In this document: positions 1-64,000 of the stretch, in pieces
How the letters are laid out: every line of letters starts with the position of its first letter
Position numbering within the stretch: position 1 is the first letter of the stretch
Source: Dehalococcoidia bacterium
GTDB taxonomy: Bacteria > Chloroflexota > Dehalococcoidia > Lucifugimonadales > Australimonadaceae
Length of the DNA stretch: 64,000 nucleotides
Reading direction: 5' to 3'
Assembly (NCBI GenBank): GCA_022820645.1
Contig: JAJEFD010000019.1
Span: forward strand, 64,279 to 128,278
The notes under the pieces: model-generated
Told to the model about the DNA's origin: nothing
The model's input: only the letters and a program-made list of their open reading frames with translations
The model's database searches: none
Made by a program: the position numbers and the translations under genes

Positions 1-582
1 CTCCGACGCGAGACCCTGCGAGAAGCGCTCCAGCGCCGCCTTCTGCGCGCCGTAGCCCGTGCCGCCCTTCAGCCGGTACTCCTCCGCGCCCTCGCCCACG
101 TACGGCCCGTGCCCCGGCCCGATCGCCGCCACCGACGAGATGTTGACGATGCGGCCGCTCCTGCGGGGGACCATGTCCTCCAGCGCGAAGCGGCTCAGGA
201 TGAACGGCGCGTGGACGTTCACCGCCCACGACCGCATCCACCGGTTCACGGCGTACTCCGTCACCGGCAGGAAGTACGAGAGCGCCGCGTTGTTCACCAG
301 CACGTCGACCGGCCCGTAGAGCGACCGCGCCTCCTGCACGAGCCGTTCGCACTCGTCCGCCTCCGAGATGTTGACCGCGACCGCCGACGCCTCGTGACCC
401 GCGTCGCGGATGCCCGCGACCGTGTGCTCGAGCGAGCCTTCGAGCGGATGGTCGCCCTCGTGGAGCGTGCGCGCCGCGCACACCACGCGACCGCCCTCCG
501 CCGCGAGCACCCGCGCGATCTCCGCCCCGATGCCCCGGCTCGCCCCGGTCACGATCACCGTCTGCCCGTCCAACTTCCCCAA
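1..582 (-). CDS. SDR-family oxidoreductase, truncated by the window edge
   Basis: Absent from the ORF track because it runs off the window. Manual reverse translation gives (M)GKLDGQTVIVTGASRGIGAEIARVLAAEG...VLVNNAA...NISS. It has the TGxxxGIG Rossmann motif. GGAGG lies 8 nt upstream of the TTG at 582; an alternative GTG is at 591. Confidence 0.7.
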   Translation of the reverse strand, partial: MGKLDGQTVIVTGASRGIGAEIARVLAAEGGRVVCAARTLHEGDHPLEGSLEHTVAGIRDAGHEASAVAVNISEADECERLVQEARSLYGPVDVLVNNAALSYFLPVTEYAVNRWMRSWAVNVHAPFILSRFALEDMVPRRSGRIVNISSVAAIGPGHGPYVGEGAEEYRLKGGTGYGAQKAALERFSQGLASE

Positions 583-635
583 CGCGCTCACCTCCAACCT
601 AGCCCGTGTATTGTAGTGGAGAGCAGGGGCAACCC

Positions 636-867
636 GTCGTTCCTGCGGAGGCAGGAACCTCGCATCCCAGCGGGGCGGAGCCCCGTCATTCTCGCGCAGG
701 CGGGAATCCAGGGTGCGCGGGCAGTGCACGCGGCGGTGCTTGATCCCCTCTCCCTTGAGTGGAGAGGGCTAGGGAGAGGGTGGACCGGCGGTGCGGGGTA
801 GGGTGCCTGGTGTAGGGGCATCCTCGTGGGTGCCCTTGCCCCGCTCATGGTGAGCCTGTCGAACCGC
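636..867. repeat. Composite REP array 1: REP-A variant 636-659, REP-A 685-711, REP-B 745-782, REP-C 809-835, REP-D-like 844-867
   Basis: Each unit recurs elsewhere in the window with a hairpin-forming core. The array sits directly left of the AT-shifted islet. Confidence 0.8.
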
Positions 868-893
868 GCCTGTCGCTCGACGCTTTTCTGATA

Positions 894-1523
894 CTACAAG
901 GGAAAGTTACGATATTTCATAGATATCAACGATGCATCAATCTCGCGTATGCCTTTAACTATGGTAGCGACAGTCTGATAATCGTCTTGTGGGTCAAATC
1001 GTCGCAAGGCTCTGCCAGACTTGTGAGCAGACTCCCCACGATTCTGTCCAAACTCGTCAATCTTCTGAATCCATTCTCTATTGATGTTTGCCTCCCGAAT
1101 GCCAACCGGAAAGAGTAATCGGAGTACATTTTCTTCTCTGATACCATGATTGGTGGCTCTCGCAAATTTGCTAAATTCTTGATGGGCCTTCTCTAGTTTG
1201 GATAACAAGTCCGGCCTAGATGCAAGGTCCAATCTAGTGGGGATATCGTGATTGTTATTCGCAGAGTAGGCCATGAGCGACACGGTTGGACGTCCAATAC
1301 GTCCCATGTTTTTCCATTCTTGAACGCATCGAGTTGCAGCATCTGTAGTGATTTCCTCAAGGCAGGCTTCTATTTCAGCATGAGCGAGGAGCCTATACCC
1401 AATAGCAAGGTCATACTCGCGATCAGAGTATGTTCCTGTCGGGCTAAACTCCCGTGGGAGGAAATGTCGACGTATTTCGCGTAGTCGACCTCTGAACTGC
1501 CGGTACCGGGAAGAGTTGGGCAA
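894..1523 (-). CDS. HEPN-like putative RNase (Rx4H motif), partner of the DUF262 protein
   Basis: 209-aa ORF in an AT-shifted segment. The motif NRGESAH (R162-x4-H167, nt 1023-1040) matches the HEPN Rx4-6H signature. The TTG start lies only 5 nt after the stop of the upstream DUF262 gene. The fold assignment was not verified by HMM. Confidence 0.55.
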   Translation of the reverse strand: MPNSSRYRQFRGRLREIRRHFLPREFSPTGTYSDREYDLAIGYRLLAHAEIEACLEEITTDAATRCVQEWKNMGRIGRPTVSLMAYSANNNHDIPTRLDLASRPDLLSKLEKAHQEFSKFARATNHGIREENVLRLLFPVGIREANINREWIQKIDEFGQNRGESAHKSGRALRRFDPQDDYQTVATIVKGIREIDASLISMKYRNFPL

Positions 1524-1528
1524 TTGAC

Positions 1529-2761
1529 CTACACCTGAATTCTGCCGCCGCTCATAAATGGAACAGCGATGTCGATACCTATGGCATCCTTCAGTACTCT
1601 ACCCCATGCGCTAAGTCTAATGAATGTGGCATCAACGGTCTTCGTAGTGCTCTGAATGGATTCGCGAAAGTCTCGATCCGAATCGCAAAGCAATCTGTAT
1701 GTCTCTTTCACGGCTTCTGCCTTGTCATGTGCGGCGGTTGCTATATCGCTTTGGGAGAAATAATAGGTCATCACATCGAACACAGCTCGATTAAATGGGC
1801 CCTGATACCTGTTTGAATCCCATCTCCGGAACGCTCCTGTATCAAATATACTAATCGTCGCATCAATCGCACGGTCGCAGAGTACAGCAACCTCTCTAAG
1901 CTCGGATTCTCTGTCAAGCCACTGCTGATTAAGAATATCGCAAGTGGAGTCTAGAAAGGCCTTAAGATCACCAGAATACTCGTGAAGCCGCTCATGGAAT
2001 CCAAAGAATCTCAGCAATATTTCTACATCTCGCATTCGGAAGTCGGGGGCTTTTAATTTTAGAGCACGTTTGATGGAGTCGCTATCAGCACTGTGGTCAG
2101 CGATGAAATCAATGAAAGGACCAGGTCGTAGTGCTTGCCTCAGTTCTTGGGTTGATAGGGGTAAGTTGCCAGTATTCAACCTGAGGAACACTCGGTACAA
2201 GAAGTTCTCATCGGTCCAATTCCGGATGATGACAGTTCTAATGGGCTGATTCTCATACGCAGGAACCTCTTTAGATAGAGCAGGGTCAACCATCATGTCA
2301 GCAAGATTCTTGCCTCCTAAATCAGGCTTAACGTTAAGGCCAGTGAGTCTGAACGTTTTGAACTCGGTATCTTCATCATCGGAAGCAAACCTGCGAAGGG
2401 CAAGTAACCTCTGCTTTCCGTCAATGACGATGTATTGGCCCCGGTTATCTGTCTTTTCGGCCAGCACTAACTGAGGCACGGGCAAACCTAAGAAGAGAGA
2501 TTCTATGAACGCACTCTTTCGTTCATCAGTCCATGCTTCCCTACGCTGAAACTTGGGATTCAAATCAATGTTGCCCTTTTTCAGCTGGGTGACAATGGTT
2601 TCTGTGGTCCAATCGGATGACGTAACCACTGCTTGAATGGGTTGAACGTCCAGATCTTTCTCTCGGAGGCCGGCAGGATCTTCATCGAAAAGATTGGCTA
2701 TGTCTATGGTCTCATCGTTTTCTGTAACCATATATCTTCCTTCCGTTTCCTGTGTTTGCAT
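1529..2761 (-). CDS. DUF262 (ParB-like nuclease/NTPase, GmrSD N-terminal type) domain protein
   Basis: 410-aa ORF. It carries the FQRREAW...LFLGLPVPQLVL...IDGKQRLLAL motifs (nt 2408-2551) typical of DUF262 (FQR / DGQQR). No obvious DUF1524/HNH C-terminal domain is present. An alternative start at ATG 2731 is preceded by GGAAGGAAG. Confidence 0.75.
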   Translation of the reverse strand: MQTQETEGRYMVTENDETIDIANLFDEDPAGLREKDLDVQPIQAVVTSSDWTTETIVTQLKKGNIDLNPKFQRREAWTDERKSAFIESLFLGLPVPQLVLAEKTDNRGQYIVIDGKQRLLALRRFASDDEDTEFKTFRLTGLNVKPDLGGKNLADMMVDPALSKEVPAYENQPIRTVIIRNWTDENFLYRVFLRLNTGNLPLSTQELRQALRPGPFIDFIADHSADSDSIKRALKLKAPDFRMRDVEILLRFFGFHERLHEYSGDLKAFLDSTCDILNQQWLDRESELREVAVLCDRAIDATISIFDTGAFRRWDSNRYQGPFNRAVFDVMTYYFSQSDIATAAHDKAEAVKETYRLLCDSDRDFRESIQSTTKTVDATFIRLSAWGRVLKDAIGIDIAVPFMSGGRIQV

Positions 2762-2922
2762 TCTTCGAGTCCAATGTGCGGCCTAAACGGATTGTGTCAT
2801 CATACTGAGGACGTGCAAATTTAGTCAATTGCGGTGATATCCAGCTGTGCTATGGTGAATTGGCGATAACCCCCTGCTCCCCCATCCCCCCATCCTCCCC
2901 ACCCCACGTCAAATCTCTGACA

Positions 2923-2966
2923 TGCGCCCGTTGCGCAGACGCCACACCCCTCCCTACGATGGGTGC
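2923..2966 (+). promoter_or_regulatory. Predicted promoter with palindromic operator of ATPase paralogue 1 (probably leaderless)
   Basis: TTGCGC (2931-2936), an 18-nt spacer, then TACGAT (2955-2960), with the ATG 6 nt after the -10 box and no SD. The palindrome TGCGC-CCGTT-GCGCA (2923-2937) overlaps the -35 box. The whole block is conserved upstream of paralogue 2. Confidence 0.45.
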
Positions 2967-4523
2967 ATGACTACGCAACCAATGCCAAGGCCCGAACACA
3001 TCATCACGCCCGACACCCTCCCGCCGGCGGAAAGGGCATACGTGGAGCGGCTCATCAGGGCCCTTCAGTGCGGAGTGCCCGGCTGCTCGTGTGCCGCAGG
3101 CCGCAAGTTCCACTGTCCGGCGCATCCCAACCCTGAAATAGCGACCCTCACCGTTGGCTTCGACCCCGGCTACGGCTATTCGTTCCACTGCCCCCGCTGC
3201 CCGCTCAACAAGATTCTCGAAGCCCTTGCGAAGCGGGGCCTCGCCCCTGAGTCGGAGCTGTTCACCTCCGCTGGCGCGCAGGACGCGGGGCTCGACCCCT
3301 TCTCCCTCTTCATCCCCCAGCCGCCGGACTGGCTCTGGCCTAACCGCATCCCTCTGGGCCAGCTCACCCTCATCGCTGGCTACCCCTCCTCCGGCAAGAC
3401 CTCCATCGCCCTCGACATAGCCGCCCGTGTCTCCCGTGGGGCATCCGCCCCCGACCAGCCGGGCGCCGCCTTCCCGAACGCTCCCGTTCTGCTGGCGACC
3501 TTCAACGGCAACCCCAGGGCCGGCGTACTCCCCGTCCTCCGCGCCTTCGGCGCGAATCTGGAACGCGTCTACTTCGCCGACCTCCTCGCTCAGAGCCACC
3601 CTGCCGACTACTACCCTGACGACCCGCCGCGCGAGGTAGACATCGAGGCGGCACGGAAGCAGGAGAAGGATCGCCAGTTCTACGTCTGGCTCAACAGCTT
3701 CCGCAAGCCGCCTACCATCGCCGAACTCACCGCACCGCCTCGGACAACGATTCCAACCCCTATGCCCTCACTCAGGCTTGGCGCTCCATGGCCCGGACTC
3801 AACCACACCATGACGCGGCTCGCCAACATGATCGCCCTGGGGAGCGCGGCCCTTCTTGTCGTCGATCAGGTGGAAGACCTGGCCGCCATGCACCGCGCCC
3901 AGGTGGCGACGGTCCTCGGCATGCTCAAGGCGCTCGCCGCCCGCTCCGGCGCAGCCGTCATCGCCCTCACCCACAACCCCGCGCAGAACTACCCGCGCGC
4001 CGTCACCGCCATGCAGCATCGCTTGGCGCAAGCCTCCGTCGTCTTCACTACCGCCGTCGTGGGACCCGGCGAGCGCCGCTTCCTCGTCCCTCTCCGTCCT
4101 GCCATGAGCGACGACGCCCCCGCCATCCCCTTCGTGCTTCCCCCTTCACCCGTCATTCCAGCGGAGGCTGGAATCCAGAGCAGCTCGCCCGACGCCTTCT
4201 CCGTCGCCTGGCGCAAACCCGTCTTCCCCGCCCACATCAAGGCCCTCGCTGACCCCACGCGTGACTACGGCGCAAGGACCCGCGCTGCTCAGGCATTCAT
4301 CACCCGCGCCCTCGCCGACGGCCCCCGCCCCGCCGCTGCGGTCGAGCGCGAGGCCGCTATGCAGGGCATATCCCGGCGCACCCTCTTCCGCGCCCGCGCC
4401 ACTTGCGGCATCAGGTCTACTCGCATCGGTGCCTCAGGAGGCCCGGGCTCGGGCACATGGCACTGGTCGCTCCCGCCGCGAAACACTCTGCAACAGGATG
4501 AGACACCGGACGATGGCGCATAA
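2967..4523 (+). CDS. Zn-ribbon / AAA_25-type (RepA/RecA-like) P-loop ATPase / C-terminal HTH protein, paralogue 1
   Basis: N-terminal CGVPGCSC..HCPAHPN..SFHCPRCP resembles a primase-type zinc-binding module. Walker A is GYPSSGKTS (3378-3401) and Walker B-like is LLVVDQVED. The C-terminal segment ARTRAAQAFITRAL..ISRRTLFRAR is HTH-like. The start is set at the ATG conserved with paralogue 2 (MTTQP). Confidence 0.7.
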   Translation: MTTQPMPRPEHIITPDTLPPAERAYVERLIRALQCGVPGCSCAAGRKFHCPAHPNPEIATLTVGFDPGYGYSFHCPRCPLNKILEALAKRGLAPESELFTSAGAQDAGLDPFSLFIPQPPDWLWPNRIPLGQLTLIAGYPSSGKTSIALDIAARVSRGASAPDQPGAAFPNAPVLLATFNGNPRAGVLPVLRAFGANLERVYFADLLAQSHPADYYPDDPPREVDIEAARKQEKDRQFYVWLNSFRKPPTIAELTAPPRTTIPTPMPSLRLGAPWPGLNHTMTRLANMIALGSAALLVVDQVEDLAAMHRAQVATVLGMLKALAARSGAAVIALTHNPAQNYPRAVTAMQHRLAQASVVFTTAVVGPGERRFLVPLRPAMSDDAPAIPFVLPPSPVIPAEAGIQSSSPDAFSVAWRKPVFPAHIKALADPTRDYGARTRAAQAFITRALADGPRPAAAVEREAAMQGISRRTLFRARATCGIRSTRIGASGGPGSGTWHWSLPPRNTLQQDETPDDGA

Positions 4524-4535
4524 ACTTGAAAACAC

Positions 4536-4682
4536 TGGCACTCTTGCGCTCTTAAGGGCGGGAAGCAGGCCACGGCCTTGTAAACACCCCCGATTAAGAG
4601 TGCCAAGAGTGCCAGATCGACGTACCCCGTCACTCGTTGAACCAGTGCTTAGAGTGCCAACACCAACCCCCGTTGGCACCCT
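4536..4682. repeat. Iteron-like repeats (AGAGTGCCA, 5 copies) around a conserved 18-nt box
   Basis: TGGCACTCT at 4536-4544 (inverted), the box GGGAAGCAGGCCACGGCC at 4560-4577, tandem AGAGTGCCA at 4597-4605 and 4606-4614, AGAGTGCCA at 4651-4659, and TGGCACCCT at 4674-4682 (inverted, 1 mismatch). Confidence 0.6.
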
Positions 4683-4705
4683 TAATCCCCTCCGCCGCCA
4701 ACCTC

Positions 4706-4965
4706 GTCATTCCAGCGAAGGCTGGAATCCATGGAGTGGCGCAGAGAACCGCTCGCAGGGGTGGTCAGGGGTGTCCGATCCCCTCTCCCTACAAGGGGAG
4801 AGGGCTGGGGCGAGGGTACTGCGGGTGGGGCATTGGGAGACTGTCATGCTGAGCGGAGCGCAGCGGAGTCGAAGCATCTCTCGGGTGCCCGGTGTAGGGG
4901 CATCCCTTGTGGGTGCCCTGCCTGGCCCACCTCTCCCCTTGGGAGAGGGGCTGGGGGTGAGGGTG
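4706..4965. repeat. Composite REP array 2: REP-A 4706-4731, REP-B 4780-4816, REP-D 4843-4885, REP-C 4891-4918, REP-B 4930-4965
   Basis: Direct sequence matches to the other copies. The array explains the spurious 247-aa N-terminal extension of ORF 4261-5718. Confidence 0.8.
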
Positions 4966-5001
4966 TGGCGTATTGCCCGGTTTCGCGCTAACGTTGCCCC
5001 C

Positions 5002-5718
5002 ATGCGCGAGAAGGTCTACCCCGACTTCGCCGCCGCCGTCGCCGACATCCCGGACGGGGCGTCCATCATGCTCGCAGGGTTTGCCGGGCCCGGCACCGCG
5101 CGGAACCTCATCGCCGCGCTCTACCGCCAGGGCGCGAAGGGGCTCACGCTCATCTCCAACACGCCCGGACGCTGGCAGGACGATCGCGTGGACTCCGGCC
5201 TGCTCGTGAAGGAGGGGCGCGTCGCGAAGGTCCACGCCGCGTTCACGGCGTCGCCGCACCCGTCCGTGCCGTCGCCGTTCACCGACCTGTACGAGGCGGG
5301 GAAGATCGAGGCGGAGCTGATGCCGCAGGGCACGCTCGCGGAGCGCATCCGCGCCGCCGGGGCGGGTATCGCCGCGTTCTACACGCCCACCGGCGTCGGG
5401 ACGGAGATGGCGGACGGCAAGGAGACGCGCGTCTTCGGCGGCAGGGAGTACGTGCTGGAGACTGCGCTCCACGCCGACTACGCGTTCGTCCGGGCGCGCC
5501 GCGCCGACCGCTTCGGCAATCTGCAGTACCACCGCACGCAGCGCAACTTCGGCCCCGTCATGGCGCGCGCGGCGAAGGTGACCATCGTCGAGGTCGACGA
5601 GCCGGTGGTGGAGGAGGGCGACATCGACCCCGACCACGTGCACACGCCGGGCATCTTCGTCGACCGCATCGTGGCCGTCCCGCCGGACGGGATCCAGGAG
5701 GTACCGCCCGAGCGATGA
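5002..5718 (+). CDS. scoA: 3-oxoacid CoA-transferase subunit A
   Basis: MREKVYPDFAAAVADIPDGASIMLAGFAGPG...; typical family I CoA-transferase A subunit. A 4-nt overlap couples it to subunit B. Confidence 0.85.
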   Translation: MREKVYPDFAAAVADIPDGASIMLAGFAGPGTARNLIAALYRQGAKGLTLISNTPGRWQDDRVDSGLLVKEGRVAKVHAAFTASPHPSVPSPFTDLYEAGKIEAELMPQGTLAERIRAAGAGIAAFYTPTGVGTEMADGKETRVFGGREYVLETALHADYAFVRARRADRFGNLQYHRTQRNFGPVMARAAKVTIVEVDEPVVEEGDIDPDHVHTPGIFVDRIVAVPPDGIQEVPPER

Positions 5719-6395
5719 CGGAACACCTCAGACAGCCCCTCGACCGGCAGACGATGGCCAACCGGCTCGCGATGGAGTTCCACGACGGCTGGGTGGTCAA
5801 CCTCGGCATCGGCATCCCGACGCTCTGCTCCAACTTCGTGCACCCGGACCGGCACGTCGTCTTCCAGTCGGAGAACGGGCTGGTGAACTACGGCCCGCTG
5901 GCCGAGCGCGGCGAGGAGGACCCGAACCTCGTGAACGCGGGCGGGCAGTACGTGGTGGAGATGGCGGGCATGGCCATCCTCGACCACGCGGACTCGTTCG
6001 CGCTCATCCGGGCGGGCTACGTGGACGTGACCGTGCTCGGCGCGTACGAGGTCGCCGCGAACGGCGACTTCGCCAACTGGAAGGTGGCCGGCGCGAAAGG
6101 GGGCGGCATCGGCGGCGCGATGGACCTCGCCGTCGGCGCGAAGAACGTCTTCCTGGCGCTGGAGCACACGACGCGCGACGGCAAACCCCGGCTGGTCGAG
6201 CGGTGCGCGTTGCCGGTGACCGCGGTGGGGGTTGTCAAGCTCGTGGCGACGAACCTGGGCCTGTTCGAGATCACGGAGCAGGGGTTCGTGCTCACGGAGA
6301 TCGCGCCCGGCTACACGCCGGAGGACGTGCAGGCCGTCACCGGCGCCCCGTTGACCGTCTCGCCGGAACTGCGCGAGTTCGCGCGGGTAAGTTGA
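5715..6395 (+). CDS. scoB: 3-oxoacid CoA-transferase subunit B
   Basis: ...NLGIGIPTLCSNFV...FQSENGLVNYGP...; contains the SENG motif of the B subunit. Confidence 0.85.
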   Translation: MTEHLRQPLDRQTMANRLAMEFHDGWVVNLGIGIPTLCSNFVHPDRHVVFQSENGLVNYGPLAERGEEDPNLVNAGGQYVVEMAGMAILDHADSFALIRAGYVDVTVLGAYEVAANGDFANWKVAGAKGGGIGGAMDLAVGAKNVFLALEHTTRDGKPRLVERCALPVTAVGVVKLVATNLGLFEITEQGFVLTEIAPGYTPEDVQAVTGAPLTVSPELREFARVS

Positions 6396-6441
6396 TGGTT
6401 TTCCGTCGTTAATACTGCATGAACCCGGCGTTAAACCTGCT

Positions 6442-7959
6442 ATGCTTAACTTGTCGCAGGAAGCGTCGGAGAACTGGATGGATCCGGTCAATTGGATGGA
6501 ACGGCTGGCCTCGCACTACGAGGCGATGCGCAGCCGGTACCCGGAAGAGCAGCTGGTCATCCTGTTCGATATCGACGGCACGATACTCGACACGCGCTAC
6601 CTCGTTCTCACCGTTCTCCAGTCCTACGATGCGGCCCACGGAACGTCTTATTTCCGGAACCTTCGCGTACCGGAAGTGACGACACACGAGGACAATGTCC
6701 GGGAGCTGTTGGCACGGTTCGGGCTGTCCACAACTGAACGCGAGCGGATCGCGGCGTGGTATGAGCGCGCGTACTGGTCGCCGGATGCGGTGCTGTGGGC
6801 GCACCGTCCGTTCTCCGGGGTCATGGAGGTCATGCGGTGGTTCCAGATACAGCCCGATACGTTCGTGGGACTGAACACCGGCAGGACGGAGACGATCCGC
6901 GCGGAGACGCTGGACTGTCTGAATGAGCTGGGCAAGGAGTACAAGGTCCGGTTCACCAACGACCTGCTGCACATGAACCCGGGCCCCCGGGACCGGAACG
7001 TTCCGCGGGTGAAGGCTGCCGGGGTCCTGCAGTTCCAGCAGGCCGGATACCGGGTGTTCGCCGCAGTGGACAACGAGCCGGCCAACCTGGCGGCGATCGC
7101 CGAGGTGGACCCCTCCCACGAGATCATGCTGCTGCACGCGGACACGATCTTCGAGTCCCAACGGAAGGCGCTGCCGCCGCGCTCCGTCAGCGGGGACGTG
7201 TACGACCTCACCCAACTGGCCCAGGAGACGGACCTGCCGCGGCACGTCCAGCTCGTGTGGCACGGGATCAACGACGAGCGCAACCTGCACCAGTTCCTGA
7301 TGTCCGACGTGGCATGGGGCGAGGTGGACGTGCGCCTGGACCCGGCATCCGAGCAGCTGGTGCTCCGGCACGACCCGCTGGACGGCGCTCATCCGTGCCA
7401 CCGGCAGGACCTGCTGCCGCTGGAAGACGTGCTGGAGGCCGTGGGCGCCATCGGGAGGTCCATCAAGCTCGACCTGAAGGAAGGCGGCCCGGTGGTCCAC
7501 GAGAGCCTGGCGGCGTTGCGGGCGGCCGGTTTCGACGATTCCCGGGTCTGGTTCAACGCCAACGCCACCCTCCTGGGGAAGGAGGGGTTCGGGATCCTGC
7601 AGGACGCGTACCCCTCCGCCATCTTCCAGGTCCCCATCGATGCCATGATTCCCATCCTGTTGAACAGGCCGGAGGAGGGGCTGGAGTGCCTTGAAGAGCT
7701 GCGCTCCTGGGGCATCAACCGGCTGTCGGTCAAGTGGGACAAGCCGCAGATAAGCAAGTTGGTGGACCAGCTGAACGCGTGGGGGTTCGAGACCAACGTC
7801 TACAACGTGCCGGACCTGAAGGCGTTTCTGAGGACGGCGCTCCTGCTGCCCCGGTCCATCACGTCCGACTTCAACTTCCCGCAGTGGCACTACTTCGGCA
7901 GGGGCTCAGGGCAGGAGGGCAAGTACCACGAGTACTCCTTGGAGACCCAGGCGTCCTGA
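6442..7959 (+). CDS. HAD-family phosphatase fused to a GDPD/PI-PLC-like phosphodiesterase domain
   Basis: N-terminal half carries HAD motifs I-IV: DIDGT, GLNTGR, a Lys motif, VDNEP. The C-terminal WHGIND..GEVDVRL..LVLRHD resembles the GDPD/PLC-like TIM-barrel signature. GC content looks slightly lower than in the neighbours. Confidence 0.5.
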   Translation: MLNLSQEASENWMDPVNWMERLASHYEAMRSRYPEEQLVILFDIDGTILDTRYLVLTVLQSYDAAHGTSYFRNLRVPEVTTHEDNVRELLARFGLSTTERERIAAWYERAYWSPDAVLWAHRPFSGVMEVMRWFQIQPDTFVGLNTGRTETIRAETLDCLNELGKEYKVRFTNDLLHMNPGPRDRNVPRVKAAGVLQFQQAGYRVFAAVDNEPANLAAIAEVDPSHEIMLLHADTIFESQRKALPPRSVSGDVYDLTQLAQETDLPRHVQLVWHGINDERNLHQFLMSDVAWGEVDVRLDPASEQLVLRHDPLDGAHPCHRQDLLPLEDVLEAVGAIGRSIKLDLKEGGPVVHESLAALRAAGFDDSRVWFNANATLLGKEGFGILQDAYPSAIFQVPIDAMIPILLNRPEEGLECLEELRSWGINRLSVKWDKPQISKLVDQLNAWGFETNVYNVPDLKAFLRTALLLPRSITSDFNFPQWHYFGRGSGQEGKYHEYSLETQAS

Positions 7960-7969
7960 CCTCGTGACG

Positions 7970-8050
7970 CCCTCACCCGCGCGCTTAAGCGCTTTGCCCT
8001 CTCCCCCAGGAGAGGGGGACAAGGGCACCCACGAGGGGCGCCCCTACACC
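7970..8050. repeat. REP-B (7970-8017) plus inverted REP-C (8023-8050)
   Basis: CCCTCACCC..GCCCTCTCCCCCAGGAGAGGGGG followed by GGGCACCCACGAGGGGCGCCCCTACACC. Confidence 0.75.
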
Positions 8051-8068
8051 GGGCAGGAAGGCCACCTC

Positions 8069-8734
8069 TTATTGAGCGGCGCCGTCCGGCTGGCCCAGCA
8101 CGCGCGCCATGAAGCGCTCCGCTATGTCCAGTCCGCGCACGTCGATGCTGTGGCCGAGGCCCGGCAGCAGGTAGGCCTCCACGGGGAAGCCGAGGTCGGC
8201 GAGCGTCTGTCCGGCGTCCGCCAGCGCATCCGGAGGCACCACCGGGTCCTGGTCGCCGTGGACGAGGACGATGGGCGGCTTGTGGCGCGCCTCGTCCGCG
8301 AGCCACTCAGGGAAGAGCAGCCTTCCGCTGAGCCCGACGACGCCCGCCACCGGACGCTCCATGCGCGGCGCGGTGTAGAGGGAGGTCATGCACCCCTGCG
8401 AGAAGCCGATGAGGACGCACCGGTCCGGCGTCAGCGCGTACTCGTCCAGCAGTTCGCCGACGTAGGTCTCGACGATGCGTCCCGCTTCCCGCAGGCCTTC
8501 CGCTCGGGCGTCCGGCGGTTCGATCGGGAACCAGCGGCGGCCGAAGCCGGCCTCCACGTAGGGTTGCGGCGCGTCCGGCGAATGGAAGGCCATGTGGGGG
8601 AAGCGGGGGCCGAGCGCCATCGTGAGGCCGATGAGGTCGTTGCCGTCGGCGCCGAGGCCGTGCAGCAGGATGCCGAGCGAGCCAGGAGCGCCGCCCGCGT
8701 ACGGTGCGCGGGACGGTCCGTTGAGTATGGGCAT
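8069..8734 (-). CDS. Phospholipase/carboxylesterase-family alpha/beta hydrolase
   Basis: GFSQG nucleophile elbow and an HG..D..V..HGDQD pattern. The start at MPILNG is preceded by AAGGAG. Confidence 0.75.
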   Translation of the reverse strand: MPILNGPSRAPYAGGAPGSLGILLHGLGADGNDLIGLTMALGPRFPHMAFHSPDAPQPYVEAGFGRRWFPIEPPDARAEGLREAGRIVETYVGELLDEYALTPDRCVLIGFSQGCMTSLYTAPRMERPVAGVVGLSGRLLFPEWLADEARHKPPIVLVHGDQDPVVPPDALADAGQTLADLGFPVEAYLLPGLGHSIDVRGLDIAERFMARVLGQPDGAAQ

Positions 8735-8771
8735 GGGGTGTCTCCTTCGTGCGTTGTGAGATAATACCCGC

Positions 8772-9500
8772 ATGACGACACGGACACGAACCCGCTCGAC
8801 CGGCTCCACGCGCATCTCCCACACGGCGGAGAACTACCTGCTCTCGCTCGCGATCCTGCAGGAGGACGGGCTGAAGCCGCACATGAGCGAGCTCGCGTCC
8901 TACCTGCGCCGCATCCCGGAGGGCGAGGAGGTCGGCACGACGCTCGCCTCGGTCTCCGGCATGGTGCAGCGCATGGCGAAGGACGGGCTGCTCCAGGTGA
9001 ACAGGGAGAAGCGGATCGACCTCACGCCTGCGGGGTTCGCGCGCGCCCGCGACGTGGTGCGCCGCCACCGCCTCGCCGAGCGGCTGCTCGTGGACGTGCT
9101 CGGCGTGCCGCTGGAGCTCGCCGAGGCCGAGGCGCACAGCCTGGAGCACGGCATCTCGCCCAACCTGATCGCGCGCATCGAGGAGCGGCTCGGCCACCCG
9201 GACACCTGCCCCTACGGACGGCCCATCTACAAGGCGGACGACACCGCGCTGCGCACGTCCGATCCCGGTACGTTCCGCCTGAGCGAGGCGAAGAAGGGCC
9301 CGACCTACGTCGTGACGCGCATCCCGGACGAGGACTTCCCGCTGCTGTCGTACCTCGTGAAGAGCGACGTGCTCCCCGGCAGGCGCATCATCATCGAGGA
9401 GATCGCGGACTACCGGGGTGTCGTGGACGTCAGCCGCGACGGCCAGCAGGTCTCGCTCGGCATGGACGTCGCGGCGCGCGTCTGGGTGCGTCCCGCCTAA
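8772..9500 (+). CDS. DtxR/MntR-family metal-dependent transcriptional regulator with a FeoA/SH3-like C-terminal domain
   Basis: ENYLLSL..., RRHRLAERLL, EAHSLEHGIS motifs. Confidence 0.8.
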   Translation: MTTRTRTRSTGSTRISHTAENYLLSLAILQEDGLKPHMSELASYLRRIPEGEEVGTTLASVSGMVQRMAKDGLLQVNREKRIDLTPAGFARARDVVRRHRLAERLLVDVLGVPLELAEAEAHSLEHGISPNLIARIEERLGHPDTCPYGRPIYKADDTALRTSDPGTFRLSEAKKGPTYVVTRIPDEDFPLLSYLVKSDVLPGRRIIIEEIADYRGVVDVSRDGQQVSLGMDVAARVWVRPA

Positions 9501-11272
9501 CGGGGCTGGGTCAGCACGTCGACGATGGCGGGCTTGCCTGAGCGGACGACAGCTATCGCCTCGTCGAGCGCGGGGCCGAGCGCGTCCGGCGCTGACACCG
9601 GCCCGAACCCGGCGATATCGAACGCCCGCGCGAGGGTCGCGAAGTCCGGCGCGGGGTCGGTGATCTGGATGCCGATGCCCTTGTTCTCGACCGGGCGGTC
9701 GCGCCAGCGGGCGATGCGCTCCTGGTGCTCCTCGTCGTTGTAGTACGAGCGGTTGTTGAAGACGACGACGAGGAGCGGGATGTTGCAGTGCGCCGCGGTC
9801 CAGAGCGCGTTGGAGGTCATCAGGAAGTCGCCGTCGCCGACAACGCTGATGCAGAGCCGCCCGGTGTCCCTGTAGGCGAGCGCGGCCCCGACCGACGACG
9901 GCAGGCCGTAGCCAACCCCGGCGCCGCGTCCGCCGCCGAGCTCGTGGGCGTGCTCCGTGATCTCGAGTACGTCGCGCACGCGCCTTCCGTGCGAGTTGAC
10001 CATCGCCCACTCCGTGCCCTTTACCCGCTCCGCGATCTCGCCGTAGAGCCGGGCTGCGGAGATGGGCGCGGCATCCCAGTTGTCGCTCACCCACTTCGCA
10101 GCCGCCGCGCGCATCTCCTCGTGCATCGCGGTCACGCGCGCCCGGCGCTCCTCGACCGCAGCGTTGCCCGCGAGCCGCTCTCGCAGCCCGGCGGTCAGGA
10201 GCGGGACCGCCTGCGCGGTGTCCGCCGCGATGGGCACCTCCACGGGCAGCAGCCACTGGTTGTCGGTCACCCAGTTCTGCCGCTCCTGGTCGAGCAGCGT
10301 GACGTGGATGAGCCGCGTTCCCTGCGGCACGGCGAGTTGCAGCGCGCCGCGCTCGCGCACCGACGGCCCGAGCGGCACGCCGAGGCTCGGCACGTCCAGT
10401 GCGAGCACCACGTCGGCGTCGGCCAGCGCGCGCTCGCGGACGCCGGTGAGGTCAAGCGGGTGCGTGTTCGGGAAACCGAAGCGCCCCTCGGCGTCGACGA
10501 CGGCGCACGCGAGCGTGTCCGCCAGCTCGACGACGGCGGGCAGCGCCGACGGGTTGCGCCCCACCTCGCCGACGACCATCACGGGCCACGACGCTCCGGC
10601 AAGCACGTCGACCGCCTTCGCGAGCGCGTCCGGGTTCGGGGCGGGCGGGGCAGGCGGCTGGAAGAGCGATACGTCCGGCACGGGCAGGGCCTCGTCCATG
10701 CGCTGCTCCTGGATGGTGCTGTCCAGGCAGACGTACACGGGCCCCTTCGGGTCGGTCATCGCGGTGCGCACGGCGCGCAGCAGCGACTCGGGCATCGCCT
10801 CGATGCTGGCGGGCTGGTCGTCGAACTTGACGTAGTCGCGGACGGCGTTGCCCTGTACGAGCGCGGTGTGCACCCAGTCGGTGGAGCGGCGCTGGTTGGC
10901 GTCCTGTGGTCCGCCGCCGCCGAGGTTGATGATGGCGGAGCGGTCGCACCAGGCGTTGAAGATGGCCATGGATGCGTGCTGGAGGCCGACGACGTTGTGG
11001 AGGCCGGTGGCGATGGGCTCGCCGGTGACGCGGAAGTATCCGTTGGCGACGGCAACGGCGATCTCCTCGTGGGTGCAGAGGACCATCTCCGGGCCGCCGG
11101 AGCCGAAGTTGACGATGGAGTCGTGCAGGCCGCGGTATCTGGCGCCGGGGTTGAGGGCGATGTACTTCACGCCGAGGGCGCGCAGCACCTCGACCATGTA
11201 GTCGGAGCCGTAGACGGCGCTGCTGGGCGTGCTGCCGCCGCTCATGGGGGTGTTCGCTGTCTTCGTGGTCAT
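9497..11272 (-). CDS. Thiamine-pyrophosphate-dependent enzyme (acetolactate synthase-like family)
   Basis: N-terminal TPP-pyrimidine domain HEEIAVAVANGY..., C-terminal GDGDF...NN TPP-binding motif. The start is set at MTTKT because the upstream part of the ORF runs into REP-B. Confidence 0.8.
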   Translation of the reverse strand: MTTKTANTPMSGGSTPSSAVYGSDYMVEVLRALGVKYIALNPGARYRGLHDSIVNFGSGGPEMVLCTHEEIAVAVANGYFRVTGEPIATGLHNVVGLQHASMAIFNAWCDRSAIINLGGGGPQDANQRRSTDWVHTALVQGNAVRDYVKFDDQPASIEAMPESLLRAVRTAMTDPKGPVYVCLDSTIQEQRMDEALPVPDVSLFQPPAPPAPNPDALAKAVDVLAGASWPVMVVGEVGRNPSALPAVVELADTLACAVVDAEGRFGFPNTHPLDLTGVRERALADADVVLALDVPSLGVPLGPSVRERGALQLAVPQGTRLIHVTLLDQERQNWVTDNQWLLPVEVPIAADTAQAVPLLTAGLRERLAGNAAVEERRARVTAMHEEMRAAAAKWVSDNWDAAPISAARLYGEIAERVKGTEWAMVNSHGRRVRDVLEITEHAHELGGGRGAGVGYGLPSSVGAALAYRDTGRLCISVVGDGDFLMTSNALWTAAHCNIPLLVVVFNNRSYYNDEEHQERIARWRDRPVENKGIGIQITDPAPDFATLARAFDIAGFGPVSAPDALGPALDEAIAVVRSGKPAIVDVLTQPR

Positions 11273-11324
11273 GGTCAGCCTCCTTGAGACCCTTTGGATA
11301 ACGCATCCCACCTCGCTCTGCCAA

Positions 11325-11379
11325 CCCTCCCCCTCAGCCCGGAGGGCCCTCACCCTAACCCTCTCCCTCAGGAGAGGGG
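11325..11379. repeat. REP-B (double unit)
   Basis: CCCTCCCCCTCAGCCCGGAGGG..CCCTCACCC..CCCTCTCCCTCAGGAGAGGGG. Confidence 0.75.
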
Positions 11380-11388
11380 ACCACACAC

Positions 11389-12333
11389 TTACAGGCGGAG
11401 GAGGCGTTCGGCGTTGCCGTGGTAGATCGCCTCGCGTTCGTCGTCCGTGCAGTCGAGGCGGTCGACCATTCCGATGTGGTGGCCGTTCCCGAACGGGTGG
11501 TCGGTGCCGAGGAGCATCCTTTCGGCGCCGACGACGCGGTAGCAGTGCGCGAGGGCCGCGTCGTCGTGGGCGACGGTGTCGACGTAGATGCGGTGGAAGT
11601 AGTCGCTTGCCGGGCGCACGGCGCCCTTGACGTTCGCGCGGATGCGTCCGCCGAGGTAGGGGAACACGCCACCGACGTGGGGGACGATGAGCTCGAAGCC
11701 GGGCTCATCGTCGAAGATGCCGGACTGGATGAGCCGTACCGTGGCCAGCGTGGTGTCGTAGATGAAGCCCATGCCGGGCATGAGCGCGCCCTCGACCGCG
11801 GTGGTGTTCAGGGGTGAGGTGGGGTGCATGTTGAGCGGGACGCCGAGGGCGGCGATGCGGCGGTAGACTGGCATGAACTCCGGGGCGTCCAGCGGCTTGC
11901 CGAAGGTGTTGGAGAAGACCTGGAAACCCTTGAAGCCGAGGTCGTTCACGCAGCGTTCGGCCTCCGCGATGGTCCGGTCAGGGTCGCCGAACCCGAGGCT
12001 TCCCATCGCCACGAACTTTCCCGGGTACTGCTCGACGACGCGGGCGAGGAAGTCGTTGATGCGGATGGCCCAATCGTCGGCCTCGGCGCCACCGAGGAGC
12101 TCAGGGCCGGGGATGCCGTGGGTGAGCACGGAGAAGTCGACGCCCATGGCGTCCATCGCGGCGAGCTTGGCCTCGATCTCGCGGTGTCCGGGCGGGGAGA
12201 CGATGCTGAATGCCGGCGAGCACGCGGTGATGAGCTGACCGTCCCTGATGACGACGTTCGGGAACTCGTTGCGCGTCGCCAGGTAGTCGGCGAAGTCCTG
12301 GAAGTAGGTGTGGGTGTGGACGTCGATCTTCAT
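11389..12333 (-). CDS. Amidohydrolase_2 (ACMSD-like) family protein
   Basis: MKIDVHTHTY... metal-binding HxH start and ...GTDHPF near the C-terminus. Confidence 0.8.
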   Translation of the reverse strand: MKIDVHTHTYFQDFADYLATRNEFPNVVIRDGQLITACSPAFSIVSPPGHREIEAKLAAMDAMGVDFSVLTHGIPGPELLGGAEADDWAIRINDFLARVVEQYPGKFVAMGSLGFGDPDRTIAEAERCVNDLGFKGFQVFSNTFGKPLDAPEFMPVYRRIAALGVPLNMHPTSPLNTTAVEGALMPGMGFIYDTTLATVRLIQSGIFDDEPGFELIVPHVGGVFPYLGGRIRANVKGAVRPASDYFHRIYVDTVAHDDAALAHCYRVVGAERMLLGTDHPFGNGHHIGMVDRLDCTDDEREAIYHGNAERLLRL

Positions 12334-12338
12334 AAGGG

Positions 12339-12701
12339 TCAAGCCTCCGATACGAATCGCATGGAGAGCGAGTTGACGCAGTGGCGGGTGTTGGTCGGGG
12401 TGAAGCCTTCGCCGACGAAGACGTGACCGAGGTGTCCGCCGCAGGCAGTGCACTCGATCTCGGTGCGCATGCCGTCCGGGTCGGGCAGGCGGGTCACCGC
12501 GCCCTCGACCTCCTTGTCGAACGCCGGCCAGCCGCAGTGGGCGTCGAACTTGTCGACGGAGCGGTAGAGCTCGGCGTCGCAGCGCCGGCAGACGTACGTG
12601 CCGGGCTGGTAGAAGTCGTCGTACTCGCCGGAGAAGGGGTACTCGGTCCCCTTCTGCTCGATCACCCAACTCTCCATCGGGGTCAGTTCGTTCCAGGCCA
12701 T
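12339..12701 (-). CDS. msrB: Peptide-methionine (R)-S-oxide reductase
   Basis: CRRCDAELY...HCGWPAF...CTACGGHLGHVF...RHCVNS; canonical MsrB motifs. Confidence 0.92.
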   Translation of the reverse strand: MAWNELTPMESWVIEQKGTEYPFSGEYDDFYQPGTYVCRRCDAELYRSVDKFDAHCGWPAFDKEVEGAVTRLPDPDGMRTEIECTACGGHLGHVFVGEGFTPTNTRHCVNSLSMRFVSEA

Positions 12702-12740
12702 CGCTTTCGTCCTTTCGCGGGCTGTTGCGTAACTCCAGTG

Positions 12741-12773
12741 CCCTCACTCTAGCCCTCTCCCTCAGGAGAGGGG
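12741..12773. repeat. REP-B
   Basis: CCCTCACTCTAGCCCTCTCCCTCAGGAGAGGGG. Confidence 0.75.
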
Positions 12774-12789
12774 ATCAAGCAGCACGATA

Positions 12790-13758
12790 CTACGCGAACG
12801 CGGGCCAGACGTCCTGCTCGAAGCGCTCCCACTGGCCCGGCTGGTCCCACGAGGCGAAGCGCACGATGACGGTGTCGGCGCCGGCGTCGGCGAACTCCCG
12901 GATGCGCTCGGCGACCTCGCCTGGGGTGCCCCACGGCCCCCAGGAGCTGCCCCAGTGCGCGACCTTGTAGTAGTTGATGAGGAAGTCGTGCGCCTCGGCC
13001 TCGGAGGCCTGGCGGTCTGCGCCGAGGTTGACGGTGAGGTAGTAGGCGTACTGGAAAGGTTCCTTGTCCCGCCCCTCTTCCGCGCGGGCCAGGTCCACCT
13101 TTCCGATGGTCTCGGCGTACTGGACCGGCGAGTCGGTGATGCCGATGATGCCGTCGCCGTGGCGTGCGGCGCGTCGCACCTGCGCCTCGGAGCCGGTGCG
13201 GTAGTGGGTGGCAAGGAGAAGCGGGACACCGCCGGGCTGCACGGGCTTGGGGTCAAGCGTGAGCTCCTCGAACGAGAAGTGCTTACCCTCGAAGGAGACG
13301 TTGTCCTCCGTCCAGAGGCGCTTCATCAGGCGGACGGTCTCCGAGAAGCGACCGGCCCGCTTCTCCGGCTCGACGCCCGCGGCGATCCAGTCCGACCGCT
13401 GGTCGTCGTTGAAGGCTCCGCCGACGCCCGCGCCGATGACGATGCGCCCGCCGGAGACGATGTCGGCGGTGGCTATGCTGTGCGCCAGCGGCACCGGGGG
13501 GCGTATCGCGGGCAGCAACACCGCGGTGCCGATGCGGACGCGCGACGTGCGCGCGGCGATGGCCGACATCGCTGTGACGGGCTCGAGCCGGGGCTTGGAG
13601 ACGAGGCTGTCGCCGACCCAGACGGAGTCGAGCCCCGCGGCCTCGGCGCGCTCCGCGAGCGCCAGCATCCCGTCGGCGGAGTAGGGCGTGCCCTCGCGCT
13701 GCGCGCGCATCACCATCCCTCTCGTTCCGAGCAGCAGGCCTATCTTCGGTTTCGTCAT
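12790..13758 (-). CDS. LLM-class (luciferase-like) flavin/F420-dependent oxidoreductase
   Basis: Luciferase-like TIM-barrel sequence (GLDSVWVGD..., GRIVIGAGVG). An ATGA overlap couples it to the cofC stop, supporting an F420 link. Confidence 0.75.
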   Translation of the reverse strand: MTKPKIGLLLGTRGMVMRAQREGTPYSADGMLALAERAEAAGLDSVWVGDSLVSKPRLEPVTAMSAIAARTSRVRIGTAVLLPAIRPPVPLAHSIATADIVSGGRIVIGAGVGGAFNDDQRSDWIAAGVEPEKRAGRFSETVRLMKRLWTEDNVSFEGKHFSFEELTLDPKPVQPGGVPLLLATHYRTGSEAQVRRAARHGDGIIGITDSPVQYAETIGKVDLARAEEGRDKEPFQYAYYLTVNLGADRQASEAEAHDFLINYYKVAHWGSSWGPWGTPGEVAERIREFADAGADTVIVRFASWDQPGQWERFEQDVWPAFA

Positions 13759-14423
13759 CTACCGCTCCTGTTCAGCCAAGCTTCCCAATCGTAGACGCTC
13801 TGCGCGAACGAGGCGACGTTCTCTTTCGCCCACTCGTAGTCCGCGCGGGTGTCGAGGTCGAAGGCGATCCGCGGCAGGTCGGGGGTGACCAGCGCGGCTC
13901 CGGCCGCAACTGCGGCCTCGCAGTGCCTCTCGAAACTGCGCACTCCCAGGAGCGGCTCGAACGCCGCGGCGGCGGGCTGGAGCAAGGCGTTCGTGCCGCC
14001 GTCGCTCGCCGCGCGAACGCAGACCGTGGCGGCGTAGTGGTCGCTCGCCGTGATGACGGCCGCCACATCGTCGCCGGTTATCAGCGGCAGGTCGCCGGGC
14101 AGGAAGAGCGTGGCCTCCGCTCCGTCAGCGTAAGCAGCCTGCATGGCGGCCCAAAGCGCCGCGTTCAGACCTGCGGTGTCGTCGGGCGTCCAGTGCGCAC
14201 CGGAGGCTTTCGCGACCTCGCGCACGACCTCGTCGCCGCCCACGACGACGCACGCTCCTCTTGTCGTGGCGTTCACCGCGGCAGCGACGACGCGCTCCAG
14301 CATGAGGAGGACGACGGCCTGTCGCTCCAGCGGCGGAAGGTCGTCCCAGAGGCGCGTCTTCGCCTCGGCCAGCGGCTTCATCGGCACGATGGTCCGCAGC
14401 GAGTGGGGCAGTCCGGCGGTCAC
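13755..14423 (-). CDS. cofC: 2-phospho-L-lactate (or PEP) guanylyltransferase
   Basis: IVPMKPLAEAKTRL...LPGDLPLI... typical of CofC/FbiD. The GTG start overlaps the cofD stop (GTGA). Confidence 0.8.
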   Translation of the reverse strand: MTAGLPHSLRTIVPMKPLAEAKTRLWDDLPPLERQAVVLLMLERVVAAAVNATTRGACVVVGGDEVVREVAKASGAHWTPDDTAGLNAALWAAMQAAYADGAEATLFLPGDLPLITGDDVAAVITASDHYAATVCVRAASDGGTNALLQPAAAAFEPLLGVRSFERHCEAAVAAGAALVTPDLPRIAFDLDTRADYEWAKENVASFAQSVYDWEAWLNRSGR

Positions 14424-15376
14424 CGCACGCTCCGTCGGTGCGAGGCACGCGACACGAGATCCAGCACCTCGCGGGCGAGGGACGTCTTGTCGGCGTCCGT
14501 CGTCATGACGGTGGGGGCGACGTGGGCGGCGATGCCGAGCGCCTCGACCGCCGGGGCCTCTGCGGCGTCGCTCTCGTCGAGCACGAGCACGTCGACGAGT
14601 CCAGCGTAGCGGCGCGCGACACCTGCGTTGCTCACCTCCTCGCCGAGTTCCGCCATCATCTTGGCGGCGGGACCCTTCAGCGCCCGTCCTCCGACGATGG
14701 GGCTGACCGCGACGCGCGGCCCGGCGAAGCGTTCTATAGCGTCGCGGACGCCCCGCACGGCGAGCACCGGCCCGATGCTCACGAGCGGGTTGGATGGGCA
14801 GAAGACCAGAGCGTCGGCGTTCGCCAGCGCATCGCTCAGGGCAGGGGAGGGCGGCGCGTCGTCCGCTCCATCGAAGCGCACGCCCGTGATGCGCGGCTCG
14901 CAGGCGTGACGCACGAAATACTCCTGGAACGCCATCTCGCCGTGCTCCGTCTGCGCGATCGTGCGAACGGGGGCGTCCGACATCGGCACGACGGGGTGGC
15001 GCACGCCGAGGGCGTCGCATATCGCGCGCGTGGCCTCGGTCAGCGTGCATCCTGCCGTGAGCAGCTCCGTTCGCCGCAGGTGCATGGCGAGGTCGAGGTC
15101 GCCCAACTTGAACCACGTCTCGCCGCCGAGCCTGCCGAGCGCGTCCAGCGCGCGGAAGGAGTCGCCCGCGACGCCCCAGCCGGTCTCCGGGTTCGTGAGT
15201 CCGGCGAGCGCGTACACGACCGTGTCGACGTCGGGCGAGACGTGCAGGCCGTGGAACGTCTCATCGTCGCCGGTGTTGACGGCGACGGTCAGTTCGTCCG
15301 GGTCGAGCAGGCGCGACAGGCCGAGGGCGAGTTTCGCGCCGCCGACACCGCCGGATATGGCGAGGACTCGCGGCAT
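14420..15376 (-). CDS. cofD: LPPG:FO 2-phospho-L-lactate transferase
   Basis: MPRVLAISGGVGGAKLALGL...VNTGDD...HGLHVSPDVDT; canonical CofD N-terminus. Confidence 0.88.
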   Translation of the reverse strand: MPRVLAISGGVGGAKLALGLSRLLDPDELTVAVNTGDDETFHGLHVSPDVDTVVYALAGLTNPETGWGVAGDSFRALDALGRLGGETWFKLGDLDLAMHLRRTELLTAGCTLTEATRAICDALGVRHPVVPMSDAPVRTIAQTEHGEMAFQEYFVRHACEPRITGVRFDGADDAPPSPALSDALANADALVFCPSNPLVSIGPVLAVRGVRDAIERFAGPRVAVSPIVGGRALKGPAAKMMAELGEEVSNAGVARRYAGLVDVLVLDESDAAEAPAVEALGIAAHVAPTVMTTDADKTSLAREVLDLVSRASHRRSVR

Positions 15377-15424
15377 GGCGGGGCCATTGTAGCGGTACGA
15401 GGGGTGAGACGAGGCTTGCCGAAC

Positions 15425-15450
15425 GTATGTAAGCATGACATCATGCATAC
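15425..15450. promoter_or_regulatory. Palindrome upstream of vapB, a candidate antitoxin operator
   Basis: GCATGA-CA-TCATGC (15433-15446) nested in GTATG...CATAC, ending 1 nt before the vapB ATG. Confidence 0.35.
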
Positions 15451-15753
15451 ATGAAGCGTACGCAGGTCCAACTGGACGAAGGGAGCTACGAGTTGTTGCG
15501 GCGGAAGGCGCATGAGCGCCGCGTCTCCGTGGCCGCGGTCGTGCGGGAGGCAGTCGGGCAGTATCTGGCCGAAGCGCCGCGGCGCAAGCGGACGCTTGCC
15601 GATTTCAAGTTCATCGGGATCGGGAAGAGCGACCAGTCCGACTACGCCCCGGTTTCCGAGCGGCATGACGAAGTCCTGGCGGACGCGATGTATGCGGAGA
15701 TGCAGGAGAAGGCGGACGAGTTCAGCCGCCGCCACGGGCTGGACCGCTCGTGA
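15451..15753 (+). CDS. vapB: Ribbon-helix-helix (CopG/VapB-like) antitoxin
   Basis: MKRTQVQLDEGSYELLRRKAHERRVSVAAVVREAV; RHH N-terminus. A 4-nt overlap links it to the PIN gene. Confidence 0.7.
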   Translation: MKRTQVQLDEGSYELLRRKAHERRVSVAAVVREAVGQYLAEAPRRKRTLADFKFIGIGKSDQSDYAPVSERHDEVLADAMYAEMQEKADEFSRRHGLDRS

Positions 15754-16145
15754 TCTTTGTAGACACGTCGGCGGTCTACGCGCTCGTCGATGCAGACGAC
15801 CCGCGCCATGCCGTTGCGGTCTCGCTCTTCCAAGCCGCGAATGACAACGACGAGGCGCTCTTGGTCCATTCGTATGTCGTCTCCGAAGCCGCCGACCTGA
15901 TGCGCGGCCGGCTGGGAACGGAAGCGGCTCTCGCCTTCCTGCACGACCTCGCCCACTTCACACTGCACTGGATAGACGCGAGCGACCATGCCGAAGCGGT
16001 GGCCCTGCTCGCAGCGCGCAACCGTCGGGGACTCAGCCTCGTGGACTGCGCGAGCTTCGTCATCATGCGCAGCTACGGGGTGACGCACGGGTTGTTCTTC
16101 GATGATGACTTCGAGCGGGAAGGGTTCGCGCTCTACTCAGGATGA
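15750..16145 (+). CDS. vapC: PIN-domain toxin
   Basis: MIFVDTSAVYALVD...D...SLVDCASF...FDDDF; conserved PIN acidic residues. Confidence 0.8.
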   Translation: MIFVDTSAVYALVDADDPRHAVAVSLFQAANDNDEALLVHSYVVSEAADLMRGRLGTEAALAFLHDLAHFTLHWIDASDHAEAVALLAARNRRGLSLVDCASFVIMRSYGVTHGLFFDDDFEREGFALYSG

Positions 16146-17489
16146 CCGGGCAAGTACCTCGGGCAGGGTAGGTCCCTGCAGGCTGGGCGCGCGCTGCCCC
16201 TCGTAGCGGAAGGCCTCGAGTTTGATGAGCTCGCGGTAGGAGCCGAAGCGCTCCGGGTGCTCGGCTGCGACGTCCAGCGGCTCAGGCTCGTCGGGTTCGA
16301 CCTCGTGCACGCGGCGGGTCTCGTAGAGCGTCGTGCGCTCGACGGGGAGACGGCCCGCGTCGCGTATCCAGCGCCGCAACTCGGACGGCGGGACGAGTTG
16401 CCCGAAGGACGCGCCTGCCGCTGTGGAGATGCTCTCGTTGATGAGGGTGCCGCCCATGTCGTTGCACCCCGCCGTGAGGAGCAGTTGGGCGAGCTTGGGG
16501 CCCTCCTTCACCCAGGAGCACTGGATGTTGTCTATCCAGCCGTGCAGCATGATGCGGGCGATAGCGTGCATCCGCACGACCTCGGCGCCGGTCGCGCCGG
16601 GGCGCATCTCGTCCGACATCTGCTTCACGAACATGGGCGCTTCAGCGTGGACGAAGCTCAGGGGCACGAACTCGGTGAAGCCGCCCGTCGCCTTCTGGAT
16701 ATCGCGCAGGTACGCGAGGTGGGCGGCGCGGTGTTCGTTGGTCTCGACGTGGCCGAACATGATGGTGGACGTAGTGGGGATGCCGAGCCGGTGCGCGGTG
16801 GTGATCACCTCCGTCCACTGGTCGACGGTGATCCGGCCCGGCGCGATCTTGTCCCGCACGGGCTGGTCGAGTATCTCCGCCGACGTGCCGGGCAGGGAGC
16901 CGACGCCCGCGTCGCGCAGCCCGCGCAGGTAGTCCTCGATGGTCCCGCGCGAGCGGACGGCGCCGTACAGCACCTCCTCGGGGGAGAAGCCGTGGATGTG
17001 GATGTCCGGCAGATCCGCCTTCAACTCGCGCGTCAGGTCTATGTAGAGCGACCCTTCCATCTTTGGGGGCAGCCCGGCCTGGATGCAGACCTCGGTCGCG
17101 CCGAGGTCCGCCGCCTCACGCGCCCGCCGGACGATCTCGTTGAGCGGGAGGAAGTAGCCCTCCTCCTCGCGGAAGTCGCGGCTGAACGCGCAGAAGCCGC
17201 ACCGCTTGATGCAGACGTTCGTGAAGTTGATGTTGCGGTTCACGACGTAGGTGACGCGGTCGCCGTTGACCTGCTGCCGCAGTTCGTCCGCCGTTGCCAT
17301 CAGCGCGAGGAGCGCCGCGCCGTCGGCCTCGAAGAGGCGCGCACCCTCCTCGACCGTGACCTCGCGTCCTTCGAGGGGCTTCGCGAGGATGCGGGCGATG
17401 TCGGCCGGGACTCCGCTCAGCAGCGACTCCAGCCCGGTCCACCCGCGTTCCGTTTGTCCGTTCGATGTGTTTGCTTCGCTCAATTCCAA
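16137..17489 (-). CDS. cofH: FO synthase subunit 2 (radical SAM)
   Basis: NRNINFTNVCIKRCGFCAF radical-SAM motif typical of CofH. Confidence 0.85.
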   Translation of the reverse strand: MELSEANTSNGQTERGWTGLESLLSGVPADIARILAKPLEGREVTVEEGARLFEADGAALLALMATADELRQQVNGDRVTYVVNRNINFTNVCIKRCGFCAFSRDFREEEGYFLPLNEIVRRAREAADLGATEVCIQAGLPPKMEGSLYIDLTRELKADLPDIHIHGFSPEEVLYGAVRSRGTIEDYLRGLRDAGVGSLPGTSAEILDQPVRDKIAPGRITVDQWTEVITTAHRLGIPTTSTIMFGHVETNEHRAAHLAYLRDIQKATGGFTEFVPLSFVHAEAPMFVKQMSDEMRPGATGAEVVRMHAIARIMLHGWIDNIQCSWVKEGPKLAQLLLTAGCNDMGGTLINESISTAAGASFGQLVPPSELRRWIRDAGRLPVERTTLYETRRVHEVEPDEPEPLDVAAEHPERFGSYRELIKLEAFRYEGQRAPSLQGPTLPEVLARSS

Positions 17490-18688
17490 CGCTCCAGTTC
17501 GGGTTTCACATAGCCTTCGCCATCGGTCAACTCAGCGAGGCGGGACGCGACCTGCGGCGACCGCGCCCACGAACCATCGAGGACGTGCGACGGGTAGAGC
17601 GCGGTGCGCTCCCGCAGCTCGTAGCCCGCCTCCCGCGTCAGGGCGCGGAGCCGGTCGGTGTCCGGCCACGCCGCCTCCGGGTTGATGAAGTCCCTGGTCA
17701 GCGGGGAGACGCCTCCCCAGTCGTTGATGCCGCAGAGCAGGTAGGTCTCGTAGCCGTCGGCCTGCAGGTTGGGCGGCGCCTGGATGTTCATCTCCGGGCC
17801 GAGCAGCAGGCGGGCGACCGCCAGCGTGCGGAGCATGTCGAGCGCCGACGGCTCCGGCGCGTACCGCATGCGCGTTGTGGGCTTGGCGCGGAAGTTCTGG
17901 ACGATGACCTCCTGCACGTTGCCGCATCGCTCCTGCACGTCGCGTATCGCCAGCAGCGCGTCGACGCGCTCCTCCGGCGTTTCGCCGATGCCGATGAGGA
18001 TGCCGGTCGTCATCGCGACCCCGAGTCCGGCCGCCGTCTCCAGCGTGGCGACGCGCTGCTCCGGGCGCTTCGTCACCGTTCCGTGATGCGGACCGCCGGG
18101 TTCGTGCAGGCGGAGGCTCGCGCTCTCCAGCATGATGCCCATGCTGGCGTTCCAGGGGGCTATCTCCGCCATCTCGTCGCGGTCGAGCGTGCCGCAGTTC
18201 GTATGGGGCAGCAGGCCGGTCTCCTCCAGCACAAGCCTGCTCATCGCGGCGGCGTACTCGGGGGTCGACTCGAAGCCCAGGTCCCGCAGCGTCTCGCGCA
18301 TCTCAGGGTGACGCTCCTCCGGGTGGTCGCCGAGGCTGAGCAGCGCCTCCTTGCAGCCGAGCTCCGCGCCGCGGCGGGCGACCGCAAGTACCTCGTCCGG
18401 CGTCATCGTGTGCGCGCCGCGCTGGTGGGGTCCCTTGACGAACGTGCAGTAGCCGCAGCGGTCGCGGCAGAGGTTCGTGAGCGGCAGGAAGACCTTGCGG
18501 GAATAGGTGACGCGCCGGTGGGGGCGGGCGCGGTCGTTCAACTCGCAGGCGGCAGCCATGAGCGCGGTGAGGTCGGCGGGGTCGCGCGAGGCGATCAGGC
18601 GATAGCCGTCGTCAGCCATCAGACCCTCGCCTGCGAGCGCCTTCTCGATAACCGACTGGACGGTACTGCGAACGGTCTGCGTTGCCAT
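17480..18688 (-). CDS. cofG: FO synthase subunit 1 (radical SAM)
   Basis: LPLTNLCRDRCGYCTF motif. The start is at MATQTV (ATG 18686-18688); the longer 662-aa ORF is an upstream read-through. Confidence 0.85.
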   Translation of the reverse strand: MATQTVRSTVQSVIEKALAGEGLMADDGYRLIASRDPADLTALMAAACELNDRARPHRRVTYSRKVFLPLTNLCRDRCGYCTFVKGPHQRGAHTMTPDEVLAVARRGAELGCKEALLSLGDHPEERHPEMRETLRDLGFESTPEYAAAMSRLVLEETGLLPHTNCGTLDRDEMAEIAPWNASMGIMLESASLRLHEPGGPHHGTVTKRPEQRVATLETAAGLGVAMTTGILIGIGETPEERVDALLAIRDVQERCGNVQEVIVQNFRAKPTTRMRYAPEPSALDMLRTLAVARLLLGPEMNIQAPPNLQADGYETYLLCGINDWGGVSPLTRDFINPEAAWPDTDRLRALTREAGYELRERTALYPSHVLDGSWARSPQVASRLAELTDGEGYVKPELERWN

Positions 18689-18811
18689 CGCTCCCCGGAA
18701 ACGGAAATGAGTAATCGCACCCGCGACGGCGATACGCCGGTCAGCGGGCCGAGGCGCGATGGGCCTCCCACGGAGGTTGGATGGTACCATGCACGCGAAG
18801 GACGGCCAACC

Positions 18812-19207
18812 ATGGGAACAGGCACACTCGCCGTGCGGTCGCTCGCGATCGCGGTGCTGGCGCTCGCAACACTGGTGTCGCTCGACGCCCTGCGCGATTG
18901 GCTGGGCGACTGGGCGGCGTTGCTCTGGACGTGCGGAACGATGTTCTTCCCGTGGGTCGCGGGGATGGCGGTGGGCCACCGGATAGGCGTCAACGCCCCT
19001 GCGAAGCTCACAGGTGCGGCCATCGGCGTCGTCGTTGTCATCGCCCCGCTGTACGCGTTCGCGGCGATGCCGCTGCGTGACGCTCCGACGAACGGCGACT
19101 GGTGGATGCTCGCAGGACCGTTCGCGGCGCTCGCAGCGGTGCTCGGCGGCATGGCGCTGCCGGTCGGCGTGCGGGTTCGGAGCGCACGGACACGGGCGGA
19201 GGGGTAG
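18812..19207 (+). CDS. Small integral membrane protein, unknown function
   Basis: 131 aa with 4 predicted hydrophobic helices. It is the tail of ORF 17465-19207, which is otherwise antisense to cofG. Confidence 0.45.
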   Translation: MGTGTLAVRSLAIAVLALATLVSLDALRDWLGDWAALLWTCGTMFFPWVAGMAVGHRIGVNAPAKLTGAAIGVVVVIAPLYAFAAMPLRDAPTNGDWWMLAGPFAALAAVLGGMALPVGVRVRSARTRAEG

Positions 19208-19217
19208 CATCTCTGAT

Positions 19218-19982
19218 ATGACAACGCTTGCAGGCAAGACCGCGCTCGTGACCGGTGGCGCGAGCGGCATCGGGAAGGCGATCGCGGAGCGCTTCGCGGA
19301 GGAGGGCGCGCACGTCATCGTCAACAACGTCACGGAGACCGGCAGCAAGGTCGCGGAGTCCATCGGGGGCTCGTTCATCCAGGCCGACCTCTCGGACGCG
19401 GAACAGACGCGGTCTCTCGCCGACGAGGTGCTGCGCGAGCACGGAGGCGTGGACATCCTCGTGAACAACGCAGGCGTTCAACACGTCGCGCCCATAGAGG
19501 AGTTCCCGGAAGAGGAGTGGTCGCGGATGCTCCAGATCATGCTGACCGCTCCCTTCCAGTTGACGAAGCACCTGTTGCCCACGATGAAAGAGCGCGGGTG
19601 GGGGCGCATCATCAACATGTCGTCGGTGCACGGCCTCATCGCGAGTCCGAACAAGTCGGCCTACATCGCCGCGAAGCACGGCATCGTGGGGCTGACCAAG
19701 GCCACCGCCGTGGAGGCGGGAGCGTTCGGCGTCACGGCGAACGCCATCTGCCCGTCGTTCGTGCGGACGCCGCTCGTCGAGAACCAGCTGCCGGACCTCG
19801 CGCGGATGGCGGGCGTGAGCCTCGACGACGTGGTCGAGCAGGTGGTGCTCGCGCAGGCGGTGGTCAAGCGGTTCATCGAGCCGAGCGAGGTGGCGGGACT
19901 CGCGCTCTTCCTCGCGTCGGATGCGGGCAGCGCGCTCACCGGCGCGACGTACAACATCGACCTCGCGTGGACGGCGCGCTGA
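19218..19982 (+). CDS. SDR oxidoreductase, 3-hydroxybutyrate dehydrogenase-like
   Basis: GKTALVTGGASGIGKAIA, NNAG, S..YIAAKHG catalytic triad, C-terminal ...WTAR. Confidence 0.7.
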   Translation: MTTLAGKTALVTGGASGIGKAIAERFAEEGAHVIVNNVTETGSKVAESIGGSFIQADLSDAEQTRSLADEVLREHGGVDILVNNAGVQHVAPIEEFPEEEWSRMLQIMLTAPFQLTKHLLPTMKERGWGRIINMSSVHGLIASPNKSAYIAAKHGIVGLTKATAVEAGAFGVTANAICPSFVRTPLVENQLPDLARMAGVSLDDVVEQVVLAQAVVKRFIEPSEVAGLALFLASDAGSALTGATYNIDLAWTAR

Positions 19983-20050
19983 GCGTTTGACGCACGGCCC
20001 TCGCGGGCGTACGCTCGCGGCATCGTTCAAGCGTATGGAGGAGGTTTGCG

Positions 20051-21130
20051 ATGACGACGACGCAGGATGCTCCGGCCGGTGTGCTCGACCTCTCCGGCGA
20101 GGTGCTGATCTCCGCCGACTCCCACGTGATGGAGGAGCCGGACTTCTGGCACAGCAAGTTGCCCGACAACCTGAAGGGCGACGTTCCCGAATTTCCTCCG
20201 CGCCCCAGGACGGGCACCGCGATGGACGACCAGCGCCCCGGCGGCTACGACCCGAAGGAGCGCATCAATGAGATGGAGACGGACGGCGTCTCCGCCGAGG
20301 TGCTCTACCCGACGCTCGGACTGCGGCTGTTCAGCCTCGAGAGCCCCGAGGCGCAGGAAGCATGCTTCCGCATCTACAACGACTGGCTGATGGAGTACTG
20401 CTCCATCGCCCCCAACCGGCTCGTCGGCATCCCGTGTATCTCCACGTACGACATCGACAAGGCCGTTGCTGAGCTGTACCGCACCCACGAGGGCGGGCTG
20501 TACGGCGCGCTCGTCTGGCAGGTGCCGTACCCGGAGCAGGAACTGCAGTTCACGAGCGGGCACTACGACAAGCTCTGGGCGGCGATGCAGGAACTGGACG
20601 TTCCGGCGCACCTGCACATCCTCACCGGCTTCGACTACAGCGCGCACATGAACTTCGGCGACCGCAAGGGTGACCCGCTACTTGCGCACCGCGGCTCCGT
20701 GAACCTGAAACTGCAGAGCGTCACGAATTCGCTGTTCGACCTCATCTTCACCGGCGTCTTCGAGCGTTTCCCCAAGCTGAAGGTCGTGGTGGTGGAGAGC
20801 GAGATCGGGTGGATACCGTTCGTGCTCCAGCAGTGGGACTACTACTACAAGCGCTTCAAGGACACCCGGCCCATGCCGATGAGCATGCTGCCGAGCGAGT
20901 ACTTCTACCGCAACTGCTACGCCACGTTCTTCAACGACTACGTGGGCGGGCAGCTGCTCTCCTGGTGGGGCGAGGACAACTGCATGTGGTCCACCGACTA
21001 CCCGCACCCCAACTCGCCGTGGCCCAACTCGCGCCGGGTGCTCGCGGAGAACCTCGGTCACCTGTCTGCGGAGACGATCCACAAGCTGGTGAACACGAAC
21101 GTCCGGAAGCTGTACCCCATCGCAGGGTAG
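20051..21130 (+). CDS. Amidohydrolase_2 family protein
   Basis: ISADSHVMEP..., ...WSTDYPHPNS; metal-dependent hydrolase/decarboxylase family. Confidence 0.8.
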   Translation: MTTTQDAPAGVLDLSGEVLISADSHVMEEPDFWHSKLPDNLKGDVPEFPPRPRTGTAMDDQRPGGYDPKERINEMETDGVSAEVLYPTLGLRLFSLESPEAQEACFRIYNDWLMEYCSIAPNRLVGIPCISTYDIDKAVAELYRTHEGGLYGALVWQVPYPEQELQFTSGHYDKLWAAMQELDVPAHLHILTGFDYSAHMNFGDRKGDPLLAHRGSVNLKLQSVTNSLFDLIFTGVFERFPKLKVVVVESEIGWIPFVLQQWDYYYKRFKDTRPMPMSMLPSEYFYRNCYATFFNDYVGGQLLSWWGEDNCMWSTDYPHPNSPWPNSRRVLAENLGHLSAETIHKLVNTNVRKLYPIAG

Positions 21131-21150
21131 GCCTCACCCGGCCCCACCGG

Positions 21151-21190
21151 TTCACCCCCATCCTAACCTTCCCCCATCGAGGGGGAAGGG
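21151..21190. repeat. REP-E
   Basis: TTCACCCCCATCCTAACCTTCCCCCATCGAGGGGGAAGGG; a related copy lies at 44836-44898. Confidence 0.65.
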
Positions 21191-21609
21191 ATATGCGGCC
21201 ATGTTGCGCGGCGCTCCTTGCGAACGACGAACCGCAGGCCGGACCAGGTGTCGTCTATCGCACAGACCTTGTTGTCGACGAGGCCTGTGGGGAGGAGCAC
21301 CTCGCGCAGCACGTCCTCGGTGATGTCGGTAGGCATGCCTGACGAGCGCTTGGGCCACGCGATCCAGTAGCCGCCGTCCGGCGCTATGCGGCGCGCCTGG
21401 TCGACGAACGCGGCTTCCAGCGCATCGCGGCTGACGTGGAATGCGACGAGCAAGTCGACGCCTGTTTCGCTATCACCGGCGCGGCGCACGTCGTCCGGCA
21501 ACTCGCCGAGCGTGGCGTCGAACCCTGGTGGGGCGTCCTCGATGGCGAGCGTTGCGCCCGGCTTGATGCCGAGTTTCCGGGGGAGCGGCGTGCCTGAGTA
21601 GCCGGCCAC
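21163..21609 (-). CDS. DUF3052 domain protein
   Basis: MAGYSGTPLPRKLGIKPG...YWIAWPKRSSGMPTDITEDVLRE...GLVDNKVCAIDDTWSGLRFV. The last ~9 codons and the stop lie inside REP-E. Confidence 0.7.
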   Translation of the reverse strand: MAGYSGTPLPRKLGIKPGATLAIEDAPPGFDATLGELPDDVRRAGDSETGVDLLVAFHVSRDALEAAFVDQARRIAPDGGYWIAWPKRSSGMPTDITEDVLREVLLPTGLVDNKVCAIDDTWSGLRFVVRKERRATWPHIPSPSMGEG

Positions 21610-21612
21610 GGA

Positions 21613-22860
21613 TCAGACTTCAGGGGCGATGCCCCTGAGCACCTGCTCGTCCTCGTCGAAGGCGTCGGCATCGGCGACTTGCGCAGCCCAGGCGCGGACG
21701 CGGTAGGCCTCGCCCTTGTGGACGATGACGGGGATGGTGCCCTCCATCAGGTCGACGGCGGCCTGCATGAGGATGCGGCGCGCGCCTTCCACCGCGCCGT
21801 CGTTGGGGCCGAGCATCTCCTGCGAGCGGTCGACGATCGCGCCCATGCTCTCCTGGCAGGCGAGCGCCATCTCGAACGAGGTCTCGAACCGCGATGCGAA
21901 GTCGGTTGGGCGTTCCTTCCCCTCCGGCACGTAGGCGTTCTCGCGGTTGCGCTCGCGGCGGTACGCGCCCTCCTGGAGTTTCGGATGGATGCGTTTGCCC
22001 TGGCGTATCTCCGTGAGCAGCCGCTTGCTGAGCGGCTTGCGGGGGTTGTAAGTGACCGCGAACGCCATCGTGCTCTCGTCGTCGATCGGGGCCCAGGCCG
22101 TGCCCTCGTAGATGTCGCGCCTGCCGGAGGCGAGCGTGGTGTAGAACGGCATGAGCCACTGGGCGACGGACATCTCCGCCTGCTGCGATTCCGATTCAAC
22201 CGCCGTGCCGACGAGCAGCCCGTACTCGGTCTCGCGCGCCTGCACCGTGTGCGCGGCGTCCTCGCCCATCGGGTCGTCCGGCCCGAGCGCGCCTGCCTTC
22301 TGTAGCGCGGCGACGCGCGCGGCGTCCAGCCCGCCCTCCACGGCCTGCATGTAGTTGCACTCGACGAGGAAGCGGGAGAGATAGCGGTGCTCCGGCTCGA
22401 CGCGCGTCCACTCGAACTCCGGCAGGTCGGGCACGTCGTCCTGCGGGCCGAGGTAGCCCCAGAGCAGGCCGCCGAACTCGACGATGCGGAACGAGGGAGC
22501 CTTCACCTCCGTCCAGAGCGGGCTGTCGGGCGGTTCCAGCGGCATGTCGAGGATGTTGCCGTCGACGTCGAACTTCCAGTAGCAGCGCCCGCAGCGGATG
22601 CCGCCCTCCTCGACGAGGCCGAACGAGAGGTCGGCGCCGCGATGGGGGCAGCGGGCGTCCAGCAGGCCGAGCCTGCCCTGCGTGTCGCGGAATGCAGCGT
22701 AGAACTCGCCGAAGAGCTTGACCCGTATGGGAGGCGAGTCCGGCTCCGGCAGCTCGTTCGCGAGGAGAATGGGCGTCCAGAAGCGGCGGAAGAGCTCGCC
22801 CATCGGAGTCTCCGGCCCCACGCGCGTCAGGAGTTCGTTGTCTTCCTTCGAAAGCGCCAT
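21613..22860 (-). CDS. Rieske-oxygenase alpha-subunit homologue with non-canonical metal ligands
   Basis: N-terminus is typical of phthalate-family oxygenases ([19 protein letters not shown]). It has CPHRG...RCGRCYWKF instead of ...RCxYHGWKF, and [21 protein letters not shown] instead of ...D..H....H. Confidence 0.7.
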
Positions 22861-22974
22861 CGGCAGCAGATTCTACCAGCCTTGCGGGATGTTGCTCCTG
22901 GGTACCCGGAAGAGCGGGTGTCAGAGAGGCGTCCGGTATACTTAAGTCAGTCCCCCATAGAGGTAGCGTGCCGT

Positions 22975-24573
22975 ATGTTCCGTCCCCTCATCAGCGCCGT
23001 CTCCCTCCTGGCGCTCGTTCTCCTGACCCTCGCCGCGTGCTCGGAGCCGACGCCGGTTCCGGTCTTCGTCGCGAGGCCGACGCCTACCCTCACGCCAACC
23101 CCGACGTCGACGCCAACGGTAACGCCTACTCCCACGTTGACGCCGACCCCCACCCTGACGCCGACACCCACGCTTACGCCGACGCCGACGCCCACACATA
23201 CGCCGACGTTCACCCCCACGCCGACGGCTACCGGGACCGCGACTCCCACGGTGACGCCTACCCCCACGGCCACCCCCACCCCCACCGCGACGCCATTCCC
23301 CACACCCGTCGCTCCGGGGGCGCCCACCGTCCAGCAGAACGGCACGGATGAGGCCCTCGTGACGTGGAACGCGCCGTCCGGCCCGCAGCCGGTCACCGAC
23401 TACGACTACCGCTACCGCGCGCGCATCCTCGACGGCGAGTGGACCGAGGTGACGAACACCATCGTGTCGGCGACGCAGGCAGAACTCGATCTCCTGACGT
23501 CCGGCACGACGTACGACGTGCAGGTGCGTGCGGTGAACCAGGGCGGCCCCGGTGAGTGGTCGGACTCCGGCAGTGGGCAGACGCTCTTCCCGCCGACGCC
23601 GACCCCGGTTGCGGGGGCGCAACTCCTCACCTTCTCCGACCCGGGCACCGAGACCGCGTCGCTCCAGATCGCGATCGCCCGGACGATCCTGGAGTACGGC
23701 TACGGGTATCGAACGCTCACCGTTGCGGGCACCGAGACCCAGGCGATACGGAACCTGGGGAACGGCCTGACGAACATCCACATGGAAGTGCGGCTTCCGG
23801 CCTTCCAGTCAGTCTGGGACGAGGCTTTGGGAGGAGGCAACCTATTGCCCCTCGGCGACAGCTTCGCGGGCGTCGTTTCCCAGAGCGCGTTCCTCATCCC
23901 GCAGTACACCGCGAACGCGAACCCCGGCCTCTTCAGGGTGCAGGGCCTGCAGGAATCGCAGCACCAGCAGCTATTCGCCGGACCCGACGGCGGGAAAGCC
24001 CGGCTCATCACGTGCGTCACGGAATGGGAGTGCGCGCGCATCAACGAGAAGCAGGTGCACGGGTACGGCCTGGACGAGTACGTCGAGCTGGTCGACCCCC
24101 GTACCCCGGAGGCGTTGTACAACCAGATAGTCTCGGCGTTCGAGAACAGGGAGAATATCCTGTTCTACTACTGGTGGCCGTCGGCGCTGGCCACGACCCT
24201 CGAGGAGTTGGGAGGCTTCGAGCAATTGAGGGAGCCTTCGTTCAGCCAGGGTTGCTGGGACCGGCTGACATCGACCGTCGCGGCGTCGGAGATCACCCAG
24301 GCATGCGAATACCCGGACTCGACGTCGCTCATCGCCGTACGGAAGGACGTAGAAGAGTTCTCGCCGGACGTGGTCGAGTTGTTCAAGCAATGGACGCTGA
24401 ACAGCGCGGAGTTGAACGAGTTGCTGACGTACAAGGGGCGGTTTCGCTTCTTCGTGCTGCAGGAGAGCGAGTACCGCGAGGCTGCGTTCACGTGGCTGCG
24501 CAACTCGGACGAATGGAAGGACTGGGTCGCCACCGGCGTCGCGGACAGGGTGCTCGACGGTATCGGCAGGTAG
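22975..24573 (+). CDS. Lipoprotein: signal peptide/lipobox, Thr-Pro linker, FN3 domain, ProX/OpuAC-like substrate-binding domain
   Basis: LLTLAAC lipobox and about 90 aa of (T/P)n. [19 protein letters not shown]...YDYRYR...[10 protein letters not shown] is FN3-like. The C-terminal part ([11 protein letters not shown]...) resembles glycine-betaine-type SBPs. The ATG at 22975 is in frame with ORF 22387-24573. Confidence 0.55.
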
Positions 24574-24632
24574 GGAAGCGGGCAGTCCTTACCCGAGAGA
24601 CGTTTCGACTCCGTTCAACGTGACAGGACGAC

Positions 24633-25040
24633 TTACCGTCCGATGAGGTCCTCGCCGGAGAGGTGCTCGACGGTCTGCCCGGTCTCCGCGAAGGTGCGGG
24701 TGACGCTTGTCGAGGCGTAGACCCACATGATCTTCATAGGGACGTCGCCGGTGTTGCGGAAGCAGTGGGTGACGCCGCCGGGGATGAACGTGGTGTCGAA
24801 AAGGCCGACGGGCCTGACGACGCCGTCTATCTCGCACTCGCCGGAACCCTCCAGCACCGTGACCATCTCCTCGACGTTGTGCGAGTGCATCGGCACGTTG
24901 AGCCCCGGCGGGAAGTGGCTGATGCCGGCGGTGAAGGCGTCGGTGCCGTCCGCGCCGCCCACGAGGGGATAGGTCATCGCGCCGTTCCCGCGCGAGATGG
25001 GGGCCTGCTCGCCGAACCGCATGTATTTCAGGTCTGCCAT
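24633..25040 (-). CDS. Cupin-domain protein
   Basis: 135 aa with PMHSHNVEEMVTVLEG...IPGGVTHCFRN cupin motifs. Confidence 0.75.
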   Translation of the reverse strand: MADLKYMRFGEQAPISRGNGAMTYPLVGGADGTDAFTAGISHFPPGLNVPMHSHNVEEMVTVLEGSGECEIDGVVRPVGLFDTTFIPGGVTHCFRNTGDVPMKIMWVYASTSVTRTFAETGQTVEHLSGEDLIGR

Positions 25041-25054
25041 GGGGTGCTCCTCTC

Positions 25055-26833
25055 CTACCGTTCGCCGACCTCGGTGACGACGTCCACGAGGGCGACGCGA
25101 CCGTTCTCGACGACCTCGCGCTTGGCGCGTTCGAGGGCGCCGCGAAGGTCGGCGGGGTCGTCGACGGGGCCCTCGGCCCACGCGCCGAAGGAGCGCGCCA
25201 TGCCCGCGAAGTCCACGTACGGGTCGTCGATGTCGATGCCGATGGTCCTTCTCTCGATGGGCCTGCCGCGCACCTCCGCCATCAGCCCCTGGTGGCCGAG
25301 GTCGTTGCCGTAGGTGCGGTTGTTGTACATGACGATGAGCATGGGGATGCGGTGGTGGACCGCCGTCCAGACCGCCGCGGGCGTGAAGAGGAAGTCGCCG
25401 TCCGACTGGATGTTGATCGTGAGCCGCCCCTTGTCGCGGTTCGCCAGCGCGACGCCGAGCGCGTGGCCGAAGCCCATGCCGAGCCCGCCGCCGCCACGAG
25501 ATTCGATGACCTGGTGCGGGGCGTTGTAGTCCCACAGCCGCTCCGTCCAGCCGCGCAGGTTGCCGTTGCCGAGCACCCAGTCCGTGTCCTTGACGACCTC
25601 CCACATCTCCGACGCGAGGAAGGGCAGGGCGATGGGCGACTCGCCGGAGCGGTCCGCGACGACCTTCGCGGCCTGTTCGTGCGCCCCGTCGTGCAGGGCG
25701 GCGACGCGTGCATGGCGCTCGCGCAACGCGCTCGAACGGTCGGGGCCGTCGTTGAGGCGGCGTTCGACGAGGTCGGCGAGCGCGGGGATGGCGAGCGCGG
25801 TGTCGGCCTGCACCGAGAGCGAGGTCGGGTAGAGGCCGCCATAGTCCGCCGTCCAGCTGCGGACGGCGAGCTGGCGGAGCGACACGTCGATCAGTTTCGC
25901 GCCGGGCGGCAGCAGGTGTTGCAACTGGCGGGCGCGGTAGTCCTGTCCGGTGAGCGACTGCTGGAGGTCGTACACGTCGAGCGCGAGCACAACGTCGGCT
26001 TCCTGCAGCAGTTGGCGCTTGGAGGTCGTGACGTTCAGGGGGTGGCGCGACGGGAAGTTGTAGAGGTCGCCGCCGGAGACGACGGGCAGCGAGAGCAGCT
26101 CGGCGAGCCGCACGAGGCCGTTGGTCGCGTCCTCGGAGCGTCCGAGGAAATCGGCGAGGACGACGGGGCGCTGCGCGTCGACGAGCAGTCCCGCTGCGAG
26201 GTCGAGCGCGTCGGGGTCCGCCTGGAAGCGCGTCGGCTTCGGGAAGGCGCTGAAGTCGGGCATCTCGAACGGCTCGGTGAGCTGCTGCTCCTGTGTCGAC
26301 ACGTCGAAGTTGACGTAGACCGGGCCCTCCGGCTGGCTGGTGGCGATGTGATATGCGCGGATGAGCGACTCGACCGACGCGCCGACGCTGGCGGGCTGAT
26401 CGTCCCACTTCACGTAGTCGCGGACGGCGTTGCCCTGCACGTTGGCGGTGTGTATCCACTCGATCCACGGTCGGCGCTCGTCGGCGGCCATGGGGCCGGT
26501 GCCGCCGAGCACGAGGACGGCTGAGCGGTTCGCCGAGGCGTTGAAGATGGCCATCGTCGCGTGGAGCAGGCCGACGACGTTGTGGACGTAGGCCGCCATC
26601 GGCTTGCCCGCGGCCTTGCCGTAGCCGTGCGCGACGGCGACCGCGATCTCCTCGTGCGGGCAGAGGATGAGCTCGGGGCGCTCGTTGCCGAGGTAGTTGA
26701 CGAGCGAGTCGTGGACGCCGCGGAAGCTGGCGCCGGGGTTCATCGCGACGTACTCGATGCCGAGGCCGCGCAGCGTCTCGACGATGACGTCGGAGCCCCA
26801 CTCGGCCTTGCTGATGCGCCCGTTCGTGGTCAT
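25055..26833 (-). CDS. Thiamine-pyrophosphate-dependent enzyme (second paralogue)
   Basis: HEEIAVAVAHGY..., GDGDFLFT...NN TPP motif; paralogous to 9497-11272. Confidence 0.8.
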   Translation of the reverse strand: MTTNGRISKAEWGSDVIVETLRGLGIEYVAMNPGASFRGVHDSLVNYLGNERPELILCPHEEIAVAVAHGYGKAAGKPMAAYVHNVVGLLHATMAIFNASANRSAVLVLGGTGPMAADERRPWIEWIHTANVQGNAVRDYVKWDDQPASVGASVESLIRAYHIATSQPEGPVYVNFDVSTQEQQLTEPFEMPDFSAFPKPTRFQADPDALDLAAGLLVDAQRPVVLADFLGRSEDATNGLVRLAELLSLPVVSGGDLYNFPSRHPLNVTTSKRQLLQEADVVLALDVYDLQQSLTGQDYRARQLQHLLPPGAKLIDVSLRQLAVRSWTADYGGLYPTSLSVQADTALAIPALADLVERRLNDGPDRSSALRERHARVAALHDGAHEQAAKVVADRSGESPIALPFLASEMWEVVKDTDWVLGNGNLRGWTERLWDYNAPHQVIESRGGGGLGMGFGHALGVALANRDKGRLTINIQSDGDFLFTPAAVWTAVHHRIPMLIVMYNNRTYGNDLGHQGLMAEVRGRPIERRTIGIDIDDPYVDFAGMARSFGAWAEGPVDDPADLRGALERAKREVVENGRVALVDVVTEVGER

Positions 26834-26864
26834 GCGCTCCCTCCCTCTGGGGATTGTGATGGTG

Positions 26865-27938
26865 CTAGATAACTGCTCTGCCCTCGAAGCGCTCGCGCCA
26901 GCGGGGGATGACGTCCTTGTTGAAGACGTGCTCCGGCACCTCGCCGCGCAGGGCGCGCAGCACGTCCTCCGTCCCCCACTCGATGCCGGGGCCGATGCCC
27001 GCGCCGTGGTTGTGTGCCGCGACGTGCGGCGAGAGCAGTACGCGCTCGTCCATCTGCCGCAGCGGGCTGTCCATCGGCAGCGGCTCGACCTCGAACACGT
27101 CGAGCCCCGCGCCCGCGATGGTCTCGTTCTGCAGCGCAGCGACGAGCGCCTTCTCGTCGATGACCGGCCCCCGCGAGGTGTTCAGGAGGATGGCGGTCGG
27201 CTTCATCAGGCCGAGTTCGCGCTCGCCGATCATGTGGTGCGTCTCCGGCGTGAGGATGACGTGGAGCGTCACGACGTCGGACTCCTGCAGGAGGGTGTCG
27301 AGGTCGACGCGCTCGACGTTGGCGTGGATGAAGCGGTCGATGGGCTGGTAGGGGTCGTAGGCGATCATGCGTACGCGCCAGGGCGCGAGCATCTGGGCGA
27401 GTCGTCCGCCGATGCGTCCGAGGCCGACGATGCCGATCGTGAGGCCGGGGTAGCCGTCCTCGCGGCGCCCGATGTGGGTGGCGGTGAGCGCCGGTGTGCG
27501 CCAGGCCGTGCCGTGCTTCATCGCCTCGTCACGCTGGCGGGGCTTCTTCAGGAGCGTGAGCATCTGCTGCATCGTCGTCTCGACGACGCCGCCCCAGTTC
27601 GCCTCGGTCGGCGCGTGGGTGACGATGATGCCGAGCTCGGTGGCGACGTCGGTATCGACCTCGTCGACGCCGACGGTGTACTTGGCGACGATGCGGAGCT
27701 GCTCCGACGCGAGCATGACGCTGCGGTCTATGCGTCCGCCCTTGATGGACGTACCGACGAGCGCGTCCGCGTCGACGGCCATCGCTGCGATCTCCTCCGT
27801 CGTGTTGCCTGTGGGGTCGGCCCACGAGGCCTTGCCGAGCGTGATCTCGCAGCCGGCCTCCTCGAACCGCTGGTAGCTGTTCTGGTCTCCGGGCGCAAAG
27901 ACGACGACCTTGGGTGCGGTCATAACTCCCTCCATCAC
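26865..27938 (-). CDS. D-isomer-specific 2-hydroxyacid dehydrogenase family, NAD-binding
   Basis: GIVGLGRIGGRLAQ Rossmann motif, ...NTSRG..., ...H catalytic pattern. Confidence 0.8.
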   Translation of the reverse strand: MMEGVMTAPKVVVFAPGDQNSYQRFEEAGCEITLGKASWADPTGNTTEEIAAMAVDADALVGTSIKGGRIDRSVMLASEQLRIVAKYTVGVDEVDTDVATELGIIVTHAPTEANWGGVVETTMQQMLTLLKKPRQRDEAMKHGTAWRTPALTATHIGRREDGYPGLTIGIVGLGRIGGRLAQMLAPWRVRMIAYDPYQPIDRFIHANVERVDLDTLLQESDVVTLHVILTPETHHMIGERELGLMKPTAILLNTSRGPVIDEKALVAALQNETIAGAGLDVFEVEPLPMDSPLRQMDERVLLSPHVAAHNHGAGIGPGIEWGTEDVLRALRGEVPEHVFNKDVIPRWRERFEGRAVI

Positions 27939-27998
27939 ATCGGGTGCGGGCGCAATGATGCGCTACGGCGCTCCTCGGTGCAAGGCGGGCTCCGTGGT

Positions 27999-28110
27999 TG
28001 TCATGCTGAGCGCAGCCGGAGGCGGAGCCGAAGCATCTCTCGGGAGGCGTTTGCCAGGACCAGCGTCCCCTGAGAGATTCCTCGACTCCGCTGCGCTCCG
28101 CTCGGAATGA
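27999..28110. repeat. Two REP-D units head to head (27999-28043 and 28066-28110), forming a long imperfect palindrome
   Basis: GTCATGCTGAGCGCAGCCGGAGGCGGAGCCGAAGCATCTCTCGGG faces CCCCTGAGAGATTCCTCGACTCCGCTGCGCTCCGCTCGGAATGAC. Confidence 0.75.
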
Positions 28111-28123
28111 CAGGTTTGCCGCG

Positions 28124-28963
28124 TCAGCCGGTCTGCGGCGTGAGCGCGAGCAGCACCTCGACGCGGACCTCGTCCTCGACGCTGACGACGCTGCGGGCTG
28201 TCGGCACCGGCTCGCCTATCTGGTCCCACGTGAACGTGGAGCGTCCGAGCACGAAGACGGTGTCGCCGTCGTCGCGCGCCTCGATGGCGAACGTCAGGGG
28301 CACGTCCATGTCGTTGATGTTGAGCGTGCCGGAGACTTCCGTCGTTACCGGGTCGCCGTTCGTGAAGCCGCCCGGCAGGGGCGTCAGGTCACCGAATGAG
28401 ACGCTGGCGGCCGGCTGGCCGGGGAACATACGGCTCTGGACGTAGCGGTCGCGGAACGGTTCGTCGCTGGTCATGCTGTGCAGGTCCACGGTGACGAGCG
28501 ATGCGCCGCCGTCGAGCCGCACCTCGCCGGAGAGACCTGTGGTGTGCATCACGGCTTCGTAGTTGGGGATCGAGACGCCCGCAAGCACCTCGCCCACGGA
28601 GAATGTCGCCTCGGAGCCGTCCGACACAACGAACACGATGCCGTCCACGTCCCCGGTCGAGCGTTCGACGGGCGCGGGGTCTTCAGCCGGAGGAGGCGTT
28701 GGCGTGTCGCCTGTGGGAGCCGTCGTGGGAGCGTCCGGCGATGGGGCTTCCGGTCTGGCGGTTGGTACAGGGGTTGGTGTGGAATCGGACATCGCGGCAG
28801 CGGTTGGTGTGGGGGCTGGCGTGGGAATGACTGCGGCGACGTTCGCCGTCGGGGTTGGGACGGGCGTAGGGGTGGGGTCGGCGCCGCAGGCGGGGAGGGC
28901 GAGCAGGGCGGCGAGCGCCAGCGGCAGGATGATCTTCGGACATCGAGAGGCGAAAGCGGGCAT
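28124..28963 (-). CDS. YceI-family lipoprotein with a Thr/Pro-rich linker
   Basis: LALPAC lipobox, TP-rich linker, and a YceI-like C-terminal beta-barrel sequence (ATFSVGE...GTLNINDMDVPLTF). Confidence 0.65.
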   Translation of the reverse strand: MPAFASRCPKIILPLALAALLALPACGADPTPTPVPTPTANVAAVIPTPAPTPTAAAMSDSTPTPVPTARPEAPSPDAPTTAPTGDTPTPPPAEDPAPVERSTGDVDGIVFVVSDGSEATFSVGEVLAGVSIPNYEAVMHTTGLSGEVRLDGGASLVTVDLHSMTSDEPFRDRYVQSRMFPGQPAASVSFGDLTPLPGGFTNGDPVTTEVSGTLNINDMDVPLTFAIEARDDGDTVFVLGRSTFTWDQIGEPVPTARSVVSVEDEVRVEVLLALTPQTG

Positions 28964-28980
28964 CGGCTACTCCTGGAGTG

Positions 28981-29499
28981 CTATAGGTCGATTCTATATG
29001 CGTCGTATCCGGCGCGGGGCGGCAGTTCCAGCCGTCCGCTCTCCTGATCCCCCTGGCCGGCGAAGCCGATCCCGACGGCAGCCGCGACGATGAGCGCTAC
29101 GACAACAACCGGCCATCGTGAGGCGAGTGGGACTCGGGCGAGCAGGGGCGTGAGCACGGCGATGCCGCCGAACGCTATGGCGGCGAGCGGCACGCTGAAC
29201 GAGACCATGCGCGTCAGCATCGTCCCGGCGGCGAACGCGACGGCCACCCATACCAGGAGGCCGACCGCCATGACGATGGCGAAGCGCCTCACCGCGTTCG
29301 GCCGGAGGCTCAGCCTCCCGTAAACGAGTCCGCTCACCAGCGCGAGCAGCAGCACGCCCCACGTGACGCTCGCCGAGTTCAGGAGAGCGTCGTGCGGCGA
29401 GTGGAGCGGCAGCGAGACGAGCGCGGCCACGATGGCCGAGAGCGCTCCTGCGATGAGCGCTCCGCGTAGGGGGGCAATGGTGCCGGGGCTATCGTCCAT
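28981..29499 (-). CDS. Integral membrane protein, unknown function
   Basis: 172 aa with about 5 hydrophobic helices. Confidence 0.45.
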   Translation of the reverse strand: MDDSPGTIAPLRGALIAGALSAIVAALVSLPLHSPHDALLNSASVTWGVLLLALVSGLVYGRLSLRPNAVRRFAIVMAVGLLVWVAVAFAAGTMLTRMVSFSVPLAAIAFGGIAVLTPLLARVPLASRWPVVVVALIVAAAVGIGFAGQGDQESGRLELPPRAGYDAYRIDL

Positions 29500-29553
29500 G
29501 CACCGGATGATACGTTACGGGAGGGTGGGTGGTTTCATGAGCGCGGCGTGCGC

Positions 29554-29628
29554 TGGAGCCACCGAACGGATTCGAACCGTTGACCTGCTGTTTACGAAAC
29601 AGCTGCTCTGCCACTGAGCTACGGTGGC
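29554..29628 (-). tRNA. tRNA-Thr (anticodon CGT)
   Basis: Manual cloverleaf: acceptor GCCACCG/CGGTGGC, D arm GCTC-AGTGGCA-GAGC, anticodon arm GCTGT-TTCGTAA-ACAGC, T arm AACGG-TTCGAAT-CCGTT, encoded CCA. Confidence 0.9.
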
Positions 29629-29692
29629 CCTCGAAGAACGCGCCTCGTCCGGGAAGGCGCGGGAACATTCTAGCACCCGGCCGGTGAGGGGC

Positions 29693-31087
29693 TCACTCGT
29701 CCTCGCGTTCCCTGAGCAGGTGGCGCGCCACTGCGTACACGGCGACGAGCACAGCCCACAGCAGCACGCCGCTGCGCGCGGTATGGCGAACAGGTGCGGA
29801 GCGCAGGACGGGGGGCGTGGCGATGAGCATCATCACGATGGCGGCGAGGAACATGAACGCGAAGATGGTGAACGCCTGCTCGTAACTGCCGGTCCGGTCG
29901 CGTATCCAGGCTGCGGCGAGCGGTCCCACGGGGTTGATGAACGCCGTCATCAGTCCCATCTGGCCGCGTATGCCTCCCACGGAGCGGCGTCCGAAGTAGT
30001 TCGGCACCACGATGCGCTGGCTGACGGTCCAGCCGCCCTGCGCGACGCCGAACACGACGCCGAAGAGGACCGCGCCCGCGAACGTATGCGCGTTGATGAT
30101 GACGACCATGGAACCGAAGTAGAGGAGAGAGACCATCCCGATGACGAACCGCACGTGGATGCGGTCCATCACCCAGCCCCAGGGCACGGTCATCACCGCC
30201 GAGATGGCAGCGAATATGAATACGATGACGACCGAGCTTTCGAAGGAGACGCCGCGCGTCTGGAAGTGCGGCGCCGCATGGAGGTTCGTCGCGGTCTGCG
30301 CGAAGAACATGATGGAGGTGGTAAGCAGGATGAGCCAGAAGGCGAGCGTCTTCCGTGCCTGGGACGTCGTCCACTGGGCCTCCGTCTCGCGCGCCTCACT
30401 CTCGCTGCCGTTCGCTGGCTCAGGGGGCGGCTCGCCGTCGGGCAGCAGGCCGTAGTCCTCCGGTCTGCGACGGAGATAGACGAGTGCAGGCGCGGTTACG
30501 AGCAGGACGGCGGAGATGGCGAGGAGGCCGTACGCCCAGCGCCAGTTGAGCAGGACGATGATCGCGGCTGCCGCGAGCGGCACGAGCGCCTGCCCCGCGC
30601 GGAGACCGAACCCGGCGAAAGAGGTCGCGGCGCCGCGCTTGCGGATGAACCAGTTGGCGATGGCCACCGTCGTCCCGATCTGCACGCCCGCGATGGCGAA
30701 TGCGCGTCCCGTGCCGAAGAAGAGCCACATCTGCCACGGGGCCTGCATGAACGCGAGCCCCACCATGCAGCCCGCGAGCACCATGCCGGAGAGCGCCATG
30801 ATGGTGCGTGTGCCGTAGCGGTCCATGACCCTGCCGATGACGGCGGTGAGGATGGAGCCGGAGAAGCTGCCGATGGTGAACGACGCCGCGATCTCCCACG
30901 ACTCCCAGCCCGTCTCCTCGCGGATCGGCTCGAACCAGACGCTGAGCACCGGCCCGTAGAAGACGGCCGACGCGAAGGAGACGATGAGCGCCGTCCACGC
31001 GATCGCCCAGCCGTAGTACGCGTCGAATGGCCAGAAGAGGTTCGTGCGCCTGCGTTGGCGGGGGGCGGTCAGGCTAGGTCCAGCCAC
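29693..31087 (-). CDS. MFS transporter
   Basis: 464 aa with about 12 TM segments and MFS-like loop motifs. Confidence 0.75.
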   Translation of the reverse strand: MAGPSLTAPRQRRRTNLFWPFDAYYGWAIAWTALIVSFASAVFYGPVLSVWFEPIREETGWESWEIAASFTIGSFSGSILTAVIGRVMDRYGTRTIMALSGMVLAGCMVGLAFMQAPWQMWLFFGTGRAFAIAGVQIGTTVAIANWFIRKRGAATSFAGFGLRAGQALVPLAAAAIIVLLNWRWAYGLLAISAVLLVTAPALVYLRRRPEDYGLLPDGEPPPEPANGSESEARETEAQWTTSQARKTLAFWLILLTTSIMFFAQTATNLHAAPHFQTRGVSFESSVVIVFIFAAISAVMTVPWGWVMDRIHVRFVIGMVSLLYFGSMVVIINAHTFAGAVLFGVVFGVAQGGWTVSQRIVVPNYFGRRSVGGIRGQMGLMTAFINPVGPLAAAWIRDRTGSYEQAFTIFAFMFLAAIVMMLIATPPVLRSAPVRHTARSGVLLWAVLVAVYAVARHLLREREDE

Positions 31088-31811
31088 GGTTCCACGGCTC
31101 GCCGCGCTCGAGTTTCCTCGTGTAGTAGCGCCAGTCGTCCGAGTGCTCGACCTTCGGCCGGTTGATGGAGGCCTGGCGTTCGCTCATCTTGCGGGCGTTG
31201 CCGGCCATCTCCTCCCGGAACGCGCCGTCGACCTGGTCGAACCCCAGCAGACGGGCGGCCTGGATGATCTTCGCGGTGCGCTCCATGTGCACCGCCGTGA
31301 AGCATGCCTCGTCGATGCTCTTGCCGACGGTCACGATGCCGTGGCCGTTGATCGTCAGGCCGGGCGCGTCGCCCAGCGTCCGTGCTATGGCGTCGCCGTC
31401 CTCGTCGTCGGAGACGTAAGTGGGGATGGGGTATACCGGCAGGCCCTCGCCGAACTTCGCGGAGGCGAGATGGACGCCCTCGATGGGCACGCCTGCCAGC
31501 CCGAGCACGATGCACATGTTGGCGTGCGCGTGGACGATGGCGTTGACCTCCGGCTTGGCGCGGAAGATGCGGGTGTAGATGGCGGCCTCGCCCGGCACCG
31601 TGCCGTCGCCGGAGAGCTTGTTGCCGTCCATGTCGAACTGCATCATCCAGTTCTCGGCCCCGGGCAACTGCGGCGCGCGGAGCATCTTGACCGCGATGCC
31701 CTCGTCGTTCGGCAGCCGCACGCCGACGTGCCCGATGATGTCGCCGAACTCCCACTCGATGATGGTCGACGCCGTCACGAGGTCGTTCTGTAGTTCGTCC
31801 GCTTCGCTCAT
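31074..31811 (-). CDS. Class II aldolase/adducin-family protein
   Basis: ...AIVHAHANMCIVLG..., ...INGHGIVTVGKSIDEA... motifs. The start is set at MSEADE because REP-A lies just upstream. Confidence 0.75.
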   Translation of the reverse strand: MSEADELQNDLVTASTIIEWEFGDIIGHVGVRLPNDEGIAVKMLRAPQLPGAENWMMQFDMDGNKLSGDGTVPGEAAIYTRIFRAKPEVNAIVHAHANMCIVLGLAGVPIEGVHLASAKFGEGLPVYPIPTYVSDDEDGDAIARTLGDAPGLTINGHGIVTVGKSIDEACFTAVHMERTAKIIQAARLLGFDQVDGAFREEMAGNARKMSERQASINRPKVEHSDDWRYYTRKLERGEPWNRGWT

Positions 31812-31821
31812 GGGGCACCTC

Positions 31822-31848
31822 GTCATTCCAGCGGAGGCTGGAATCCAG
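31822..31848. repeat. REP-A
   Basis: GTCATTCCAGCGGAGGCTGGAATCCAG. Confidence 0.8.
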
Positions 31849-31860
31849 AATTGTTGTGGG

Positions 31861-32343
31861 CTATGCGTTAGGGCCGCGCTCCGCAGCCGTGGCGTCGCGT
31901 CCGCCGAGTTCGTGGTCTATCTGCCAGTCCTTCAGCGGCTGGTAGTTGACACGCTCGCCCTTGATGCTCTTGTCGATCGAGGAGACGCGCAGGATTTCCA
32001 ACTGGTCGTCGCCCACCGGTTCGAACCAGTAGGGCACGCCCTTGGGGATCATGATCCCTTGGCGAGGCCCCAGTTCGCCGACGAGCTCCTCGCCGCTCTC
32101 AGTGGTGCTGCTCCTGCCGTAGAAGCGGACCCGGCCGTTGACCACGACCCATGCCTCGTCCTCGCCGGTGTGCGAGTGCATGTTCGTTTCGCCGCCGCTG
32201 TTGATAATCTGCACCGACACGGTCAGCGAGTCCGTGCGGGAGAGGCGGAGCGACTTCTTCGGGAAGTCGCGGCCCGGGTCTCCCTCGTAGCCGAATGGAG
32301 TCAACCGGTCGTTCGGGGCTAGCGAGAGGTCTCTGGTCGTCAT
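31861..32343 (-). CDS. Cupin-domain protein
   Basis: GGETNMHSHTGEDEAWVVVNG...IPKGVPYWF cupin motifs; start at MTTRDL. Confidence 0.7.
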   Translation of the reverse strand: MTTRDLSLAPNDRLTPFGYEGDPGRDFPKKSLRLSRTDSLTVSVQIINSGGETNMHSHTGEDEAWVVVNGRVRFYGRSSTTESGEELVGELGPRQGIMIPKGVPYWFEPVGDDQLEILRVSSIDKSIKGERVNYQPLKDWQIDHELGGRDATAAERGPNA

Positions 32344-32401
32344 CGTGAGTCCTCCTTCTCCATTGCTTTCCGTGCCGGCCCTGCGAGGGTTCCGCTCCGG
32401 T

Positions 32402-33565
32402 CTAGTTCCGCTCCGGCAGGTGGAAGAAGTCAACCGCGTTCTGGACGATCATCTTGTAGACCTCGTCTTCCGGAACGCCCGTGAAGTTGTGCTCCATCAC
32501 CATGTCCGAGTTCGGCCAGTCCGACTCCTGGTGCGGGAAGTCCGCGGCCCAGATGAGGCGGTTGACGTTCATGTGATGGCGCAGGTCGACGCCGGAGCGG
32601 TCCTGCTGGAAGCCCCAGTAGAAGTACTCGTTGAGCAGTTCGCTCGGCATCGCCTTGAGGGGGGTGAAGCCGTTCATCGTCTGCGCCCAGTGGATGTGGC
32701 GGTTGTAGCGCACGTCAGCGATCTCCAGGAAGAACGGCACCCAGCCGATGGAGGTCTCGGCGAGGCAGACGCGCAGGTCGGGGAAGCGGTCGAACAGACC
32801 GGAGAGCAGCAGTTGCACCGCGTTCGTGCCGCCGCCCCGGGCGGCGAACCGCTGCACCTGGAACGCGAGTTCCGTGGTTACGCGGTCGTCTTCAGCGGGG
32901 TAGTCGAGCATCTTCCCGCTGCGCTTGCCGGTCCGGTCGAGTTCGACGTGGATGGAGACCGGCATCTGCAGGTCGAGCGACGCGGCCCAGAAGCGGTCGT
33001 CCTCCGGCAGGGGCTTGCCGCCGCCGTTGGGGAAGGTCATCAGCTGCACGCCGGTCAGTCCCACGGACTTGCAGTGTTCCAGCTCGGCGACGGCGTCGTC
33101 GATGCCGGTCGCGGGGATCGCGCCGATGCCGAGCAGGCGGTCCGGCGCCTCCGAGCAGTACTCCTCGCCGAGCCAGGTGTTCCAGCCCCGGAAGAGCGCC
33201 CGGTGGAGGCCGTCGTCCTTCACCTGCATCCAGAGACGCGGGCCGCAGACGACGGCCGGGTAGAGTATCTCTGCGTCGAGGCCGTCCTTCTGCTGCTCCT
33301 GCACGCGCTGCTGCGGCGGGCCGGTGCCGGGCGTGGACTCGTAGGTCTGTCCCCCGGGGTACCAGATGTCGCGCCCCTTGCCGCCGTACAGGTCCATCGG
33401 GTTCTGGGTGGGGGGCAGGTCTTCCAACTGCGTCGCGTCCGCGCCGGTCTCGAGTTTCACCGTGCGGGGCGCACGGTCGCGGTACGCGGGGTCGATGCGG
33501 TGCGTCCACCGTTCGTTCGCCACTTCCAGGTGGGAGTCGCCGGAGATGCGTTTGTAGGGAGCCAT
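32402..33565 (-). CDS. Amidohydrolase_2 family protein (third paralogue)
   Basis: ISGDSHLEV..., ...WAADFPHQESDWPNS. Confidence 0.8.
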   Translation of the reverse strand: MAPYKRISGDSHLEVANERWTHRIDPAYRDRAPRTVKLETGADATQLEDLPPTQNPMDLYGGKGRDIWYPGGQTYESTPGTGPPQQRVQEQQKDGLDAEILYPAVVCGPRLWMQVKDDGLHRALFRGWNTWLGEEYCSEAPDRLLGIGAIPATGIDDAVAELEHCKSVGLTGVQLMTFPNGGGKPLPEDDRFWAASLDLQMPVSIHVELDRTGKRSGKMLDYPAEDDRVTTELAFQVQRFAARGGGTNAVQLLLSGLFDRFPDLRVCLAETSIGWVPFFLEIADVRYNRHIHWAQTMNGFTPLKAMPSELLNEYFYWGFQQDRSGVDLRHHMNVNRLIWAADFPHQESDWPNSDMVMEHNFTGVPEDEVYKMIVQNAVDFFHLPERN

Positions 33566-33662
33566 GGAGCAGCCTCCTCTGCGTCACAACAGGGTCGGGC
33601 GCAGTATAGCGCGGTTCGTGGATAATCATTGTGCCAATCGTGAAACGCTTGGAGGCAGCCAC

Positions 33663-34568
33663 ATGGCAACGACGGCCATCCACACGAGTGGACTGACCAA
33701 GTACTACGGCAGGAACCGTGGTATCGAGGACGTGGACCTGGACGTCAGAGGGGGCGAGGTCTTCGGGTTCCTCGGGCCGAACGGGGCCGGAAAGACGACG
33801 ACGATCAGGGTGTTGCTGGATGAGATCAGGCCCACTGCAGGGGCTGCGGCCATCCTCGGCCTCGACGCGCACCGGGATGCCGTGGAGATCCGGAGGCACA
33901 TCGGTTACATCCCGGGAGACCTCGCCCTGTACCCGAACCTGACGGGGCGGGACACCCTGACGTACTTCGCGAACATGCGTGGCGGCGTCGACTGGTCCCA
34001 CGTCGACGAACTGGCTGAACGGCTGGCCGCCGACCTCTCCCGCAAGGTCGGAGACCTGTCGACAGGCAACCGTCAGAAGGTAGGGATCATCCAGGCCTTC
34101 ATGAACCGGCCGGACCTGCTGATCATGGACGAACCGACGGCCGGGCTCGATCCGCTGGTCCAGCGGGAGTTCCAGAACATGGTGCGCGAGGTGACTGCGC
34201 AGGGCTGCACCGTCTTCCTGTCCAGCCATACGCTCTCGGAGGTCCAGCGTGTTGCAGACCGTGTCGGGATCATCCGCGACGGCTATCTCATCACGGTGGA
34301 GTCGGTTGCGGAGCTGAGGTCGAAGGCGATGCGCCGGGTGGAGTTCGTGCTCGACTGGGAAGCGGATGCCTCGGTCTTCGAGGGCGTGGCGGGTGTGCGT
34401 AACGTTGTCGCAAGCGGCGCTCACGTCGTGATGTCCTTCGACGGCGACATGGGCGAGCTCCTGAAGGCTGCAACGGACCGGTACGCCGTGGAAGACATCA
34501 GGACGAGCGAGACCGACCTCGAGGAGATATTCCTCACGTACTACCACTCCGACGAGGAGGCCGGGTGA
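33663..34568 (+). CDS. ABC transporter ATP-binding protein
   Basis: Walker A GPNGAGKTT, signature LSTGNRQK, Walker B LLIMDEP. Confidence 0.9.
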   Translation: MATTAIHTSGLTKYYGRNRGIEDVDLDVRGGEVFGFLGPNGAGKTTTIRVLLDEIRPTAGAAAILGLDAHRDAVEIRRHIGYIPGDLALYPNLTGRDTLTYFANMRGGVDWSHVDELAERLAADLSRKVGDLSTGNRQKVGIIQAFMNRPDLLIMDEPTAGLDPLVQREFQNMVREVTAQGCTVFLSSHTLSEVQRVADRVGIIRDGYLITVESVAELRSKAMRRVEFVLDWEADASVFEGVAGVRNVVASGAHVVMSFDGDMGELLKAATDRYAVEDIRTSETDLEEIFLTYYHSDEEAG

Positions 34569-36229
34569 TGGCGCTGTCCAGCATATCGCTCAAGGTGGCG
34601 CGAGACCGCTGGCTGGGGTGGGCGATCTCGGCAGCCAGCCTCACGCTCCTGCTGCTGTTCGGGATGGCGACCTACCGGGACATCGACCTCACCGTCTACA
34701 CCCAGTTGCCGGAGGCGTTCCGCTCGCTGCTCGGTATCGGAGAGGACGTCGACGTTGGCGGTCTGGCGATCGGCTATGTCTTCGGATCGTTCGGCGCCGT
34801 GGTGGTGGCCGTCATGGCGCTCGTCATGGGCAGCGCGGCGATCGCGGGCGAGGAGCGGAACGGCACCATGAACGTCCTGCTCGCAAACCCCAGGAGCCGC
34901 ACACACGTCCTGCTGTCCAAGGCGCTGGCCCTCGTCCTGCTCACGGCCCTCGCCGTCGCCGCCATCTGGATCACGGTCCACCCGATGGCCGCCCTGCTGA
35001 GCGTTGAGATCGGCGGCCTGGACGTGGAAGCCCTGGCGGTCCACCTGTACGTCAACGCCGTCTTCTACGGGATGCTTGCCCTGGCCATCGGCGCCGCGAC
35101 CGGCAACCGGGACACGGCGACGGGCGCGGCCTCGGGCATCCTGGTGCTGTCTTTCTTTGCCGTGGGCCTCCTCCCCCTTGTCCAGGGGCTGGAGGGACTG
35201 CGGAAAGCGTTCCCCTGGTACTACTTCGACGGCAGCGAGCCGGTCTACAACGGCATCGCGTGGGGACACCTGGCACTGCTGACCTCGGCGTCTGCCGCTC
35301 TTCTGGTCGCCGCCGTGGTTGCGTTCAATCGCCGTGACCTGAGAAGCCAGTCCGTCGGCGCCTCGCTGCTGGACAGGGTCCGGGGCAATCCGCTCCTCAA
35401 CAGGATGATCGGCCGGCTTGCCGGTTCAGCCAGAGTCTCGTCGATATGGCTCAAGACCGTCTCGGACTACCAGACCCTGCTGTTCGTCACGTCGGCTGCG
35501 ATGTTCCTGGTGATGGGCGTCATGCTGGGGCCGATGTATGCGTCGTTGCCGGAGGAGACGCTCTCTGCCTTCGATGCCTTCCCGGAGGAACTGATCGCGC
35601 TCTTCGGAGGCGGCGACCTGGGTACGCCGGAGGGCTGGTACACGCTGGAGACGTTCGGCCTGATGGCCCCCCTGTCGGTCATCCTGGTAACGGCGATCAT
35701 GGGCGCGGGAGCGCTGGCGGGGGAGGAATCGCGCCGCACGATGGCGCTGTTGCTGTCCAACCCCATAAGCCGTTCCCGGATCGTGATGGAGAAGGCCGTC
35801 ACGATGGTGCTGTTCGGTATCGCCGTCGGGGTTGCGACATTTGCCGGAGTGGCCCTCGGGTCGGTGCTCGGGGGACTCGGGATGTCCATAGGCAACATAG
35901 CCGCGACGTCCGCCCTCCAGGTGCTGGTGGGCCAGGTGTTCGGCGCCCTCGCGCTGGCCCTGAGCGCGGGCAGGGGACGCACGTCGGTTGCCGTGTTCGG
36001 CGCCGCGGGCGCGGCTCTCGCCTTCCACCTGCTGACCTCGTTGGCGGCCATCAACGATGCCCTTGCCGGCATCGCATGGCTGTCGCCGTTCCACTACTAC
36101 CTGGGCAGCGACCCGCTCGTGAACGGCATGGACTGGGGAGACGCCGCGGTACTCGCCGTGCTGGCCCTTGCGCTGATCGGCCTGTCGCTGATCCTGTTTC
36201 AGCGGCGGGACATAAGGCAGAGGGGGTAA
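34565..36229 (+). CDS. ABC-2-type permease (duplicated, about 12 TM)
   Basis: 554 aa, polytopic. A 4-nt overlap links it to the ATPase gene. Confidence 0.7.
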   Translation: MMALSSISLKVARDRWLGWAISAASLTLLLLFGMATYRDIDLTVYTQLPEAFRSLLGIGEDVDVGGLAIGYVFGSFGAVVVAVMALVMGSAAIAGEERNGTMNVLLANPRSRTHVLLSKALALVLLTALAVAAIWITVHPMAALLSVEIGGLDVEALAVHLYVNAVFYGMLALAIGAATGNRDTATGAASGILVLSFFAVGLLPLVQGLEGLRKAFPWYYFDGSEPVYNGIAWGHLALLTSASAALLVAAVVAFNRRDLRSQSVGASLLDRVRGNPLLNRMIGRLAGSARVSSIWLKTVSDYQTLLFVTSAAMFLVMGVMLGPMYASLPEETLSAFDAFPEELIALFGGGDLGTPEGWYTLETFGLMAPLSVILVTAIMGAGALAGEESRRTMALLLSNPISRSRIVMEKAVTMVLFGIAVGVATFAGVALGSVLGGLGMSIGNIAATSALQVLVGQVFGALALALSAGRGRTSVAVFGAAGAALAFHLLTSLAAINDALAGIAWLSPFHYYLGSDPLVNGMDWGDAAVLAVLALALIGLSLILFQRRDIRQRG

Positions 36230-36253
36230 CGGTCCCTGGTCGGAGTGCCTGAT

Positions 36254-36280
36254 CCCCTCTCCTGAGAGTGAGGGTGAACC
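36254..36280. repeat. REP-B (partial)
   Basis: CCCCTCTCCTGAGAGTGAGGGTGAACC. Confidence 0.6.
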
Positions 36281-36367
36281 GGCGGGGTGGGGGACGGAAC
36301 GGGATACGAGAGGAAGTTGCGTGGTATGCTCGATCAGAGGTTCTGACCGCCAAAGCGAGGGTAAACG

Positions 36368-36574
36368 ATGCGGCAAGTGGTTCTCCATCCGGGTGAGGAC
36401 GGATACTGGGTTGTTGAATGTCCCAGTCTGCCCGGCTGCATAAGCCAGGGCGAGACCAGGGACGCTGCCATCGCTAACATCAAGGAAGCCATCAGGGAGT
36501 ACGTGGCCGCTCTTGAGGAAGACGGGCTGCCGGTTCCCGAAGAGCGCTTCGAGGCACTAGTTGTAGCCGTATGA
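36368..36574 (+). CDS. hicB: HicB-family antitoxin (UPF0150-like)
   Basis: GEDGYWVVECPSLPGCISQGETRDAAIANIKEAI; a 4-nt overlap links it to hicA. Confidence 0.75.
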   Translation: MRQVVLHPGEDGYWVVECPSLPGCISQGETRDAAIANIKEAIREYVAALEEDGLPVPEERFEALVVAV

Positions 36575-36792
36575 CCGGGCTGCCCAGGATATCCGGGCAG
36601 GAGTGCGTTAAGGCTCTAGCCAGTATCGGCTTCTCTGTCAGGCGACAGCGTGGAAGCCACATGATTCTGCGACGAGACGACCCCTTTGCTCAGCTTGTCG
36701 TTCCCGACCACAGAGAGTTGGACCGCGGCACCCTGCGCGCCATCATCAGGCAAGCAGGGATGGGTGTAGAGGAGTTCACAGGACTACTCTGA
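36571..36792 (+). CDS. hicA: HicA-family mRNA interferase toxin
   Basis: SGQECVKAL...GF...RQRGSHMIL...VPDH.ELDRGTLRAIIRQAG. Confidence 0.75.
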   Translation: MTGLPRISGQECVKALASIGFSVRRQRGSHMILRRDDPFAQLVVPDHRELDRGTLRAIIRQAGMGVEEFTGLL

Positions 36793-36811
36793 GTCTCGTG
36801 TCGGCCAAAGC

Positions 36812-37678
36812 TCACCCCGCGTAAGCCGCGTCGAGCGCGAGCATCTCCGACATTCCCACTGTGTCGAAGCACTCCTGGATGCTGACCATGCGGTCGGCGA
36901 CGAGGTGCGCCGTCGTGCCGGTCTCGCGCAGCTCGCGCATGAGGTCGGTCATCGTCCTGAGCGCGGCGAGCATCGCGCTGATGGGGAATATCACGAGCTT
37001 GAACCCCAGCGCCTCCAGCTCGGAGACGGGCAGCAGGGGAGACTTCCCGGTCTCGACGTAGTTGTAGAGCACGGGCACGTCGAACCGGGCGGTCACGTCC
37101 ACCGCCTGCTCCCGCGTCTGAAGCGCCTCGAGGAAGAGCACGTCTGCGCCCGCCTCGACGTACGCCTCGCAGCGGCGGAGCGCGTCGTCCCAACCGGTGA
37201 CGGCGAGCGCGTCGCAGCGGGCGATGATCGTGAAGTCGTCGTCCTCGCGGGCGTCTAACGCCGCGTGCAGCTTGCGCACCATCTCCTCTGCCGGCACGAC
37301 GCGCTTGTCGTCCAGGTGCCCGCAGCGCTTCGGCGACTCCTGGTCCTCGATGTGGATGCCCGCGACGCCTGCCCGCTCGTACTCGCGCACCGTGCGTTGC
37401 ACCTGCAGCACGTCGCCGTAGCCGGTGTCGGCGTCGGCGATGACGGGGACACTCACGGTGCGGGCGATGGCCGCCGCGTTCGCCACCATCTCGCTCATCG
37501 TCGTGAGGCCGATGTCCGGGTAGCCGGTGCGGGATATGGACGTGCCCGCGCCGGTCATGTAGACGACCGGGAACCCGGCGCGCTCGATGACGGCGGCGCT
37601 GAGGCAGTCGTACGCGCCGGGCGCGGGGACGATGCCGGGCGCGGCGAGCAGTTCGCGCAAGCGTGTGGTGGTTCTCAT
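36812..37678 (-). CDS. Isocitrate lyase/PEP mutase-family protein (methylisocitrate lyase or carboxy-PEP mutase-like)
   Basis: PGAYD..SA, ADADTGYG, IHIEDQ..PKRCGH motifs; start at MRTTTRL. Confidence 0.75.
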   Translation of the reverse strand: MRTTTRLRELLAAPGIVPAPGAYDCLSAAVIERAGFPVVYMTGAGTSISRTGYPDIGLTTMSEMVANAAAIARTVSVPVIADADTGYGDVLQVQRTVREYERAGVAGIHIEDQESPKRCGHLDDKRVVPAEEMVRKLHAALDAREDDDFTIIARCDALAVTGWDDALRRCEAYVEAGADVLFLEALQTREQAVDVTARFDVPVLYNYVETGKSPLLPVSELEALGFKLVIFPISAMLAALRTMTDLMRELRETGTTAHLVADRMVSIQECFDTVGMSEMLALDAAYAG

Positions 37679-37764
37679 GGCAGCCTCCCCACGCCGCATT
37701 GACGCGGCGACGGGCCAACCATAGCCTACGGCGCGTCCCTTACGCCTGTCCGAGGAGGATGAAG

Positions 37765-38406
37765 ATGCCGTACGACACGCTCGACCCGAAGAAGACCGGA
37801 CTCGTGTTCTTCGACATGCTCAACGTCTATTTCCGGGGCTCCAGCGAGGAGAACCAGCGCAGGATGGAGCCTATCGTGGCGAACTGCGTGAAGGTGCGGG
37901 AGGTGGCGTCCGCACTCGGCGTGCCGTCGTTCTACCCGAAGGCCGACCACCGGTCGGACGGGATGGACTCGGCGCTCATCTACTCCGACACGAACTACGC
38001 GCTCGAACCCTGGCCGGACCCGGAGCAGGGCTTCACCGCGGCGTTCCGCAACGTGCACCATGGCAGCTGGACGTCCGAGGTCATCGACGAGCTCGCGCCG
38101 ACCCCGGACGACTACCTGATCCCCAAGCACCGGTGGAGCTCGTTCCACCAGACACACCTCCAGTTGAGCCTGCGCACGCGGGGCATCGACACCATCGTCC
38201 TGTTCGGCGGCGCGATCCACATCGGCGTCGCGAGCACGGCCTACTCCGCGCGGGACCTCGACTTCAACATCGTCGTCGTCAGCGACGCCTGCTCCGGCCC
38301 GGACGAGAACCTCAAACTCTTCATGGAGCGCATCTTCCCGATCTTCACGCGCGTCCGCACGGCTGACGAGGTGGTGGAGATGTTCAAGCGGGGCGCCACG
38401 GGCTAG
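37765..38406 (+). CDS. Isochorismatase-family cysteine hydrolase
   Basis: GLVFFDM..., K.RWSSF..., ...VVSDAC catalytic Cys pattern. GAGGAGG lies 6 nt upstream of the ATG. Confidence 0.7.
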   Translation: MPYDTLDPKKTGLVFFDMLNVYFRGSSEENQRRMEPIVANCVKVREVASALGVPSFYPKADHRSDGMDSALIYSDTNYALEPWPDPEQGFTAAFRNVHHGSWTSEVIDELAPTPDDYLIPKHRWSSFHQTHLQLSLRTRGIDTIVLFGGAIHIGVASTAYSARDLDFNIVVVSDACSGPDENLKLFMERIFPIFTRVRTADEVVEMFKRGATG

Positions 38407-38413
38407 CGTACCC

Positions 38414-38609
38414 GTCATTCCCGCACCGGCGGGAATCCAGAGTGCGCGGGCAGCGCACGCGGGGAAGGGATGGGTTGGGGTGTTGTCATGCTGAGCGTAG
38501 CCGAAGCATCTCTCGGGGCGCTGTCCGGTCTAGGGGCATCCCTTGTGGGTGCCCTTCCCCACCTCGCCCTCTGGGAGAGGTCAACGCGCCTGCGCGGCGG
38601 GTGAGGGTC
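38414..38609. repeat. Composite REP array: REP-A 38414-38440, REP-D 38485-38517, REP-C 38527-38554, REP-B 38557-38609
   Basis: Direct matches to the other copies. Confidence 0.8.
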
Positions 38610-38622
38610 GCCTGACGTACCG

Positions 38623-39975
38623 CTAACGCCTCCTCCTGTACCGCCGCCAGACTCCGACGAACGCAGCCACGAGCAGGGCGACCGTCACCACCTGCGCCAC
38701 CAGCCCCCACGCGGCCCCGTCCGCCATCGTGGGCATGTGCGTGCCGCTTGCAGGCAGCAGCGTCGGCGTTGGTTGTGCGGGCGCGCGCGTGGGTGTGGGC
38801 AGGGGAGTGTCTGCCCCCCTCTCCCTCCCAAACCTGTAGATGCCGCCGTCGAACCCGAGCACGTACACCTCGCCCGCTTCGTCCTCGCCGAACGACGGCA
38901 CCTGGAACTCGGCGCGGGCGAGTTGCGCCTGCTCCGTGACGCGCTCGCCGTCGTACCGCAGTCCCCAGATGCGCCCGGAGCAGAAGTCCGCGTACAGGTA
39001 GACGCCCCGCAGGTCGGGGATGCGCTGCCCGCGGTAGACGTAGCCGCCGGTGATGGAGCATCCCGAATCGCGGCCGTACTCTGCGATGGGCGGCTCGAAG
39101 GCGCCGGGGTCGCACGCAGGCCGGAAGCAGCGCGAGCCCTCCATCTCGTTCCAGCCGTAGTTGCCGCCCCGTCGGACGACGTCGACCTCCTCCAGCGCGT
39201 TCTGGCCGACGTCGCCCGTCCATAGATCGCCCGTCTCGCGGTCGAACGAGAAGCGCCACGCGTTGCGCAGCCCGTACGCCCATATCTCGCCGCGCGCATC
39301 GCTCCGGCCAACGAACGGGTTGTCCGAGGGAATGGCGTACGGCACGCCGCCCTCCGGCAGCGTCACGTCGATGCGGAGGATGGTCCCGAGCAGCGTCCCG
39401 AGGTTCTGTCCGTGCCGTCGCGAGTCTCCCGCCGAGCCGCCGTCGCCCAGCGCAACGTAGAGCATACCGTCCGGCCCGAACTCGATCATGCCGCCGTTGT
39501 GGTTGGAGTACGGCTGCGGCACTTCGAGCAGCACGGACCCGGAGGCGGGGTCGCCCAGGCCGTTGCCGCCGGTCTCGAACCGCGACAGCACCGAGCGCCG
39601 CGGCGACGCAGCGCTGTAGTAGACGTAGAAGCGCCCGTTCTCCGCGAACGCGGGGTCGAAGGCGAGGCCCAGCAGCCCCTCCTCGTTCCCGCGTCTGCTC
39701 ACGCGCGGGCTGACGTCCAGGAAGACGTCCGTCCGCTCCGGACTGTCGGGGTCGATGCGGTGCACCACGCCGTGCTGCTCCACGACGTACACCCGCCCAG
39801 AGCCGTCGCCCGCGTGGGTGAGCAGCACGGGCCGCTCGAACGTCAGCGCCGGGAAGACGCGCTCCAGCTCCAGCGCGGGCAGGGCGGCGTTCGGAGAAGG
39901 CGCAACCCCCGCGACTCCGGTGAGCGCAAGGAGCAAGAGGAAGGCGGCGGTCAGCAGTCGGGCGGGCAGGCTCAT
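38623..39975 (-). CDS. PQQ-dependent sugar dehydrogenase (sorbosone/glucose dehydrogenase-like beta-propeller) with a C-terminal TM anchor
   Basis: ...NHNGGMIEFGPDGMLYVALGDGG..., ...GLRNAWRFSFD.... It has an N-terminal signal peptide starting at MSLPARLL. An alternative GTG start is at 39993. Confidence 0.75.
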   Translation of the reverse strand: MSLPARLLTAAFLLLLALTGVAGVAPSPNAALPALELERVFPALTFERPVLLTHAGDGSGRVYVVEQHGVVHRIDPDSPERTDVFLDVSPRVSRRGNEEGLLGLAFDPAFAENGRFYVYYSAASPRRSVLSRFETGGNGLGDPASGSVLLEVPQPYSNHNGGMIEFGPDGMLYVALGDGGSAGDSRRHGQNLGTLLGTILRIDVTLPEGGVPYAIPSDNPFVGRSDARGEIWAYGLRNAWRFSFDRETGDLWTGDVGQNALEEVDVVRRGGNYGWNEMEGSRCFRPACDPGAFEPPIAEYGRDSGCSITGGYVYRGQRIPDLRGVYLYADFCSGRIWGLRYDGERVTEQAQLARAEFQVPSFGEDEAGEVYVLGFDGGIYRFGRERGADTPLPTPTRAPAQPTPTLLPASGTHMPTMADGAAWGLVAQVVTVALLVAAFVGVWRRYRRRR

Positions 39976-40008
39976 GGGAGGCCAGCGTATCACGAGGGCT
40001 CCGGTCTG

Positions 40009-40051
40009 CCCCCTCTCCCTTGAGGGGAGAGGGCTGGGGAGAGGGTGAACC
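40009..40051. repeat. REP-B
   Basis: CCCCCTCTCCCTTGAGGGGAGAGGGCTGGGGAGAGGGTGAACC. Confidence 0.8.
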
Positions 40052-40160
40052 GGCAGGCGGGGTGACCATGGCAGGGACCCCGGTTGCCGGAGCGGGGGTG
40101 CGCTCCTATCATGGAGAAGCCCCGCCGCCGTGCGGGGCGATCCTCCCTGAAAGGCATCGC

Positions 40161-40607
40161 ATGGACTTCAGCTACACCTACAAGGTCAACACGCCGCCGG
40201 ACGCGCTCTGGGCGTTCGTGACGGACATCCCCGCCGTCGGCATGTGCATCCCCGGCGCGGCGGACGTCGCCGAGACGGACGGGACGTACACAGGAACGGT
40301 GAAGGTGCGCGTCGGACCGGTCGCGCTGGGGCTCGCGGGCAAGCTGTGGATCGACTCGCGGGACGACGCCGCGATGCGCGTCTCGATGACCGGCGAGGGC
40401 GCGGACCGCAAGGTGCCGGGCAACGTCCGGGTGAAGATCGACATGGCGGTCGAGGACGCGGGCGACGGCGGCAGCAACCTCGTCGTGCACTCGGACGCCA
40501 ACATCATGGGCAAGCTGGGCGAGTTCGGCCAGGGCATCATCAAGCGCAAGACGGACGGCATCATGCAGGAGTTCGGCCGCAACCTGACCAAGCGGGTAGG
40601 GGGCTAA
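40161..40607 (+). CDS. SRPBCC/CoxG-family protein
   Basis: MDFSYTYKVNTPPDALWAFVTDIP...GTVKVRVGPV...GKLGEFGQGIIKRKTD; CoxG-like. Confidence 0.6.
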   Translation: MDFSYTYKVNTPPDALWAFVTDIPAVGMCIPGAADVAETDGTYTGTVKVRVGPVALGLAGKLWIDSRDDAAMRVSMTGEGADRKVPGNVRVKIDMAVEDAGDGGSNLVVHSDANIMGKLGEFGQGIIKRKTDGIMQEFGRNLTKRVGG

Positions 40608-40612
40608 CGACC

Positions 40613-40782
40613 CGTCATTCCCGCACCGGCGGGAATCCAGAGTGACCGGGCAGGTCACACGGTGGGGTGTGGGAGTGGGCGGCCTGTCATTTCGAGCGAA
40701 GCCGAGAAATCTCTCGGGCTGCCTGGTGTAGGGGCATCCCTTGTGGGTGCCCTTGCCCTCATCGTTCCAGCAAAGCTGGAAT
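40613..40782. repeat. Composite REP array: REP-A 40613-40639, REP-D variant 40685-40717, REP-C 40724-40751, REP-A variant 40760-40782
   Basis: Direct matches. The array lies left of the second AT-shifted islet. Confidence 0.8.
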
Positions 40783-40932
40783 CTATGACACCAGCCCCTT
40801 GCAACCGTGCATCCTTCGCCTGCTACCATACCGCCAACCTTCACAGGGGAGCGCAGGCATGTGCTTGACCACCCTCGGATCAGATGACCGAATGCACTCG
40901 GAGCCACGCCCTAGTAGATCAATGGTGGTCCG

Positions 40933-41814
40933 ATGAGTCGAGCAGCGTCACCCGTCTACCTCGACAACGTAAACGCTGAGGGCGCATCCTCCCCTGTAAG
41001 GCAGCGACGTCATCCGCAAGGCAAGCGGAAGATTGCCTTCGGGTGGTACGGCGGGAAGTTCAGCCACCTTGCATGGCTGCTTCCACTGTTGCCTCAGGCG
41101 CACCACTACTGCGAGCCCTTCGGTGGTTCAGCGGCGGTGCTCCTGAACCGTCCTCCTTCACCGGTAGAGACATACAATGACTTGGATGGTGAGGTAACGA
41201 CCTTCTTCCGGATGCTCCGTGCTCAGCCTGATGAGCTTGTCCGCCAGATTGCCCTAACCCCCTTCTCGCGGGAAGAGTTCTACATTGCCTGTCAGAGCGA
41301 AGAGGGCCTCACCGACCTTGAGCGTGCGAGGCGTTTCTTTGTGCGTGCTCGACAAGTGCGGACTGGTCTTGCTCAAACGGCCACGCTAGGGCGATGGGCA
41401 AATTGCAAGCAGACGAGCCGCGCAGGAATGTCTGGGGTCGTATCTCGCTGGCTCGGAAGCGTGGATTCTCTACCAGAGATTGCTGAGCGCCTTGTCCGGG
41501 TACAAATCGAGAACAGGCCCGCTGAGGATGTAATTCGCCTCTACGACCACAGTGACACGCTCTTCTACTGCGACCCTCCCTATCCCCATGAGTCGCGAGG
41601 CGACACACATGCCTACGGGGACGAAATGAGCGACCACGAACACCGCACCCTCGCGAAGTTGCTGAATGAGGTCAAAGGGAAGGTAGCCGTTTCTGGCTAT
41701 CGCTGTGAACTCATGGAAGATCTCTACAGCGATTTCCGGCGAATCGATGCCCCTGAGAAGTTGTGCCATTCGGTAAAGTCCGCACGGTTCGAGTCCCTGT
41801 GGGTCAACTATTAG
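40933..41814 (+). CDS. Dam-family (D12 class) N6-adenine DNA methyltransferase
   Basis: WYGGK, EPFGGSAAV (FxGxG SAM site) and DPPY (41572-41583). GC content is visibly lower than in the flanks. Confidence 0.85.
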   Translation: MSRAASPVYLDNVNAEGASSPVRQRRHPQGKRKIAFGWYGGKFSHLAWLLPLLPQAHHYCEPFGGSAAVLLNRPPSPVETYNDLDGEVTTFFRMLRAQPDELVRQIALTPFSREEFYIACQSEEGLTDLERARRFFVRARQVRTGLAQTATLGRWANCKQTSRAGMSGVVSRWLGSVDSLPEIAERLVRVQIENRPAEDVIRLYDHSDTLFYCDPPYPHESRGDTHAYGDEMSDHEHRTLAKLLNEVKGKVAVSGYRCELMEDLYSDFRRIDAPEKLCHSVKSARFESLWVNY

Positions 41815-41823
41815 TGAGGCTTT

Positions 41824-42903
41824 ATGCAGGTTGACTACGAAGTGAGCCGGGCACTCCTGGATGAACGGTTCGCTGCTGTGTCCACGGCAGCGATTCAAGG
41901 CGCTCGTCCGGCTACCCCTGCGAGCGTGGATACCTCCCTTAGGACATTATTCGAATCCAGCACTCAGTCCTACCGCGAAGCCTTGCTAGGCTGTGCGGTT
42001 GCCAGATGGTATGACCGACGAATCGACATCACGCTTCCGTATGTAGGGCTGGGTGACTTAGCATTTAGCGGTCGAATGCTAGACCAGAAGGTGGTAAATC
42101 CGTTCCTCCGCGACAACCATATCCCTTGTTCTGGTAACCCCTACCTCGCCGTGTTCAGGCGCTCGGTCGCATTTAATGCTGACACACGCAGCGGCCTACT
42201 TGATAAAGAAGGATATGACTCCTTTCTGTCCCTAATCAAACACGTTCGCACTCTAAGCAAAAGCAACATTGTGAATTTCATTGACCACCTACTGTTCCAC
42301 TTCTACGACCTGCGTGAGGCATCGCAAGTGCCCATAGCCCAGCTTGGCCGCATCAGCCTTGAACAGATAGCGACGCTGATGGACGGGCTGATAGCCATCC
42401 CGAGTGGCGGACGATTCCCTATGTACCTCGTTGAGGCTGCACTCGTGGGCATTCGAGGGCGATTCAACCTTGGCTGGGAGATTGAAGTACAAGGGATCAA
42501 CGTGGCGGATGCTCCGGGTGGGGCTGGAGGAGACGTGACCGTACGCGAGAACGGCGTGATTGCGTTTGCTGCCGAGGTGACGGAACGCGAAGTAAGCTCA
42601 GAGCGAGTTGTGGCGACCTTCCAGACGAAGATTGCCCCGAATGCCATTGCCGATTACCTCTTTCTGATTACAGATGGTGTCGCTGAACAAGCCCGCATCC
42701 AAGCTCGATCTTATTTTGCGCAAGGTCACGAGGTGAACTTCATCCAGATCAAGGACTGGATTCACCAGACCCTCGTGACTGTTGGGGCTGCGGGCAGGGA
42801 TGCCTTCTTCACTGCCCTGATGGCGCGGTTAGCGGATGAAGAAACTCCGAAGGCGATGAAGACGGCATGGAATGACCAAGTGGATCAGCTCACTCGCGTT
42901 TAG
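41824..42903 (+). CDS. Uncharacterised protein, candidate restriction endonuclease partner of the methyltransferase
   Basis: 359 aa, starting 9 nt downstream of the MTase gene on the same strand and in the same AT-shifted block. It has a possible PD-(D/E)xK-like segment GGDVTV-x10-AAEVTER. The family was not verified. Confidence 0.45.
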   Translation: MQVDYEVSRALLDERFAAVSTAAIQGARPATPASVDTSLRTLFESSTQSYREALLGCAVARWYDRRIDITLPYVGLGDLAFSGRMLDQKVVNPFLRDNHIPCSGNPYLAVFRRSVAFNADTRSGLLDKEGYDSFLSLIKHVRTLSKSNIVNFIDHLLFHFYDLREASQVPIAQLGRISLEQIATLMDGLIAIPSGGRFPMYLVEAALVGIRGRFNLGWEIEVQGINVADAPGGAGGDVTVRENGVIAFAAEVTEREVSSERVVATFQTKIAPNAIADYLFLITDGVAEQARIQARSYFAQGHEVNFIQIKDWIHQTLVTVGAAGRDAFFTALMARLADEETPKAMKTAWNDQVDQLTRV

Positions 42904-42972
42904 GCATTCCCAACTACCTCAGAGCGGGTAGACAGCGTCGCTCCCCCGATCCTGCCCATCCCCATTGTGACA

Positions 42973-43016
42973 CGCGCCCGTTGCGCGGTCGTCACGCCCC
43001 TCTCTACGATGGGTGC
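42973..43016 (+). promoter_or_regulatory. Predicted promoter with palindromic operator of ATPase paralogue 2
   Basis: TTGCGC, 18 nt, TACGAT, 6 nt, ATG. The palindrome CGCGC-CCGTT-GCGCG shows a compensatory change relative to copy 1. Confidence 0.45.
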
Positions 43017-44642
43017 ATGACTACGCAACCCGTCCCTGCGCCCGAACAAACCTATACGTTGGACACCCTCCCGCCCCAGGACAGGGCATACGCCGACCGT
43101 CTCACCCGCGCCCTTCGCTGCGGTGTACCCGGCTGCGGGTGCGCCGACGGCCCCATGGTCCACTGTCCCTCCCACAGCCACGCTGAAGTCCCGACGCTCA
43201 CCGTCTCCTACGACCCCGACCGCGGCTTCTCCTTCCAATGCCTCGTCTGCCCCCCGTTCCGCATCAAGGATGCTCTCGTGAAACGCGGCATCGCGCCGGA
43301 GGGGGAGTTCTATATGTCCGGCGCCGCGCAGGCAGCCGGGCTCCAGCCCTTCAGGTTCCTTATCCAGCAACCACAGGACTGGCTCTGGCCCAACCGCATC
43401 CCTATCGGCAAGCTCACTCTTATCGCCGGATACCCCTCATCCGGTAAAACGTCCATCGCGCTCGACATCGCCGCCCGTGTCTCACGAGGCGCAGCCGCCC
43501 CCGATCAGCCGGACGCCCCGTTCCCTTCCGCCCCCGTCGTCCTCGCGCCCCTCAACGGCAACCCGAAGGCCGACATCCTCCCCACACTCCGCCATTTTGG
43601 TGCCGACCTCGACCGTGTCTACCTTGCAGACCTCCTCTCCCCCACGCACCCCGTCGACTACTACCCCAACGACCCGCCCGATGACGAGGACGACGGGTAC
43701 TACTACGAAGAAGACGACAATCTCGACGATGACGGCGACGACGACGTCGAGTACCTCTTCGACAACGACGGCAACGAGATAACTGTTCCCCGCCGCAAGC
43801 CGGTCGGCATGAAAGCCCCCGTTCGCGACCCGTTCTGGACGCCCGCCACCTCCGGCTCGAAACTCACCGCGCCCTGGCCCAGCCTCGACAAGGTCATGGG
43901 GCGGCTTGCCAACTACATCGCTGAGGGGAAAGCCGCCCTCCTCGTCGTCGACCAGGTCGAAGACCTTGCCGCCATGCACCGCACCCATGTCGCAACTGTC
44001 CTGGGTATGCTCAAGGCGCTCGCTGCGCGCTCGGGTGCGGCGGTCGTCGCCCTTGCCCACAATCCCGCGCAGAACTACCCCCGCGCCGTCACCGCCATGC
44101 AGAACCGCCTGCCTCTCGCCTCCGTCGTCTTCACCACCGCCGTAGTCGAACCGGGCGGACGCCGCTTCCTCGTCCCCCTCCGCCCCGCCATGAGCGACGA
44201 TGCCCCTGCCATCCCCTTTGCGCTGCCCCCCTCAACCGTCATTCCCCCTTCATCCGTCATTCCCGCGAAGGCGGGAATCCAGAGCCCCCCTTCCGGCTTC
44301 ACCGTCGCTTGGCGCAAACCCGTCTTCCCCGCGCATATGAAGGCCCTCACCGAGCCCCGCCCTAACGACGGCGCGAAGACCCGCGCCGCGCAATCCCTCC
44401 TCACCCGCGCGCTCGCCGACGGCCCCCGCCCCGCCGCAGAGGTCGAGCGCGAGGCCGCTCTGGTCGGCGTCTCGAAGTCCACCCTGGTCCGGGCTCGCGC
44501 GCTCTGCAACGTCAAAGCGTTCCGCGTCAGCATCGCTAACGGCCCCAACGGCGCGGGGGCGTGGCACTGGTGCTTGCCCCCACGCAACACTTTGGAACGG
44601 AATGAGACGCCTGCAACATCCGCGGAAATCGTAAACACATGA
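43017..44642 (+). CDS. Zn-ribbon / AAA_25-type P-loop ATPase / C-terminal HTH protein, paralogue 2
   Basis: Colinear with 2967-4523, with the same Cys/His pattern, Walker A GYPSSGKTS (43428-43451) and LLVVDQVED. It carries an acidic low-complexity insert and an embedded REP-A. Confidence 0.7.
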   Translation: MTTQPVPAPEQTYTLDTLPPQDRAYADRLTRALRCGVPGCGCADGPMVHCPSHSHAEVPTLTVSYDPDRGFSFQCLVCPPFRIKDALVKRGIAPEGEFYMSGAAQAAGLQPFRFLIQQPQDWLWPNRIPIGKLTLIAGYPSSGKTSIALDIAARVSRGAAAPDQPDAPFPSAPVVLAPLNGNPKADILPTLRHFGADLDRVYLADLLSPTHPVDYYPNDPPDDEDDGYYYEEDDNLDDDGDDDVEYLFDNDGNEITVPRRKPVGMKAPVRDPFWTPATSGSKLTAPWPSLDKVMGRLANYIAEGKAALLVVDQVEDLAAMHRTHVATVLGMLKALAARSGAAVVALAHNPAQNYPRAVTAMQNRLPLASVVFTTAVVEPGGRRFLVPLRPAMSDDAPAIPFALPPSTVIPPSSVIPAKAGIQSPPSGFTVAWRKPVFPAHMKALTEPRPNDGAKTRAAQSLLTRALADGPRPAAEVEREAALVGVSKSTLVRARALCNVKAFRVSIANGPNGAGAWHWCLPPRNTLERNETPATSAEIVNT

Positions 44643-44653
44643 GATTGTTGGTT

Positions 44654-44790
44654 CCTTGGTCACGGGAAGCAGGCCGTGGCCATGGAAACGCCCTTCAGAA
44701 GGAGACCAAGGATGTCAAAACAGGCCCGTTCTCCACTCCTGGGATCCAGACCAAGAATGTCATCCGGTGCCCCTGTTGACACTCTTGGTC
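44654..44790. repeat. Iteron-like repeats (AGACCAAGRATGTCA) around the conserved 18-nt box
   Basis: CCTTGGTC at 44654-44661 (inverted, partial), box GGGAAGCAGGCCGTGGCC at 44664-44681, AGACCAAGGATGTCA at 44703-44717, AGACCAAGAATGTCA at 44748-44762, TGACACTCTTGGTC at 44777-44790 (inverted, 13/14). Confidence 0.6.
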
Positions 44791-44799
44791 GCACCCCTC

Positions 44800-44950
44800 G
44801 TCATTCCCGCACCGGCGCGAACCGCCCTGCTTGGTCCCTTCCCCCTCGATGGGGGAAGGTTAGAGCCTGCCCCGCACTCGATGCGGGGATGGGGGTGACT
44901 CGGAGGCGTGGGGGCGGTGCCTGGTGTAGGGGCGTCTCTCGTGGGCGCCC
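44800..44950. repeat. Composite REP array: degenerate REP-A 44800-44823, REP-E 44836-44898, REP-C 44923-44950
   Basis: Direct matches to the other copies. Confidence 0.7.
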
Positions 44951-44984
44951 TTCGGACGCGGTGAGGGTTGCCCTCGATTCCGCC

Positions 44985-45524
44985 CTACTCCACGAAGATG
45001 TGCTCGCGGTAGTAGCGGAGTTCCTCGATGCTCTCGCGGATGTCGTCGAGGGCGAGGTGGGCGCGGCGCTTGCGGTGGGGCGGCAGGTCCGGATACCAGC
45101 GCTTCACGAGCTCCTTGATGGTGCTCACGTCCACGATGCGGTAGTTGAGGTACGCCTCCAGCGCCGGCATCTCGGCCCGCAGGAAGAGCCTGTCCTGGTG
45201 TACGGAGTTGCCGCACAGCGGCGCCTTCTTCTCCTTCACCCACTGCCGGACGAACTCCAGCGTGAGCCGCTCCGCCTCCTCGACGCTGACGGTCGACGCC
45301 TGCACGCGCTCGAGCAGGCCGGACTCCGTGTGCGTGCGCAGGCTCCAGTCGTCGATGCGCGCCATCTCGTCGTCGGTGCGGGCGACGGCGATGACCGGCC
45401 CCTCGGCCAGCACCTCGAGGTCTGCGTCGGTGATGAGCGTCGCTATCTCCAGGGTGACGTGCCGGTCCGGGTCGAGCCCGGTCATCTCCATATCTATCCA
45501 GACGAGCCTGCCGGAGTCAGCCAT
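44985..45524 (-). CDS. orn: Oligoribonuclease
   Basis: [13 protein letters not shown]..., ...[11 protein letters not shown]..., DEDDh exonuclease motifs; start at MADSGRL. Confidence 0.88.
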
Positions 45525-46224
45525 GAGACGCCTTTCGCGCTTCCTGCGCAGAGAGTTCACGAACGCTGCCGGAGGGCAGCCTGCCGAGCCGCAATCCGCC
45601 GACGCGCACGCGCGTCAGCCGGAGCACGCGGCGTCCGACCGCGCGCATCATCAGCCGCACCTCCCGCTTCTTCCCCTCCGCCAGTTCGACGGCGTATCGC
45701 GCCTCGCCCTTGCGTACGGGTTCAACCGACAGCGCCCGTGCGAGGCCGCCCTCGATCTCGACGCCGTCCAGCAGGCGCGCCTGGTCGCGTGGCCAGAGCG
45801 CCCTGTCCAGCAGGACGTCGTACTCCTTCACGACACCGTAGCGCGGATGCGTGACGCGCTCCACGAACGCGCCGTCGTTCGAAAGCAGCAGCAGGCCGGT
45901 GCTGTCCGCGTCGAGCCGTCCGACCGGCACGAGCCCGGCGACGCGCAGCGCCTCCGGCACGAGGTCGAGCACGGTGGGGCGTCCGCGCGAATCGCTCACG
46001 GCGCAGAGGTAGCCCCGGGGCTTGTTGAGGAGCAGATAGACGGTGCGCTTCTCCGCCTGCGCAAGCGGCCGCCCGTTCACGGAGACGGCGTCGGACGCGC
46101 TCACAGGGTGGTTCAGGCTCGTCGCGGGCTGTCCGTTCACGGAGACCAAACCCTCGATGATGAGCGCGGCGGCCCGGCGGCGCGACCCCGCTCCCCCGGC
46201 AACGAGACGCTTCACCAGCGGCAT
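45517..46224 (-). CDS. Pseudouridine synthase, RsuA/RluB family, with S4 domain
   Basis: ...[17 protein letters not shown]..., ...[18 protein letters not shown].... The start is either M at 46224 or at 46257. Confidence 0.8.
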
Positions 46225-46334
46225 GGAGGGAGCGCGGGATGGCGGGCTGCTGACCATGGAGTGAGGGTAGCACAGGCAGGGGGTCGCTGGTAGAATCGCT
46301 CATCCGGGGAGGAGGCAGGGACGAGGGACTTCCA

Positions 46335-47114
46335 ATGGGCAAACTCACAGACAAACTCGAACGCGCCGAGAAGGGCGCCGGCCAGCCGCTGGGGTTCGGC
46401 GGCGCCGCGAAGCGCGAGTCCATCGCGCCGCTGCTGCTGCTGGGCGCGGTTGCCGCGGGCGACGCGGCGCAGGCCGGGGTCGTGACCGCCTCGGAGATAG
46501 ACGGCGCGCTGATCGCCGGCGCCGGCAGCGCCAAAAAGACGGCGCTGAACGCATCGACCAAGGCGCTCGGCGACACCCTGTTCGGCGTGTGGACGGACGA
46601 GGGGCAGGCCGAGGAGGCCGGAGGCGCGGACTTCCAGGTGTTCTCGTCCGACGCGACGCCCGCAGGGGCGCTTTCGGGCGAGGGCCGCACACTCGTCATG
46701 GAGGTGCAGCCGGAACTGCCGGACAGCCTGCTGCGCACGATCGACCAGTTGCCGGTGGACGGGTTCCTCGTCTCGCTGGAAGCGCCGCTCACGGTGGCGC
46801 AGCTCATGCGGCTGGCCCGCGTGCGGGGTGCGACGTCGAAGCGGCTTCTCGTGCACCTGGGCGCTCTGCCCGCGAAGGCGGACGCCGAGCAGCTGCGCGA
46901 CGCCGGAGCAGCGGCGCTCGTCGTCGATGCGGCGGGACAGACCGCCGACGCCTTCCGCGAGACGCTCGCGATGCTGCGCGAGCTGCCGCACAAGTCGCCT
47001 CGCCAGCGCGACCGCGAGCGCTCCGGCGCAACCGTGCCGCAGCCGTCGTTCGGCGCGGCCCGCTCGGCGCCCCCGCCTCCACCCGACGACGATGACGACT
47101 GGGACGACGACTAG
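46335..47114 (+). CDS. Hypothetical protein with a Pro/Asp-rich C-terminal tail
   Basis: 259-aa ORF with a good codon pattern. No family recognised. Confidence 0.45.
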   Translation: MGKLTDKLERAEKGAGQPLGFGGAAKRESIAPLLLLGAVAAGDAAQAGVVTASEIDGALIAGAGSAKKTALNASTKALGDTLFGVWTDEGQAEEAGGADFQVFSSDATPAGALSGEGRTLVMEVQPELPDSLLRTIDQLPVDGFLVSLEAPLTVAQLMRLARVRGATSKRLLVHLGALPAKADAEQLRDAGAAALVVDAAGQTADAFRETLAMLRELPHKSPRQRDRERSGATVPQPSFGAARSAPPPPPDDDDDWDDD

Positions 47115-47120
47115 GGCGCG

Positions 47121-47807
47121 ATGCTGCTGGCGGGGATCACCGGCCTCTTCGACGATCCGTTCCGAGCGCTCGTGTGGTTCGTCGCCATCGCAGCCTCACT
47201 GCTGATCGCCATCACGTTCCACGAAGCGTCGCATGCCGTCACCGCGTTGCGGCTCGGCGACGACACGGCTGCGCGGCTGGGCCGGGTGACGCTCAACCCG
47301 AAGCGGCACCTCGACCCGGCGGGCACGGTCATGCTGCTCATCGTGGGATTCGGCTGGGGCAAGCCGGTGCCGGTGAACCCGTCGCGCCTGCGGACCGGCA
47401 GGACAGGCATGGCGATGGTGTCCGCCGCCGGGCCGATGGCGAACGTTGCGCTTGCGGTCGCGTTCGCGCTGCTCTTCCGCATCGGGGTGCTCGACGGCAG
47501 CATCACACGCGATGAGCTGCAGTCGCTGTCGCCGATGGCGTGGGCGAGCATCATCGCGTGGTACGGCGTCGCGCTGAACCTGCTGCTGGCCGTGTTCAAC
47601 CTGCTGCCGCTGCCACCGCTGGACGGAGGCGGCATCATCCAGGGCGTCGCGCCCCGGAGCTGGTGGCCGGCGGTCATTCAACTGCAGCGCTTCGGGCCGA
47701 TCGTGCTCATAGGGCTGATCGCGCTGACATTCGCGACGGACACCAATCCGCTGGGGTACATCTTCCGCCCCGTCTACGCGGTCGCGGACGCGCTCAGGGG
47801 CGTCTGA
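47121..47807 (+). CDS. Site-2 protease (peptidase M50) family membrane protein
   Basis: HEASHA zinc motif in a TM helix, ...LNLLPLPPLDGG... motif. Confidence 0.8.
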   Translation: MLLAGITGLFDDPFRALVWFVAIAASLLIAITFHEASHAVTALRLGDDTAARLGRVTLNPKRHLDPAGTVMLLIVGFGWGKPVPVNPSRLRTGRTGMAMVSAAGPMANVALAVAFALLFRIGVLDGSITRDELQSLSPMAWASIIAWYGVALNLLLAVFNLLPLPPLDGGGIIQGVAPRSWWPAVIQLQRFGPIVLIGLIALTFATDTNPLGYIFRPVYAVADALRGV

Positions 47808-47816
47808 GGGGCGAGG

Positions 47817-48224
47817 TCACTGCCAGGGGAGCGACATCGTCCCGTAGACCTCGATCCCGCAACCGGCGACCCCCAGGTGCGGATGGTCCGCGAGCAGCGC
47901 CTGGGCGGCGTCCATGTCCTCCGCCTGGAGCACCGAGTAGGTCACCACTCCCATCTCGTTCGCGGAACTTCCCGCCGCGGTCATCCTTCCACCCGGGCTC
48001 AGCGGGGACATCTCGACGAGAGCGTCGCCGCACCGGTCGGCCCACGCCTTCCACGCGGCCATAACGGCCTGCATGTCTTCGGGCGTGGAGTCCATCATCG
48101 CCTGCATGGTGTCGGCCGAAGCGTGATACAACACGAGAAACTTCTGCACCTGGGGCACCTCCTGGGGGTCCGCCCCGGCTTGCGGAGCCGCGACAGGATA
48201 GGGTACGGCGGTGAGAGGCGGCAA
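47817..48224 (-). CDS. Hypothetical protein
   Basis: 135-aa ORF. No confident family; the true start may be internal. Confidence 0.35.
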   Translation of the reverse strand: MPPLTAVPYPVAAPQAGADPQEVPQVQKFLVLYHASADTMQAMMDSTPEDMQAVMAAWKAWADRCGDALVEMSPLSPGGRMTAAGSSANEMGVVTYSVLQAEDMDAAQALLADHPHLGVAGCGIEVYGTMSLPWQ

Positions 48225-48233
48225 CGGGAAGTG

Positions 48234-48398
48234 TCAGCGCGCGGACTTCGCCGACTGCAGTTCGTCCAGCATCATCCGCTTCATGGACTCGGCGATACGA
48301 GCGAGTTCGTTCGTGGTAAGTTTCGGGCCCATGAGTTCGCGCTCGTAGGCGGCGATGACGTTGATCAGCGTGCGGTCGTTCGGTGTCGTAAGCGCCAT
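48234..48398 (-). CDS. Small hypothetical protein (54 aa)
   Basis: It is the C-terminal part of the otherwise antisense ORF 48234-49574, and the ATG sits in an intergenic gap. The call is weak. Confidence 0.3.
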   Translation of the reverse strand: MALTTPNDRTLINVIAAYERELMGPKLTTNELARIAESMKRMMLDELQSAKSAR

Positions 48399-48428
48399 GA
48401 CGGAACCTCGGAACGGAGACTGCCGGAG

Positions 48429-48776
48429 ATGATAGCGCAAGAGCATATCCTGCACGTGACGACGCCGGAGGCGTGGCGGCGCGGCGCGGAGACGCCGTAC
48501 TACGAGGCGGAGTCGCTCGCGACAGAGGGGTTCATCCACAACTGCCGTCCGGCGCAGCTGCGGGGCGTACTCGGCAGGCACTTCGCGGGCCACCGGGCGC
48601 TCGTGCTGCTGGTGGTCGATTCTGGGCGGCTGACGTCCGAGGTGCGGGAGGAGGAGTCCCACGGCGAGGCGTTCCCGCACGTTTACGGCCCCATAGACCG
48701 CGCAGCCGTCGTCAGCGTGCTTCCCATCGAGACAGACAGCACGGGGAGGTTCACGCTGCCGGATGGCGTCGAGTAG
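48429..48776 (+). CDS. DUF952 domain protein
   Basis: ILHVTTPEAW...YEAESLATEGFIHNC...FPHVYGPI; typical of DUF952. Confidence 0.7.
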   Translation: MIAQEHILHVTTPEAWRRGAETPYYEAESLATEGFIHNCRPAQLRGVLGRHFAGHRALVLLVVDSGRLTSEVREEESHGEAFPHVYGPIDRAAVVSVLPIETDSTGRFTLPDGVE

Positions 48777-48845
48777 CGCTCCGGCCACCCTTATCGGCGG
48801 CGCTGCTAGAATAGCCCCACCTTCCGGCGCAGGAGCGAGTCCCCC

Positions 48846-50126
48846 ATGCAGATGACAGTGCGGCGGCCCAGACGCTTGCGCGGCGACGTGACCCCGCCGG
48901 GCGACAAGTCGATCTCCCACCGTGCGGCCATCTTCAACGCCATCGCCGACGGCGAGGCGCGCGTCGAGAACTACGGCACCGGCGCCGACCTGGCATCGAC
49001 GCTCCGCGTGCTGCGCGGCCTCGGCACGCAGATCGAGCGCCACGACGACGGCGCGTTCACCGTGCGCGGCGGGATCCTCGCGGAGCCGTCCGACATCCTC
49101 AACACGGGCAACAGCGGTACGACGACACGCCTGATGGCGGGCGTACTCGCAGGCCAGCCGTTCATGTCCGTGATGACAGGCGACCGCTCGATACGCTCGC
49201 GTCCGATGGCGCGCATCGTGGACCCGCTCCGCCTGATGGGCGCCGACGTGGACGGACGGGACGGGGGCAGGCTCGCGCCGCTGACGTTCCGGGGCGGCAG
49301 CCTCCACGGCATCGAGTACCGGATGCCCGTCGCATCGGCGCAGGTGAAGAGCGCGCTGCTGCTCGCGGGGCTGTTCGCCGAGGGAGAGACGACGCTGGAG
49401 CAGCCCGCGGTGTCGCGCGACCACACGGAGCTGATGTTCCGCTCCATGGGCGTGCAAGTGATCGAGGACGGGCTGACGGTGCGCGTGCGTCCAGGACGGC
49501 TCAGCGCCATGGACGTGACCGTGCCCGCCGACATCAGCTCGGCGGCGTACTGGCTCGTCGCGGGCGTCTGCCACCCGGACGCGGAGGTGCGCGTGCGGAA
49601 CGTGGGGGTGAACCCCACGCGCACCGGCATCCTCGACGCGCTGGCGATGATGGGGGCGGACGTGAGCGTCGAGAACGAGCGCACCGAAGGGGGCGAGGCC
49701 GTGGCCGACCTCGTTGCGCGGTCGAGCAGCCTGCGCGCCGCGGAGATCGGGGGAGACCTCATACCACGCCTCGTGGACGAAGTGCCTGTGCTCGCGCTCG
49801 CCGCGTGCTTCGCTGAGGGGACGACCGTCATCCGCGACGCTTCCGAACTGCGTGTGAAGGAGAGCGATCGGCTCATGGCATCCCGCGTCGAGCTGTCCCG
49901 GATGGGCGCGGAGGTCGAAGAGTTAGACGACGGTCTGCGCATCACGGGCGGGCGCGCCCTGCACGGCGCGACGCACCGGACGTACGCGGACCACCGGATC
50001 GCGATGACGATGGGCGTCGCGGGGCTGATCGCGGCGGGCGAGACGACGGTCCAGTCTGCGCAGACGGCGTCGGTCTCCTATCCCACGTTCTGGGACGACC
50101 TCGGCTCGCTGGGGGAGGGCGTGTAG
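48846..50126 (+). CDS. aroA: 3-phosphoshikimate 1-carboxyvinyltransferase (EPSP synthase)
   Basis: PGDKSISHRA..., NSGTTTRLM..., ...KESDR... motifs. Confidence 0.92.
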   Translation: MQMTVRRPRRLRGDVTPPGDKSISHRAAIFNAIADGEARVENYGTGADLASTLRVLRGLGTQIERHDDGAFTVRGGILAEPSDILNTGNSGTTTRLMAGVLAGQPFMSVMTGDRSIRSRPMARIVDPLRLMGADVDGRDGGRLAPLTFRGGSLHGIEYRMPVASAQVKSALLLAGLFAEGETTLEQPAVSRDHTELMFRSMGVQVIEDGLTVRVRPGRLSAMDVTVPADISSAAYWLVAGVCHPDAEVRVRNVGVNPTRTGILDALAMMGADVSVENERTEGGEAVADLVARSSSLRAAEIGGDLIPRLVDEVPVLALAACFAEGTTVIRDASELRVKESDRLMASRVELSRMGAEVEELDDGLRITGGRALHGATHRTYADHRIAMTMGVAGLIAAGETTVQSAQTASVSYPTFWDDLGSLGEGV

Positions 50127-50145
50127 CCGTGGGGCGTCGTTCACG

Positions 50146-50751
50146 GTGAGCACAGCCGAGCCGCATCCGCTCCTCGTCGTCGTCTCCGGTCCGTCCGGCG
50201 TCGGCAAGGATGCGATGCTCGCCCGCGTGCGGGAACAGCGCCCGGGGGTGTTCTGGGCCATCACCGCGACGACCCGGGCGATGCGCCCCGGCGAGGAGCA
50301 CGGCGTCCACCATCTGTTCCTTACACGCGAGGAGTTCCTCGAACTGCTGGAGCGCGGCGAGCTGCTGGAGCACGCGGAAGTGTACGGCAACCTCTACGGC
50401 GTGCCGAAGGCGCCGGTACGCGAGGCGCTTGCGGAAGGGCGCGACGCCATCGTGCGGACGGACGTGCAGGGCGCGGCCTCGATCCGTGCGCTCGCGCCGG
50501 ACGCGCTGCTCATCTTCGTGGCGCCGCCGTCGCTGGAAGAGCTCGAACGCCGTCTGCGCAGCCGCGATACCGAATCGGCGGAGGAGACGGCTCTGCGCGT
50601 AGAGATGTCCCGGCAGGAGATGCGCGACGCCGCGTGGTTCGACGCAGTCGTCGTCAACGAGACGGGCGGGTTGGAGAACGCCGCGCAGGAGGTCATGGCT
50701 GTCATCGAGCGAGAGCGGCAGCGCATCCCCGCGCGCACGGTGCGCCTGTAG
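50146..50751 (+). CDS. gmk: Guanylate kinase
   Basis: VVVSGPSGVGKD P-loop, ...TTR..RPGE..G..Y.F.... Confidence 0.9.
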   Translation: MSTAEPHPLLVVVSGPSGVGKDAMLARVREQRPGVFWAITATTRAMRPGEEHGVHHLFLTREEFLELLERGELLEHAEVYGNLYGVPKAPVREALAEGRDAIVRTDVQGAASIRALAPDALLIFVAPPSLEELERRLRSRDTESAEETALRVEMSRQEMRDAAWFDAVVVNETGGLENAAQEVMAVIERERQRIPARTVRL

Positions 50752-50810
50752 CCCGAAACCCGCGCCGTGCTCTGGTATCCTGCGGCGCATCCCCTACGAG
50801 GCAGGTGGCG

Positions 50811-51956
50811 ATGATCACGAAGTTCTCCGTCCTCTACGTCGGCTTCACGGAACTGGACAACGTCGGGCTGGGCGGCACGCCGCCGGACGAGCGGCACCTC
50901 TCTAACGAGCAGATCGTCAAGGCGTACGACATGTCGCTGGACGTGGCGCAGCACATGGACAAGCTCGGGTTCGACACGCTCTGGGGCGCGGAGCACCACT
51001 TCCAGCGCGAGGGCTACGAGGTCATCCCGAACCTCATCCTGTGGGGGACGTACCTGGCGGCGCGGACGGAGCGTCTCAAGTTCGGTTGCGCGTTCAACGT
51101 GAGCCCGATCTGGCATCCCATCCGTATGGCCGAGGACTTCGCGATGGCCGACATCCTCACCGATGGCCGCGTGGTCTTCGGCGTGGGGCGCGGCTACCAG
51201 ACGCGGGAGGTGGAGACGCTCGGCGCTCCGCTGCTGGACCAAGACGCCAACCGGGAGCTGTTCGAGGAGCAGATGGAAGTCATCATGAAGGCGTTCCACG
51301 AGGACTCGTTCAGCCATCACGGCAAACACTACACAATCCCGGCGCCGCAGAAGTTCCGCGGCTACGAGCCGACGGAGGTGACGCTGGTGCCGCGTCCGGT
51401 GCACCAGCCGGTTGAGATATGGCAAGCGATAGCGAGCGGCAGATCCATCCCCTTCATGGCGCAGAACGGCATCAAGGGGATGATCACGCAGAACGGCGAC
51501 CGGCTGGCGCGTCAGATATTCCACACGTACCAGGAAGAGGCTGCGAAGGCGGGCCGGAATCTCGAGCTCGGCGAGGACCTCTGCCTCGGCGTCGCGATGT
51601 CCATCGCGCCGACGCCAGAGGAAGCGGTCGAGCAGGTGCGCCCCTACCACGACGAGGCGTACAAGTGGTTCGCGCCGTTCGGGTTCGTGCGCTACGTCGA
51701 CGAGGACGGACGTCCGTGGGGCACCCCCGGCGCACCCGCGAGAGTGCCGACGATAGAAGAAGGCGTCAGGCAGCGCGCGTGGCTGTGCGGTCCACCTGAG
51801 CTGGTCATCCGGGAGCTCAAGGCCTACGAAGCCGAGTTCCCCGGCCTGGACCAGGTGATGTTCCGCTGGCCGGAGGGCATGCCGGCAGAGCAGTTCAAGG
51901 AGCAGCTCTCGCTTTTCGCGGAGCACGTCATGCCGGAGTTCGGGAAGCAGGGGTGA
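50811..51956 (+). CDS. LLM-class flavin-dependent oxidoreductase (second paralogue)
   Basis: ...GFDTLWGAEHHF..., ...GRVVFGVGRGY.... Confidence 0.75.
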   Translation: MITKFSVLYVGFTELDNVGLGGTPPDERHLSNEQIVKAYDMSLDVAQHMDKLGFDTLWGAEHHFQREGYEVIPNLILWGTYLAARTERLKFGCAFNVSPIWHPIRMAEDFAMADILTDGRVVFGVGRGYQTREVETLGAPLLDQDANRELFEEQMEVIMKAFHEDSFSHHGKHYTIPAPQKFRGYEPTEVTLVPRPVHQPVEIWQAIASGRSIPFMAQNGIKGMITQNGDRLARQIFHTYQEEAAKAGRNLELGEDLCLGVAMSIAPTPEEAVEQVRPYHDEAYKWFAPFGFVRYVDEDGRPWGTPGAPARVPTIEEGVRQRAWLCGPPELVIRELKAYEAEFPGLDQVMFRWPEGMPAEQFKEQLSLFAEHVMPEFGKQG

Positions 51957-51972
51957 GGCGAGGGCAGTCAGA

Positions 51973-53319
51973 CTACCGGACGTACTTGTTGAATACGTCG
52001 CGCGCGATCAGGTCGACCTGGCCCTTGTACCGGATGTAGGCGTTCACGGTATCCGTCAGGTCTTGCTGGGCGGTCGCGCCGTCGATGAAGCGGCTCTTGA
52101 TGCCCGTGAAGTTCTCCATGTTGGAGGCGAACCTCGTATCCGCCATCGCCGACGCGAGTGCGTCCCGCAGCGCCTCCGTCACCCCTGCGGACACCCCGGG
52201 CGGGCCGATGAGGTTGTACGACATGGCCAGGTCCGGTCGCATCGCAAGCCACAGCGCCTGGTCGCCAGGATCGTCCAGGTAAGTGTCGTGGACGTTCGGG
52301 CAATGGAAATCGCCCTCTCCGTTGTTCCCGATATCGACTCCCGGAGCTGAGAGGTCGGCGAATGGCCGCACGAAGCCGCTCGTGACCCAGCCGGGCCGGG
52401 TTATCGGCAACTGGTTCCAGACCAAGCGCGAGACCCAGGAGTTCACGTCGCCCCGCTCGAGCATCACGTACTGCTCGGCTGTGGCTGCTGCAGAGACTCT
52501 CCTCATCCTCAACGGTACGTTCAACTGGTCGGCCAGCCAGCCCACGGCAACGTTCGAGCCGAGGTCGGCGGGCGTCCGTGCGTCTACTGCGATAGTCAGG
52601 TCAGGGAAGGGCGCGTCGAAGGCGTCCACGATGCAATCGTAGGACAGTGTGCCGCGGATGAACCACGCTTCTTCTCTGCCTGAGGTGACGCCGATCATCG
52701 TTGCCTCGCGCATGTCGAACTGCGCCTGTGTCATGAACTGTTCGATCACGCCGGGTGTCGCCTCCAGCGCGAGCGTCAGGCCGTCCGGCTCCGCATTCCA
52801 GACGAAATTGCGTTCCACGATGTTGGGCGTCAGGTTCACGACTCTGATGTTGGGATCGCCGGGGATGAAATCCGGCAATGCGCGCGACATGTAGCGGGCG
52901 TGGGCGTCAGTGGTGCCTCCGGGGTCATACCCCACCATGAGGGTTATCGTTTTGCCCCTGAAGAAGGACGGCGTTGGTGTCGGGGATGGCGTTGGCGATG
53001 GTGTGGGCGTCGGAGTGGCGGTAGGGGTAGGGGTGGGAGTTGGAGTGAACGTTGGCGTTGGGGTAGGGGTGGGAATAGGCGTGGGCGTCGAGGTCGGCGT
53101 TGACGTTGGGACCGGCGTTGGCGTTGGCGTCCACGTCGGCTCAGGGGTCCAGGTAGGCGCAGCCGTCCATGTGGGCGCGGGTGTCCACGTGGGTGAGGCG
53201 ACGGGCGTTGGGGTCGGTTCGTCTACCGATCCCTCGCCGACCCCGTCCCGGCATGCAGCGAGCACGAGGATGGCAGCGAGGCACGCGAGGAGCGCAGCGT
53301 ATGTCCACCGGGAGATCAA
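51973..53319 (-). CDS. TctC-like (Bug family) TTT substrate-binding lipoprotein, paralogue 1
   Basis: LVLAAC lipobox, long TP linker, ...[21 protein letters not shown]...[21 protein letters not shown].... Confidence 0.65.
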
Positions 53320-53336
53320 CGAGCGGCTCTGTGCTC

Positions 53337-54086
53337 CTACGACACTTCCTTACCGCCGTTGACCGCGATGAGCTGGCCGGTGATGAAGTCCGCGTCGTCG
53401 GAGAAGAGGAACGCCACGGTGCCCGCGAGATCGCTCGGTACGCCGCGACGTCCGAACGCCCGGGCCGCTTCCTCGGTGGCCTCATCGCCGGTGAGCGACG
53501 GGTCCTGGTCCGTGCCGCCGGGCGCGAGCGTGTTGACGTTGATGTTGTACTCACCGAGTTCGCGGCAGATGGCCCGGGTGAACGCCATCACCGCGCCCTT
53601 GGACGCGACGTAGTGCGGGTTGCTGTCGCGCACGTTGTTGGACGTGCGGAGCATCGTGGTGGACCCGACGTTGACGATCTTTCCGCCGCCCTGGTCGCGC
53701 ATGTAGGGGAAGACGGCCCTGGTGCACAGGAACGTGCCGCGCGCATTCACGGAGAAGACCTTGTCCCACCAGTCCGGGTCGACGTCCATGAGCGAGGGGC
53801 CGGTGATGTTCCGCATGAGGCCGGCATTGTTGAGCAGGCCGTCGATGCGTCCGAAGCGCTCAACGGTCTGGCGCGCCAGCGCCATCGTCTCTTCCTCGCT
53901 CGATACGTCCACGTTGAGCGGAAGCACCTCGGCGCCTTCGGCCTCGCAGAGGCGCGCCGTTTCCGAGCAATCGAGCACGTCGGCGACGGTGAGCTTCGCA
54001 CCTTCCTTCGCGAGCCGTACGGCGTAAGCCTGCCCCAGGTGGCGCGCCGCGCCGGTAACGATGATGACCTTGCCTTCCAGGCGCAT
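53337..54086 (-). CDS. SDR-family oxidoreductase
   Basis: [21 protein letters not shown] catalytic motif. Confidence 0.8.
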
Positions 54087-54111
54087 ACGCCGCCTCCTGT
54101 GTCAGTCCCGG

Positions 54112-54864
54112 TCAGCCGAGGATGACCATGTGCACTTCGCCGGGGCCGTGCACGCCGATAGTGAGCGTCTGCTCGATGTCCGCCGTGCGGGACGGTCCGG
54201 AGATGAAATTGAAGTAGTTGATCGTCCGCCCGCGGGCCTGCATACGGTTCAGCCGCGTGATGGCGAAGAAGTCGTCCAGCGTTTCCAGCACCTGCTCCGG
54301 CTCGATGAGCAGGACGAGCCTAGGCGGCGCGAGCGAGGCAAGGCGCGCCACGCCCTTGCGCGGTGTGACGGCGCAGCTCGCCGTCTCCGCTATGGCGTAT
54401 GAAACGCCCGTGACGCCCATGTCCGCCCGGAACGCCATGTCGCGCAGCGCCCCCCGGCTCCGGGACCTGCCGGACGCGAGGATGGCGGGCGAAACGCCCA
54501 CCGAGCGGAGGGCGGCGTCGATGTTCACGCGCTTGAACACGTCTTCAGCGGAGCGAACGAGATTCTTCACTCCCGACTGCTGTGCGATCTCCGCGACGAT
54601 GCTCGCTGCCTCCTCCGCGTCGCCCGCCCTGCGGACATTCCAGGAAGCAGCCGCGGCGGTCCGCGCGAGACGGTCCAAGGCAGAACTCCTGCGCGCCTCG
54701 TTCCTTGCAACGATGGTGCGCACCTTCTCCTGCTGGCGCACGGCGTTCGACTTGAGCGAGGGGTGGTCCGGCATGTGGACGATGGGGTCAGTGCGCCCCA
54801 GCGCCGAGCGGACGCGCAGCAGGAAAGCCGCCTTGTTCGGGTGCTCTTCCGGTGTCGGGGGCAC
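54112..54864 (-). CDS. lutC: Lactate utilisation protein C (LUD domain)
   Basis: YkgG/LutC-like sequence, downstream of lutB. Confidence 0.65.
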   Translation of the reverse strand: MPPTPEEHPNKAAFLLRVRSALGRTDPIVHMPDHPSLKSNAVRQQEKVRTIVARNEARRSSALDRLARTAAAASWNVRRAGDAEEAASIVAEIAQQSGVKNLVRSAEDVFKRVNIDAALRSVGVSPAILASGRSRSRGALRDMAFRADMGVTGVSYAIAETASCAVTPRKGVARLASLAPPRLVLLIEPEQVLETLDDFFAITRLNRMQARGRTINYFNFISGPSRTADIEQTLTIGVHGPGEVHMVILG

Positions 54865-54867
54865 GGC

Positions 54868-56340
54868 CTATCCCTGTTCCGTTCCGTTCGGGTGGGCGTT
54901 GTCGTGTGCGAGTTCCTCCCGCCAGAGGCGGGCGAAGGACCTGGGCGCGGGCGCCGGGAAATCGCGGCTCGCTGTCCAGCCGCTCACCATCGGCGCGAAC
55001 GGCAGTTTGCGCACCTTCCCGCCGCGCGCGAAGGGACGTGTGAGCAGCCTGCCGAGGTTCGCCTTACCCTCCAGCGCCTTGCGGTTCCGCATCGCACCGT
55101 GCCACTGGCCCACGAACAGACGCTCCATCCAGGTGGTGCTGCGCTCACCGAGGGCGCCTTCCGCCACCTTGTGCCGCAGGTGCAGCAGGAGGCGGGGGAT
55201 GTCTATCTTCACGGGGCAGACGTCCTTGCAGGTGCCGCAGAGAGTCGAGGCGTAGGGCAGGTCGCGAGCGACCTTCATGTTGGTCATGGGCGGCGTGACG
55301 ATCGCGCCGATGGGACCGGAGTAGACCCAGCCATAGGCGTGTCCGCCTATCTTGCGATAGACGGGACAGTGGTTCAGGCACGCGCCACAGCGGATGCAGC
55401 GCAGCGCCTCCCGCATCACCTCGTCGCGCAGCAGGTTGAGCCGCCCGTTGTCCACGAGGACGAGGTGAAACTCCTCCGGTCCATCCTCGTCGCTCGGCGC
55501 GCGCGGGCCGCCCACGAACGTGTTGTAGCTCGTGATGCGCTGTCCGGTGGCGGAACGGGGCAGCAGGCGCAGGAAGAGCGCGAGGTCCTCGACGGCGGGG
55601 ACGATCTTCTCCATGCCCGCGAGGACGACGTGGATGCGCGGCGCGGACGTCGTCATACGCCCGTTCCCCTCGTTCGTGACGAGGCAGACGGTGCCGGTCT
55701 CGGCTACGACGAAGTTCGCACCGCTGATGCCCATGTCCGCCGCGGCGAACTTCTCGCGCAGGGCGTCGCGCGCGTAGACGCAGAGGCGCTTGATGTCCTG
55801 CGTGGGCGCAGTCTTCAGCCACTCCTGGAAGAGCGCGGAGACCTCCTGGCGCGTCTTGTGCATCGCCGGGGCGATGATGTGGAACGGCGTCTCGCCCGCC
55901 AGCTGGATGATGTACTCGCCGAGGTCGGTCTCGACCGGCTCGATGCCCTCGCGCTCGAGGATATGGTTGATGCCCATCTCCTCGGAGACCATGGACTTGC
56001 TCTTGATGACGGTCTTCACGCCGTTGCGCTTCGCGATATCGAGCACGATGGCGTTCGCCTGCGCCGCATCGTCCGCGAAGTAGACGTGGCCGCCGTTCCG
56101 CCGCACGCTCCTGTCCACCATGTCGAGGTAGTAGTCGAGGTGCTCCAGGGTGGACTGCTTGATCGCGGCGGCGCGGGTGCGCATCGCCTCCCAGTTCTCG
56201 TCGCCGAAGTCGTTCTCGATGACGCTGGCGCGCGCGCCGACGAAGTGCTCCATGACGTGCTCCAGCGAGTGCTGGAGCTTCTCGTCACGCAGCGCCCTGC
56301 CGGACGCCTTCTTGAACTCGGCGCTCTTGACCTCAGCCAT
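54868..56340 (-). CDS. lutB: Lactate utilisation protein B (4Fe-4S, LUD domain)
   Basis: CIRCGACLNHCPVY and CGTCKDVCPVKIDIP ferredoxin motifs; YkgF/LutB-like. Confidence 0.8.
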   Translation of the reverse strand: MAEVKSAEFKKASGRALRDEKLQHSLEHVMEHFVGARASVIENDFGDENWEAMRTRAAAIKQSTLEHLDYYLDMVDRSVRRNGGHVYFADDAAQANAIVLDIAKRNGVKTVIKSKSMVSEEMGINHILEREGIEPVETDLGEYIIQLAGETPFHIIAPAMHKTRQEVSALFQEWLKTAPTQDIKRLCVYARDALREKFAAADMGISGANFVVAETGTVCLVTNEGNGRMTTSAPRIHVVLAGMEKIVPAVEDLALFLRLLPRSATGQRITSYNTFVGGPRAPSDEDGPEEFHLVLVDNGRLNLLRDEVMREALRCIRCGACLNHCPVYRKIGGHAYGWVYSGPIGAIVTPPMTNMKVARDLPYASTLCGTCKDVCPVKIDIPRLLLHLRHKVAEGALGERSTTWMERLFVGQWHGAMRNRKALEGKANLGRLLTRPFARGGKVRKLPFAPMVSGWTASRDFPAPAPRSFARLWREELAHDNAHPNGTEQG

Positions 56341-57205
56341 CAGTCCCGTCCTCTGCCAGGAGTTCGGCCAGGTGCATGGCGCAGATGTTCATGCCGCGCC
56401 GCTCCATCGCCCCGCGGATGTGCATCAGGCAGCCGCAGTCGTTCGCGACCACAGCGCCCGCGCCGGACTCCGCGATGGTCTTCAGCTTCTCGTCGAGGAT
56501 GGCGGTCGATATCTCGGGGAACTTGACGGAGAAGAGGCCGCCGAAGCCGCAGCAGGCGTCCGAGTTCTCCATCTCCTGCAGTTCGACGCCTCGCACACCG
56601 CCGATGAGGTCGCGCGGGGCCTCCTTGATGCGCAGTTCACGCAGGAGGTGACAGGCGTCGTGGTACGTGACAAGCCCCTCTGACGCCGCTCCCACGTCCG
56701 ACGTGCCAACGACGTTGACGATGTAGTCGGAGAACTCGCGCGTCTTCTCGCCGACGGCCTGGGCGCGCTCCAGTGTCTCCGGGTCGTCCTCGAACAGTTC
56801 GCGGTAGTAGACCTTGATCATGCTGGCGCACGAGCCGGAGGGGACGACGACCTGCTCCTCGTTCTCGAACACGTCGAGGAAGTGTTTCGCCACGTCGGCG
56901 GCGCGGGAGCGGAAGCCGCCGTTGAAGGCGATCTGCCCGCAGCAGGTCTGGTCCTCAGGGAACGAGACATCGACTCCGAGGCGGCGCAGCACCTTCACGG
57001 CCGCGGCGCCGACCTCCGGGTAGAACTGGTCGACGAGGCAGGTGGCACAGAGCGCCGCCCGGAACTTCGGGGACTGTTGTCCCCGCTGCCTTCCGCCCGT
57101 CCTGGGCCTGCCGGAGGACCGTCTGGGATATGCGGACGAACCGCGTCGTCGAGCCACGAGAGCAAGGTAGCAGAGCGCGGCAGGCGTGGCAACCGCAGTT
57201 GCCAC
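56333..57205 (-). CDS. lutA: Lactate utilisation protein A (CCG-domain Fe-S oxidoreductase)
   Basis: ...ALCATCLVDQFYPEVG...CCGQ...GSCASM...CCGFGG... The start is uncertain: the only in-frame start codons are the GTGs at 57205 and 57157, far upstream of the conserved N-terminus. Confidence 0.7.
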   Translation of the reverse strand: MATAVATPAALCYLALVARRRGSSAYPRRSSGRPRTGGRQRGQQSPKFRAALCATCLVDQFYPEVGAAAVKVLRRLGVDVSFPEDQTCCGQIAFNGGFRSRAADVAKHFLDVFENEEQVVVPSGSCASMIKVYYRELFEDDPETLERAQAVGEKTREFSDYIVNVVGTSDVGAASEGLVTYHDACHLLRELRIKEAPRDLIGGVRGVELQEMENSDACCGFGGLFSVKFPEISTAILDEKLKTIAESGAGAVVANDCGCLMHIRGAMERRGMNICAMHLAELLAEDGTDG

Positions 57206-57220
57206 GCCACACGTCAGTGA

Positions 57221-59689
57221 TTACATACCGGTGCCGAGAATCTCTCGCCCGATCCACTCGAGGAGCGCCGGCTGCGGCCAGATCACGAACAGGATGTTGT
57301 CCGCCATCACGAACTCGAACAGGAAGACGAAGCACATCGTAATCATGGCTGCGAGCACGCGCCAGGAGAAGAGCCATTCCAGGGCCGCGGGGGGCTGGAA
57401 CTCGCGGACAGGGCGCGCGAAGAGGAGCAGCATGGGCGCCACGCCCGGCAGGAGCCTGTATGCCCATCCAAAATAATCGTCCGGCCAGCCGGCGAAGAAG
57501 AGGATGGTGACAACAAGCGAGAACGTCAGTGCGACAGTGCCCATCACGCCCGGGATGCCCGGCATGCCGCCGACACCCTGAGCTCCGATCGAGAGGACGT
57601 ACACTATGGTGAGCGCCACGACGCCGCCGGTGGCGATGATCTGGCCAGTGTCCGCGGTGCCTATGAGCGCCGCACCGATGGCGGATAGCGCGCCTACGAC
57701 GATGCCAGCGGGAACCGCCTGAGTCAGCGGGAAACTCGCCCGCCCCAGCAGGGTGAATGGCAGGTAGCCTGCCAGCGCCATCACGCTCCACCGCAGGCCG
57801 ATGGTGCCCGTCAGCAATGCGAACATGACGAACCCGCCAGCGATGAGCAGTGCCGCCTGCCTGGCGCCCGGCAGAACAAGGCTGTGCATGCCAAGGTCCA
57901 TGATCTCGGTGTGCCGGTGGCCACGCTCCCGGAGGTGGAACATCAACTGAACGAGGGCCAGCAGGATGATCAAGACGACCATGAGTCGCGTGAGGAACCA
58001 CGACTCGGTAGCCTCGAATCCCAGGCTCCCCCACCAGAAGGCTACGCCGCCTGCGATGAGCAGGAAGATGGGGAAGTTCCTGACCTCGAGCAGTCGTTTC
58101 ATGAGGCCGGGCCGCTCCTCCTCACCGGTGCCCGATGCACCCGCAGGCGGCTGCGCAGCCGCACTGGAAAGCGTCTGGCTCCCCGCGGCGCGGGAGAAGA
58201 AGTAGGCGGTGGCCAGCGCAATCAGGATGAGCGCGATGGTGAGCGGCCGCAGCAGCACGCCAAGCACGTCGCTCTCATGGCCGCCGATCGACACCGGGTC
58301 CACCACGTTCAGGGCGGAGAGGAAGTTCTCCTCGATGATGGGACCGAGGATGATGCCGAGCAGGAGCGGCGGCCTCGGCCACTGGAACAGCTTCATCATG
58401 ATGCCGATGCCCATGAAGACCGCCATCACCGGGAGGGCGAGCCAGGTCGTCCAGTTGATGACCGCGGCAAGGATGGAGATGGGGATGAACACGCCGCCGA
58501 TGAGCGGGTAGGGGATGCGGGTCAGCTTCGCCAGCTGGCCCGTCGCGACGATGCCGATCATCGTGACGATGAAGTTGCCGATACCGAGCGTGATGACAAA
58601 GAGGATGGTGACGTCGGCCTGGTCGCCCAGGAGCCGCGGGCCTGGTGTGAAGTCCAGCGCGATCATCGCGACCAGCACCAGAGCCCAGGCGAGGCCGCCC
58701 GGAACGCCCAAAGCGAGCGTCGGGAGCGCCTGTCCCGCCTCCTTCGAGTTCTGCGCGGATTCAGCAAAGAGCACGCCGTCCAGTGAGCCCTTCCCGAACT
58801 GGCTCTTGTCCTTGGTCCAGAAGATGCCGAATGCATAGGAGAGCCAGTCGATGACCGCGGCGCCGACGCCCGGAATAGCGCCGAGCACCACTCCGAACAC
58901 AGACTGACGAACCACCATCGGGACTCTTGTGAAGCCGTGACGTGCGCCGCGCCATACCTCCCGGGTGTTCACCACAGAGCCAGGCGGAGCGACCGGCCGC
59001 CGCGCGATGGCGAGGTCAATCATCTCAGGCAGCGCGAAGAAGCCGAGCGTTACCACGATGATGGGGAGCCCTTCCCAGAGGTTGGGCTGGTCGAACACGA
59101 ACCGCACGTCGCCGGTGATGGCATTGATGCCTACCGTGCCGAACAGCACACCGAGTCCGCCTGCTGCGAGTCCTCTTACCATCGCCCCCGCGCTCAGCGC
59201 GGAGACCATCGCGATGCCGAAGAACGCGACCGCCGCGATCTCGGGGAAGCCGAAGAGCAGGATGACCGGCTTCACCACCGGGATCAGGATCGCGAGGACG
59301 ACTGCGCCGACGAGGCCGCCCATCGCAGAGACGGCATAGACCGCACCGAGCGTATGTGCCGCGCGGCCCTGGCGCGCCAACTGGTGGCCTTCCAGGAACG
59401 TCACCTGTGTAGCGGCGGAGGGTTGGCCGAAGAGGACGGCCGGGATGGAGTCCAGCGTGTTATTCACGCCGGTCATGGAGGCGAGCATGACGAGACCGAT
59501 GGCCGCCTGGTCGCCCCTGAAGAATTCGACGATGAACGGGATGGAGAGCGCCATGATGATGACGCCGGACGCCCCCGGCACCATGCCGGTGAGCCCCGCG
59601 ACGAACACCGCCACCACGACCGCGATCCAGTAGAGGGGATCGGCCAGGTAACCTGCCGCCTGCCCGAGTTCGCTGTACAGTTCGCCCAA
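57221..59689 (-). CDS. tctA: TctA-family TTT transporter permease with an extra ~300-aa polytopic C-terminal domain
   Basis: Residues 1 to about 505 are TctA-like (GMVPGASGV..., ...LGAIPGVGAAV...). Residues about 520-822 (nt 57221-58132) add further TM helices, possibly a fused TctB-like module. Confidence 0.7.
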   Translation of the reverse strand: MGELYSELGQAAGYLADPLYWIAVVVAVFVAGLTGMVPGASGVIIMALSIPFIVEFFRGDQAAIGLVMLASMTGVNNTLDSIPAVLFGQPSAATQVTFLEGHQLARQGRAAHTLGAVYAVSAMGGLVGAVVLAILIPVVKPVILLFGFPEIAAVAFFGIAMVSALSAGAMVRGLAAGGLGVLFGTVGINAITGDVRFVFDQPNLWEGLPIIVVTLGFFALPEMIDLAIARRPVAPPGSVVNTREVWRGARHGFTRVPMVVRQSVFGVVLGAIPGVGAAVIDWLSYAFGIFWTKDKSQFGKGSLDGVLFAESAQNSKEAGQALPTLALGVPGGLAWALVLVAMIALDFTPGPRLLGDQADVTILFVITLGIGNFIVTMIGIVATGQLAKLTRIPYPLIGGVFIPISILAAVINWTTWLALPVMAVFMGIGIMMKLFQWPRPPLLLGIILGPIIEENFLSALNVVDPVSIGGHESDVLGVLLRPLTIALILIALATAYFFSRAAGSQTLSSAAAQPPAGASGTGEEERPGLMKRLLEVRNFPIFLLIAGGVAFWWGSLGFEATESWFLTRLMVVLIILLALVQLMFHLRERGHRHTEIMDLGMHSLVLPGARQAALLIAGGFVMFALLTGTIGLRWSVMALAGYLPFTLLGRASFPLTQAVPAGIVVGALSAIGAALIGTADTGQIIATGGVVALTIVYVLSIGAQGVGGMPGIPGVMGTVALTFSLVVTILFFAGWPDDYFGWAYRLLPGVAPMLLLFARPVREFQPPAALEWLFSWRVLAAMITMCFVFLFEFVMADNILFVIWPQPALLEWIGREILGTGM

Positions 59690-59747
59690 GGGTTGCCTCC
59701 CTGCGCGCCGTCGCGCTGTTTACCGCGCCGCATCCTGGGACGCGAAA

Positions 59748-59790
59748 CGCCCGCCCCTTGAGTGCCGTACTCGGCTCCGTGGGGCGGGCG
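59748..59790 (-). other. GC-rich hairpin between tctC paralogue 2 and tctA
   Basis: CGCCCGCCCC (59748-59757) pairs with GGGGCGGGCG (59781-59790), with a 23-nt loop. Confidence 0.3.
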
Positions 59791-59805
59791 GATTCTATGC
59801 ACACG

Positions 59806-59837
59806 AAGGGCGGCCTGACAACCATCGGGCCGCCCTT
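59806..59837 (-). terminator. Hairpin downstream of tctC paralogue 2
   Basis: AAGGGCGGCC (59806-59815) pairs with GGCCGCCCTT (59828-59837), 8 nt after the stop. There is no clear U-tract. Confidence 0.4.
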
Positions 59838-59844
59838 ATGCTGT

Positions 59845-61125
59845 CTATCGCACGTACTTGTCGTGCACGAACTCCAGCAATTCGTCGATCTTGTCACTGT
59901 TGGCCTCGAAGCCGTTCACCATGTCGACGACGATCTGCTGACCGGTCGCGCCGTCGGTGAACAGGTTCTTGATGCCCGTAAACCTCTGCATGGAAGCAGC
60001 GAACTCCTCGTCCGCCATCGCTGCTGCCAGGGCGTCGCGAAGCGTTTGCGTTACTTCGGGAGCCATTCCGGGCGGGCCGACGATGTTCTTCGCGATCACC
60101 GCCCTCGGCCGCATGGCGAGCCACAGCTCAAGGTCCTCGCCTTCAAGGTAGGTGTCGGCAACGTTGGGGCAGTGGAAGTCGGCCTCGCCGTTGTGGCCGA
60201 GGTCAAATCCGGGAACCGACAGGTCGGCGAATGGGCGCAGGAACTTGTCTCTGATCCATCCAGGGCGGGTTACGGGGTACTGGTCCCAGATCGTCCCCGT
60301 TACCCAGGAGTTCACGTCTCCCCGCTCGATCATCACGTACTGCTCCGCCGAGCCTGCGGCTGAGACGTTCCTAATCTCGAGGGGTATGTTGAATTTGTCC
60401 GCGAACCAGCCAATCGAAACGTCCGCGCTCAGGTCTGCGGGCGTAGCGGCGCTCTCGCCCATCGTTATCGTGGGGCCAGGAGAGTTGAATGCGGAGTCGA
60501 CACAGTCGTAGGGCAGCGTACCCCGGATAACCCAGGCGCCCTCGCCTCCGGAGGTAATACCTATCATCGTGGACTCGCGTACGTCGAACTGGGCCTGCGG
60601 GGTGAACATGTCCGCCACGCCGGGGGTCGCCTCGATAGCGAGCGTCAGGCCGTCCGGCTCCGCGTTCCAGACGAAGTTGCGCTCGACCACGACAGGGGTC
60701 AGGTTGCGGACGATGATGCGCGGGTTGCCGGGGATGAACCTCGGCCATGCGCGTGACATGAAGCGCGCCTGCGCGTCGGTACCGCCGCCGGGGTTGAAGC
60801 CGACCATCATGCTGATGGTCTTGCCCTCGAAGTAGGCTTCGGCATCGAAGCCGGGGTCGACCGGCAACGGAGTCGCCGTGGGGCGCACGGTCGGAGTGGG
60901 GGTTGCGGGAACCGCCGTAACGCCTTCCGGCAGGGGAGTCGGCGTTGCTTCTTCTTCCATCATCGCGGTCGGCGTCGGCTCCGCTTCCGCCATCGCCGTT
61001 GGCGTCGGCGTGGCAGCAGGGCGTGGCGTCGCCGTCGGATCTTCGCCGCCGCAGGCGGCAAGTACCAGGGAGAGCATCAGGCCCAGGGCCCCGATGACTC
61101 CGATTTTCCCGGACATCTTCACCAT
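59845..61125 (-). CDS. TctC-like TTT substrate-binding lipoprotein, paralogue 2
   Basis: LVLAAC lipobox, TP and MMEEE linker. Colinear with the other paralogues, ending ...DKYVR. Confidence 0.65.
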   Translation of the reverse strand: MVKMSGKIGVIGALGLMLSLVLAACGGEDPTATPRPAATPTPTAMAEAEPTPTAMMEEEATPTPLPEGVTAVPATPTPTVRPTATPLPVDPGFDAEAYFEGKTISMMVGFNPGGGTDAQARFMSRAWPRFIPGNPRIIVRNLTPVVVERNFVWNAEPDGLTLAIEATPGVADMFTPQAQFDVRESTMIGITSGGEGAWVIRGTLPYDCVDSAFNSPGPTITMGESAATPADLSADVSIGWFADKFNIPLEIRNVSAAGSAEQYVMIERGDVNSWVTGTIWDQYPVTRPGWIRDKFLRPFADLSVPGFDLGHNGEADFHCPNVADTYLEGEDLELWLAMRPRAVIAKNIVGPPGMAPEVTQTLRDALAAAMADEEFAASMQRFTGIKNLFTDGATGQQIVVDMVNGFEANSDKIDELLEFVHDKYVR

Positions 61126-61198
61126 CCGAAACCTCCATATCGTCTGCGAACGACTATACGTAATGAGCCTACGGGGTTGTCCCGCAGGCCGATATGAA

Positions 61199-61228
61199 AC
61201 CCTATCGGGCGGACGGGAGTGTTGTCAA
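61199..61228 (-). promoter_or_regulatory. Predicted sigma-70-type promoter of tctC paralogue 2
   Basis: Minus-strand TTGACA (61223-61228), 18 nt, TAGGGT (61199-61204). The same architecture lies upstream of paralogue 3. Confidence 0.45.
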
Positions 61229-61273
61229 TCGGAACTGGCGTTGCCGCGAGAGGTGACCCCAGTGTAAAGCACG

Positions 61274-61306
61274 AGAGAGGCCCGCCGTTGTTCGGCGGGC
61301 CTCTCT
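61274..61306 (-). terminator. Hairpin downstream of tctC paralogue 3
   Basis: 13-bp stem AGAGAGGCCCGCC / GGCGGGCCTCTCT with a 7-nt loop, followed on the minus strand by CGTGCTTT. Confidence 0.55.
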
Positions 61307-61328
61307 TCAGACGTTCTGTACGATCGAC

Positions 61329-62621
61329 CTAGCGCACGTACTTGTCGAACACGAACTGCGTTACCTCGTTGATCCTGGCCTGGTTGTCGACGAACGAGTT
61401 GACCGTATCGGCCAGCTCCTGCTGGGCGACGTCACCGTGGGTGAACGCGTTCTTGATGCCGGTGAACGCCTGCATCGTGCTGGCAAACTCCTCGTCCGCC
61501 ATGGCGTCTGCCAGCGCCTTGCGGAGCACCGCAGTGACCTCATTGGGGATTCCGGCAGGGCCGATGATGTTCTTGGAGGCGTAGACCTGCGGGCCGCGCA
61601 TCGCAACCCAGAGGTCAAGGTCGTCACCCTCGAAGTACTCGTCGGCGACGTTGGGGCAGTGGAAGTCGGCCTCGCCGTTGTGACCGAGGTCGAAGCCGGG
61701 GAATGACAGGTCCGCGAACGGGCGGATGAAGCCGCTTCCCGTCCAGCCCGGGCGCGTGCGCGGGTACTGGTCCCAGATGGTGCCGGATACCCAGGAGTTC
61801 ACGTCGCCGCGCTCGATCATCACGTACTGCTCGGCGGAACCCGCAGCGGAAACGTTCCGAATCTCCAGTGGCACGTTGAGCCTGTCCGCGAGCCAGCCGA
61901 CGGCAACGTACGAGGCGAGGTCAGCGGGCGTGGGCGCGCTGGTGCCGACCGTCAGGACGGGATCTGTCGAGCCGAATGCGGAGTCGATGCAGTTGTACGG
62001 CAGCGTGCCGCGGATGACCCACAGCCCCTCTTTTCCGGAGGTAACGCCGATCATCGTTACTTCGCGCATGTCGAACTGTGCCGTTGGCGTGAACTGGTCG
62101 AAGATGCCTGCAGTCGCTTCGAGTCCGAGGGTCAGTCCGTCGGGCTTGGAGTTCCAGACGAAATTCCGCTCCACCACCACCGGCGTCAGGTTCCTGACCA
62201 CGATGCGGGGGTTGCCGGGGATGAACTGCGGCCATGCACGGGACATGTAGCGCGCCTGAGCATCGGTTCCACCACCGGGGTTGAAGCCGACCATCATGCT
62301 GATGGTCTTGCCGGAGAAGTACGCCTCGGCGTCGAATCCCGGGTCGACCGGCAACGGAGTAGGCGTGGGGCGCGGGAGCGGCGTTGGCGTCGGAGCAGGG
62401 CCGGTGGAGCCGCCGGCGTCCGGCGTGGGGGTCGGCGCAGTTTCCTCTTCCATCATTGCGGTCGGCGTAGGCTCTGCTTCCATCATCGCCGCCGTGGGCG
62501 TGGGCGTCGCGGCCGGACGCGGAGTTGGCGTTGGGTCTTCGCCGCCGCAGGCAACGAGCAGCGCGGAGAAGGCAAGGATGGTAAACCCGAGCGGTCCGAT
62601 CTTCCTGAACATCTTCACCAT
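61329..62621 (-). CDS. TctC-like TTT substrate-binding lipoprotein, paralogue 3
   Basis: LLVAC lipobox, TP and MMEAE linker; colinear with the other paralogues. Confidence 0.65.
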   Translation of the reverse strand: MVKMFRKIGPLGFTILAFSALLVACGGEDPTPTPRPAATPTPTAAMMEAEPTPTAMMEEETAPTPTPDAGGSTGPAPTPTPLPRPTPTPLPVDPGFDAEAYFSGKTISMMVGFNPGGGTDAQARYMSRAWPQFIPGNPRIVVRNLTPVVVERNFVWNSKPDGLTLGLEATAGIFDQFTPTAQFDMREVTMIGVTSGKEGLWVIRGTLPYNCIDSAFGSTDPVLTVGTSAPTPADLASYVAVGWLADRLNVPLEIRNVSAAGSAEQYVMIERGDVNSWVSGTIWDQYPRTRPGWTGSGFIRPFADLSFPGFDLGHNGEADFHCPNVADEYFEGDDLDLWVAMRGPQVYASKNIIGPAGIPNEVTAVLRKALADAMADEEFASTMQAFTGIKNAFTHGDVAQQELADTVNSFVDNQARINEVTQFVFDKYVR

Positions 62622-62702
62622 CCGAGAACCTCCCCTGTCGTACTGTATGCAAACGGCAACATGAACAGAGCCTGGGGAGCACCGCTCGCAGGTTGGTTCG
62701 TA

Positions 62703-62731
62703 ACCCTATCGGCTCAGGAGAGGTGTGTCAA
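62703..62731 (-). promoter_or_regulatory. Predicted sigma-70-type promoter of tctC paralogue 3
   Basis: Minus-strand TTGACA (62726-62731), 17 nt, TAGGGT (62703-62708). Confidence 0.45.
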
Positions 62732-62743
62732 ACCGGAATTACG

Positions 62744-62774
62744 AGAGCCGCCCCGTGAGCAACGGGGCGGCTCT
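62744..62774 (-). terminator. Hairpin downstream of tctC paralogue 4
   Basis: 12-bp stem AGAGCCGCCCCG / CGGGGCGGCTCT with a 7-nt loop. Confidence 0.5.
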
Positions 62775-62797
62775 TCTCACGAACTGCAAGCTGGCTC

Positions 62798-64000
62798 TTA
62801 CCTGACGTACTTCTCGAACGCCTTCTCCTGGAGCTCACCGATGAGGTCCAGGTTGTCCAGGAACTGCTGAGTCGTGTCGTACAACTCCTGCTGCGCAACG
62901 TCTCCGGGCGTGAAGTTGTTCGGGATGCCCGTGAACTTCGTCATGCTCGTTGCGAATCCTTCGTCGCTCATCGCTGCTGTCAGTGCGTCACGCAGCGCCT
63001 GCAGCGGACCGGCAGGGATGCCGGGCGGGCCGATGATGTTCTTGGACGCGTACGTGCGCGGCCCGGTGATCGCGATCCATTCCTGGAGCATCTCCTCCGA
63101 GTCGAAGAAGCTCTCCGCCTTCGGGCAGTTGTAAGGACCCTCTGCGTTCGACCCCAACTCGTAACCGGGGAAGGAGAGGTCCACGAACGGCTCGATGAAG
63201 CCGTCCCTGACCCAGCCGGGCCTCGTGATGGGCAGCTGTGCCCAGACGGTTGAGGACGTCCAACTGTTCACGTCTCCGCGCTCGAGCATGATGTACTGCT
63301 CGGCCGAGCCCGCGGCGGCCACGTTCCGGATCTCCAGCGGGATATTGAAGTGGTCCGCCAGCCACGGGATAGAGACGAGCGAGCCGAGGTCAGCGAACGT
63401 CGGGACGCTGGATCCGATGGTCAGCACCGGGCTCGTTGCATTGAACGCTGTGTCGATGCAGTCGTAGGGCAGATTGCCCCGAATCATCCAGAACTGGTCC
63501 TTGCCAGAGGTCACACCGACCATGGAGACCTCCCGCATGTCGTATACGGCAGCCGGAGTCACCTGGTCGAAGATGCCCGCAGTAGCCTCGACGGAGATCG
63601 TCAGGCCGTCCGGCTTGGCGTTCCAGACGAAGTTCCGCTGCACGACGTTCGGCGTGAGGTTCCTGACGACGATGCGCGGGTTGCCCGGGATGAACTCCGA
63701 CCATGCGCGGGACATGAACCGTGCCTGAGCGTCGGTTCCGCCACCGGGGTTGAAGCCGACCATCATGCTGATGGTCTTGCCGGAGAAGTACGCCTCAGCG
63801 TCAAAGCCGGGGTCGACCGGCAACGGAGTAGGCGTGGGGCGCGGGACCGGTGTCGGGGTTGGGGCAGGGCCGCTGTCGCCGCCGGTGTCCGGGGTCGGCG
63901 TCGCTTCCTCTTCCATCATTGCCTCGGGCGTCGGCGTAGGCTCATCTGCCATCATCGCCGCCGTTGGCGTAGGCGTCGCAGCCGGGCGCGGGGTGGCCGT
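62798..64000 (-). CDS. TctC-like TTT substrate-binding lipoprotein, paralogue 4 (N-terminus beyond the window)
   Basis: The reading frame stays open to nt 64000 (...TATPRPAATPTPTAAMMADEPTPTP), matching the linker of paralogues 2 and 3. The signal peptide is therefore outside the window. Confidence 0.65.
   Translation of the reverse strand, partial: TATPRPAATPTPTAAMMADEPTPTPEAMMEEEATPTPDTGGDSGPAPTPTPVPRPTPTPLPVDPGFDAEAYFSGKTISMMVGFNPGGGTDAQARFMSRAWSEFIPGNPRIVVRNLTPNVVQRNFVWNAKPDGLTISVEATAGIFDQVTPAAVYDMREVSMVGVTSGKDQFWMIRGNLPYDCIDTAFNATSPVLTIGSSVPTFADLGSLVSIPWLADHFNIPLEIRNVAAAGSAEQYIMLERGDVNSWTSSTVWAQLPITRPGWVRDGFIEPFVDLSFPGYELGSNAEGPYNCPKAESFFDSEEMLQEWIAITGPRTYASKNIIGPPGIPAGPLQALRDALTAAMSDEGFATSMTKFTGIPNNFTPGDVAQQELYDTTQQFLDNLDLIGELQEKAFEKYVR

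Follow-up and report, generated by a model that had tools for sequence, protein, structure and literature searches.

Two defence islets in the window

The window, that is, the whole stretch of 64,000 nucleotides of Dehalococcoidia DNA that was analysed, contains two islets in which the GC content falls to 48% (1001-3000) and 56-58% (41001-43000), against 63-73% elsewhere. The features of both islets are the following.

Islet 1
633-830, plus strand: left composite REP array (REP-E 633-662, REP-A 682-711, REP-C 735-781, REP-B 801-830)
894-1523, minus strand: cargo 1b, HEPN-like protein of 209 aa, GC 47% (Pfam HEPN_RiboL-PSP 1.1e-4, below the cut-off)
1529-2761, minus strand: cargo 1a, DUF262/GmrSD_N protein, GC 47% (Pfam 1e-22)
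2799-2828, minus strand: sigma-70-like promoter TTGACT-18-TATGAT, a consensus match only, which would drive the DUF262/HEPN cargo
2885-2966, plus strand: leader of module 1, with a TGACA box, the imperfect inverted repeat GACaCGCGC..GCGCGgTC and TACGAT just before the ATG
2967-4523, plus strand: ATPase 1, 518 aa, with an N-terminal Cys/His zinc domain, a RecA/RepA-like AAA_25 core and a C-terminal winged HTH (wHTH)
4149-4178, plus strand: REP-A in frame, in the linker between the ATPase 1 core and the wHTH (peptide VIPAEAGIQ)
4524-4690, plus strand: tail of module 1, with the universal core (4561-4577) and five AAGAGTGCCA copies, two inverted and three direct
4703-4960, plus strand: right composite REP array (REP-A 4703-4732, REP-C 4770-4817, REP-B 4883-4905)

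Islet 2
40612-40760, plus strand: left composite REP array (REP-A 40612-40642, REP-B 40720-40754)
40933-41814, plus strand: cargo 2a, Dam-type (D12) N6-adenine DNA methyltransferase, GC 58% (Pfam 8.6e-25; PADLOC MTase_II 4.6e-53)
41824-42903, plus strand: cargo 2b, candidate type II restriction endonuclease, GC 55% (PADLOC REase_II 3.5e-5 only)
42942-43016, plus strand: leader of module 2, conserved by nucleotide homology
43017-44642, plus strand: ATPase 2, 541 aa, 64% identical to ATPase 1, with a longer acidic insert
44226-44284, plus strand: REP-A (44254-44284) plus a short duplication, in frame in the ATPase 2 linker (VIPPSSVIPAKAGIQ)
44643-44792, plus strand: tail of module 2, with the core (44665-44681) and iterons of the AAGAATGTCA type
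44798-44960, plus strand: right REP array (REP-A-like 44798-44828, REP-B 44918-44952)

Both ATPase genes lie 3' of low-GC cargo, and the pair of cargo genes is a different one in each islet. The earlier note had described distinct AT-shifted cargo to the left of each ATPase, and this description is borne out by the GC dips and by the DUF262/HEPN matches in one islet and the methyltransferase and candidate endonuclease matches in the other. In PADLOC, the DUF262 protein, whose true start is likely the second Met (400 aa, as called in L098), matched NsnA of Menshen (4.4e-69) and PD-T4-2_A (1.2e-33); the PADLOC search with the HEPN-like protein gave no match, and neither did the Pfam search with the candidate endonuclease. 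Domain searches found no integrase, transposase or relaxase in the six real ORFs of the two islets, as had been claimed, and the sole tRNA of the window is located at 29554-29628, in keeping with the claim that no tRNA is adjacent.

The direct REP-A copies that had been noticed to the left, inside the coding sequence and to the right are present in both islets, and the REP-B and REP-C copies are likewise direct on both sides, such that the right array of islet 1 is direct relative to the left one. The left array of islet 1 falls within a variable segment; in the sister genome L001, 620-2917 is replaced. In islet 2, the CoxG-like flank gene stops at 40607 and the left array follows directly, while the right array reaches the orn stop (44985).

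The ATPase genes and the conserved module

The two ATPases are colinear paralogues, identical in 352 of 552 residues (64%; BLASTP, E=0) where 65-70% had been claimed, and their loci share two homologous blocks (2885-3628 / 42942-43678 and 3782-4589 / 43868-44693) with 74% nucleotide identity, close to the 70% or so proposed for the 5' end. Because the nucleotide match begins at 2885 and 42942, the homology sets in some 75-82 nt ahead of the conserved ATGACTAC start, a little short of the approximately 100 nt suggested before. Pairwise BLAST of the window copies ends 51-66 nt past the stop codon; an alignment of 30 loci extends the conservation to about 150-170 nt in the window copies and to as much as about 195 nt in the family, whose tails measure 170-200 nt, which agrees with the end at REP-A, 170-190 nt past the stop, that the earlier note gave. 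The window tails end just before REP-A at 4703 and 44798.

Pfam matches to AAA_25 in both proteins (1.6e-14 and 2e-13) uphold the family assignment. The ATPase fold is of the RecA/KaiC type and the catalytic motifs are invariant in all copies. The former labels of Zn-ribbon and HTH are consistent with an invariant Cys/His pattern at the N-terminus and a helix-helix-helix-hairpin at the C-terminus, the latter in a confident structure model. Attempts to place the zinc domain among the primase-type fingers gave no assignment, and no primase catalytic domain was detected; the window ATPase did not match the RSF1010 RepA structure 1g8y. The composition of the ATPase gene is host-like (GC 68%, GC3 81%).

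Comparison of about 80 related loci from related SAR202-type Dehalococcoidia confirmed that the islet architecture is real and extends well beyond the window. The conserved module, of about 1.9 kb, consists of the leader, the ATPase gene and a non-coding tail, and each genome has it at 2 to 8 or more intergenic positions. Its 5' edge, seen in 32 group-A and 20 group-B loci, is sharp and falls about 65-80 nt ahead of the ATG. The leader is promoter-bearing; in module 1 the family-wide conservation begins abruptly here, and the cargo replacement has its right breakpoint at the TGACA box of this leader. On the other side, the terminal hairpin of the module 1 tail is the right end of the module, and in L032 and L033 the tail directly abuts the stop codon of the flank gene.

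Closest among the outgroups are AAA_25 proteins with integrase neighbours: one adjoins a tyrosine integrase (L077), and another, a Prim-Pol+AAA_25 fusion, also adjoins a tyrosine integrase (L080). Among the best 150 distant representatives, 40 are at least 600 aa long; in those inspected, the ATPase match begins far from the N-terminus, hence they have a long N-terminal extension, and one of them matches 1g8y at 1.5e-5. No close relatives were found in IMG/VR, PLSDB or phage records.

Iteron-like repeats in the tail

The tail core GGAAGCAGGCCRYGGCC has just two occurrences in the window, one per tail, against 0.00 expected. The tail combines this universal core with about five direct and inverted copies of AAG-N5-CA whose central bases are module-specific; a locus-specific 9-10-mer is present in 4-6 copies in the tail only and is absent from the rest of the 20-kb loci. 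In group B, the tails carry direct repeats with a 33-nt period, of which Tandem Repeats Finder counts 3.2-3.3 copies and a 9-mer scan up to six.

Iteron copies from one locus have a mean identity of 0.77, those from different loci 0.64-0.66. Iteron identity correlates with that of the C-terminal 105 aa of the protein (Spearman 0.42) better than with that of the N-terminal 390 aa (0.20), and tail k-mer similarity follows the same pattern against protein identity (0.57 for the C-part, 0.22 for the N-part). The iteron sequence tracks the C-terminal wHTH domain, and the wHTH and the tail have been exchanged together, mosaic-wise, between modules. Neither an iteron copy nor a terminal repeat was present at the cargo-distal end in the loci scanned, and the tail has no clearly AT-rich unwinding element (GC 59%; the lowest 30-nt window averages 43%).

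RNAalifold predicted a terminal hairpin in which 7 pairs are maintained through changes on both sides, and an invariant small hairpin in the core. These two hairpins would suit a tail that acts as a structured RNA (a 3' UTR, sRNA or attenuator) instead of as protein-binding iterons, a reading that concerns the tail only and that we think unlikely. Within one locus the 10-mer of both hairpins also recurs as tandem direct copies, the 33-nt repeat arrays of group-B tails are direct throughout, and the tail has no Rfam match and no terminator-like U-run, all of which argue against it. Inverted repeats of the tail are compatible with a structured RNA too, and were counted against the replicon interpretation given below.

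Sites, orientation and cargo across genomes

At orthologous sites, with flanks 88-95% identical, other genomes have the module with different cargo or with none, and in either orientation. The unit of cargo, ATPase and tail is found both ways around at the same sites, the loci dividing between the two orientations as 5/7 at site 1, 4/5 at site 2, 2/5 at site 3 and 4/1 at site 4. At site 2, all 17 REPs inside the variable region keep the orientation of the ATPase in both flank-orientation classes. The earlier note did not include this REP orientation lock, nor the iteron tail, the orientation flips or the multi-copy family. An empty site, which it had proposed to look for, was found in a relative (L085) as Orn, 27 nt and CoxG.

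The cargo measures 0.24-7.2 kb and is in every case 5' of the ATPase. Accordingly placed is the mean GC dip, confined to -2500..0 relative to the ATPase; the nearest gene has a GC of 0.62 or less upstream in 37 of 68 loci and downstream in 4 of 66. The survey of homologues that the earlier note had advised shows, together with the turnover of cargo at orthologous sites, a defence enrichment on the 5' side only, with 164 PADLOC families matched upstream (147 proteins) versus 2 downstream (139 proteins). Examples of cargo are a TmtA-like helicase, TIR/ThsB-like, OLD-like nuclease, CapP/RmrA-like and DUF4238 proteins, an R-M pair and DUF262+HEPN. Two module copies, L012 and L083, are intact and free of cargo.

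One alternative is that the ATPase works with the upstream defence genes or controls their transcription. It adjoins cargo in most loci and has an HTH domain; however, its partners are as different as R-M pairs, single proteins of 1541 aa and a serine recombinase, and the cargo can have its own promoter-like site, as seen in islet 1, so that we regard this alternative as highly improbable. Because the repeats are distal and face away from the cargo, the nearest cargo gene is on the strand opposite to the ATPase in 23 of 37 loci and on the same strand in 14, and cargo-free copies exist, a shared defence component is the least supported of the three alternatives in the earlier note, and a regulator of the cargo, one part of its second alternative, is weakened. 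The other part, an anchor that marks a defence hotspot, is a live rival and is treated below.

The ATPase-wHTH protein could also be an immune or exclusion factor standing on its own, for example a RecA-like sensor of foreign DNA, in which case the co-location with cargo would be ordinary defence-island clustering and the tail repeats would be regulatory or decoy sites. In its favour are the fast divergence and the reshuffled domains of the family, as is usual for conflict genes, the intact cargo-free copies and the many paralogues per genome. PADLOC matches the ATPase to the candidate defence ATPases PDC-M07A (1.2e-5, residues 308-354) and mad8 (2.1e-5, in the ATPase core), but weakly in both cases and over a portion of its length. 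Clustering alone predicts neither the strict 5' polarity of the cargo nor the flipping of the whole unit, and the outgroups beside integrases, with one Prim-Pol fusion, point elsewhere; we consider this explanation quite improbable.

Integrases, transposases and relaxases were absent beside almost every module copy among the neighbour genes scanned. Five IS110 transposases are found among the upstream genes, and at a group-B site the DNA directly 5' of the leader in L052 and L055 encodes a large serine recombinase within a segment rich in ORFans, which is missing from the related modules L053 and L059. Both observations speak for the hotspot anchor, according to which the ATPase would be a resident, host-selected, multi-copy gene with a housekeeping or sensing role, domesticated as a landing pad. 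The leader or the adjacent REP array would be the attachment site for mobile elements, as tRNA genes are; the inserted elements would decay leaving their defence genes, and the orientation flips would be local inversions between REPs. The presence of modules at the same sites across species, their host-like GC and the right breakpoint of the cargo swap at the TGACA box speak for it, and so does the fact that two of three short fragments of assemblies break 140-260 nt upstream of the ATG. Nevertheless, a landing pad does not explain why the tail has cognate iterons that co-vary with the wHTH, why L085 has an empty site and why the 17 REPs of site 2 are locked to the ATPase. Nor does it account for the divergence of ATPases at the same site, which is like that of paralogues (identity 0.74 at the same site versus 0.72 between sites) despite flanks about 90% identical. 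We see it as possible but rather doubtful.

The module as a possible island-building element

The interpretation that we favour, plausible although not quite probable, is that the islets are the backbones of small integrated replicon- or satellite-like elements, each with an initiator-helicase and its cognate iteron origin, whose 5' edge collects defence cargo. The wHTH would bind the iterons of the tail, and the ATPase would act as a helicase or initiator replicating the unit, excised or in situ. Integration, excision and inversion may be supplied in trans, the candidates being serine recombinases, of the kind found beside two copies, a REP/RAYT-type activity or homologous recombination between the direct REP arrays on either side. 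The modules would then be the backbone that survives of a family of small plasmid- or satellite-like elements, integrated in each genome at 2 to 8 or more intergenic positions. DNA of foreign origin and low GC, for the most part encoding defence, would be loaded at one fixed edge just 5' of the leader, and the module would therefore anchor a polar, fast-turnover defence islet. The module looks like an undescribed island-building element without an integrase of its own.

Of the three alternatives in the earlier note, the first, an integrase-less element whose replication-type ATPase travels with swappable cargo, fits best. The iteron-like tail, the integrase-linked AAA_25 outgroups, the two orientations, the empty site and the swapped, defence-enriched cargo sustain it, but the host-like GC and the same sites across species run counter. 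Since the GC is host-like, the motifs are invariant and the sites are the same across species, the modules look long resident and selected for a host-beneficial function. The near absence of integrases, the lack of a cargo-distal repeat and of an AT-rich element, the zinc domain that matched no primase-type finger, the absence of close relatives from IMG/VR, PLSDB and phage records, and the missing extrachromosomal form also count against a replicon. A look for circular or excised forms had been suggested in the earlier note; in our search for an extrachromosomal module none was found, the short metagenome contigs being chromosomal fragments.

Comparison with known systems

The rep-ori modules of SaPI/PICI phage satellites reportedly resemble the Dehalococcoidia module in a helicase-type Rep gene with a short-iteron origin immediately 3', in a matched Rep-ori specificity that differs between elements, and in accessory or defence cargo. 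However, PICIs are about 8-15 kb long, with integrase, repressor, primase and packaging genes and att-site integration, whereas the module has one gene, for a RecA/AAA_25-type ATPase, no integrase, and is repeated 2-8 or more times in a genome, either way around, at sites that different species share. P4-like satellites are said to carry defence hotspots; they share one multidomain replication protein with an iteron-recognising C-terminal DNA-binding domain (P4 alpha, ori/crr) beside a variable defence hotspot. P4 alpha is a primase plus SF3 helicase in elements with integrase and capsid-hijacking genes, unlike the module ATPase with its RecA-like fold and no primase catalytic domain detected.

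Like the ATPase of the module, RSF1010 RepA belongs to Pfam AAA_25, and this IncQ plasmid likewise has an iteron-based origin with hairpin-forming elements. In RSF1010, a free plasmid, the helicase, primase and iteron-binding functions reside on three proteins, whereas the chromosomal module fuses a helicase-like core to the wHTH and a zinc domain. Archaeal orc1/cdc6 genes beside ORB-repeat origins are said to have been captured from extrachromosomal elements and offer a parallel of several paralogous initiator genes per chromosome, each beside its own specificity-matched repeats. Those are AAA+ Orc proteins at demonstrated origins; the module protein is bacterial and RecA-like, with a putative origin only and an association with defence cargo.

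Defence hotspots flanked by core genes and tRNA-anchored genomic islands reportedly have a variable, defence-rich content between core genes that differs among relatives, with empty sites, as here. The islets differ from them in that a conserved non-core module with cis repeats is always on one side of the cargo and flips together with it, and integrases are nearly always absent. Integrons, finally, share with the module a fixed anchor gene, a promoter-proximal, polar build-up of unrelated cassettes and hairpin-forming repeats around them. However, the module has no IntI tyrosine recombinase, its cargo has its own promoters and lies in both orientations, and the REPs are repeats of a generic genomic kind rather than attC sites.

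Two ATPase paralogues with different cargo

The window holds two islets, each consisting of an ATPase gene and the variable genes, or cargo, on its 5' side:

636-4965: islet 1
2967-4523, + strand: ATPase gene of islet 1 (ATPase 1)
40613-44950: islet 2
43017-44642, + strand: ATPase gene of islet 2 (ATPase 2)

The earlier note described two ATPase paralogues, each with a distinct AT-shifted cargo and bracketed by REP repeats, and this observation was confirmed. The two proteins share 352 of 552 residues (64%) over their full length, and the two loci are 74% identical in nucleotides over 2885-3628 / 42942-43678 and 3782-4589 / 43868-44693. The start codon ATGACTAC, which had been assumed at 2967 and 43017, turned out to be conserved across the family in the upstream alignment. 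GC content drops to the left of the ATPase genes, from 63-73% in the remainder of the window to 48% (1001-3000) and 56-58% (41001-43000). Copies of REP-A, one of the generic short genome repeats, lie in direct orientation to the left of, inside and to the right of each ATPase gene, as first described; copies of REP-B and REP-C are likewise direct on both sides of both islets, as are composite REP arrays (A-C/D-B). These arrays are generic repeats, and no unique crossover sequence that could mark an att site or a target-site duplication was found at the islet ends. The sole tRNA of the window lies 25 kb off, at 29.5 kb (Rfam, with which ARAGORN agrees), and domain searches found an integrase or recombinase of its own in neither islet, in keeping with the integrase-less, tRNA-free setting proposed at first.

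The cargo does differ as stated, with a DUF262 and a HEPN-like gene on the opposite strand in islet 1 and a Dam-type methyltransferase plus a nuclease candidate on the same strand in islet 2. The DUF262/GmrSD_N protein matches the PADLOC models NsnA (4.4e-69) and PD-T4-2_A (1.2e-33), and its gene carries its own promoter-like site; the partner is a weak HEPN-like protein without a PADLOC match. The Menshen system has NsnA as its DUF262 protein (PMC12065111). Neither NsnB nor NsnC is present in islet 1, which is therefore not a Menshen (NsnABC) system, and PD-T4-2 was likewise rejected as its full gene set is missing; islet 1 is most aptly described as a candidate system of two genes, DUF262+HEPN. 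In islet 2, the methyltransferase is a clear match to MTase_II of PADLOC (4.6e-53), and the endonuclease candidate has a match of 3.5e-5 to one REase_II model as its only support. A within-strain cargo swap was suspected because the protein search returned nothing above 76% identity to the DUF262 protein; it was ruled out, since locus L098 (ENA ERZ23491428, KELL22-1 scaffold_92, 192 kb) is 99.99% identical to window 1-10523 despite that search result.

The ATPase family and its domains

The ATPase is a member of a tight family: its best 120 database matches are 58-100% identical and nearly all unnamed metagenome proteins, the named few being 'AAA family ATPase' of Chloroflexota. A locus scan using one genome per species yielded 80 loci (numbered L001 onwards), 76 of them from Dehalococcoidia/Chloroflexota MAGs that include 'SAR202 cluster' bins and some bins with names suggestive of sponge metagenomes. 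Genomes carry from 2 to 8 or more copies, with eight loci in the multi-contig MAG CBDCOP and six in the 3.2-Mb chromosome OY764542. Besides the window-type members (group A) there is a second ATPase subgroup, group B, at 45-48% identity. Only 45 proteins fell below 1e-30 when 1.84 billion representatives were searched exhaustively with a profile, and the full-length architecture is therefore rare.

The only convincing Pfam match of ATPases 1 and 2 is AAA_25 (PF13481), at 54.4 and 50.9 bits, above the gathering cut-off of 27, and the Walker motifs GxPSSGKT and LLVVDQVEDL show no variation across 33 sequences. The ATPase core is predicted to be RecA-like, its top Foldseek matches being the KaiC and RAD51-paralogue RecA folds (probability 1.00), in a whole-protein model of mean pLDDT 59.8 of which only the RecA core and the C-terminal winged HTH (wHTH) are usable parts. 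The latter was modelled from residues 434-501 as three helices and a beta-hairpin, with a pLDDT of about 80. Between Walker A and Walker B there is an acidic low-complexity insert of D and E runs (window about 43700-43790; alignment A1 columns 270-330), and its length varies between the ATPase paralogues.

The first 90 residues contain the invariant C35, C40, C42, H49, C50, H53, C75 and C78, and the motif HCPxH..PTLTV..FxCxxC of this domain resembles the CHC2 finger of DnaG primases. Aligned by hhalign with residues 40-67 of E. coli DnaG, CPxH..PTLTV..FxCxxC gave only E=0.04 and a probability of 1.3%; a PDB profile search returned nothing relevant for the N-terminal domain, and the one Pfam match, to DUF6788 in 37/38 members, is weak (best 2.4e-4). 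A primase-type CHC2 zinc finger is thus only a lead for the identity of this domain.

The linker between core and wHTH is variable, and REP sequences were repeatedly inserted there in frame (VIPAKAGIQ, SFLRRQEPRS). These insertions have always the same orientation in many homologues (window 4149-4178 and 44226-44284; alignment A1 columns 470-540).

The gene lies between a conserved leader and a repeat-bearing tail

In 32 aligned upstream regions, conservation starts abruptly 65-80 nt before the ATG, with a leader consensus TGTTGAwT..TGACACGCGCCCGTTGCGC...CCCCTCCCTACgATGGGTGCATG, and the sequence beyond this edge, further upstream, is unrelated between loci. The leader of group B has the same layout. 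On the 3' side the earlier note had the homology end 170-190 nt after the stop; a conserved tail is indeed present, extending about 150-170 nt past the stop in the window copies and up to about 195 nt in the family. Leader, gene and tail make up a module of about 1.9 kb. Its tail has an almost invariant core, GGGAAGCAGGCCGTGGCCTTG, whose central 17-mer, GGAAGCAGGCCRYGGCC, has only two occurrences in the window against 0.00 expected, and it also holds a conserved CACTCNT. Rfam at gathering thresholds finds only the tRNA of the window, and thus no known RNA in tail or leader.

The tail also contains a 10-mer, AAG-N5-CA, in about five copies (two inverted, two tandem direct, one direct, one inverted), the central bases of which vary from module to module: it reads AAGAGTGCCA in window copy 1 (islet 1), AAGAATGTCA in copy 2 (islet 2), AAGGGGGCCA in L006 and AAGGTGGCCA in L026. 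Copies of each module-specific 9-mer, 4-6 in number, are confined to the first 200 nt or so after the stop and are missing from the rest of the 20-kb loci; as none is found at the cargo-distal end when each locus is searched outside the tail, a transposon with symmetrical ends was rejected. Tails of group B have the same core followed by direct repeats of 33-nt period, in 3.2-3.3 copies according to Tandem Repeats Finder and in as many as six in the 9-mer scan. The last inverted copy ends a few bases short of the stop codon of orn, the flanking gene, in both L032 and L033, which makes the tail the genuine right end of the unit.

According to RNAalifold, the terminal inverted pair forms a hairpin with seven compensated pairs. 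However, the other hairpin and the tandem direct copies use the same 10-mer, a reuse that goes beyond the needs of folding and argues against a purely structural tail. We read the tail repeats as putative protein-binding iterons. The GC content of the tail is 59%, compared with about 67% of the genome; its lowest 30-nt window averages 43%, and there is no clear AT-rich block.

The wHTH and the tail co-vary

The C-terminal part of the ATPase, which bears the wHTH, follows the tail more closely than the N-terminal part does. The pairs behind these correlations are non-independent, so that the values are supportive and do not amount to proof.

Correlations between parts of the ATPase and the tail (pairs non-independent)
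N-part versus C-part identity: correlation 0.21
C-part identity versus tail k-mer similarity: correlation 0.57
N-part identity versus tail k-mer similarity: correlation 0.22
Iteron identity versus C-terminal 105 aa: Spearman 0.42
Iteron identity versus N-terminal 390 aa: Spearman 0.20

Window copy 1 is itself a mosaic: its N-part is 95% identical to that of L001, the same-site locus of the sister genome, to which its C-part is only 66% identical, and the C-part is nearest to L034 (83%), which is at another site and shares its iteron type. From this mosaic and the correlations we infer that wHTH and tail were exchanged together, a behaviour that would be expected of a DNA-binding domain with its sites. 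The histories of the N-part and the C-part diverge at roughly the REP-bearing linker.

Cargo lies on the 5' side and is rich in defence genes

The only fall in mean GC over 64 loci is in the 2.5 kb before the gene (64, 64, 62, 60, 62%, versus 66-69% elsewhere), and a GC of 0.62 or less was found for the nearest upstream gene in 37/68 loci and for the nearest downstream gene in 4/66. The association with defence genes that was suspected from the two islets extends to the family, as 147 upstream proteins gave 164 PADLOC families and 139 downstream proteins gave 2; the family count is inflated through redundant methyltransferase models, but the contrast is plain. Together with the turnover of cargo at orthologous sites, this enrichment makes the module loci defence islands or hotspots. 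Several large cargo proteins match no family.

Examples of cargo at related loci
L063 (site 2, sister genome): 1541-aa TmtA-like helicase
L060: TIR/ThsB-like protein
L054: OLD-like AAA_15/21-TOPRIM nuclease
L043: HTH-M78 (CapP/RmrA-like)
L016: DUF4238
L019: trypsin-like protease

Among the 147 upstream proteins there are 5 IS110 transposases and 3 large serine recombinases; no tyrosine integrase is among their 25 most frequent Pfam families. An integron was rejected, no IntI being present.

The main rival to a mobile unit is long domestication of the modules, with other elements landing preferentially at their leader or REP edge. L052 and L055 fit this rival, as a serine recombinase and an ORFan-rich segment sit right at their 5' edge. 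The large serine recombinase genes there (L052 8019-9824 and L055 8154-10001) end at the 5' edge of group-B modules, and in L053 and L059 the downstream flank of L052 occurs inverted, with just about 70 nt between it and the ATPase; the arrangement in L052 and L055 may be an element caught at its landing site. As candidates for 'complete' elements both were set aside, the upstream genes being uninformative, without Pfam matches bar one Cro/C1-type HTH.

The unit is found in both orientations, and an empty site exists

Loci were assigned to one site where both flanks are common at 85% nucleotide identity or more; at four sites the unit occurs both ways round with respect to the flanks.

Orientation of the unit at four orthologous insertion sites
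Site 1: 12 loci, split 5 / 7
Site 2: 9 loci, split 4 / 5
Site 3: 7 loci, split 2 / 5
Site 4: 5 loci, split 4 / 1

Whichever orientation the unit has, the cargo is always 5' of the ATPase. Flanks are 88-95% identical to the window, with ATPase genes there at 71-92% (92% for L001 and 71-88% for all others), and the cargo at the orthologous sites of the window has no nucleotide match at all between genomes. Each genome has a different cargo at sites 1 and 2; measured from flank to leader it spans 0.24 kb in L012, where there is essentially none, up to 7.2 kb in L020, and L083 at site 1 is a second cargo-free copy. Compared with L001, its closest relative, the window has the segment 620-2917 replaced, left REP array included, and the right breakpoint lies at the TGACA box of the leader. 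ATPase pairs from the same site are no closer than those from different sites (N-part 0.74 vs 0.72, C-part 0.69 vs 0.65). The search for an empty site called for in the earlier note was successful: in L085, from a more distant relative whose Orn is 85% identical, only 27 nt and no module separate the site-2 genes orn and coxG. At the same site L087 and L086 have unrelated content without the ATPase. In L084, from a related genome where the neighbours of orn differ, a Cas9 gene (11554-14847) lies 3 kb from orn.

The case for a unit that is, or once was, inserted, and against one belonging to the ancestral core, rests on its two orientations, the empty site, shuffling between sites and the polar foreign cargo. 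In the least supported alternative, the ATPase would be a regulator or a component of the cargo systems. Of the nearest cargo genes, 23 lie on the opposite strand and 14 on the same one, and this mixed orientation speaks against it, as do partners that are unrelated to each other, copies without cargo, and repeats that sit 3' of the ATPase gene, on the far side from the cargo. A regulator of the BrxR/CapW type was rejected for the same position of the repeats and for the lack of a WYL domain.

REP repeats follow the orientation of the unit

REP-A and REP-B are about 5-6 times denser by the module than farther off, and near it they are almost all oriented as the ATPase.

REP copies around the module (loci L001-L076; zone sizes about 385 kb near and 1.18 Mb farther)
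Near zone (-3 kb to +0.7 kb): 173 same orientation as ATPase, 12 opposite; 0.48 per kb
Farther zone: 69 same orientation as ATPase, 31 opposite; 0.085 per kb

In the variable region of site 2, 17/17 REPs follow the ATPase in both classes of flank orientation. As the REPs track the ATPase despite the flips, the arrays belong to the unit, or are oriented by it, and not by the flanks. Candidate causes would be transfer along with the unit, Campbell-type recombination in REP arrays, which would leave the direct arrays observed, or a strand-biased insertion of REPs through local DNA transactions.

Ancestry and search for free forms

Relatives outside the clade are few and come from Planctomycetota and Terriglobia. 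One outgroup is a 696-aa Prim-Pol+AAA_25 fusion adjoining a tyrosine integrase, and another is an AAA_25 gene that also adjoins a tyrosine integrase. Of the 150 best distant representatives, 40 have at least 600 aa, and in the long ones that were read the ATPase match starts 270-520 residues in; one distant representative matches the RSF1010 RepA replicative helicase, 1g8y. From the fusion, the integrase neighbours and the RepA match it follows that the family descends from replication proteins of integrative elements, and in the Dehalococcoidia branch the zinc domain takes the place of the N-terminal primase region. A phage origin was rejected, as matches in IMG/VR are distant and mainly confined to the Walker-A region, and so was a plasmid or phage origin from PLSDB and phage records, which hold only relatives at 35% identity or less.

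No circular or excised forms were found; the gene also turned up in three short metagenome contigs, all of them fragments of chromosomes. Two of these three scaffolds, L095 (1-139) and L096 (1-258), start 140-260 nt upstream of the ATG, and such breaks are what strain-level cargo heterogeneity would do to an assembly.

A proposed replication-type module

The anatomy of the module and its ancestry are best explained by a replication-type module, in which a single Zn/RecA-ATPase/wHTH gene between a leader and cognate iterons would represent an initiator-helicase plus its origin. As in iteron replicons, the putative initiator gene adjoins a confined repeat array and the repeats co-vary with the DNA-binding domain. 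The layout may be compared with that of the SaPI rep-ori, of P4 alpha plus its iterons and of the IncQ replicon. Of the features of an integrative element, the module has presence/absence polymorphism with an empty site but no integrase of its own. Against an active element stand the absence of an integrase, of a second end and of a clear AT-rich unwinding element, the absence of an extrachromosomal form and of close viral or plasmid relatives, the host-like GC, and the sites shared across species.

Defence-carrying integrated elements or hotspots are a kind already known; what is unusual here is the single-gene backbone with matched iterons, no integrase, many copies per chromosome, strict cargo polarity and locked REP orientation. 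Full-text literature searches found no description of the module, or of ATPase-anchored islets, in SAR202/Dehalococcoidia. A more specific proposal, which we regard as unlikely, is that of a new integrase-free element of one Zn-domain/RecA-ATPase/wHTH protein and its cognate iterons, which either moves and captures defence cassettes at its 5' edge or serves as one of several secondary origins that over-replicate adjacent defence genes on induction. A secondary origin of this sort would amplify or mobilise the neighbouring defence genes, and local strand-specific DNA transactions could also account for the dense, co-oriented REPs near the module.

If the reading as a replication-type module were true, a clade of abundant SAR202-type Dehalococcoidia, with many members from sponge metagenomes, would organise much of its variable immune repertoire around one 1.9-kb marker, a simple handle for new defence genes as many adjoining cargo proteins have no known family, and the islets would be a tractable case of defence islets built and exchanged without a resident integrase. 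The matched pairs of wHTH and iterons would offer a natural, directly testable specificity code. Firing as origins would make the modules the first natural example of a bacterial chromosome that keeps several plasmid-type initiator-origin pairs; as mere relics, they would still define a new portable hotspot marker for the phylum.

Other repeats in the window

Two further sets of repeats were observed in the window:

59845-64000, - strand: three tandem paralogous units of about 1.47 kb, with ORFs of 385-430 aa
51973-53319: fourth copy of the 1.47-kb unit, 7.9 kb upstream
10702-11225 and 26284-26813: paralogous segments of about 520 nt, 73-79% identical (families D10, D13, D16)

All four copies of the 1.47-kb unit bear repeats of the (GGCGTN)n type (families D1-D5, D12, D20).

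Follow-up and report, generated by a model that had tools for sequence, protein, structure and literature searches.

The 64,000-nt stretch of Dehalococcoidia DNA analyzed here (the window) carries two paralogous ATPase genes, each followed by an array of short repeats. Both copies lie on 4-kb islets with defense cargo at chromosomal hotspots, without an integrase, and the islets consist of cargo and the ATPase gene only. The genes, together with the conserved region upstream of paralog 1, are as follows.

894-2761, - strand: islet 1 cargo, a HEPN-like gene (894-1523) and a GmrSD_N/NsnA-like nuclease gene (1529-2761), assigned by Pfam and PADLOC
2885-2966, + strand: conserved upstream region of paralog 1, promoter-like, the left limit of the unit's conservation
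2967-4523, + strand: paralog 1, with zinc ribbon, AAA_25 ATPase, variable linker and winged helix
40933-42903, + strand: islet 2 cargo, a type II restriction-modification pair of a D12 methyltransferase (40933-41814) and a putative restriction enzyme (41824-42903), assigned by Pfam and PADLOC
43017-44642, + strand: paralog 2, with the same architecture as paralog 1

The two ATPases are 64% identical. Paralog 1 starts at 2967 with the family start, MTTQP, and comprises an N-terminal Cys/His zinc ribbon, a RecA-like AAA_25 ATPase domain with the Walker A motif GYPSSGKT, and a C-terminal winged helix. The two paralogs score well above the Pfam AAA_25 cut-off of 27 bits (54.4 and 50.9), and their AAA_25/RecA-like fold has an intact Walker A motif. 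Pfam searches at E ≤ 10 with the N-terminal 113 aa and with the isolated C-terminal domain returned no family. In the AF2 model of paralog 1, helix 3 spans residues 485-495 and the wing residues 498-516 (pLDDT 80-89), and the fold of the C-terminal domain matches the winged helices of PadR, LmrR and MarR (TM 0.55-0.61); we are confident in the predicted winged helix. Its recognition helix reads RRTLFRARA and its wing loop GASGGPGSG in paralog 1, the counterparts in paralog 2 being SKSTLVRARA and IANGPNGAG. The full-length AF2 model has a pLDDT of 60, and Foldseek matched it only to RecA-like cores (KaiC, RadA, Rad51) at E ≥ 6e-3; these matches establish a RecA-like core alone and not a helicase. 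Among solved structures, matches to the Walker A region of RecA were stronger, followed by a weak match to RSF1010 RepA (1g8y; E = 0.4), which is the nearest replication helicase. Weak DnaB-like matches were also obtained. The Cys/His pattern suggests that the zinc ribbon may be of the primase type, and in the Dehalococcoidia proteins it occurs alone, without the primase catalytic domain. Sequenced plasmids, phages and viral contigs yielded no close relatives, only matches at the P-loop level or at 22-37% identity, and a literature search on AAA_25 proteins plus iterons and on SAR202 mobile elements found no description of this ATPase family.

Self-BLAST homology between the two loci begins at 2885 and 42942. 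In a 40-locus alignment, approximately 100 nt before the ATG are conserved, and the sequence farther upstream is unrelated. Positions 2885-2966 may constitute a promoter: CCATCCT-type motifs with a 9-bp period are followed by TTGCGC and, after a spacer of 18 nt, by TACGAT, which ends 8 nt short of the ATG.

Downstream of paralog 1, the 9-mer AGAGTGCCA occurs exactly at 4536 (- strand), 4597, 4606 and 4651 (all + strand) and with one mismatch at 4674 (- strand). An earlier reading made from the DNA letters by themselves (the sequence-only reading) had listed these five copies, the last as imperfect and inverted, and a search for exact and one-mismatch copies agreed with it in number and orientation. 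Its list was incomplete, however, as a sixth, degenerate inverted unit at 4547-4557 had been overlooked. No further exact copy of AGAGTGCCA exists in the 64-kb window. One-mismatch matches occur at chance level throughout the window, and the signal lies in five copies being packed into 147 bp. The elements of the locus 1 array are listed below, R1 to R6 denoting the repeat units.

4523-4533, + strand: AT-rich motif AACTTGAAAAC (family consensus AACTTTTGAAAAC / AAGTTGTAAAC), adjoining the first repeat unit on its left
4535-4546, - strand: R1, inverted unit, reverse complement CAAGAGTGCCAG
4547-4557, - strand: R2, degenerate inverted unit, reverse complement CCTTAAGAGCG, with the TT-AAG 5' half kept
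4560-4590, no strand: core box GGGAAGCAGGCC-AC-GGCCTTGTAAACACCCC
4592-4605, + strand: R3, direct unit GATTAAGAGTGCCA
4602-4614, + strand: R4, direct unit GCCAAGAGTGCCA, overlapping R3 in tandem at 9-bp spacing
4631-4637, + strand: CACTCGT motif (family consensus YACTCST), with an ACTC core at 4632-4635 that is 94-100% invariant
4647-4659, + strand: R5, direct unit GCTTAGAGTGCCA
4674-4687, - strand: R6, inverted unit, reverse complement GATTAAGGGTGCCA, the last conserved element, where family conservation stops

The window is also rich in short dispersed repeats, one of which lies directly after the module at 4701-4731.

Downstream of paralog 2, AGACCAAGRATGTCA occurs at 44703 and 44748 (both + strand) and with two mismatches at 44777 (- strand). 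The layout had been read as the same as that at locus 1, and the register is indeed shared; the supposed first inverted copy, however, resolves into two degenerate units (44640-44650 and 44651-44662). Nor are the direct copies at this locus tandem; in register they correspond to R4 and R5 of locus 1. The corresponding elements are the following.

44640-44650, - strand: R1, reverse complement CAACAATCTCA
44651-44662, - strand: R2, reverse complement TGACCAAGGAAC
44664-44693, no strand: core box GGGAAGCAGGCC-GT-GGCCATGGAAACGCCC
44695-44705: R3 position, degenerate
44703-44717, + strand: R4, AGACCAAGGATGTCA
44734-44740, + strand: CACTCCT motif
44748-44762, + strand: R5, AGACCAAGAATGTCA
44777-44791, - strand: R6, inverted unit, reverse complement CGACCAAGAGTGTCA, the end of the module

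The 18-nt box GGGAAGCAGGCCNNGGCC, which had been proposed as common to both loci, was found in the window at 4560 and 44664 and nowhere else, with 0.21 chance matches expected at up to two mismatches. Its conservation extends approximately 12 nt farther, through TTGKAAACRCCCC. Both loci share one module in a fixed register, at 4523-4688 and 44626-44791. From left to right it is composed of an AT-rich TTGWAAAC motif, two inverted units, a core of approximately 30 bp (GGAAGCAGGCC-RY-GGCCTTGRAAACRCCCC), two direct units, CACTCST, a direct unit and an inverted unit, and it ends within a few bases of R6. Two opposed sets of units (R1 and R2 inverted on the left, R3 and R4 direct on the right) flank the core, with the further direct/inverted pair R5/R6 approximately 45 bp downstream. 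The unit consensus is NN-AAG-NNNN-YCA, approximately 13 bp in length.

The module was aligned across 54 Dehalococcoidia/SAR202 loci, including those of the window. Six units within approximately 165 nt 3' of the ATPase gene, in the full architecture, were found in 48 of the 54, both window loci among them. The core, AAG, CA and ACTC columns are 94-100% invariant, as opposed to 31-65% for the specificity columns, and within the main clade the core box is 96-100% invariant except for its central RY dinucleotide. Close relatives on metagenome contigs proved to be the same loci as in the MAGs. Of the 67 homologs with a retained C-terminus, 60 were matched by a deliberately permissive pattern; with two spurious cases (L026 and L057) subtracted, the box follows approximately 58. 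Homologous loci thus carry repeats at the same position. The GGAAGCAGGCCRYGGCC core is limited to the Dehalococcoidia clade. A side clade has direct repeats only, with an ACTC-type motif (consensus YACTCST) after every iteron, and a clade at 46% identity has a CACTCST-type motif in inverted orientation. That the conservation acts on DNA or RNA and not on protein had been argued from overlapping small reading frames, and at the DNA level our comparison concurs. At each locus the module comes after the stop codon (4521-4523 at locus 1, 44640-44642 at locus 2). Homologous loci place the box between 24 and 62 nt from the stop codon, with no change in the register of the module itself. The TTGWAAAC-type motif at 4523-4533 is likewise conserved as DNA, being coding or non-coding depending on the locus. 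Scanning 4400-5100 for sigma-70 promoters and intrinsic terminators gave no match.

The anatomy of the module is conserved in approximately 50 loci, and its units covary with the protein encoded next to them. A comparison of recognition-helix differences with repeat differences, which the sequence-only reading had suggested as a check on its proposal that repeats and HTH specificity co-evolve, was carried out on 44 loci. The outcome was strongly positive and modular, involving both helix and wing. The 3' half of the unit covaries with a single residue of the recognition helix, that following T/A-L in helix 3: the bases after AAG are AGTGCCA for F, RATGTCA for V, GKGGCCA for R, ATTYC for H, GATGCCA for A and GAGTGCA for K. 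The dinucleotide 5' of AAG covaries with the wing loop, and is CC for xNGAG, TC for GGxHGxGE, AC for PGVxxGxG and TT for the short GPGxG or GTHxGAG loops. Over 15 helix-by-wing combinations, mutual information amounted to 1.89 of 1.89 bits between wing and 5' dinucleotide and to 2.26 of 2.57 bits between helix and 3' half (p = 5e-5 for each), and the cross terms were not significant (p = 1.0 and 0.97). A single helix class is found with as many as four wing classes, each of them tracked independently by the DNA, which argues against mere shared ancestry. Across approximately 45 loci, differences in the DNA-binding domain are thus accompanied by differences in the repeats, and this comparative sequence evidence identifies the array as the ATPase's own docking site.

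Within the window, locus 1 combines an F helix with a TT flank and locus 2 a V helix with a CC flank; given this private specificity of each copy, two co-resident modules should not cross-react. The units occur nowhere but in the module, both across the window and within ±6 kb of 15 loci that have long units. The k-mers are thus not common elsewhere, an outcome that the sequence-only reading would have counted against its proposal had it been otherwise. The conserved promoter region contains no class-specific unit. Co-resident pairs lend no support to exclusion driven by incompatibility, as one of 41 shares a class compared with 2.06 expected (p = 0.38).

The cargo of islet 1 was matched by PADLOC to NsnA (E = 4e-69) and has a G + C content of 0.58 compared with approximately 0.68; that of islet 2 was matched to MTase_II (E = 5e-53) and REase_II (E = 3.5e-5). 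Weak PADLOC matches to mad8 and PDC-M07A (E ~ 1e-5) were also obtained, and the orientation of the cargo is not the same in the two islets. Islets occupy syntenic chromosomal positions across species, and downstream of them lie unrelated, often convergent genes with housekeeping functions. Comparison with a related genome shows the islet to be an insertion: 25 nt separate a COXG-like gene from orn at the empty site (L091), compared with 4375 nt in the window. At syntenic loci the cargo is wholly different, and the ATPase is approximately 76% identical as opposed to approximately 90% for the flanks. Att-like direct repeats and target duplications were considered at the islet junctions and none was seen. 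Pfam searches of 243 ORFs (115 upstream and 128 downstream) from approximately 45 loci, and phmmer searches with two integrases of distant loci, detected no integrase near the Dehalococcoidia copies. Genes for an integrase, an excisionase or packaging are absent within 6 kb of every copy, the islets lack a regulatory module and packaging-hijack genes of the PICI type, and short contigs with the ATPase gene showed no terminal overlap indicative of circularity.

More distant relatives occur in other phyla. In Planctomycetia, the protein of L080 fuses Prim-Pol to AAA_25, a tyrosine integrase is encoded nearby, and 4 + 4 opposed 9-bp CCAAGATGG units come directly after the gene; L077 (Terriglobia) resembles it. 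Distant Prim-Pol relatives have the same gene-then-repeats layout as the Dehalococcoidia copies. Among relatives at 22-30% identity, at least four copies of a 9-mer were found in the 270 nt after the gene in 24 of 33, as opposed to only 14 of approximately 64 coding controls.

We consider it probable that the array comprises cognate double-stranded DNA iterons of the adjacent ATPase's winged helix, with the ATPase as initiator-helicase and the array as its origin. The array would then most likely be a small replication origin on a defense-gene islet of an uncultivated marine member of the Chloroflexota. Iteron-, operator- or partition-type sites had all been envisaged previously. Origin iterons are favored because the protein is helicase-like, opposed sets of sites surround a core, the array lies 3' of the gene and relatives are fused to Prim-Pol, and an operator is disfavored because the promoter region has no class-specific unit and the downstream neighbors are unrelated, often convergent housekeeping genes. 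Physical binding, helicase activity and origin function are inferred. In the proposed mechanism, the recognition helix would read the 3' half of each unit and the beta-hairpin wing the two bases 5' of the invariant AAG. The ATPase would act as a self-loading initiator-helicase, with its winged helices tethering RecA-type rings on either side of the core. Either a host factor or the zinc ribbon and ATPase parts of the protein, which are as conserved as the core, would melt or engage the core and/or the flanking TTGWAAAC motifs, and replication or unwinding of the islet would begin in this core/TTGWAAAC region. Against an origin stands the base composition of the module: its central 30 bp are a conserved box of approximately 65% G + C, AT-richness is confined to the TTGWAAAC sub-motifs (4523-4533 and 4578-4585), and no classical DNA-unwinding element is evident in the module. 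The missing primase catalytic domain, the lack of close relatives on sequenced plasmids and phages, the poor full-length AF2 model and the absence of any sign of exclusion between co-resident copies weigh in the same direction. Neither excision genes nor circular forms were seen, which makes the replication of an integrated 4-kb islet hard to account for.

Covariation proves cognate recognition and not replication, so the ATPase docked at this site could instead anchor segregation in the manner of a centromere, act on transcription as a roadblock or regulator, or be loaded there as a translocase that silences, protects or senses the cargo. Such a role, which we regard as unlikely, would suit the resemblance of the array to P1 parS, the G + C-rich central box, the defense genes in the cargo (including the weak mad8 and PDC-M07A matches) and the syntenic positions that islets keep in the absence of excision genes. 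A partition centromere would call for a partner, however, and neither a ParA-type ATPase nor a ParB-type or ribbon-helix-helix gene was found; no neighboring gene recurs, the AAA_25 protein being the only conserved gene. The sites lie downstream of the gene, with no class-specific unit in the promoter region or elsewhere within 6 kb, and there is nothing consistent to regulate because the downstream neighbors are unrelated and often convergent. The differing orientation of the cargo also speaks against such a role, and the distant Prim-Pol fusions in integrase-bearing elements point to replication. Family conservation stops 2-5 nt from the last unit, abutting the stop codon of the flanking gene, and this boundary, the near-palindromic core with its variable central dinucleotide, the insertion relative to L091 and the divergence of cargo and ATPase between flanks of higher identity would also fit the terminus of a mobile element. 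The array would then be a recombination or transposition end or an oriT, recognized by the ATPase to help move the islet, with GGCC-RY-GGCC as the cleavage or crossover site. We find this doubtful, as no recombinase, transposase or relaxase was found in or near the Dehalococcoidia copies, no transposase recurs nearby, neither a second end with the same units nor any further long-unit copy was found within ±6 kb, and the junctions have no target-site duplication or att-like repeat. Several identical crossover cores per chromosome would moreover invite rearrangements, and RecA-like AAA_25 proteins are not known to be strand-transferases.

The inverted arrangement could also form a stem of approximately 20 bp (R1R2 with R3R4) around a loop of approximately 44 nt containing the box, plus a stem of approximately 13 bp (R5 with R6), and the arms differ between loci while keeping their complementarity. 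A structured RNA or single-stranded DNA, such as an ATPase 3' UTR or a small RNA, is nevertheless very improbable. Both hairpins share one unit, and tandem direct copies lie within an arm, neither of which an RNA fold needs. Conservation of the direct copies equals that of the inverted ones (0.79 vs 0.79-0.87). The identity of R4 to R5 equals that of R1 to the distant R5 (0.79 each, 0.61 between classes), which indicates protein sites and not stem pairing. Mismatches in R5/R6 have no wobble bias (21 compatible with the + strand, 26 with the - strand and 26 transversions), the only Rfam match in 4300-5000 at E ≤ 1 is at chance level and outside the module (4927-4964), unit sequence is predicted by residues of the DNA-binding domain, and the side clade has direct repeats only. 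Lastly, the dispersed repeats of the window, the one directly after the module included, and the chance-level frequency of one-mismatch 9-mers might suggest fortuitous or REP/MITE-like copies loading a G + C-rich genome. This reading is refuted, with next to no residual probability, by exact copies confined to the module, a box at only two loci and the same register in approximately 50 loci from other genomes.

Among characterized systems, the Rep-ori modules of SaPIs/PICIs (Staphylococcus aureus pathogenicity islands) offer the closest layout to the initiator and origin proposed here. SaPI Rep has a C-terminal winged helix, 6-12 iterons lie directly downstream of rep, and at least two iterons in opposed orientation lie on each side of a central region (PMC9371898). 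The modules of the window share this layout and residence on a small chromosomal island, and would share an initiator that doubles as the helicase and is directed by its winged helix to its own island. SaPI Rep is an AAA+ protein (SF3/MCM-like), whereas the present ATPase is RecA-like AAA_25, making the two analogs and not homologs. Further, the SaPI center is AT-rich as opposed to the conserved box of approximately 65% G + C, SaPI iterons are 5-6 nt long as opposed to units of approximately 13 bp with a two-part code, and SaPIs carry integrase, regulators and packaging genes, none of which is present in the islets. True distant homologs are the Prim-Pol + AAA_25 element proteins such as that of L080, with 40-49% identity in the best-matching segment covering ATPase and C-terminal domain. 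Elements of this type share the gene followed by opposed tandem repeats, with AAG-containing 9-bp units, but carry Prim-Pol and a tyrosine integrase where the Dehalococcoidia clade has a zinc ribbon and no integrase. The alpha protein of P4 unites a zinc-binding primase-type region, a helicase and a C-terminal winged-helix origin-binding domain in one polypeptide, and its type I iterons at ori and crr are direct and inverted. Unlike the present ATPase, alpha is catalytically active as a primase, its helicase is of the SF3 type, and it acts on two separated cis sites, ori and crr. No sequence similarity to it was detected when the ATPase was compared with a phage collection, so that here too the two would be alike in working and not homologous. 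RSF1010 (IncQ) has an iteron-based origin, with iteron binding (RepC), helicase (RepA) and primase (RepB') in separate proteins. The parS sites of P1/P7 come directly after the gene that encodes their binding protein; boxes repeated in either orientation flank a conserved host-factor site at the center, and specificity is switched by few bases and residues. They differ in that ParA/ParB are absent here and the binding protein is predicted to be a RecA-like ATPase.

If the favored initiator and origin hold, this would be the first replication-type module described in SAR202/Dehalococcoidia, which are abundant, uncultivated, marine and sponge-associated and have no genetic tools, and the construction of a shuttle vector could naturally begin from the gene-plus-origin cassette of approximately 1.9 kb. 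The 15 combinations of two protein modules, each matched base for base by two DNA sub-sites, form an unusually clean natural experiment and provide a directly testable recognition code, presumably with orthogonal binding pairs. The occurrence of a Rep-ori-like cassette with variable defense cargo at conserved hotspots, without an integrase, raises questions of island exchange and of local replication for defense. We tentatively hypothesize, as a speculation that is unlikely to hold, that these are integrase-less "replicative defense islets". A domesticated initiator-helicase and its private origin, at the edge of a chromosomal hotspot, would amplify or unwind the adjacent variable defense cargo in situ, for example under phage attack. 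Separately, the winged helix would carry a simple, recombinable two-part code in which four bases are specified by one helix residue and two by the wing loop; such a code would give many orthogonal protein-site pairs and could be re-programmed.

In six loci the ATPase gene itself is interrupted. A group II intron was considered as the cause and rejected, as there was no Rfam match; the insertion in L043, the one examined for genes, is an IS21-family element, and the other five share its junction sequence.

Downstream of both ATPase paralogues (64% protein identity), the window carries an array of short repeats that, judging from comparative sequence analysis, is very probably the cognate binding site of the adjacent ATPase.

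Features of the two arrays (window coordinates, strand)
4521-4523: stop codon of the first ATPase gene, array downstream
4536, -: exact copy of AGAGTGCCA
4560 and 44664: the 18-mer GGGAAGCAGGCCNNGGCC
4597, 4606 and 4651, +: exact copies of AGAGTGCCA
4674, -: copy of AGAGTGCCA with one mismatch
44640-44642: stop codon of the second ATPase gene, array downstream
44703 and 44748, +: copies of AGACCAAGRATGTCA
44777, -: copy of AGACCAAGRATGTCA with two mismatches

No further exact copy of AGAGTGCCA occurs across the 64-kb window, and the 18-mer is found only at its two positions (chance expectation 0.21 matches). DNA homology between the loci spans 2885/42942 to 4589/44693 and stops just past this box. 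A sequence-only reading had described five clustered AGAGTGCCA copies at locus 1; the cluster stands, with four exact copies and one with a single mismatch, but there are six unit positions (R1-R6, left to right). Its shared 18-nt box is likewise present at both loci only, but runs on through TTGKAAACRCCCC, and the direct copies it had placed at locus 2 correspond in register to R4 and R5 at locus 1. Within a module, the inner units R2 and R3 are often systematically unlike the outer ones (window 4547-4557 and 44651-44705; L001-L004, L012, L021-L023 and L033, which are loci from other genomes), such as CTCAAGAATCTCA inner where the outer unit is ATCAAGAGTGCCA, and this suggests a second specificity or graded affinity.

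In uncultivated Dehalococcoidia/SAR202 Chloroflexota, genes of the ATPase family are abundant and occur in multiple copies. A search found 157 cluster representatives, and among 120 matches listed most were 58-87% identical to the query. Within 185,579 species genomes, 80 loci were found, nearly all in metagenome-assembled genomes of Dehalococcoidia; one chromosome can carry as many as six copies. Of 67 loci whose C-terminus is intact, about 58 have the box, 20-120 nt past the gene (60 fit a loose pattern, but two of those matches are spurious), and 48 of 54 aligned modules share one fixed-register architecture.

Elements of the module, left to right
AACTTTTGAAAAC
R1 and R2, inverted
core, GGAAGCAGGCC-RY-GGCCTTGRAAACRCCCC
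R3 and R4, direct, 9 bp spacing
spacer of about 18 nt, then YACTCST
R5, direct
spacer of about 12 nt, then R6, inverted

Column conservation is bimodal: 94-100% (invariant) in the core, in the AAG and CA of the units and in the ACTC motif, and only 31-65% at the specificity positions of the units. Conservation ends 2-5 nt beyond R6, in several loci directly before the stop codon of a convergent housekeeping gene, and 5' of the ATG it covers only about 100 nt; the conserved unit of promoter region, gene and array is thus about 1.9 kb. The long units (11-16 nt) have no extra copy within 6 kb on either side. The leader (window 2885-2966; upstream of L001-L074) contains conserved 9-bp periodic CCATCCTGT-type motifs and TTGCGC, an 18-nt spacer and TACGAT, ending 8 nt before the ATG, a placement that suggests a leaderless or near-leaderless mRNA. 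In contrast to the downstream units, the leader is class-independent.

The C-terminal ~75 residues of the ATPase form a confident winged helix (AF2, pLDDT 80-94; H1, H2, H3, beta-hairpin), and the nearest solved folds are the PadR, LmrR and MarR winged helices (TM 0.55-0.61). Helix 3 and the wing were tabulated against units R1-R6 in 44 loci. The residue following T/A-L in helix 3 predicts the bases 3' of AAG, and the wing loop predicts the dinucleotide 5' of it.

Protein modules and the bases they accompany
Helix 3 F: AGTG-CCA after AAG
Helix 3 V: RATG-TCA after AAG
Helix 3 R (in K/R-R-T-L-R): GKGG-CCA after AAG
Helix 3 H: ATTY-C after AAG
Helix 3 A: GATG-CCA after AAG
Helix 3 K: GAGT-GCA after AAG
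Helix 3 R (in K-G-T-L-R): RTGT-GCA after AAG
Wing xNGAG: CC before AAG
Wing GGxHGxGE: TC before AAG
Wing PGVxxGxG: AC before AAG
Wing short GPGxG, or GTHxGAG: TT before AAG

At locus 1 the helix is of the F type, the wing is short GPG and the units read TT-AAG-AGTG-CCA; at locus 2 these are V, NGAG and CC-AAG-RATG-TCA. Helix and wing modules occur in 15 combinations (three wing types accompany the F helix, for instance, and four the R helix), and each DNA half tracks its own protein module. Tested per helix-by-wing combination (n = 15), mutual information was 1.89 of 1.89 bits for wing versus dinucleotide and 2.26 of 2.57 bits for helix versus 3' half (p = 5e-5 each), bearing out the earlier proposal that the repeats co-evolve with the HTH specificity of the adjacent protein, for which the suggested check was whether recognition-helix differences track repeat differences. 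Cross associations were absent across the 15 combinations (p = 1.0 and 0.97). Common descent alone does not easily account for such independent assortment; direct winged-helix read-out, in which the helix occupies the major groove and the wing the flank next to it, would produce it. We consider this clean two-part recognition code noteworthy.

The inverted layout could in principle fold as two RNA hairpins, a reading that several results speak against. Both hairpins would be made of one unit, which also repeats in tandem inside an arm, and the direct pair R4/R5 is as similar (identity 0.79) as the distant inverted pair R1/R5 (0.79). R5/R6 identity is 0.87 against a between-class background of 0.61, and the R5/R6 mismatches are free of wobble bias, 21 being compatible with the plus strand and 26 with the minus strand, besides 26 transversions. 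Rfam gave no match inside the module. A side clade of 42-51% identity (L048:7440-7800, L063:7370-7730 and L071:7340-7680) keeps the GGAAGCAGGCC-NN-GGCC box, followed by four to five purely direct 19-mers (GGGGAACTTTT-CACTCGTA, ~37 nt spacing) instead of opposed units, a layout like that of classical plasmid iterons. A clade of 46% identity (L046-L056, L060, L066, L072 and L075) has a variant core, GGAACAAGGCCGTGGCCTGCT, and YACTCST in reversed orientation (CACGAGTG), and retains opposed AAG units such as CAAGATCCGG.

As for what a protein-binding array would do, the self-loading initiator-helicases of staphylococcal islands recognise island-specific iterons through a C-terminal winged helix; their 6-12 iterons follow rep directly, with two or more to either side of a central region and the two sets oppositely oriented (PMC9371898). 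Since the anatomy of array and ATPase matches these systems, we propose the array as the cognate origin or helicase-loading site of a RecA-type initiator, a function that is somewhat more likely than not. The conserved G+C-rich core, notable in itself, and YACTCST would most economically be targets of the protein's invariant parts (zinc ribbon, ATPase) or of a host factor. Counting against an origin, the array centre is not AT-rich, the ATPase lacks a primase catalytic domain and has no close relatives on sequenced plasmids or phages, neither excision machinery nor circular forms were seen, and no incompatibility-like exclusion is apparent within genomes. The likeness to SaPI Rep-ori and P4 alpha-ori is functional and not by descent, because the ATPase core is RecA-like and theirs are AAA+/SF3. 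The module is none of four other kinds of element, since the defining features of PICI-like satellites, transposon ends, par sites and known RNAs were looked for and not found. Our literature search found no paper describing this ATPase family.

Both paralogues match Pfam AAA_25 (54 and 51 bits, cut-off 27), with weak DnaB_C, KaiC and phage DnaB-helicase matches near the Walker A motif. A PDB sequence search returned RecA and, weakly, RSF1010 RepA, and the poor full-length model resembles KaiC, RadA and Rad51 cores. The N-terminal ~110 residues, matched by no Pfam model, contain an invariant C-x4-C-x-C ... H-C-P-x-H ... C-x2-C pattern, which we take to be a primase-type zinc ribbon after that of DnaG and T7 gp4. 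A Planctomycetia homologue (L080) is a 696-aa Prim-Pol + AAA_25 fusion, preceded at 1.4 kb by a tyrosine integrase and followed by a type I restriction subunit, and a Terriglobia homologue (L077) lies 1 kb from a tyrosine integrase. Directly 3' of both genes are tandem 9-10-bp AAG-containing units (CCAAGATGG and CAAAGAATCCA, respectively) in opposed sets about a short spacer. At least four copies of a 9-mer occur within 270 nt after the gene in 24 of 33 metagenomic relatives (22-30% identity; maximum nine), versus only 14 of ~64 coding controls. These relatives make the gene-then-iterons layout an old trait of a primase/helicase-type family on integrative elements, and the Dehalococcoidia ATPase belongs to the Prim-Pol/AAA_25 replicase group as a distant member in which a zinc ribbon replaces the primase.

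Each ATPase copy lies at the right-hand end of an islet of ~4 kb with lower G+C; islet 1 carries a HEPN-like gene plus a GmrSD/NsnA-like nuclease, and islet 2 a type II restriction-modification pair. A COXG-like gene and oligoribonuclease (orn) bound the islet 2 position (window 40609-44983), a hotspot common to five genomes, whose flanks are about 90% identical and ATPases only about 76%; the ATPases are of three specificity classes and the cargo is wholly different in each. Of two related genomes, L091 has an empty site, its convergent flanking genes 25 nt apart (L091:7541-7567) versus 4375 nt in the window, and L090 holds an unrelated 552-aa gene without a Pfam match (L090:7550-9730). Across ~45 loci, upstream neighbours are housekeeping and defence-type genes (TIR, trypsin-like, methylases, DUF4238, PadR) and downstream neighbours housekeeping genes (secA six times, orn four times). 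The 25 most frequent neighbour Pfam families listed per search include no integrase or transposase, and phmmer with the two distant-relative integrases found none near Dehalococcoidia copies. Integrase-less defence islets at hotspots are of note in this uncultivated, ecologically important lineage.

Dispersed ~50-170-nt repeats, including the ...GGTGTAGGGGCATCCCTTGTGGGTGCCC... type, border both islets and other intergenic regions (window 682-846, 4862-4948, 7970-8056, 38400-38566 and 40601-40764). Unrelated to the array are tandem/dispersed paralogous copies at 51973-52970 and 59845-64000 (units ~1.4 kb, 66-72% identity) and a 1.6-kb paralogous pair (9619-11225 and 25186-26813, 68-74% identity). 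A 3317-aa polyketide synthase gene lies ~4 kb upstream of the window start (L081:1-2798, source contig).

The linker that joins the ATPase and winged-helix domains contains an in-frame insertion of a short palindromic REP/MITE-like element, GTCATTCCAGCGAAGGCTGGAATCC, translated VIPAEAGIQ; in the window the element occurs at 4147-4179, 4701-4731 (just past the module) and 31816-31849. Homologues have zero to several insertions in the same linker (VIPAKAGIQ, SFLRRQEPRSP; alignment A1 columns 470-540). The ATPase gene is broken at the identical point after WRKPVF in six loci of four genomes (L035, L036, L039, L041, L043 and L044), with a common junction sequence and the ATPase match ending at residue 435. 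The L043 insertion (7852-10211), with genes for IstA-like (rve + Mu-transposase C) and IstB-like proteins, is therefore an IS21-family element, which seems to target this gene family site-specifically. The L042 ATPase gene is interrupted at another point by an IS3-like element.
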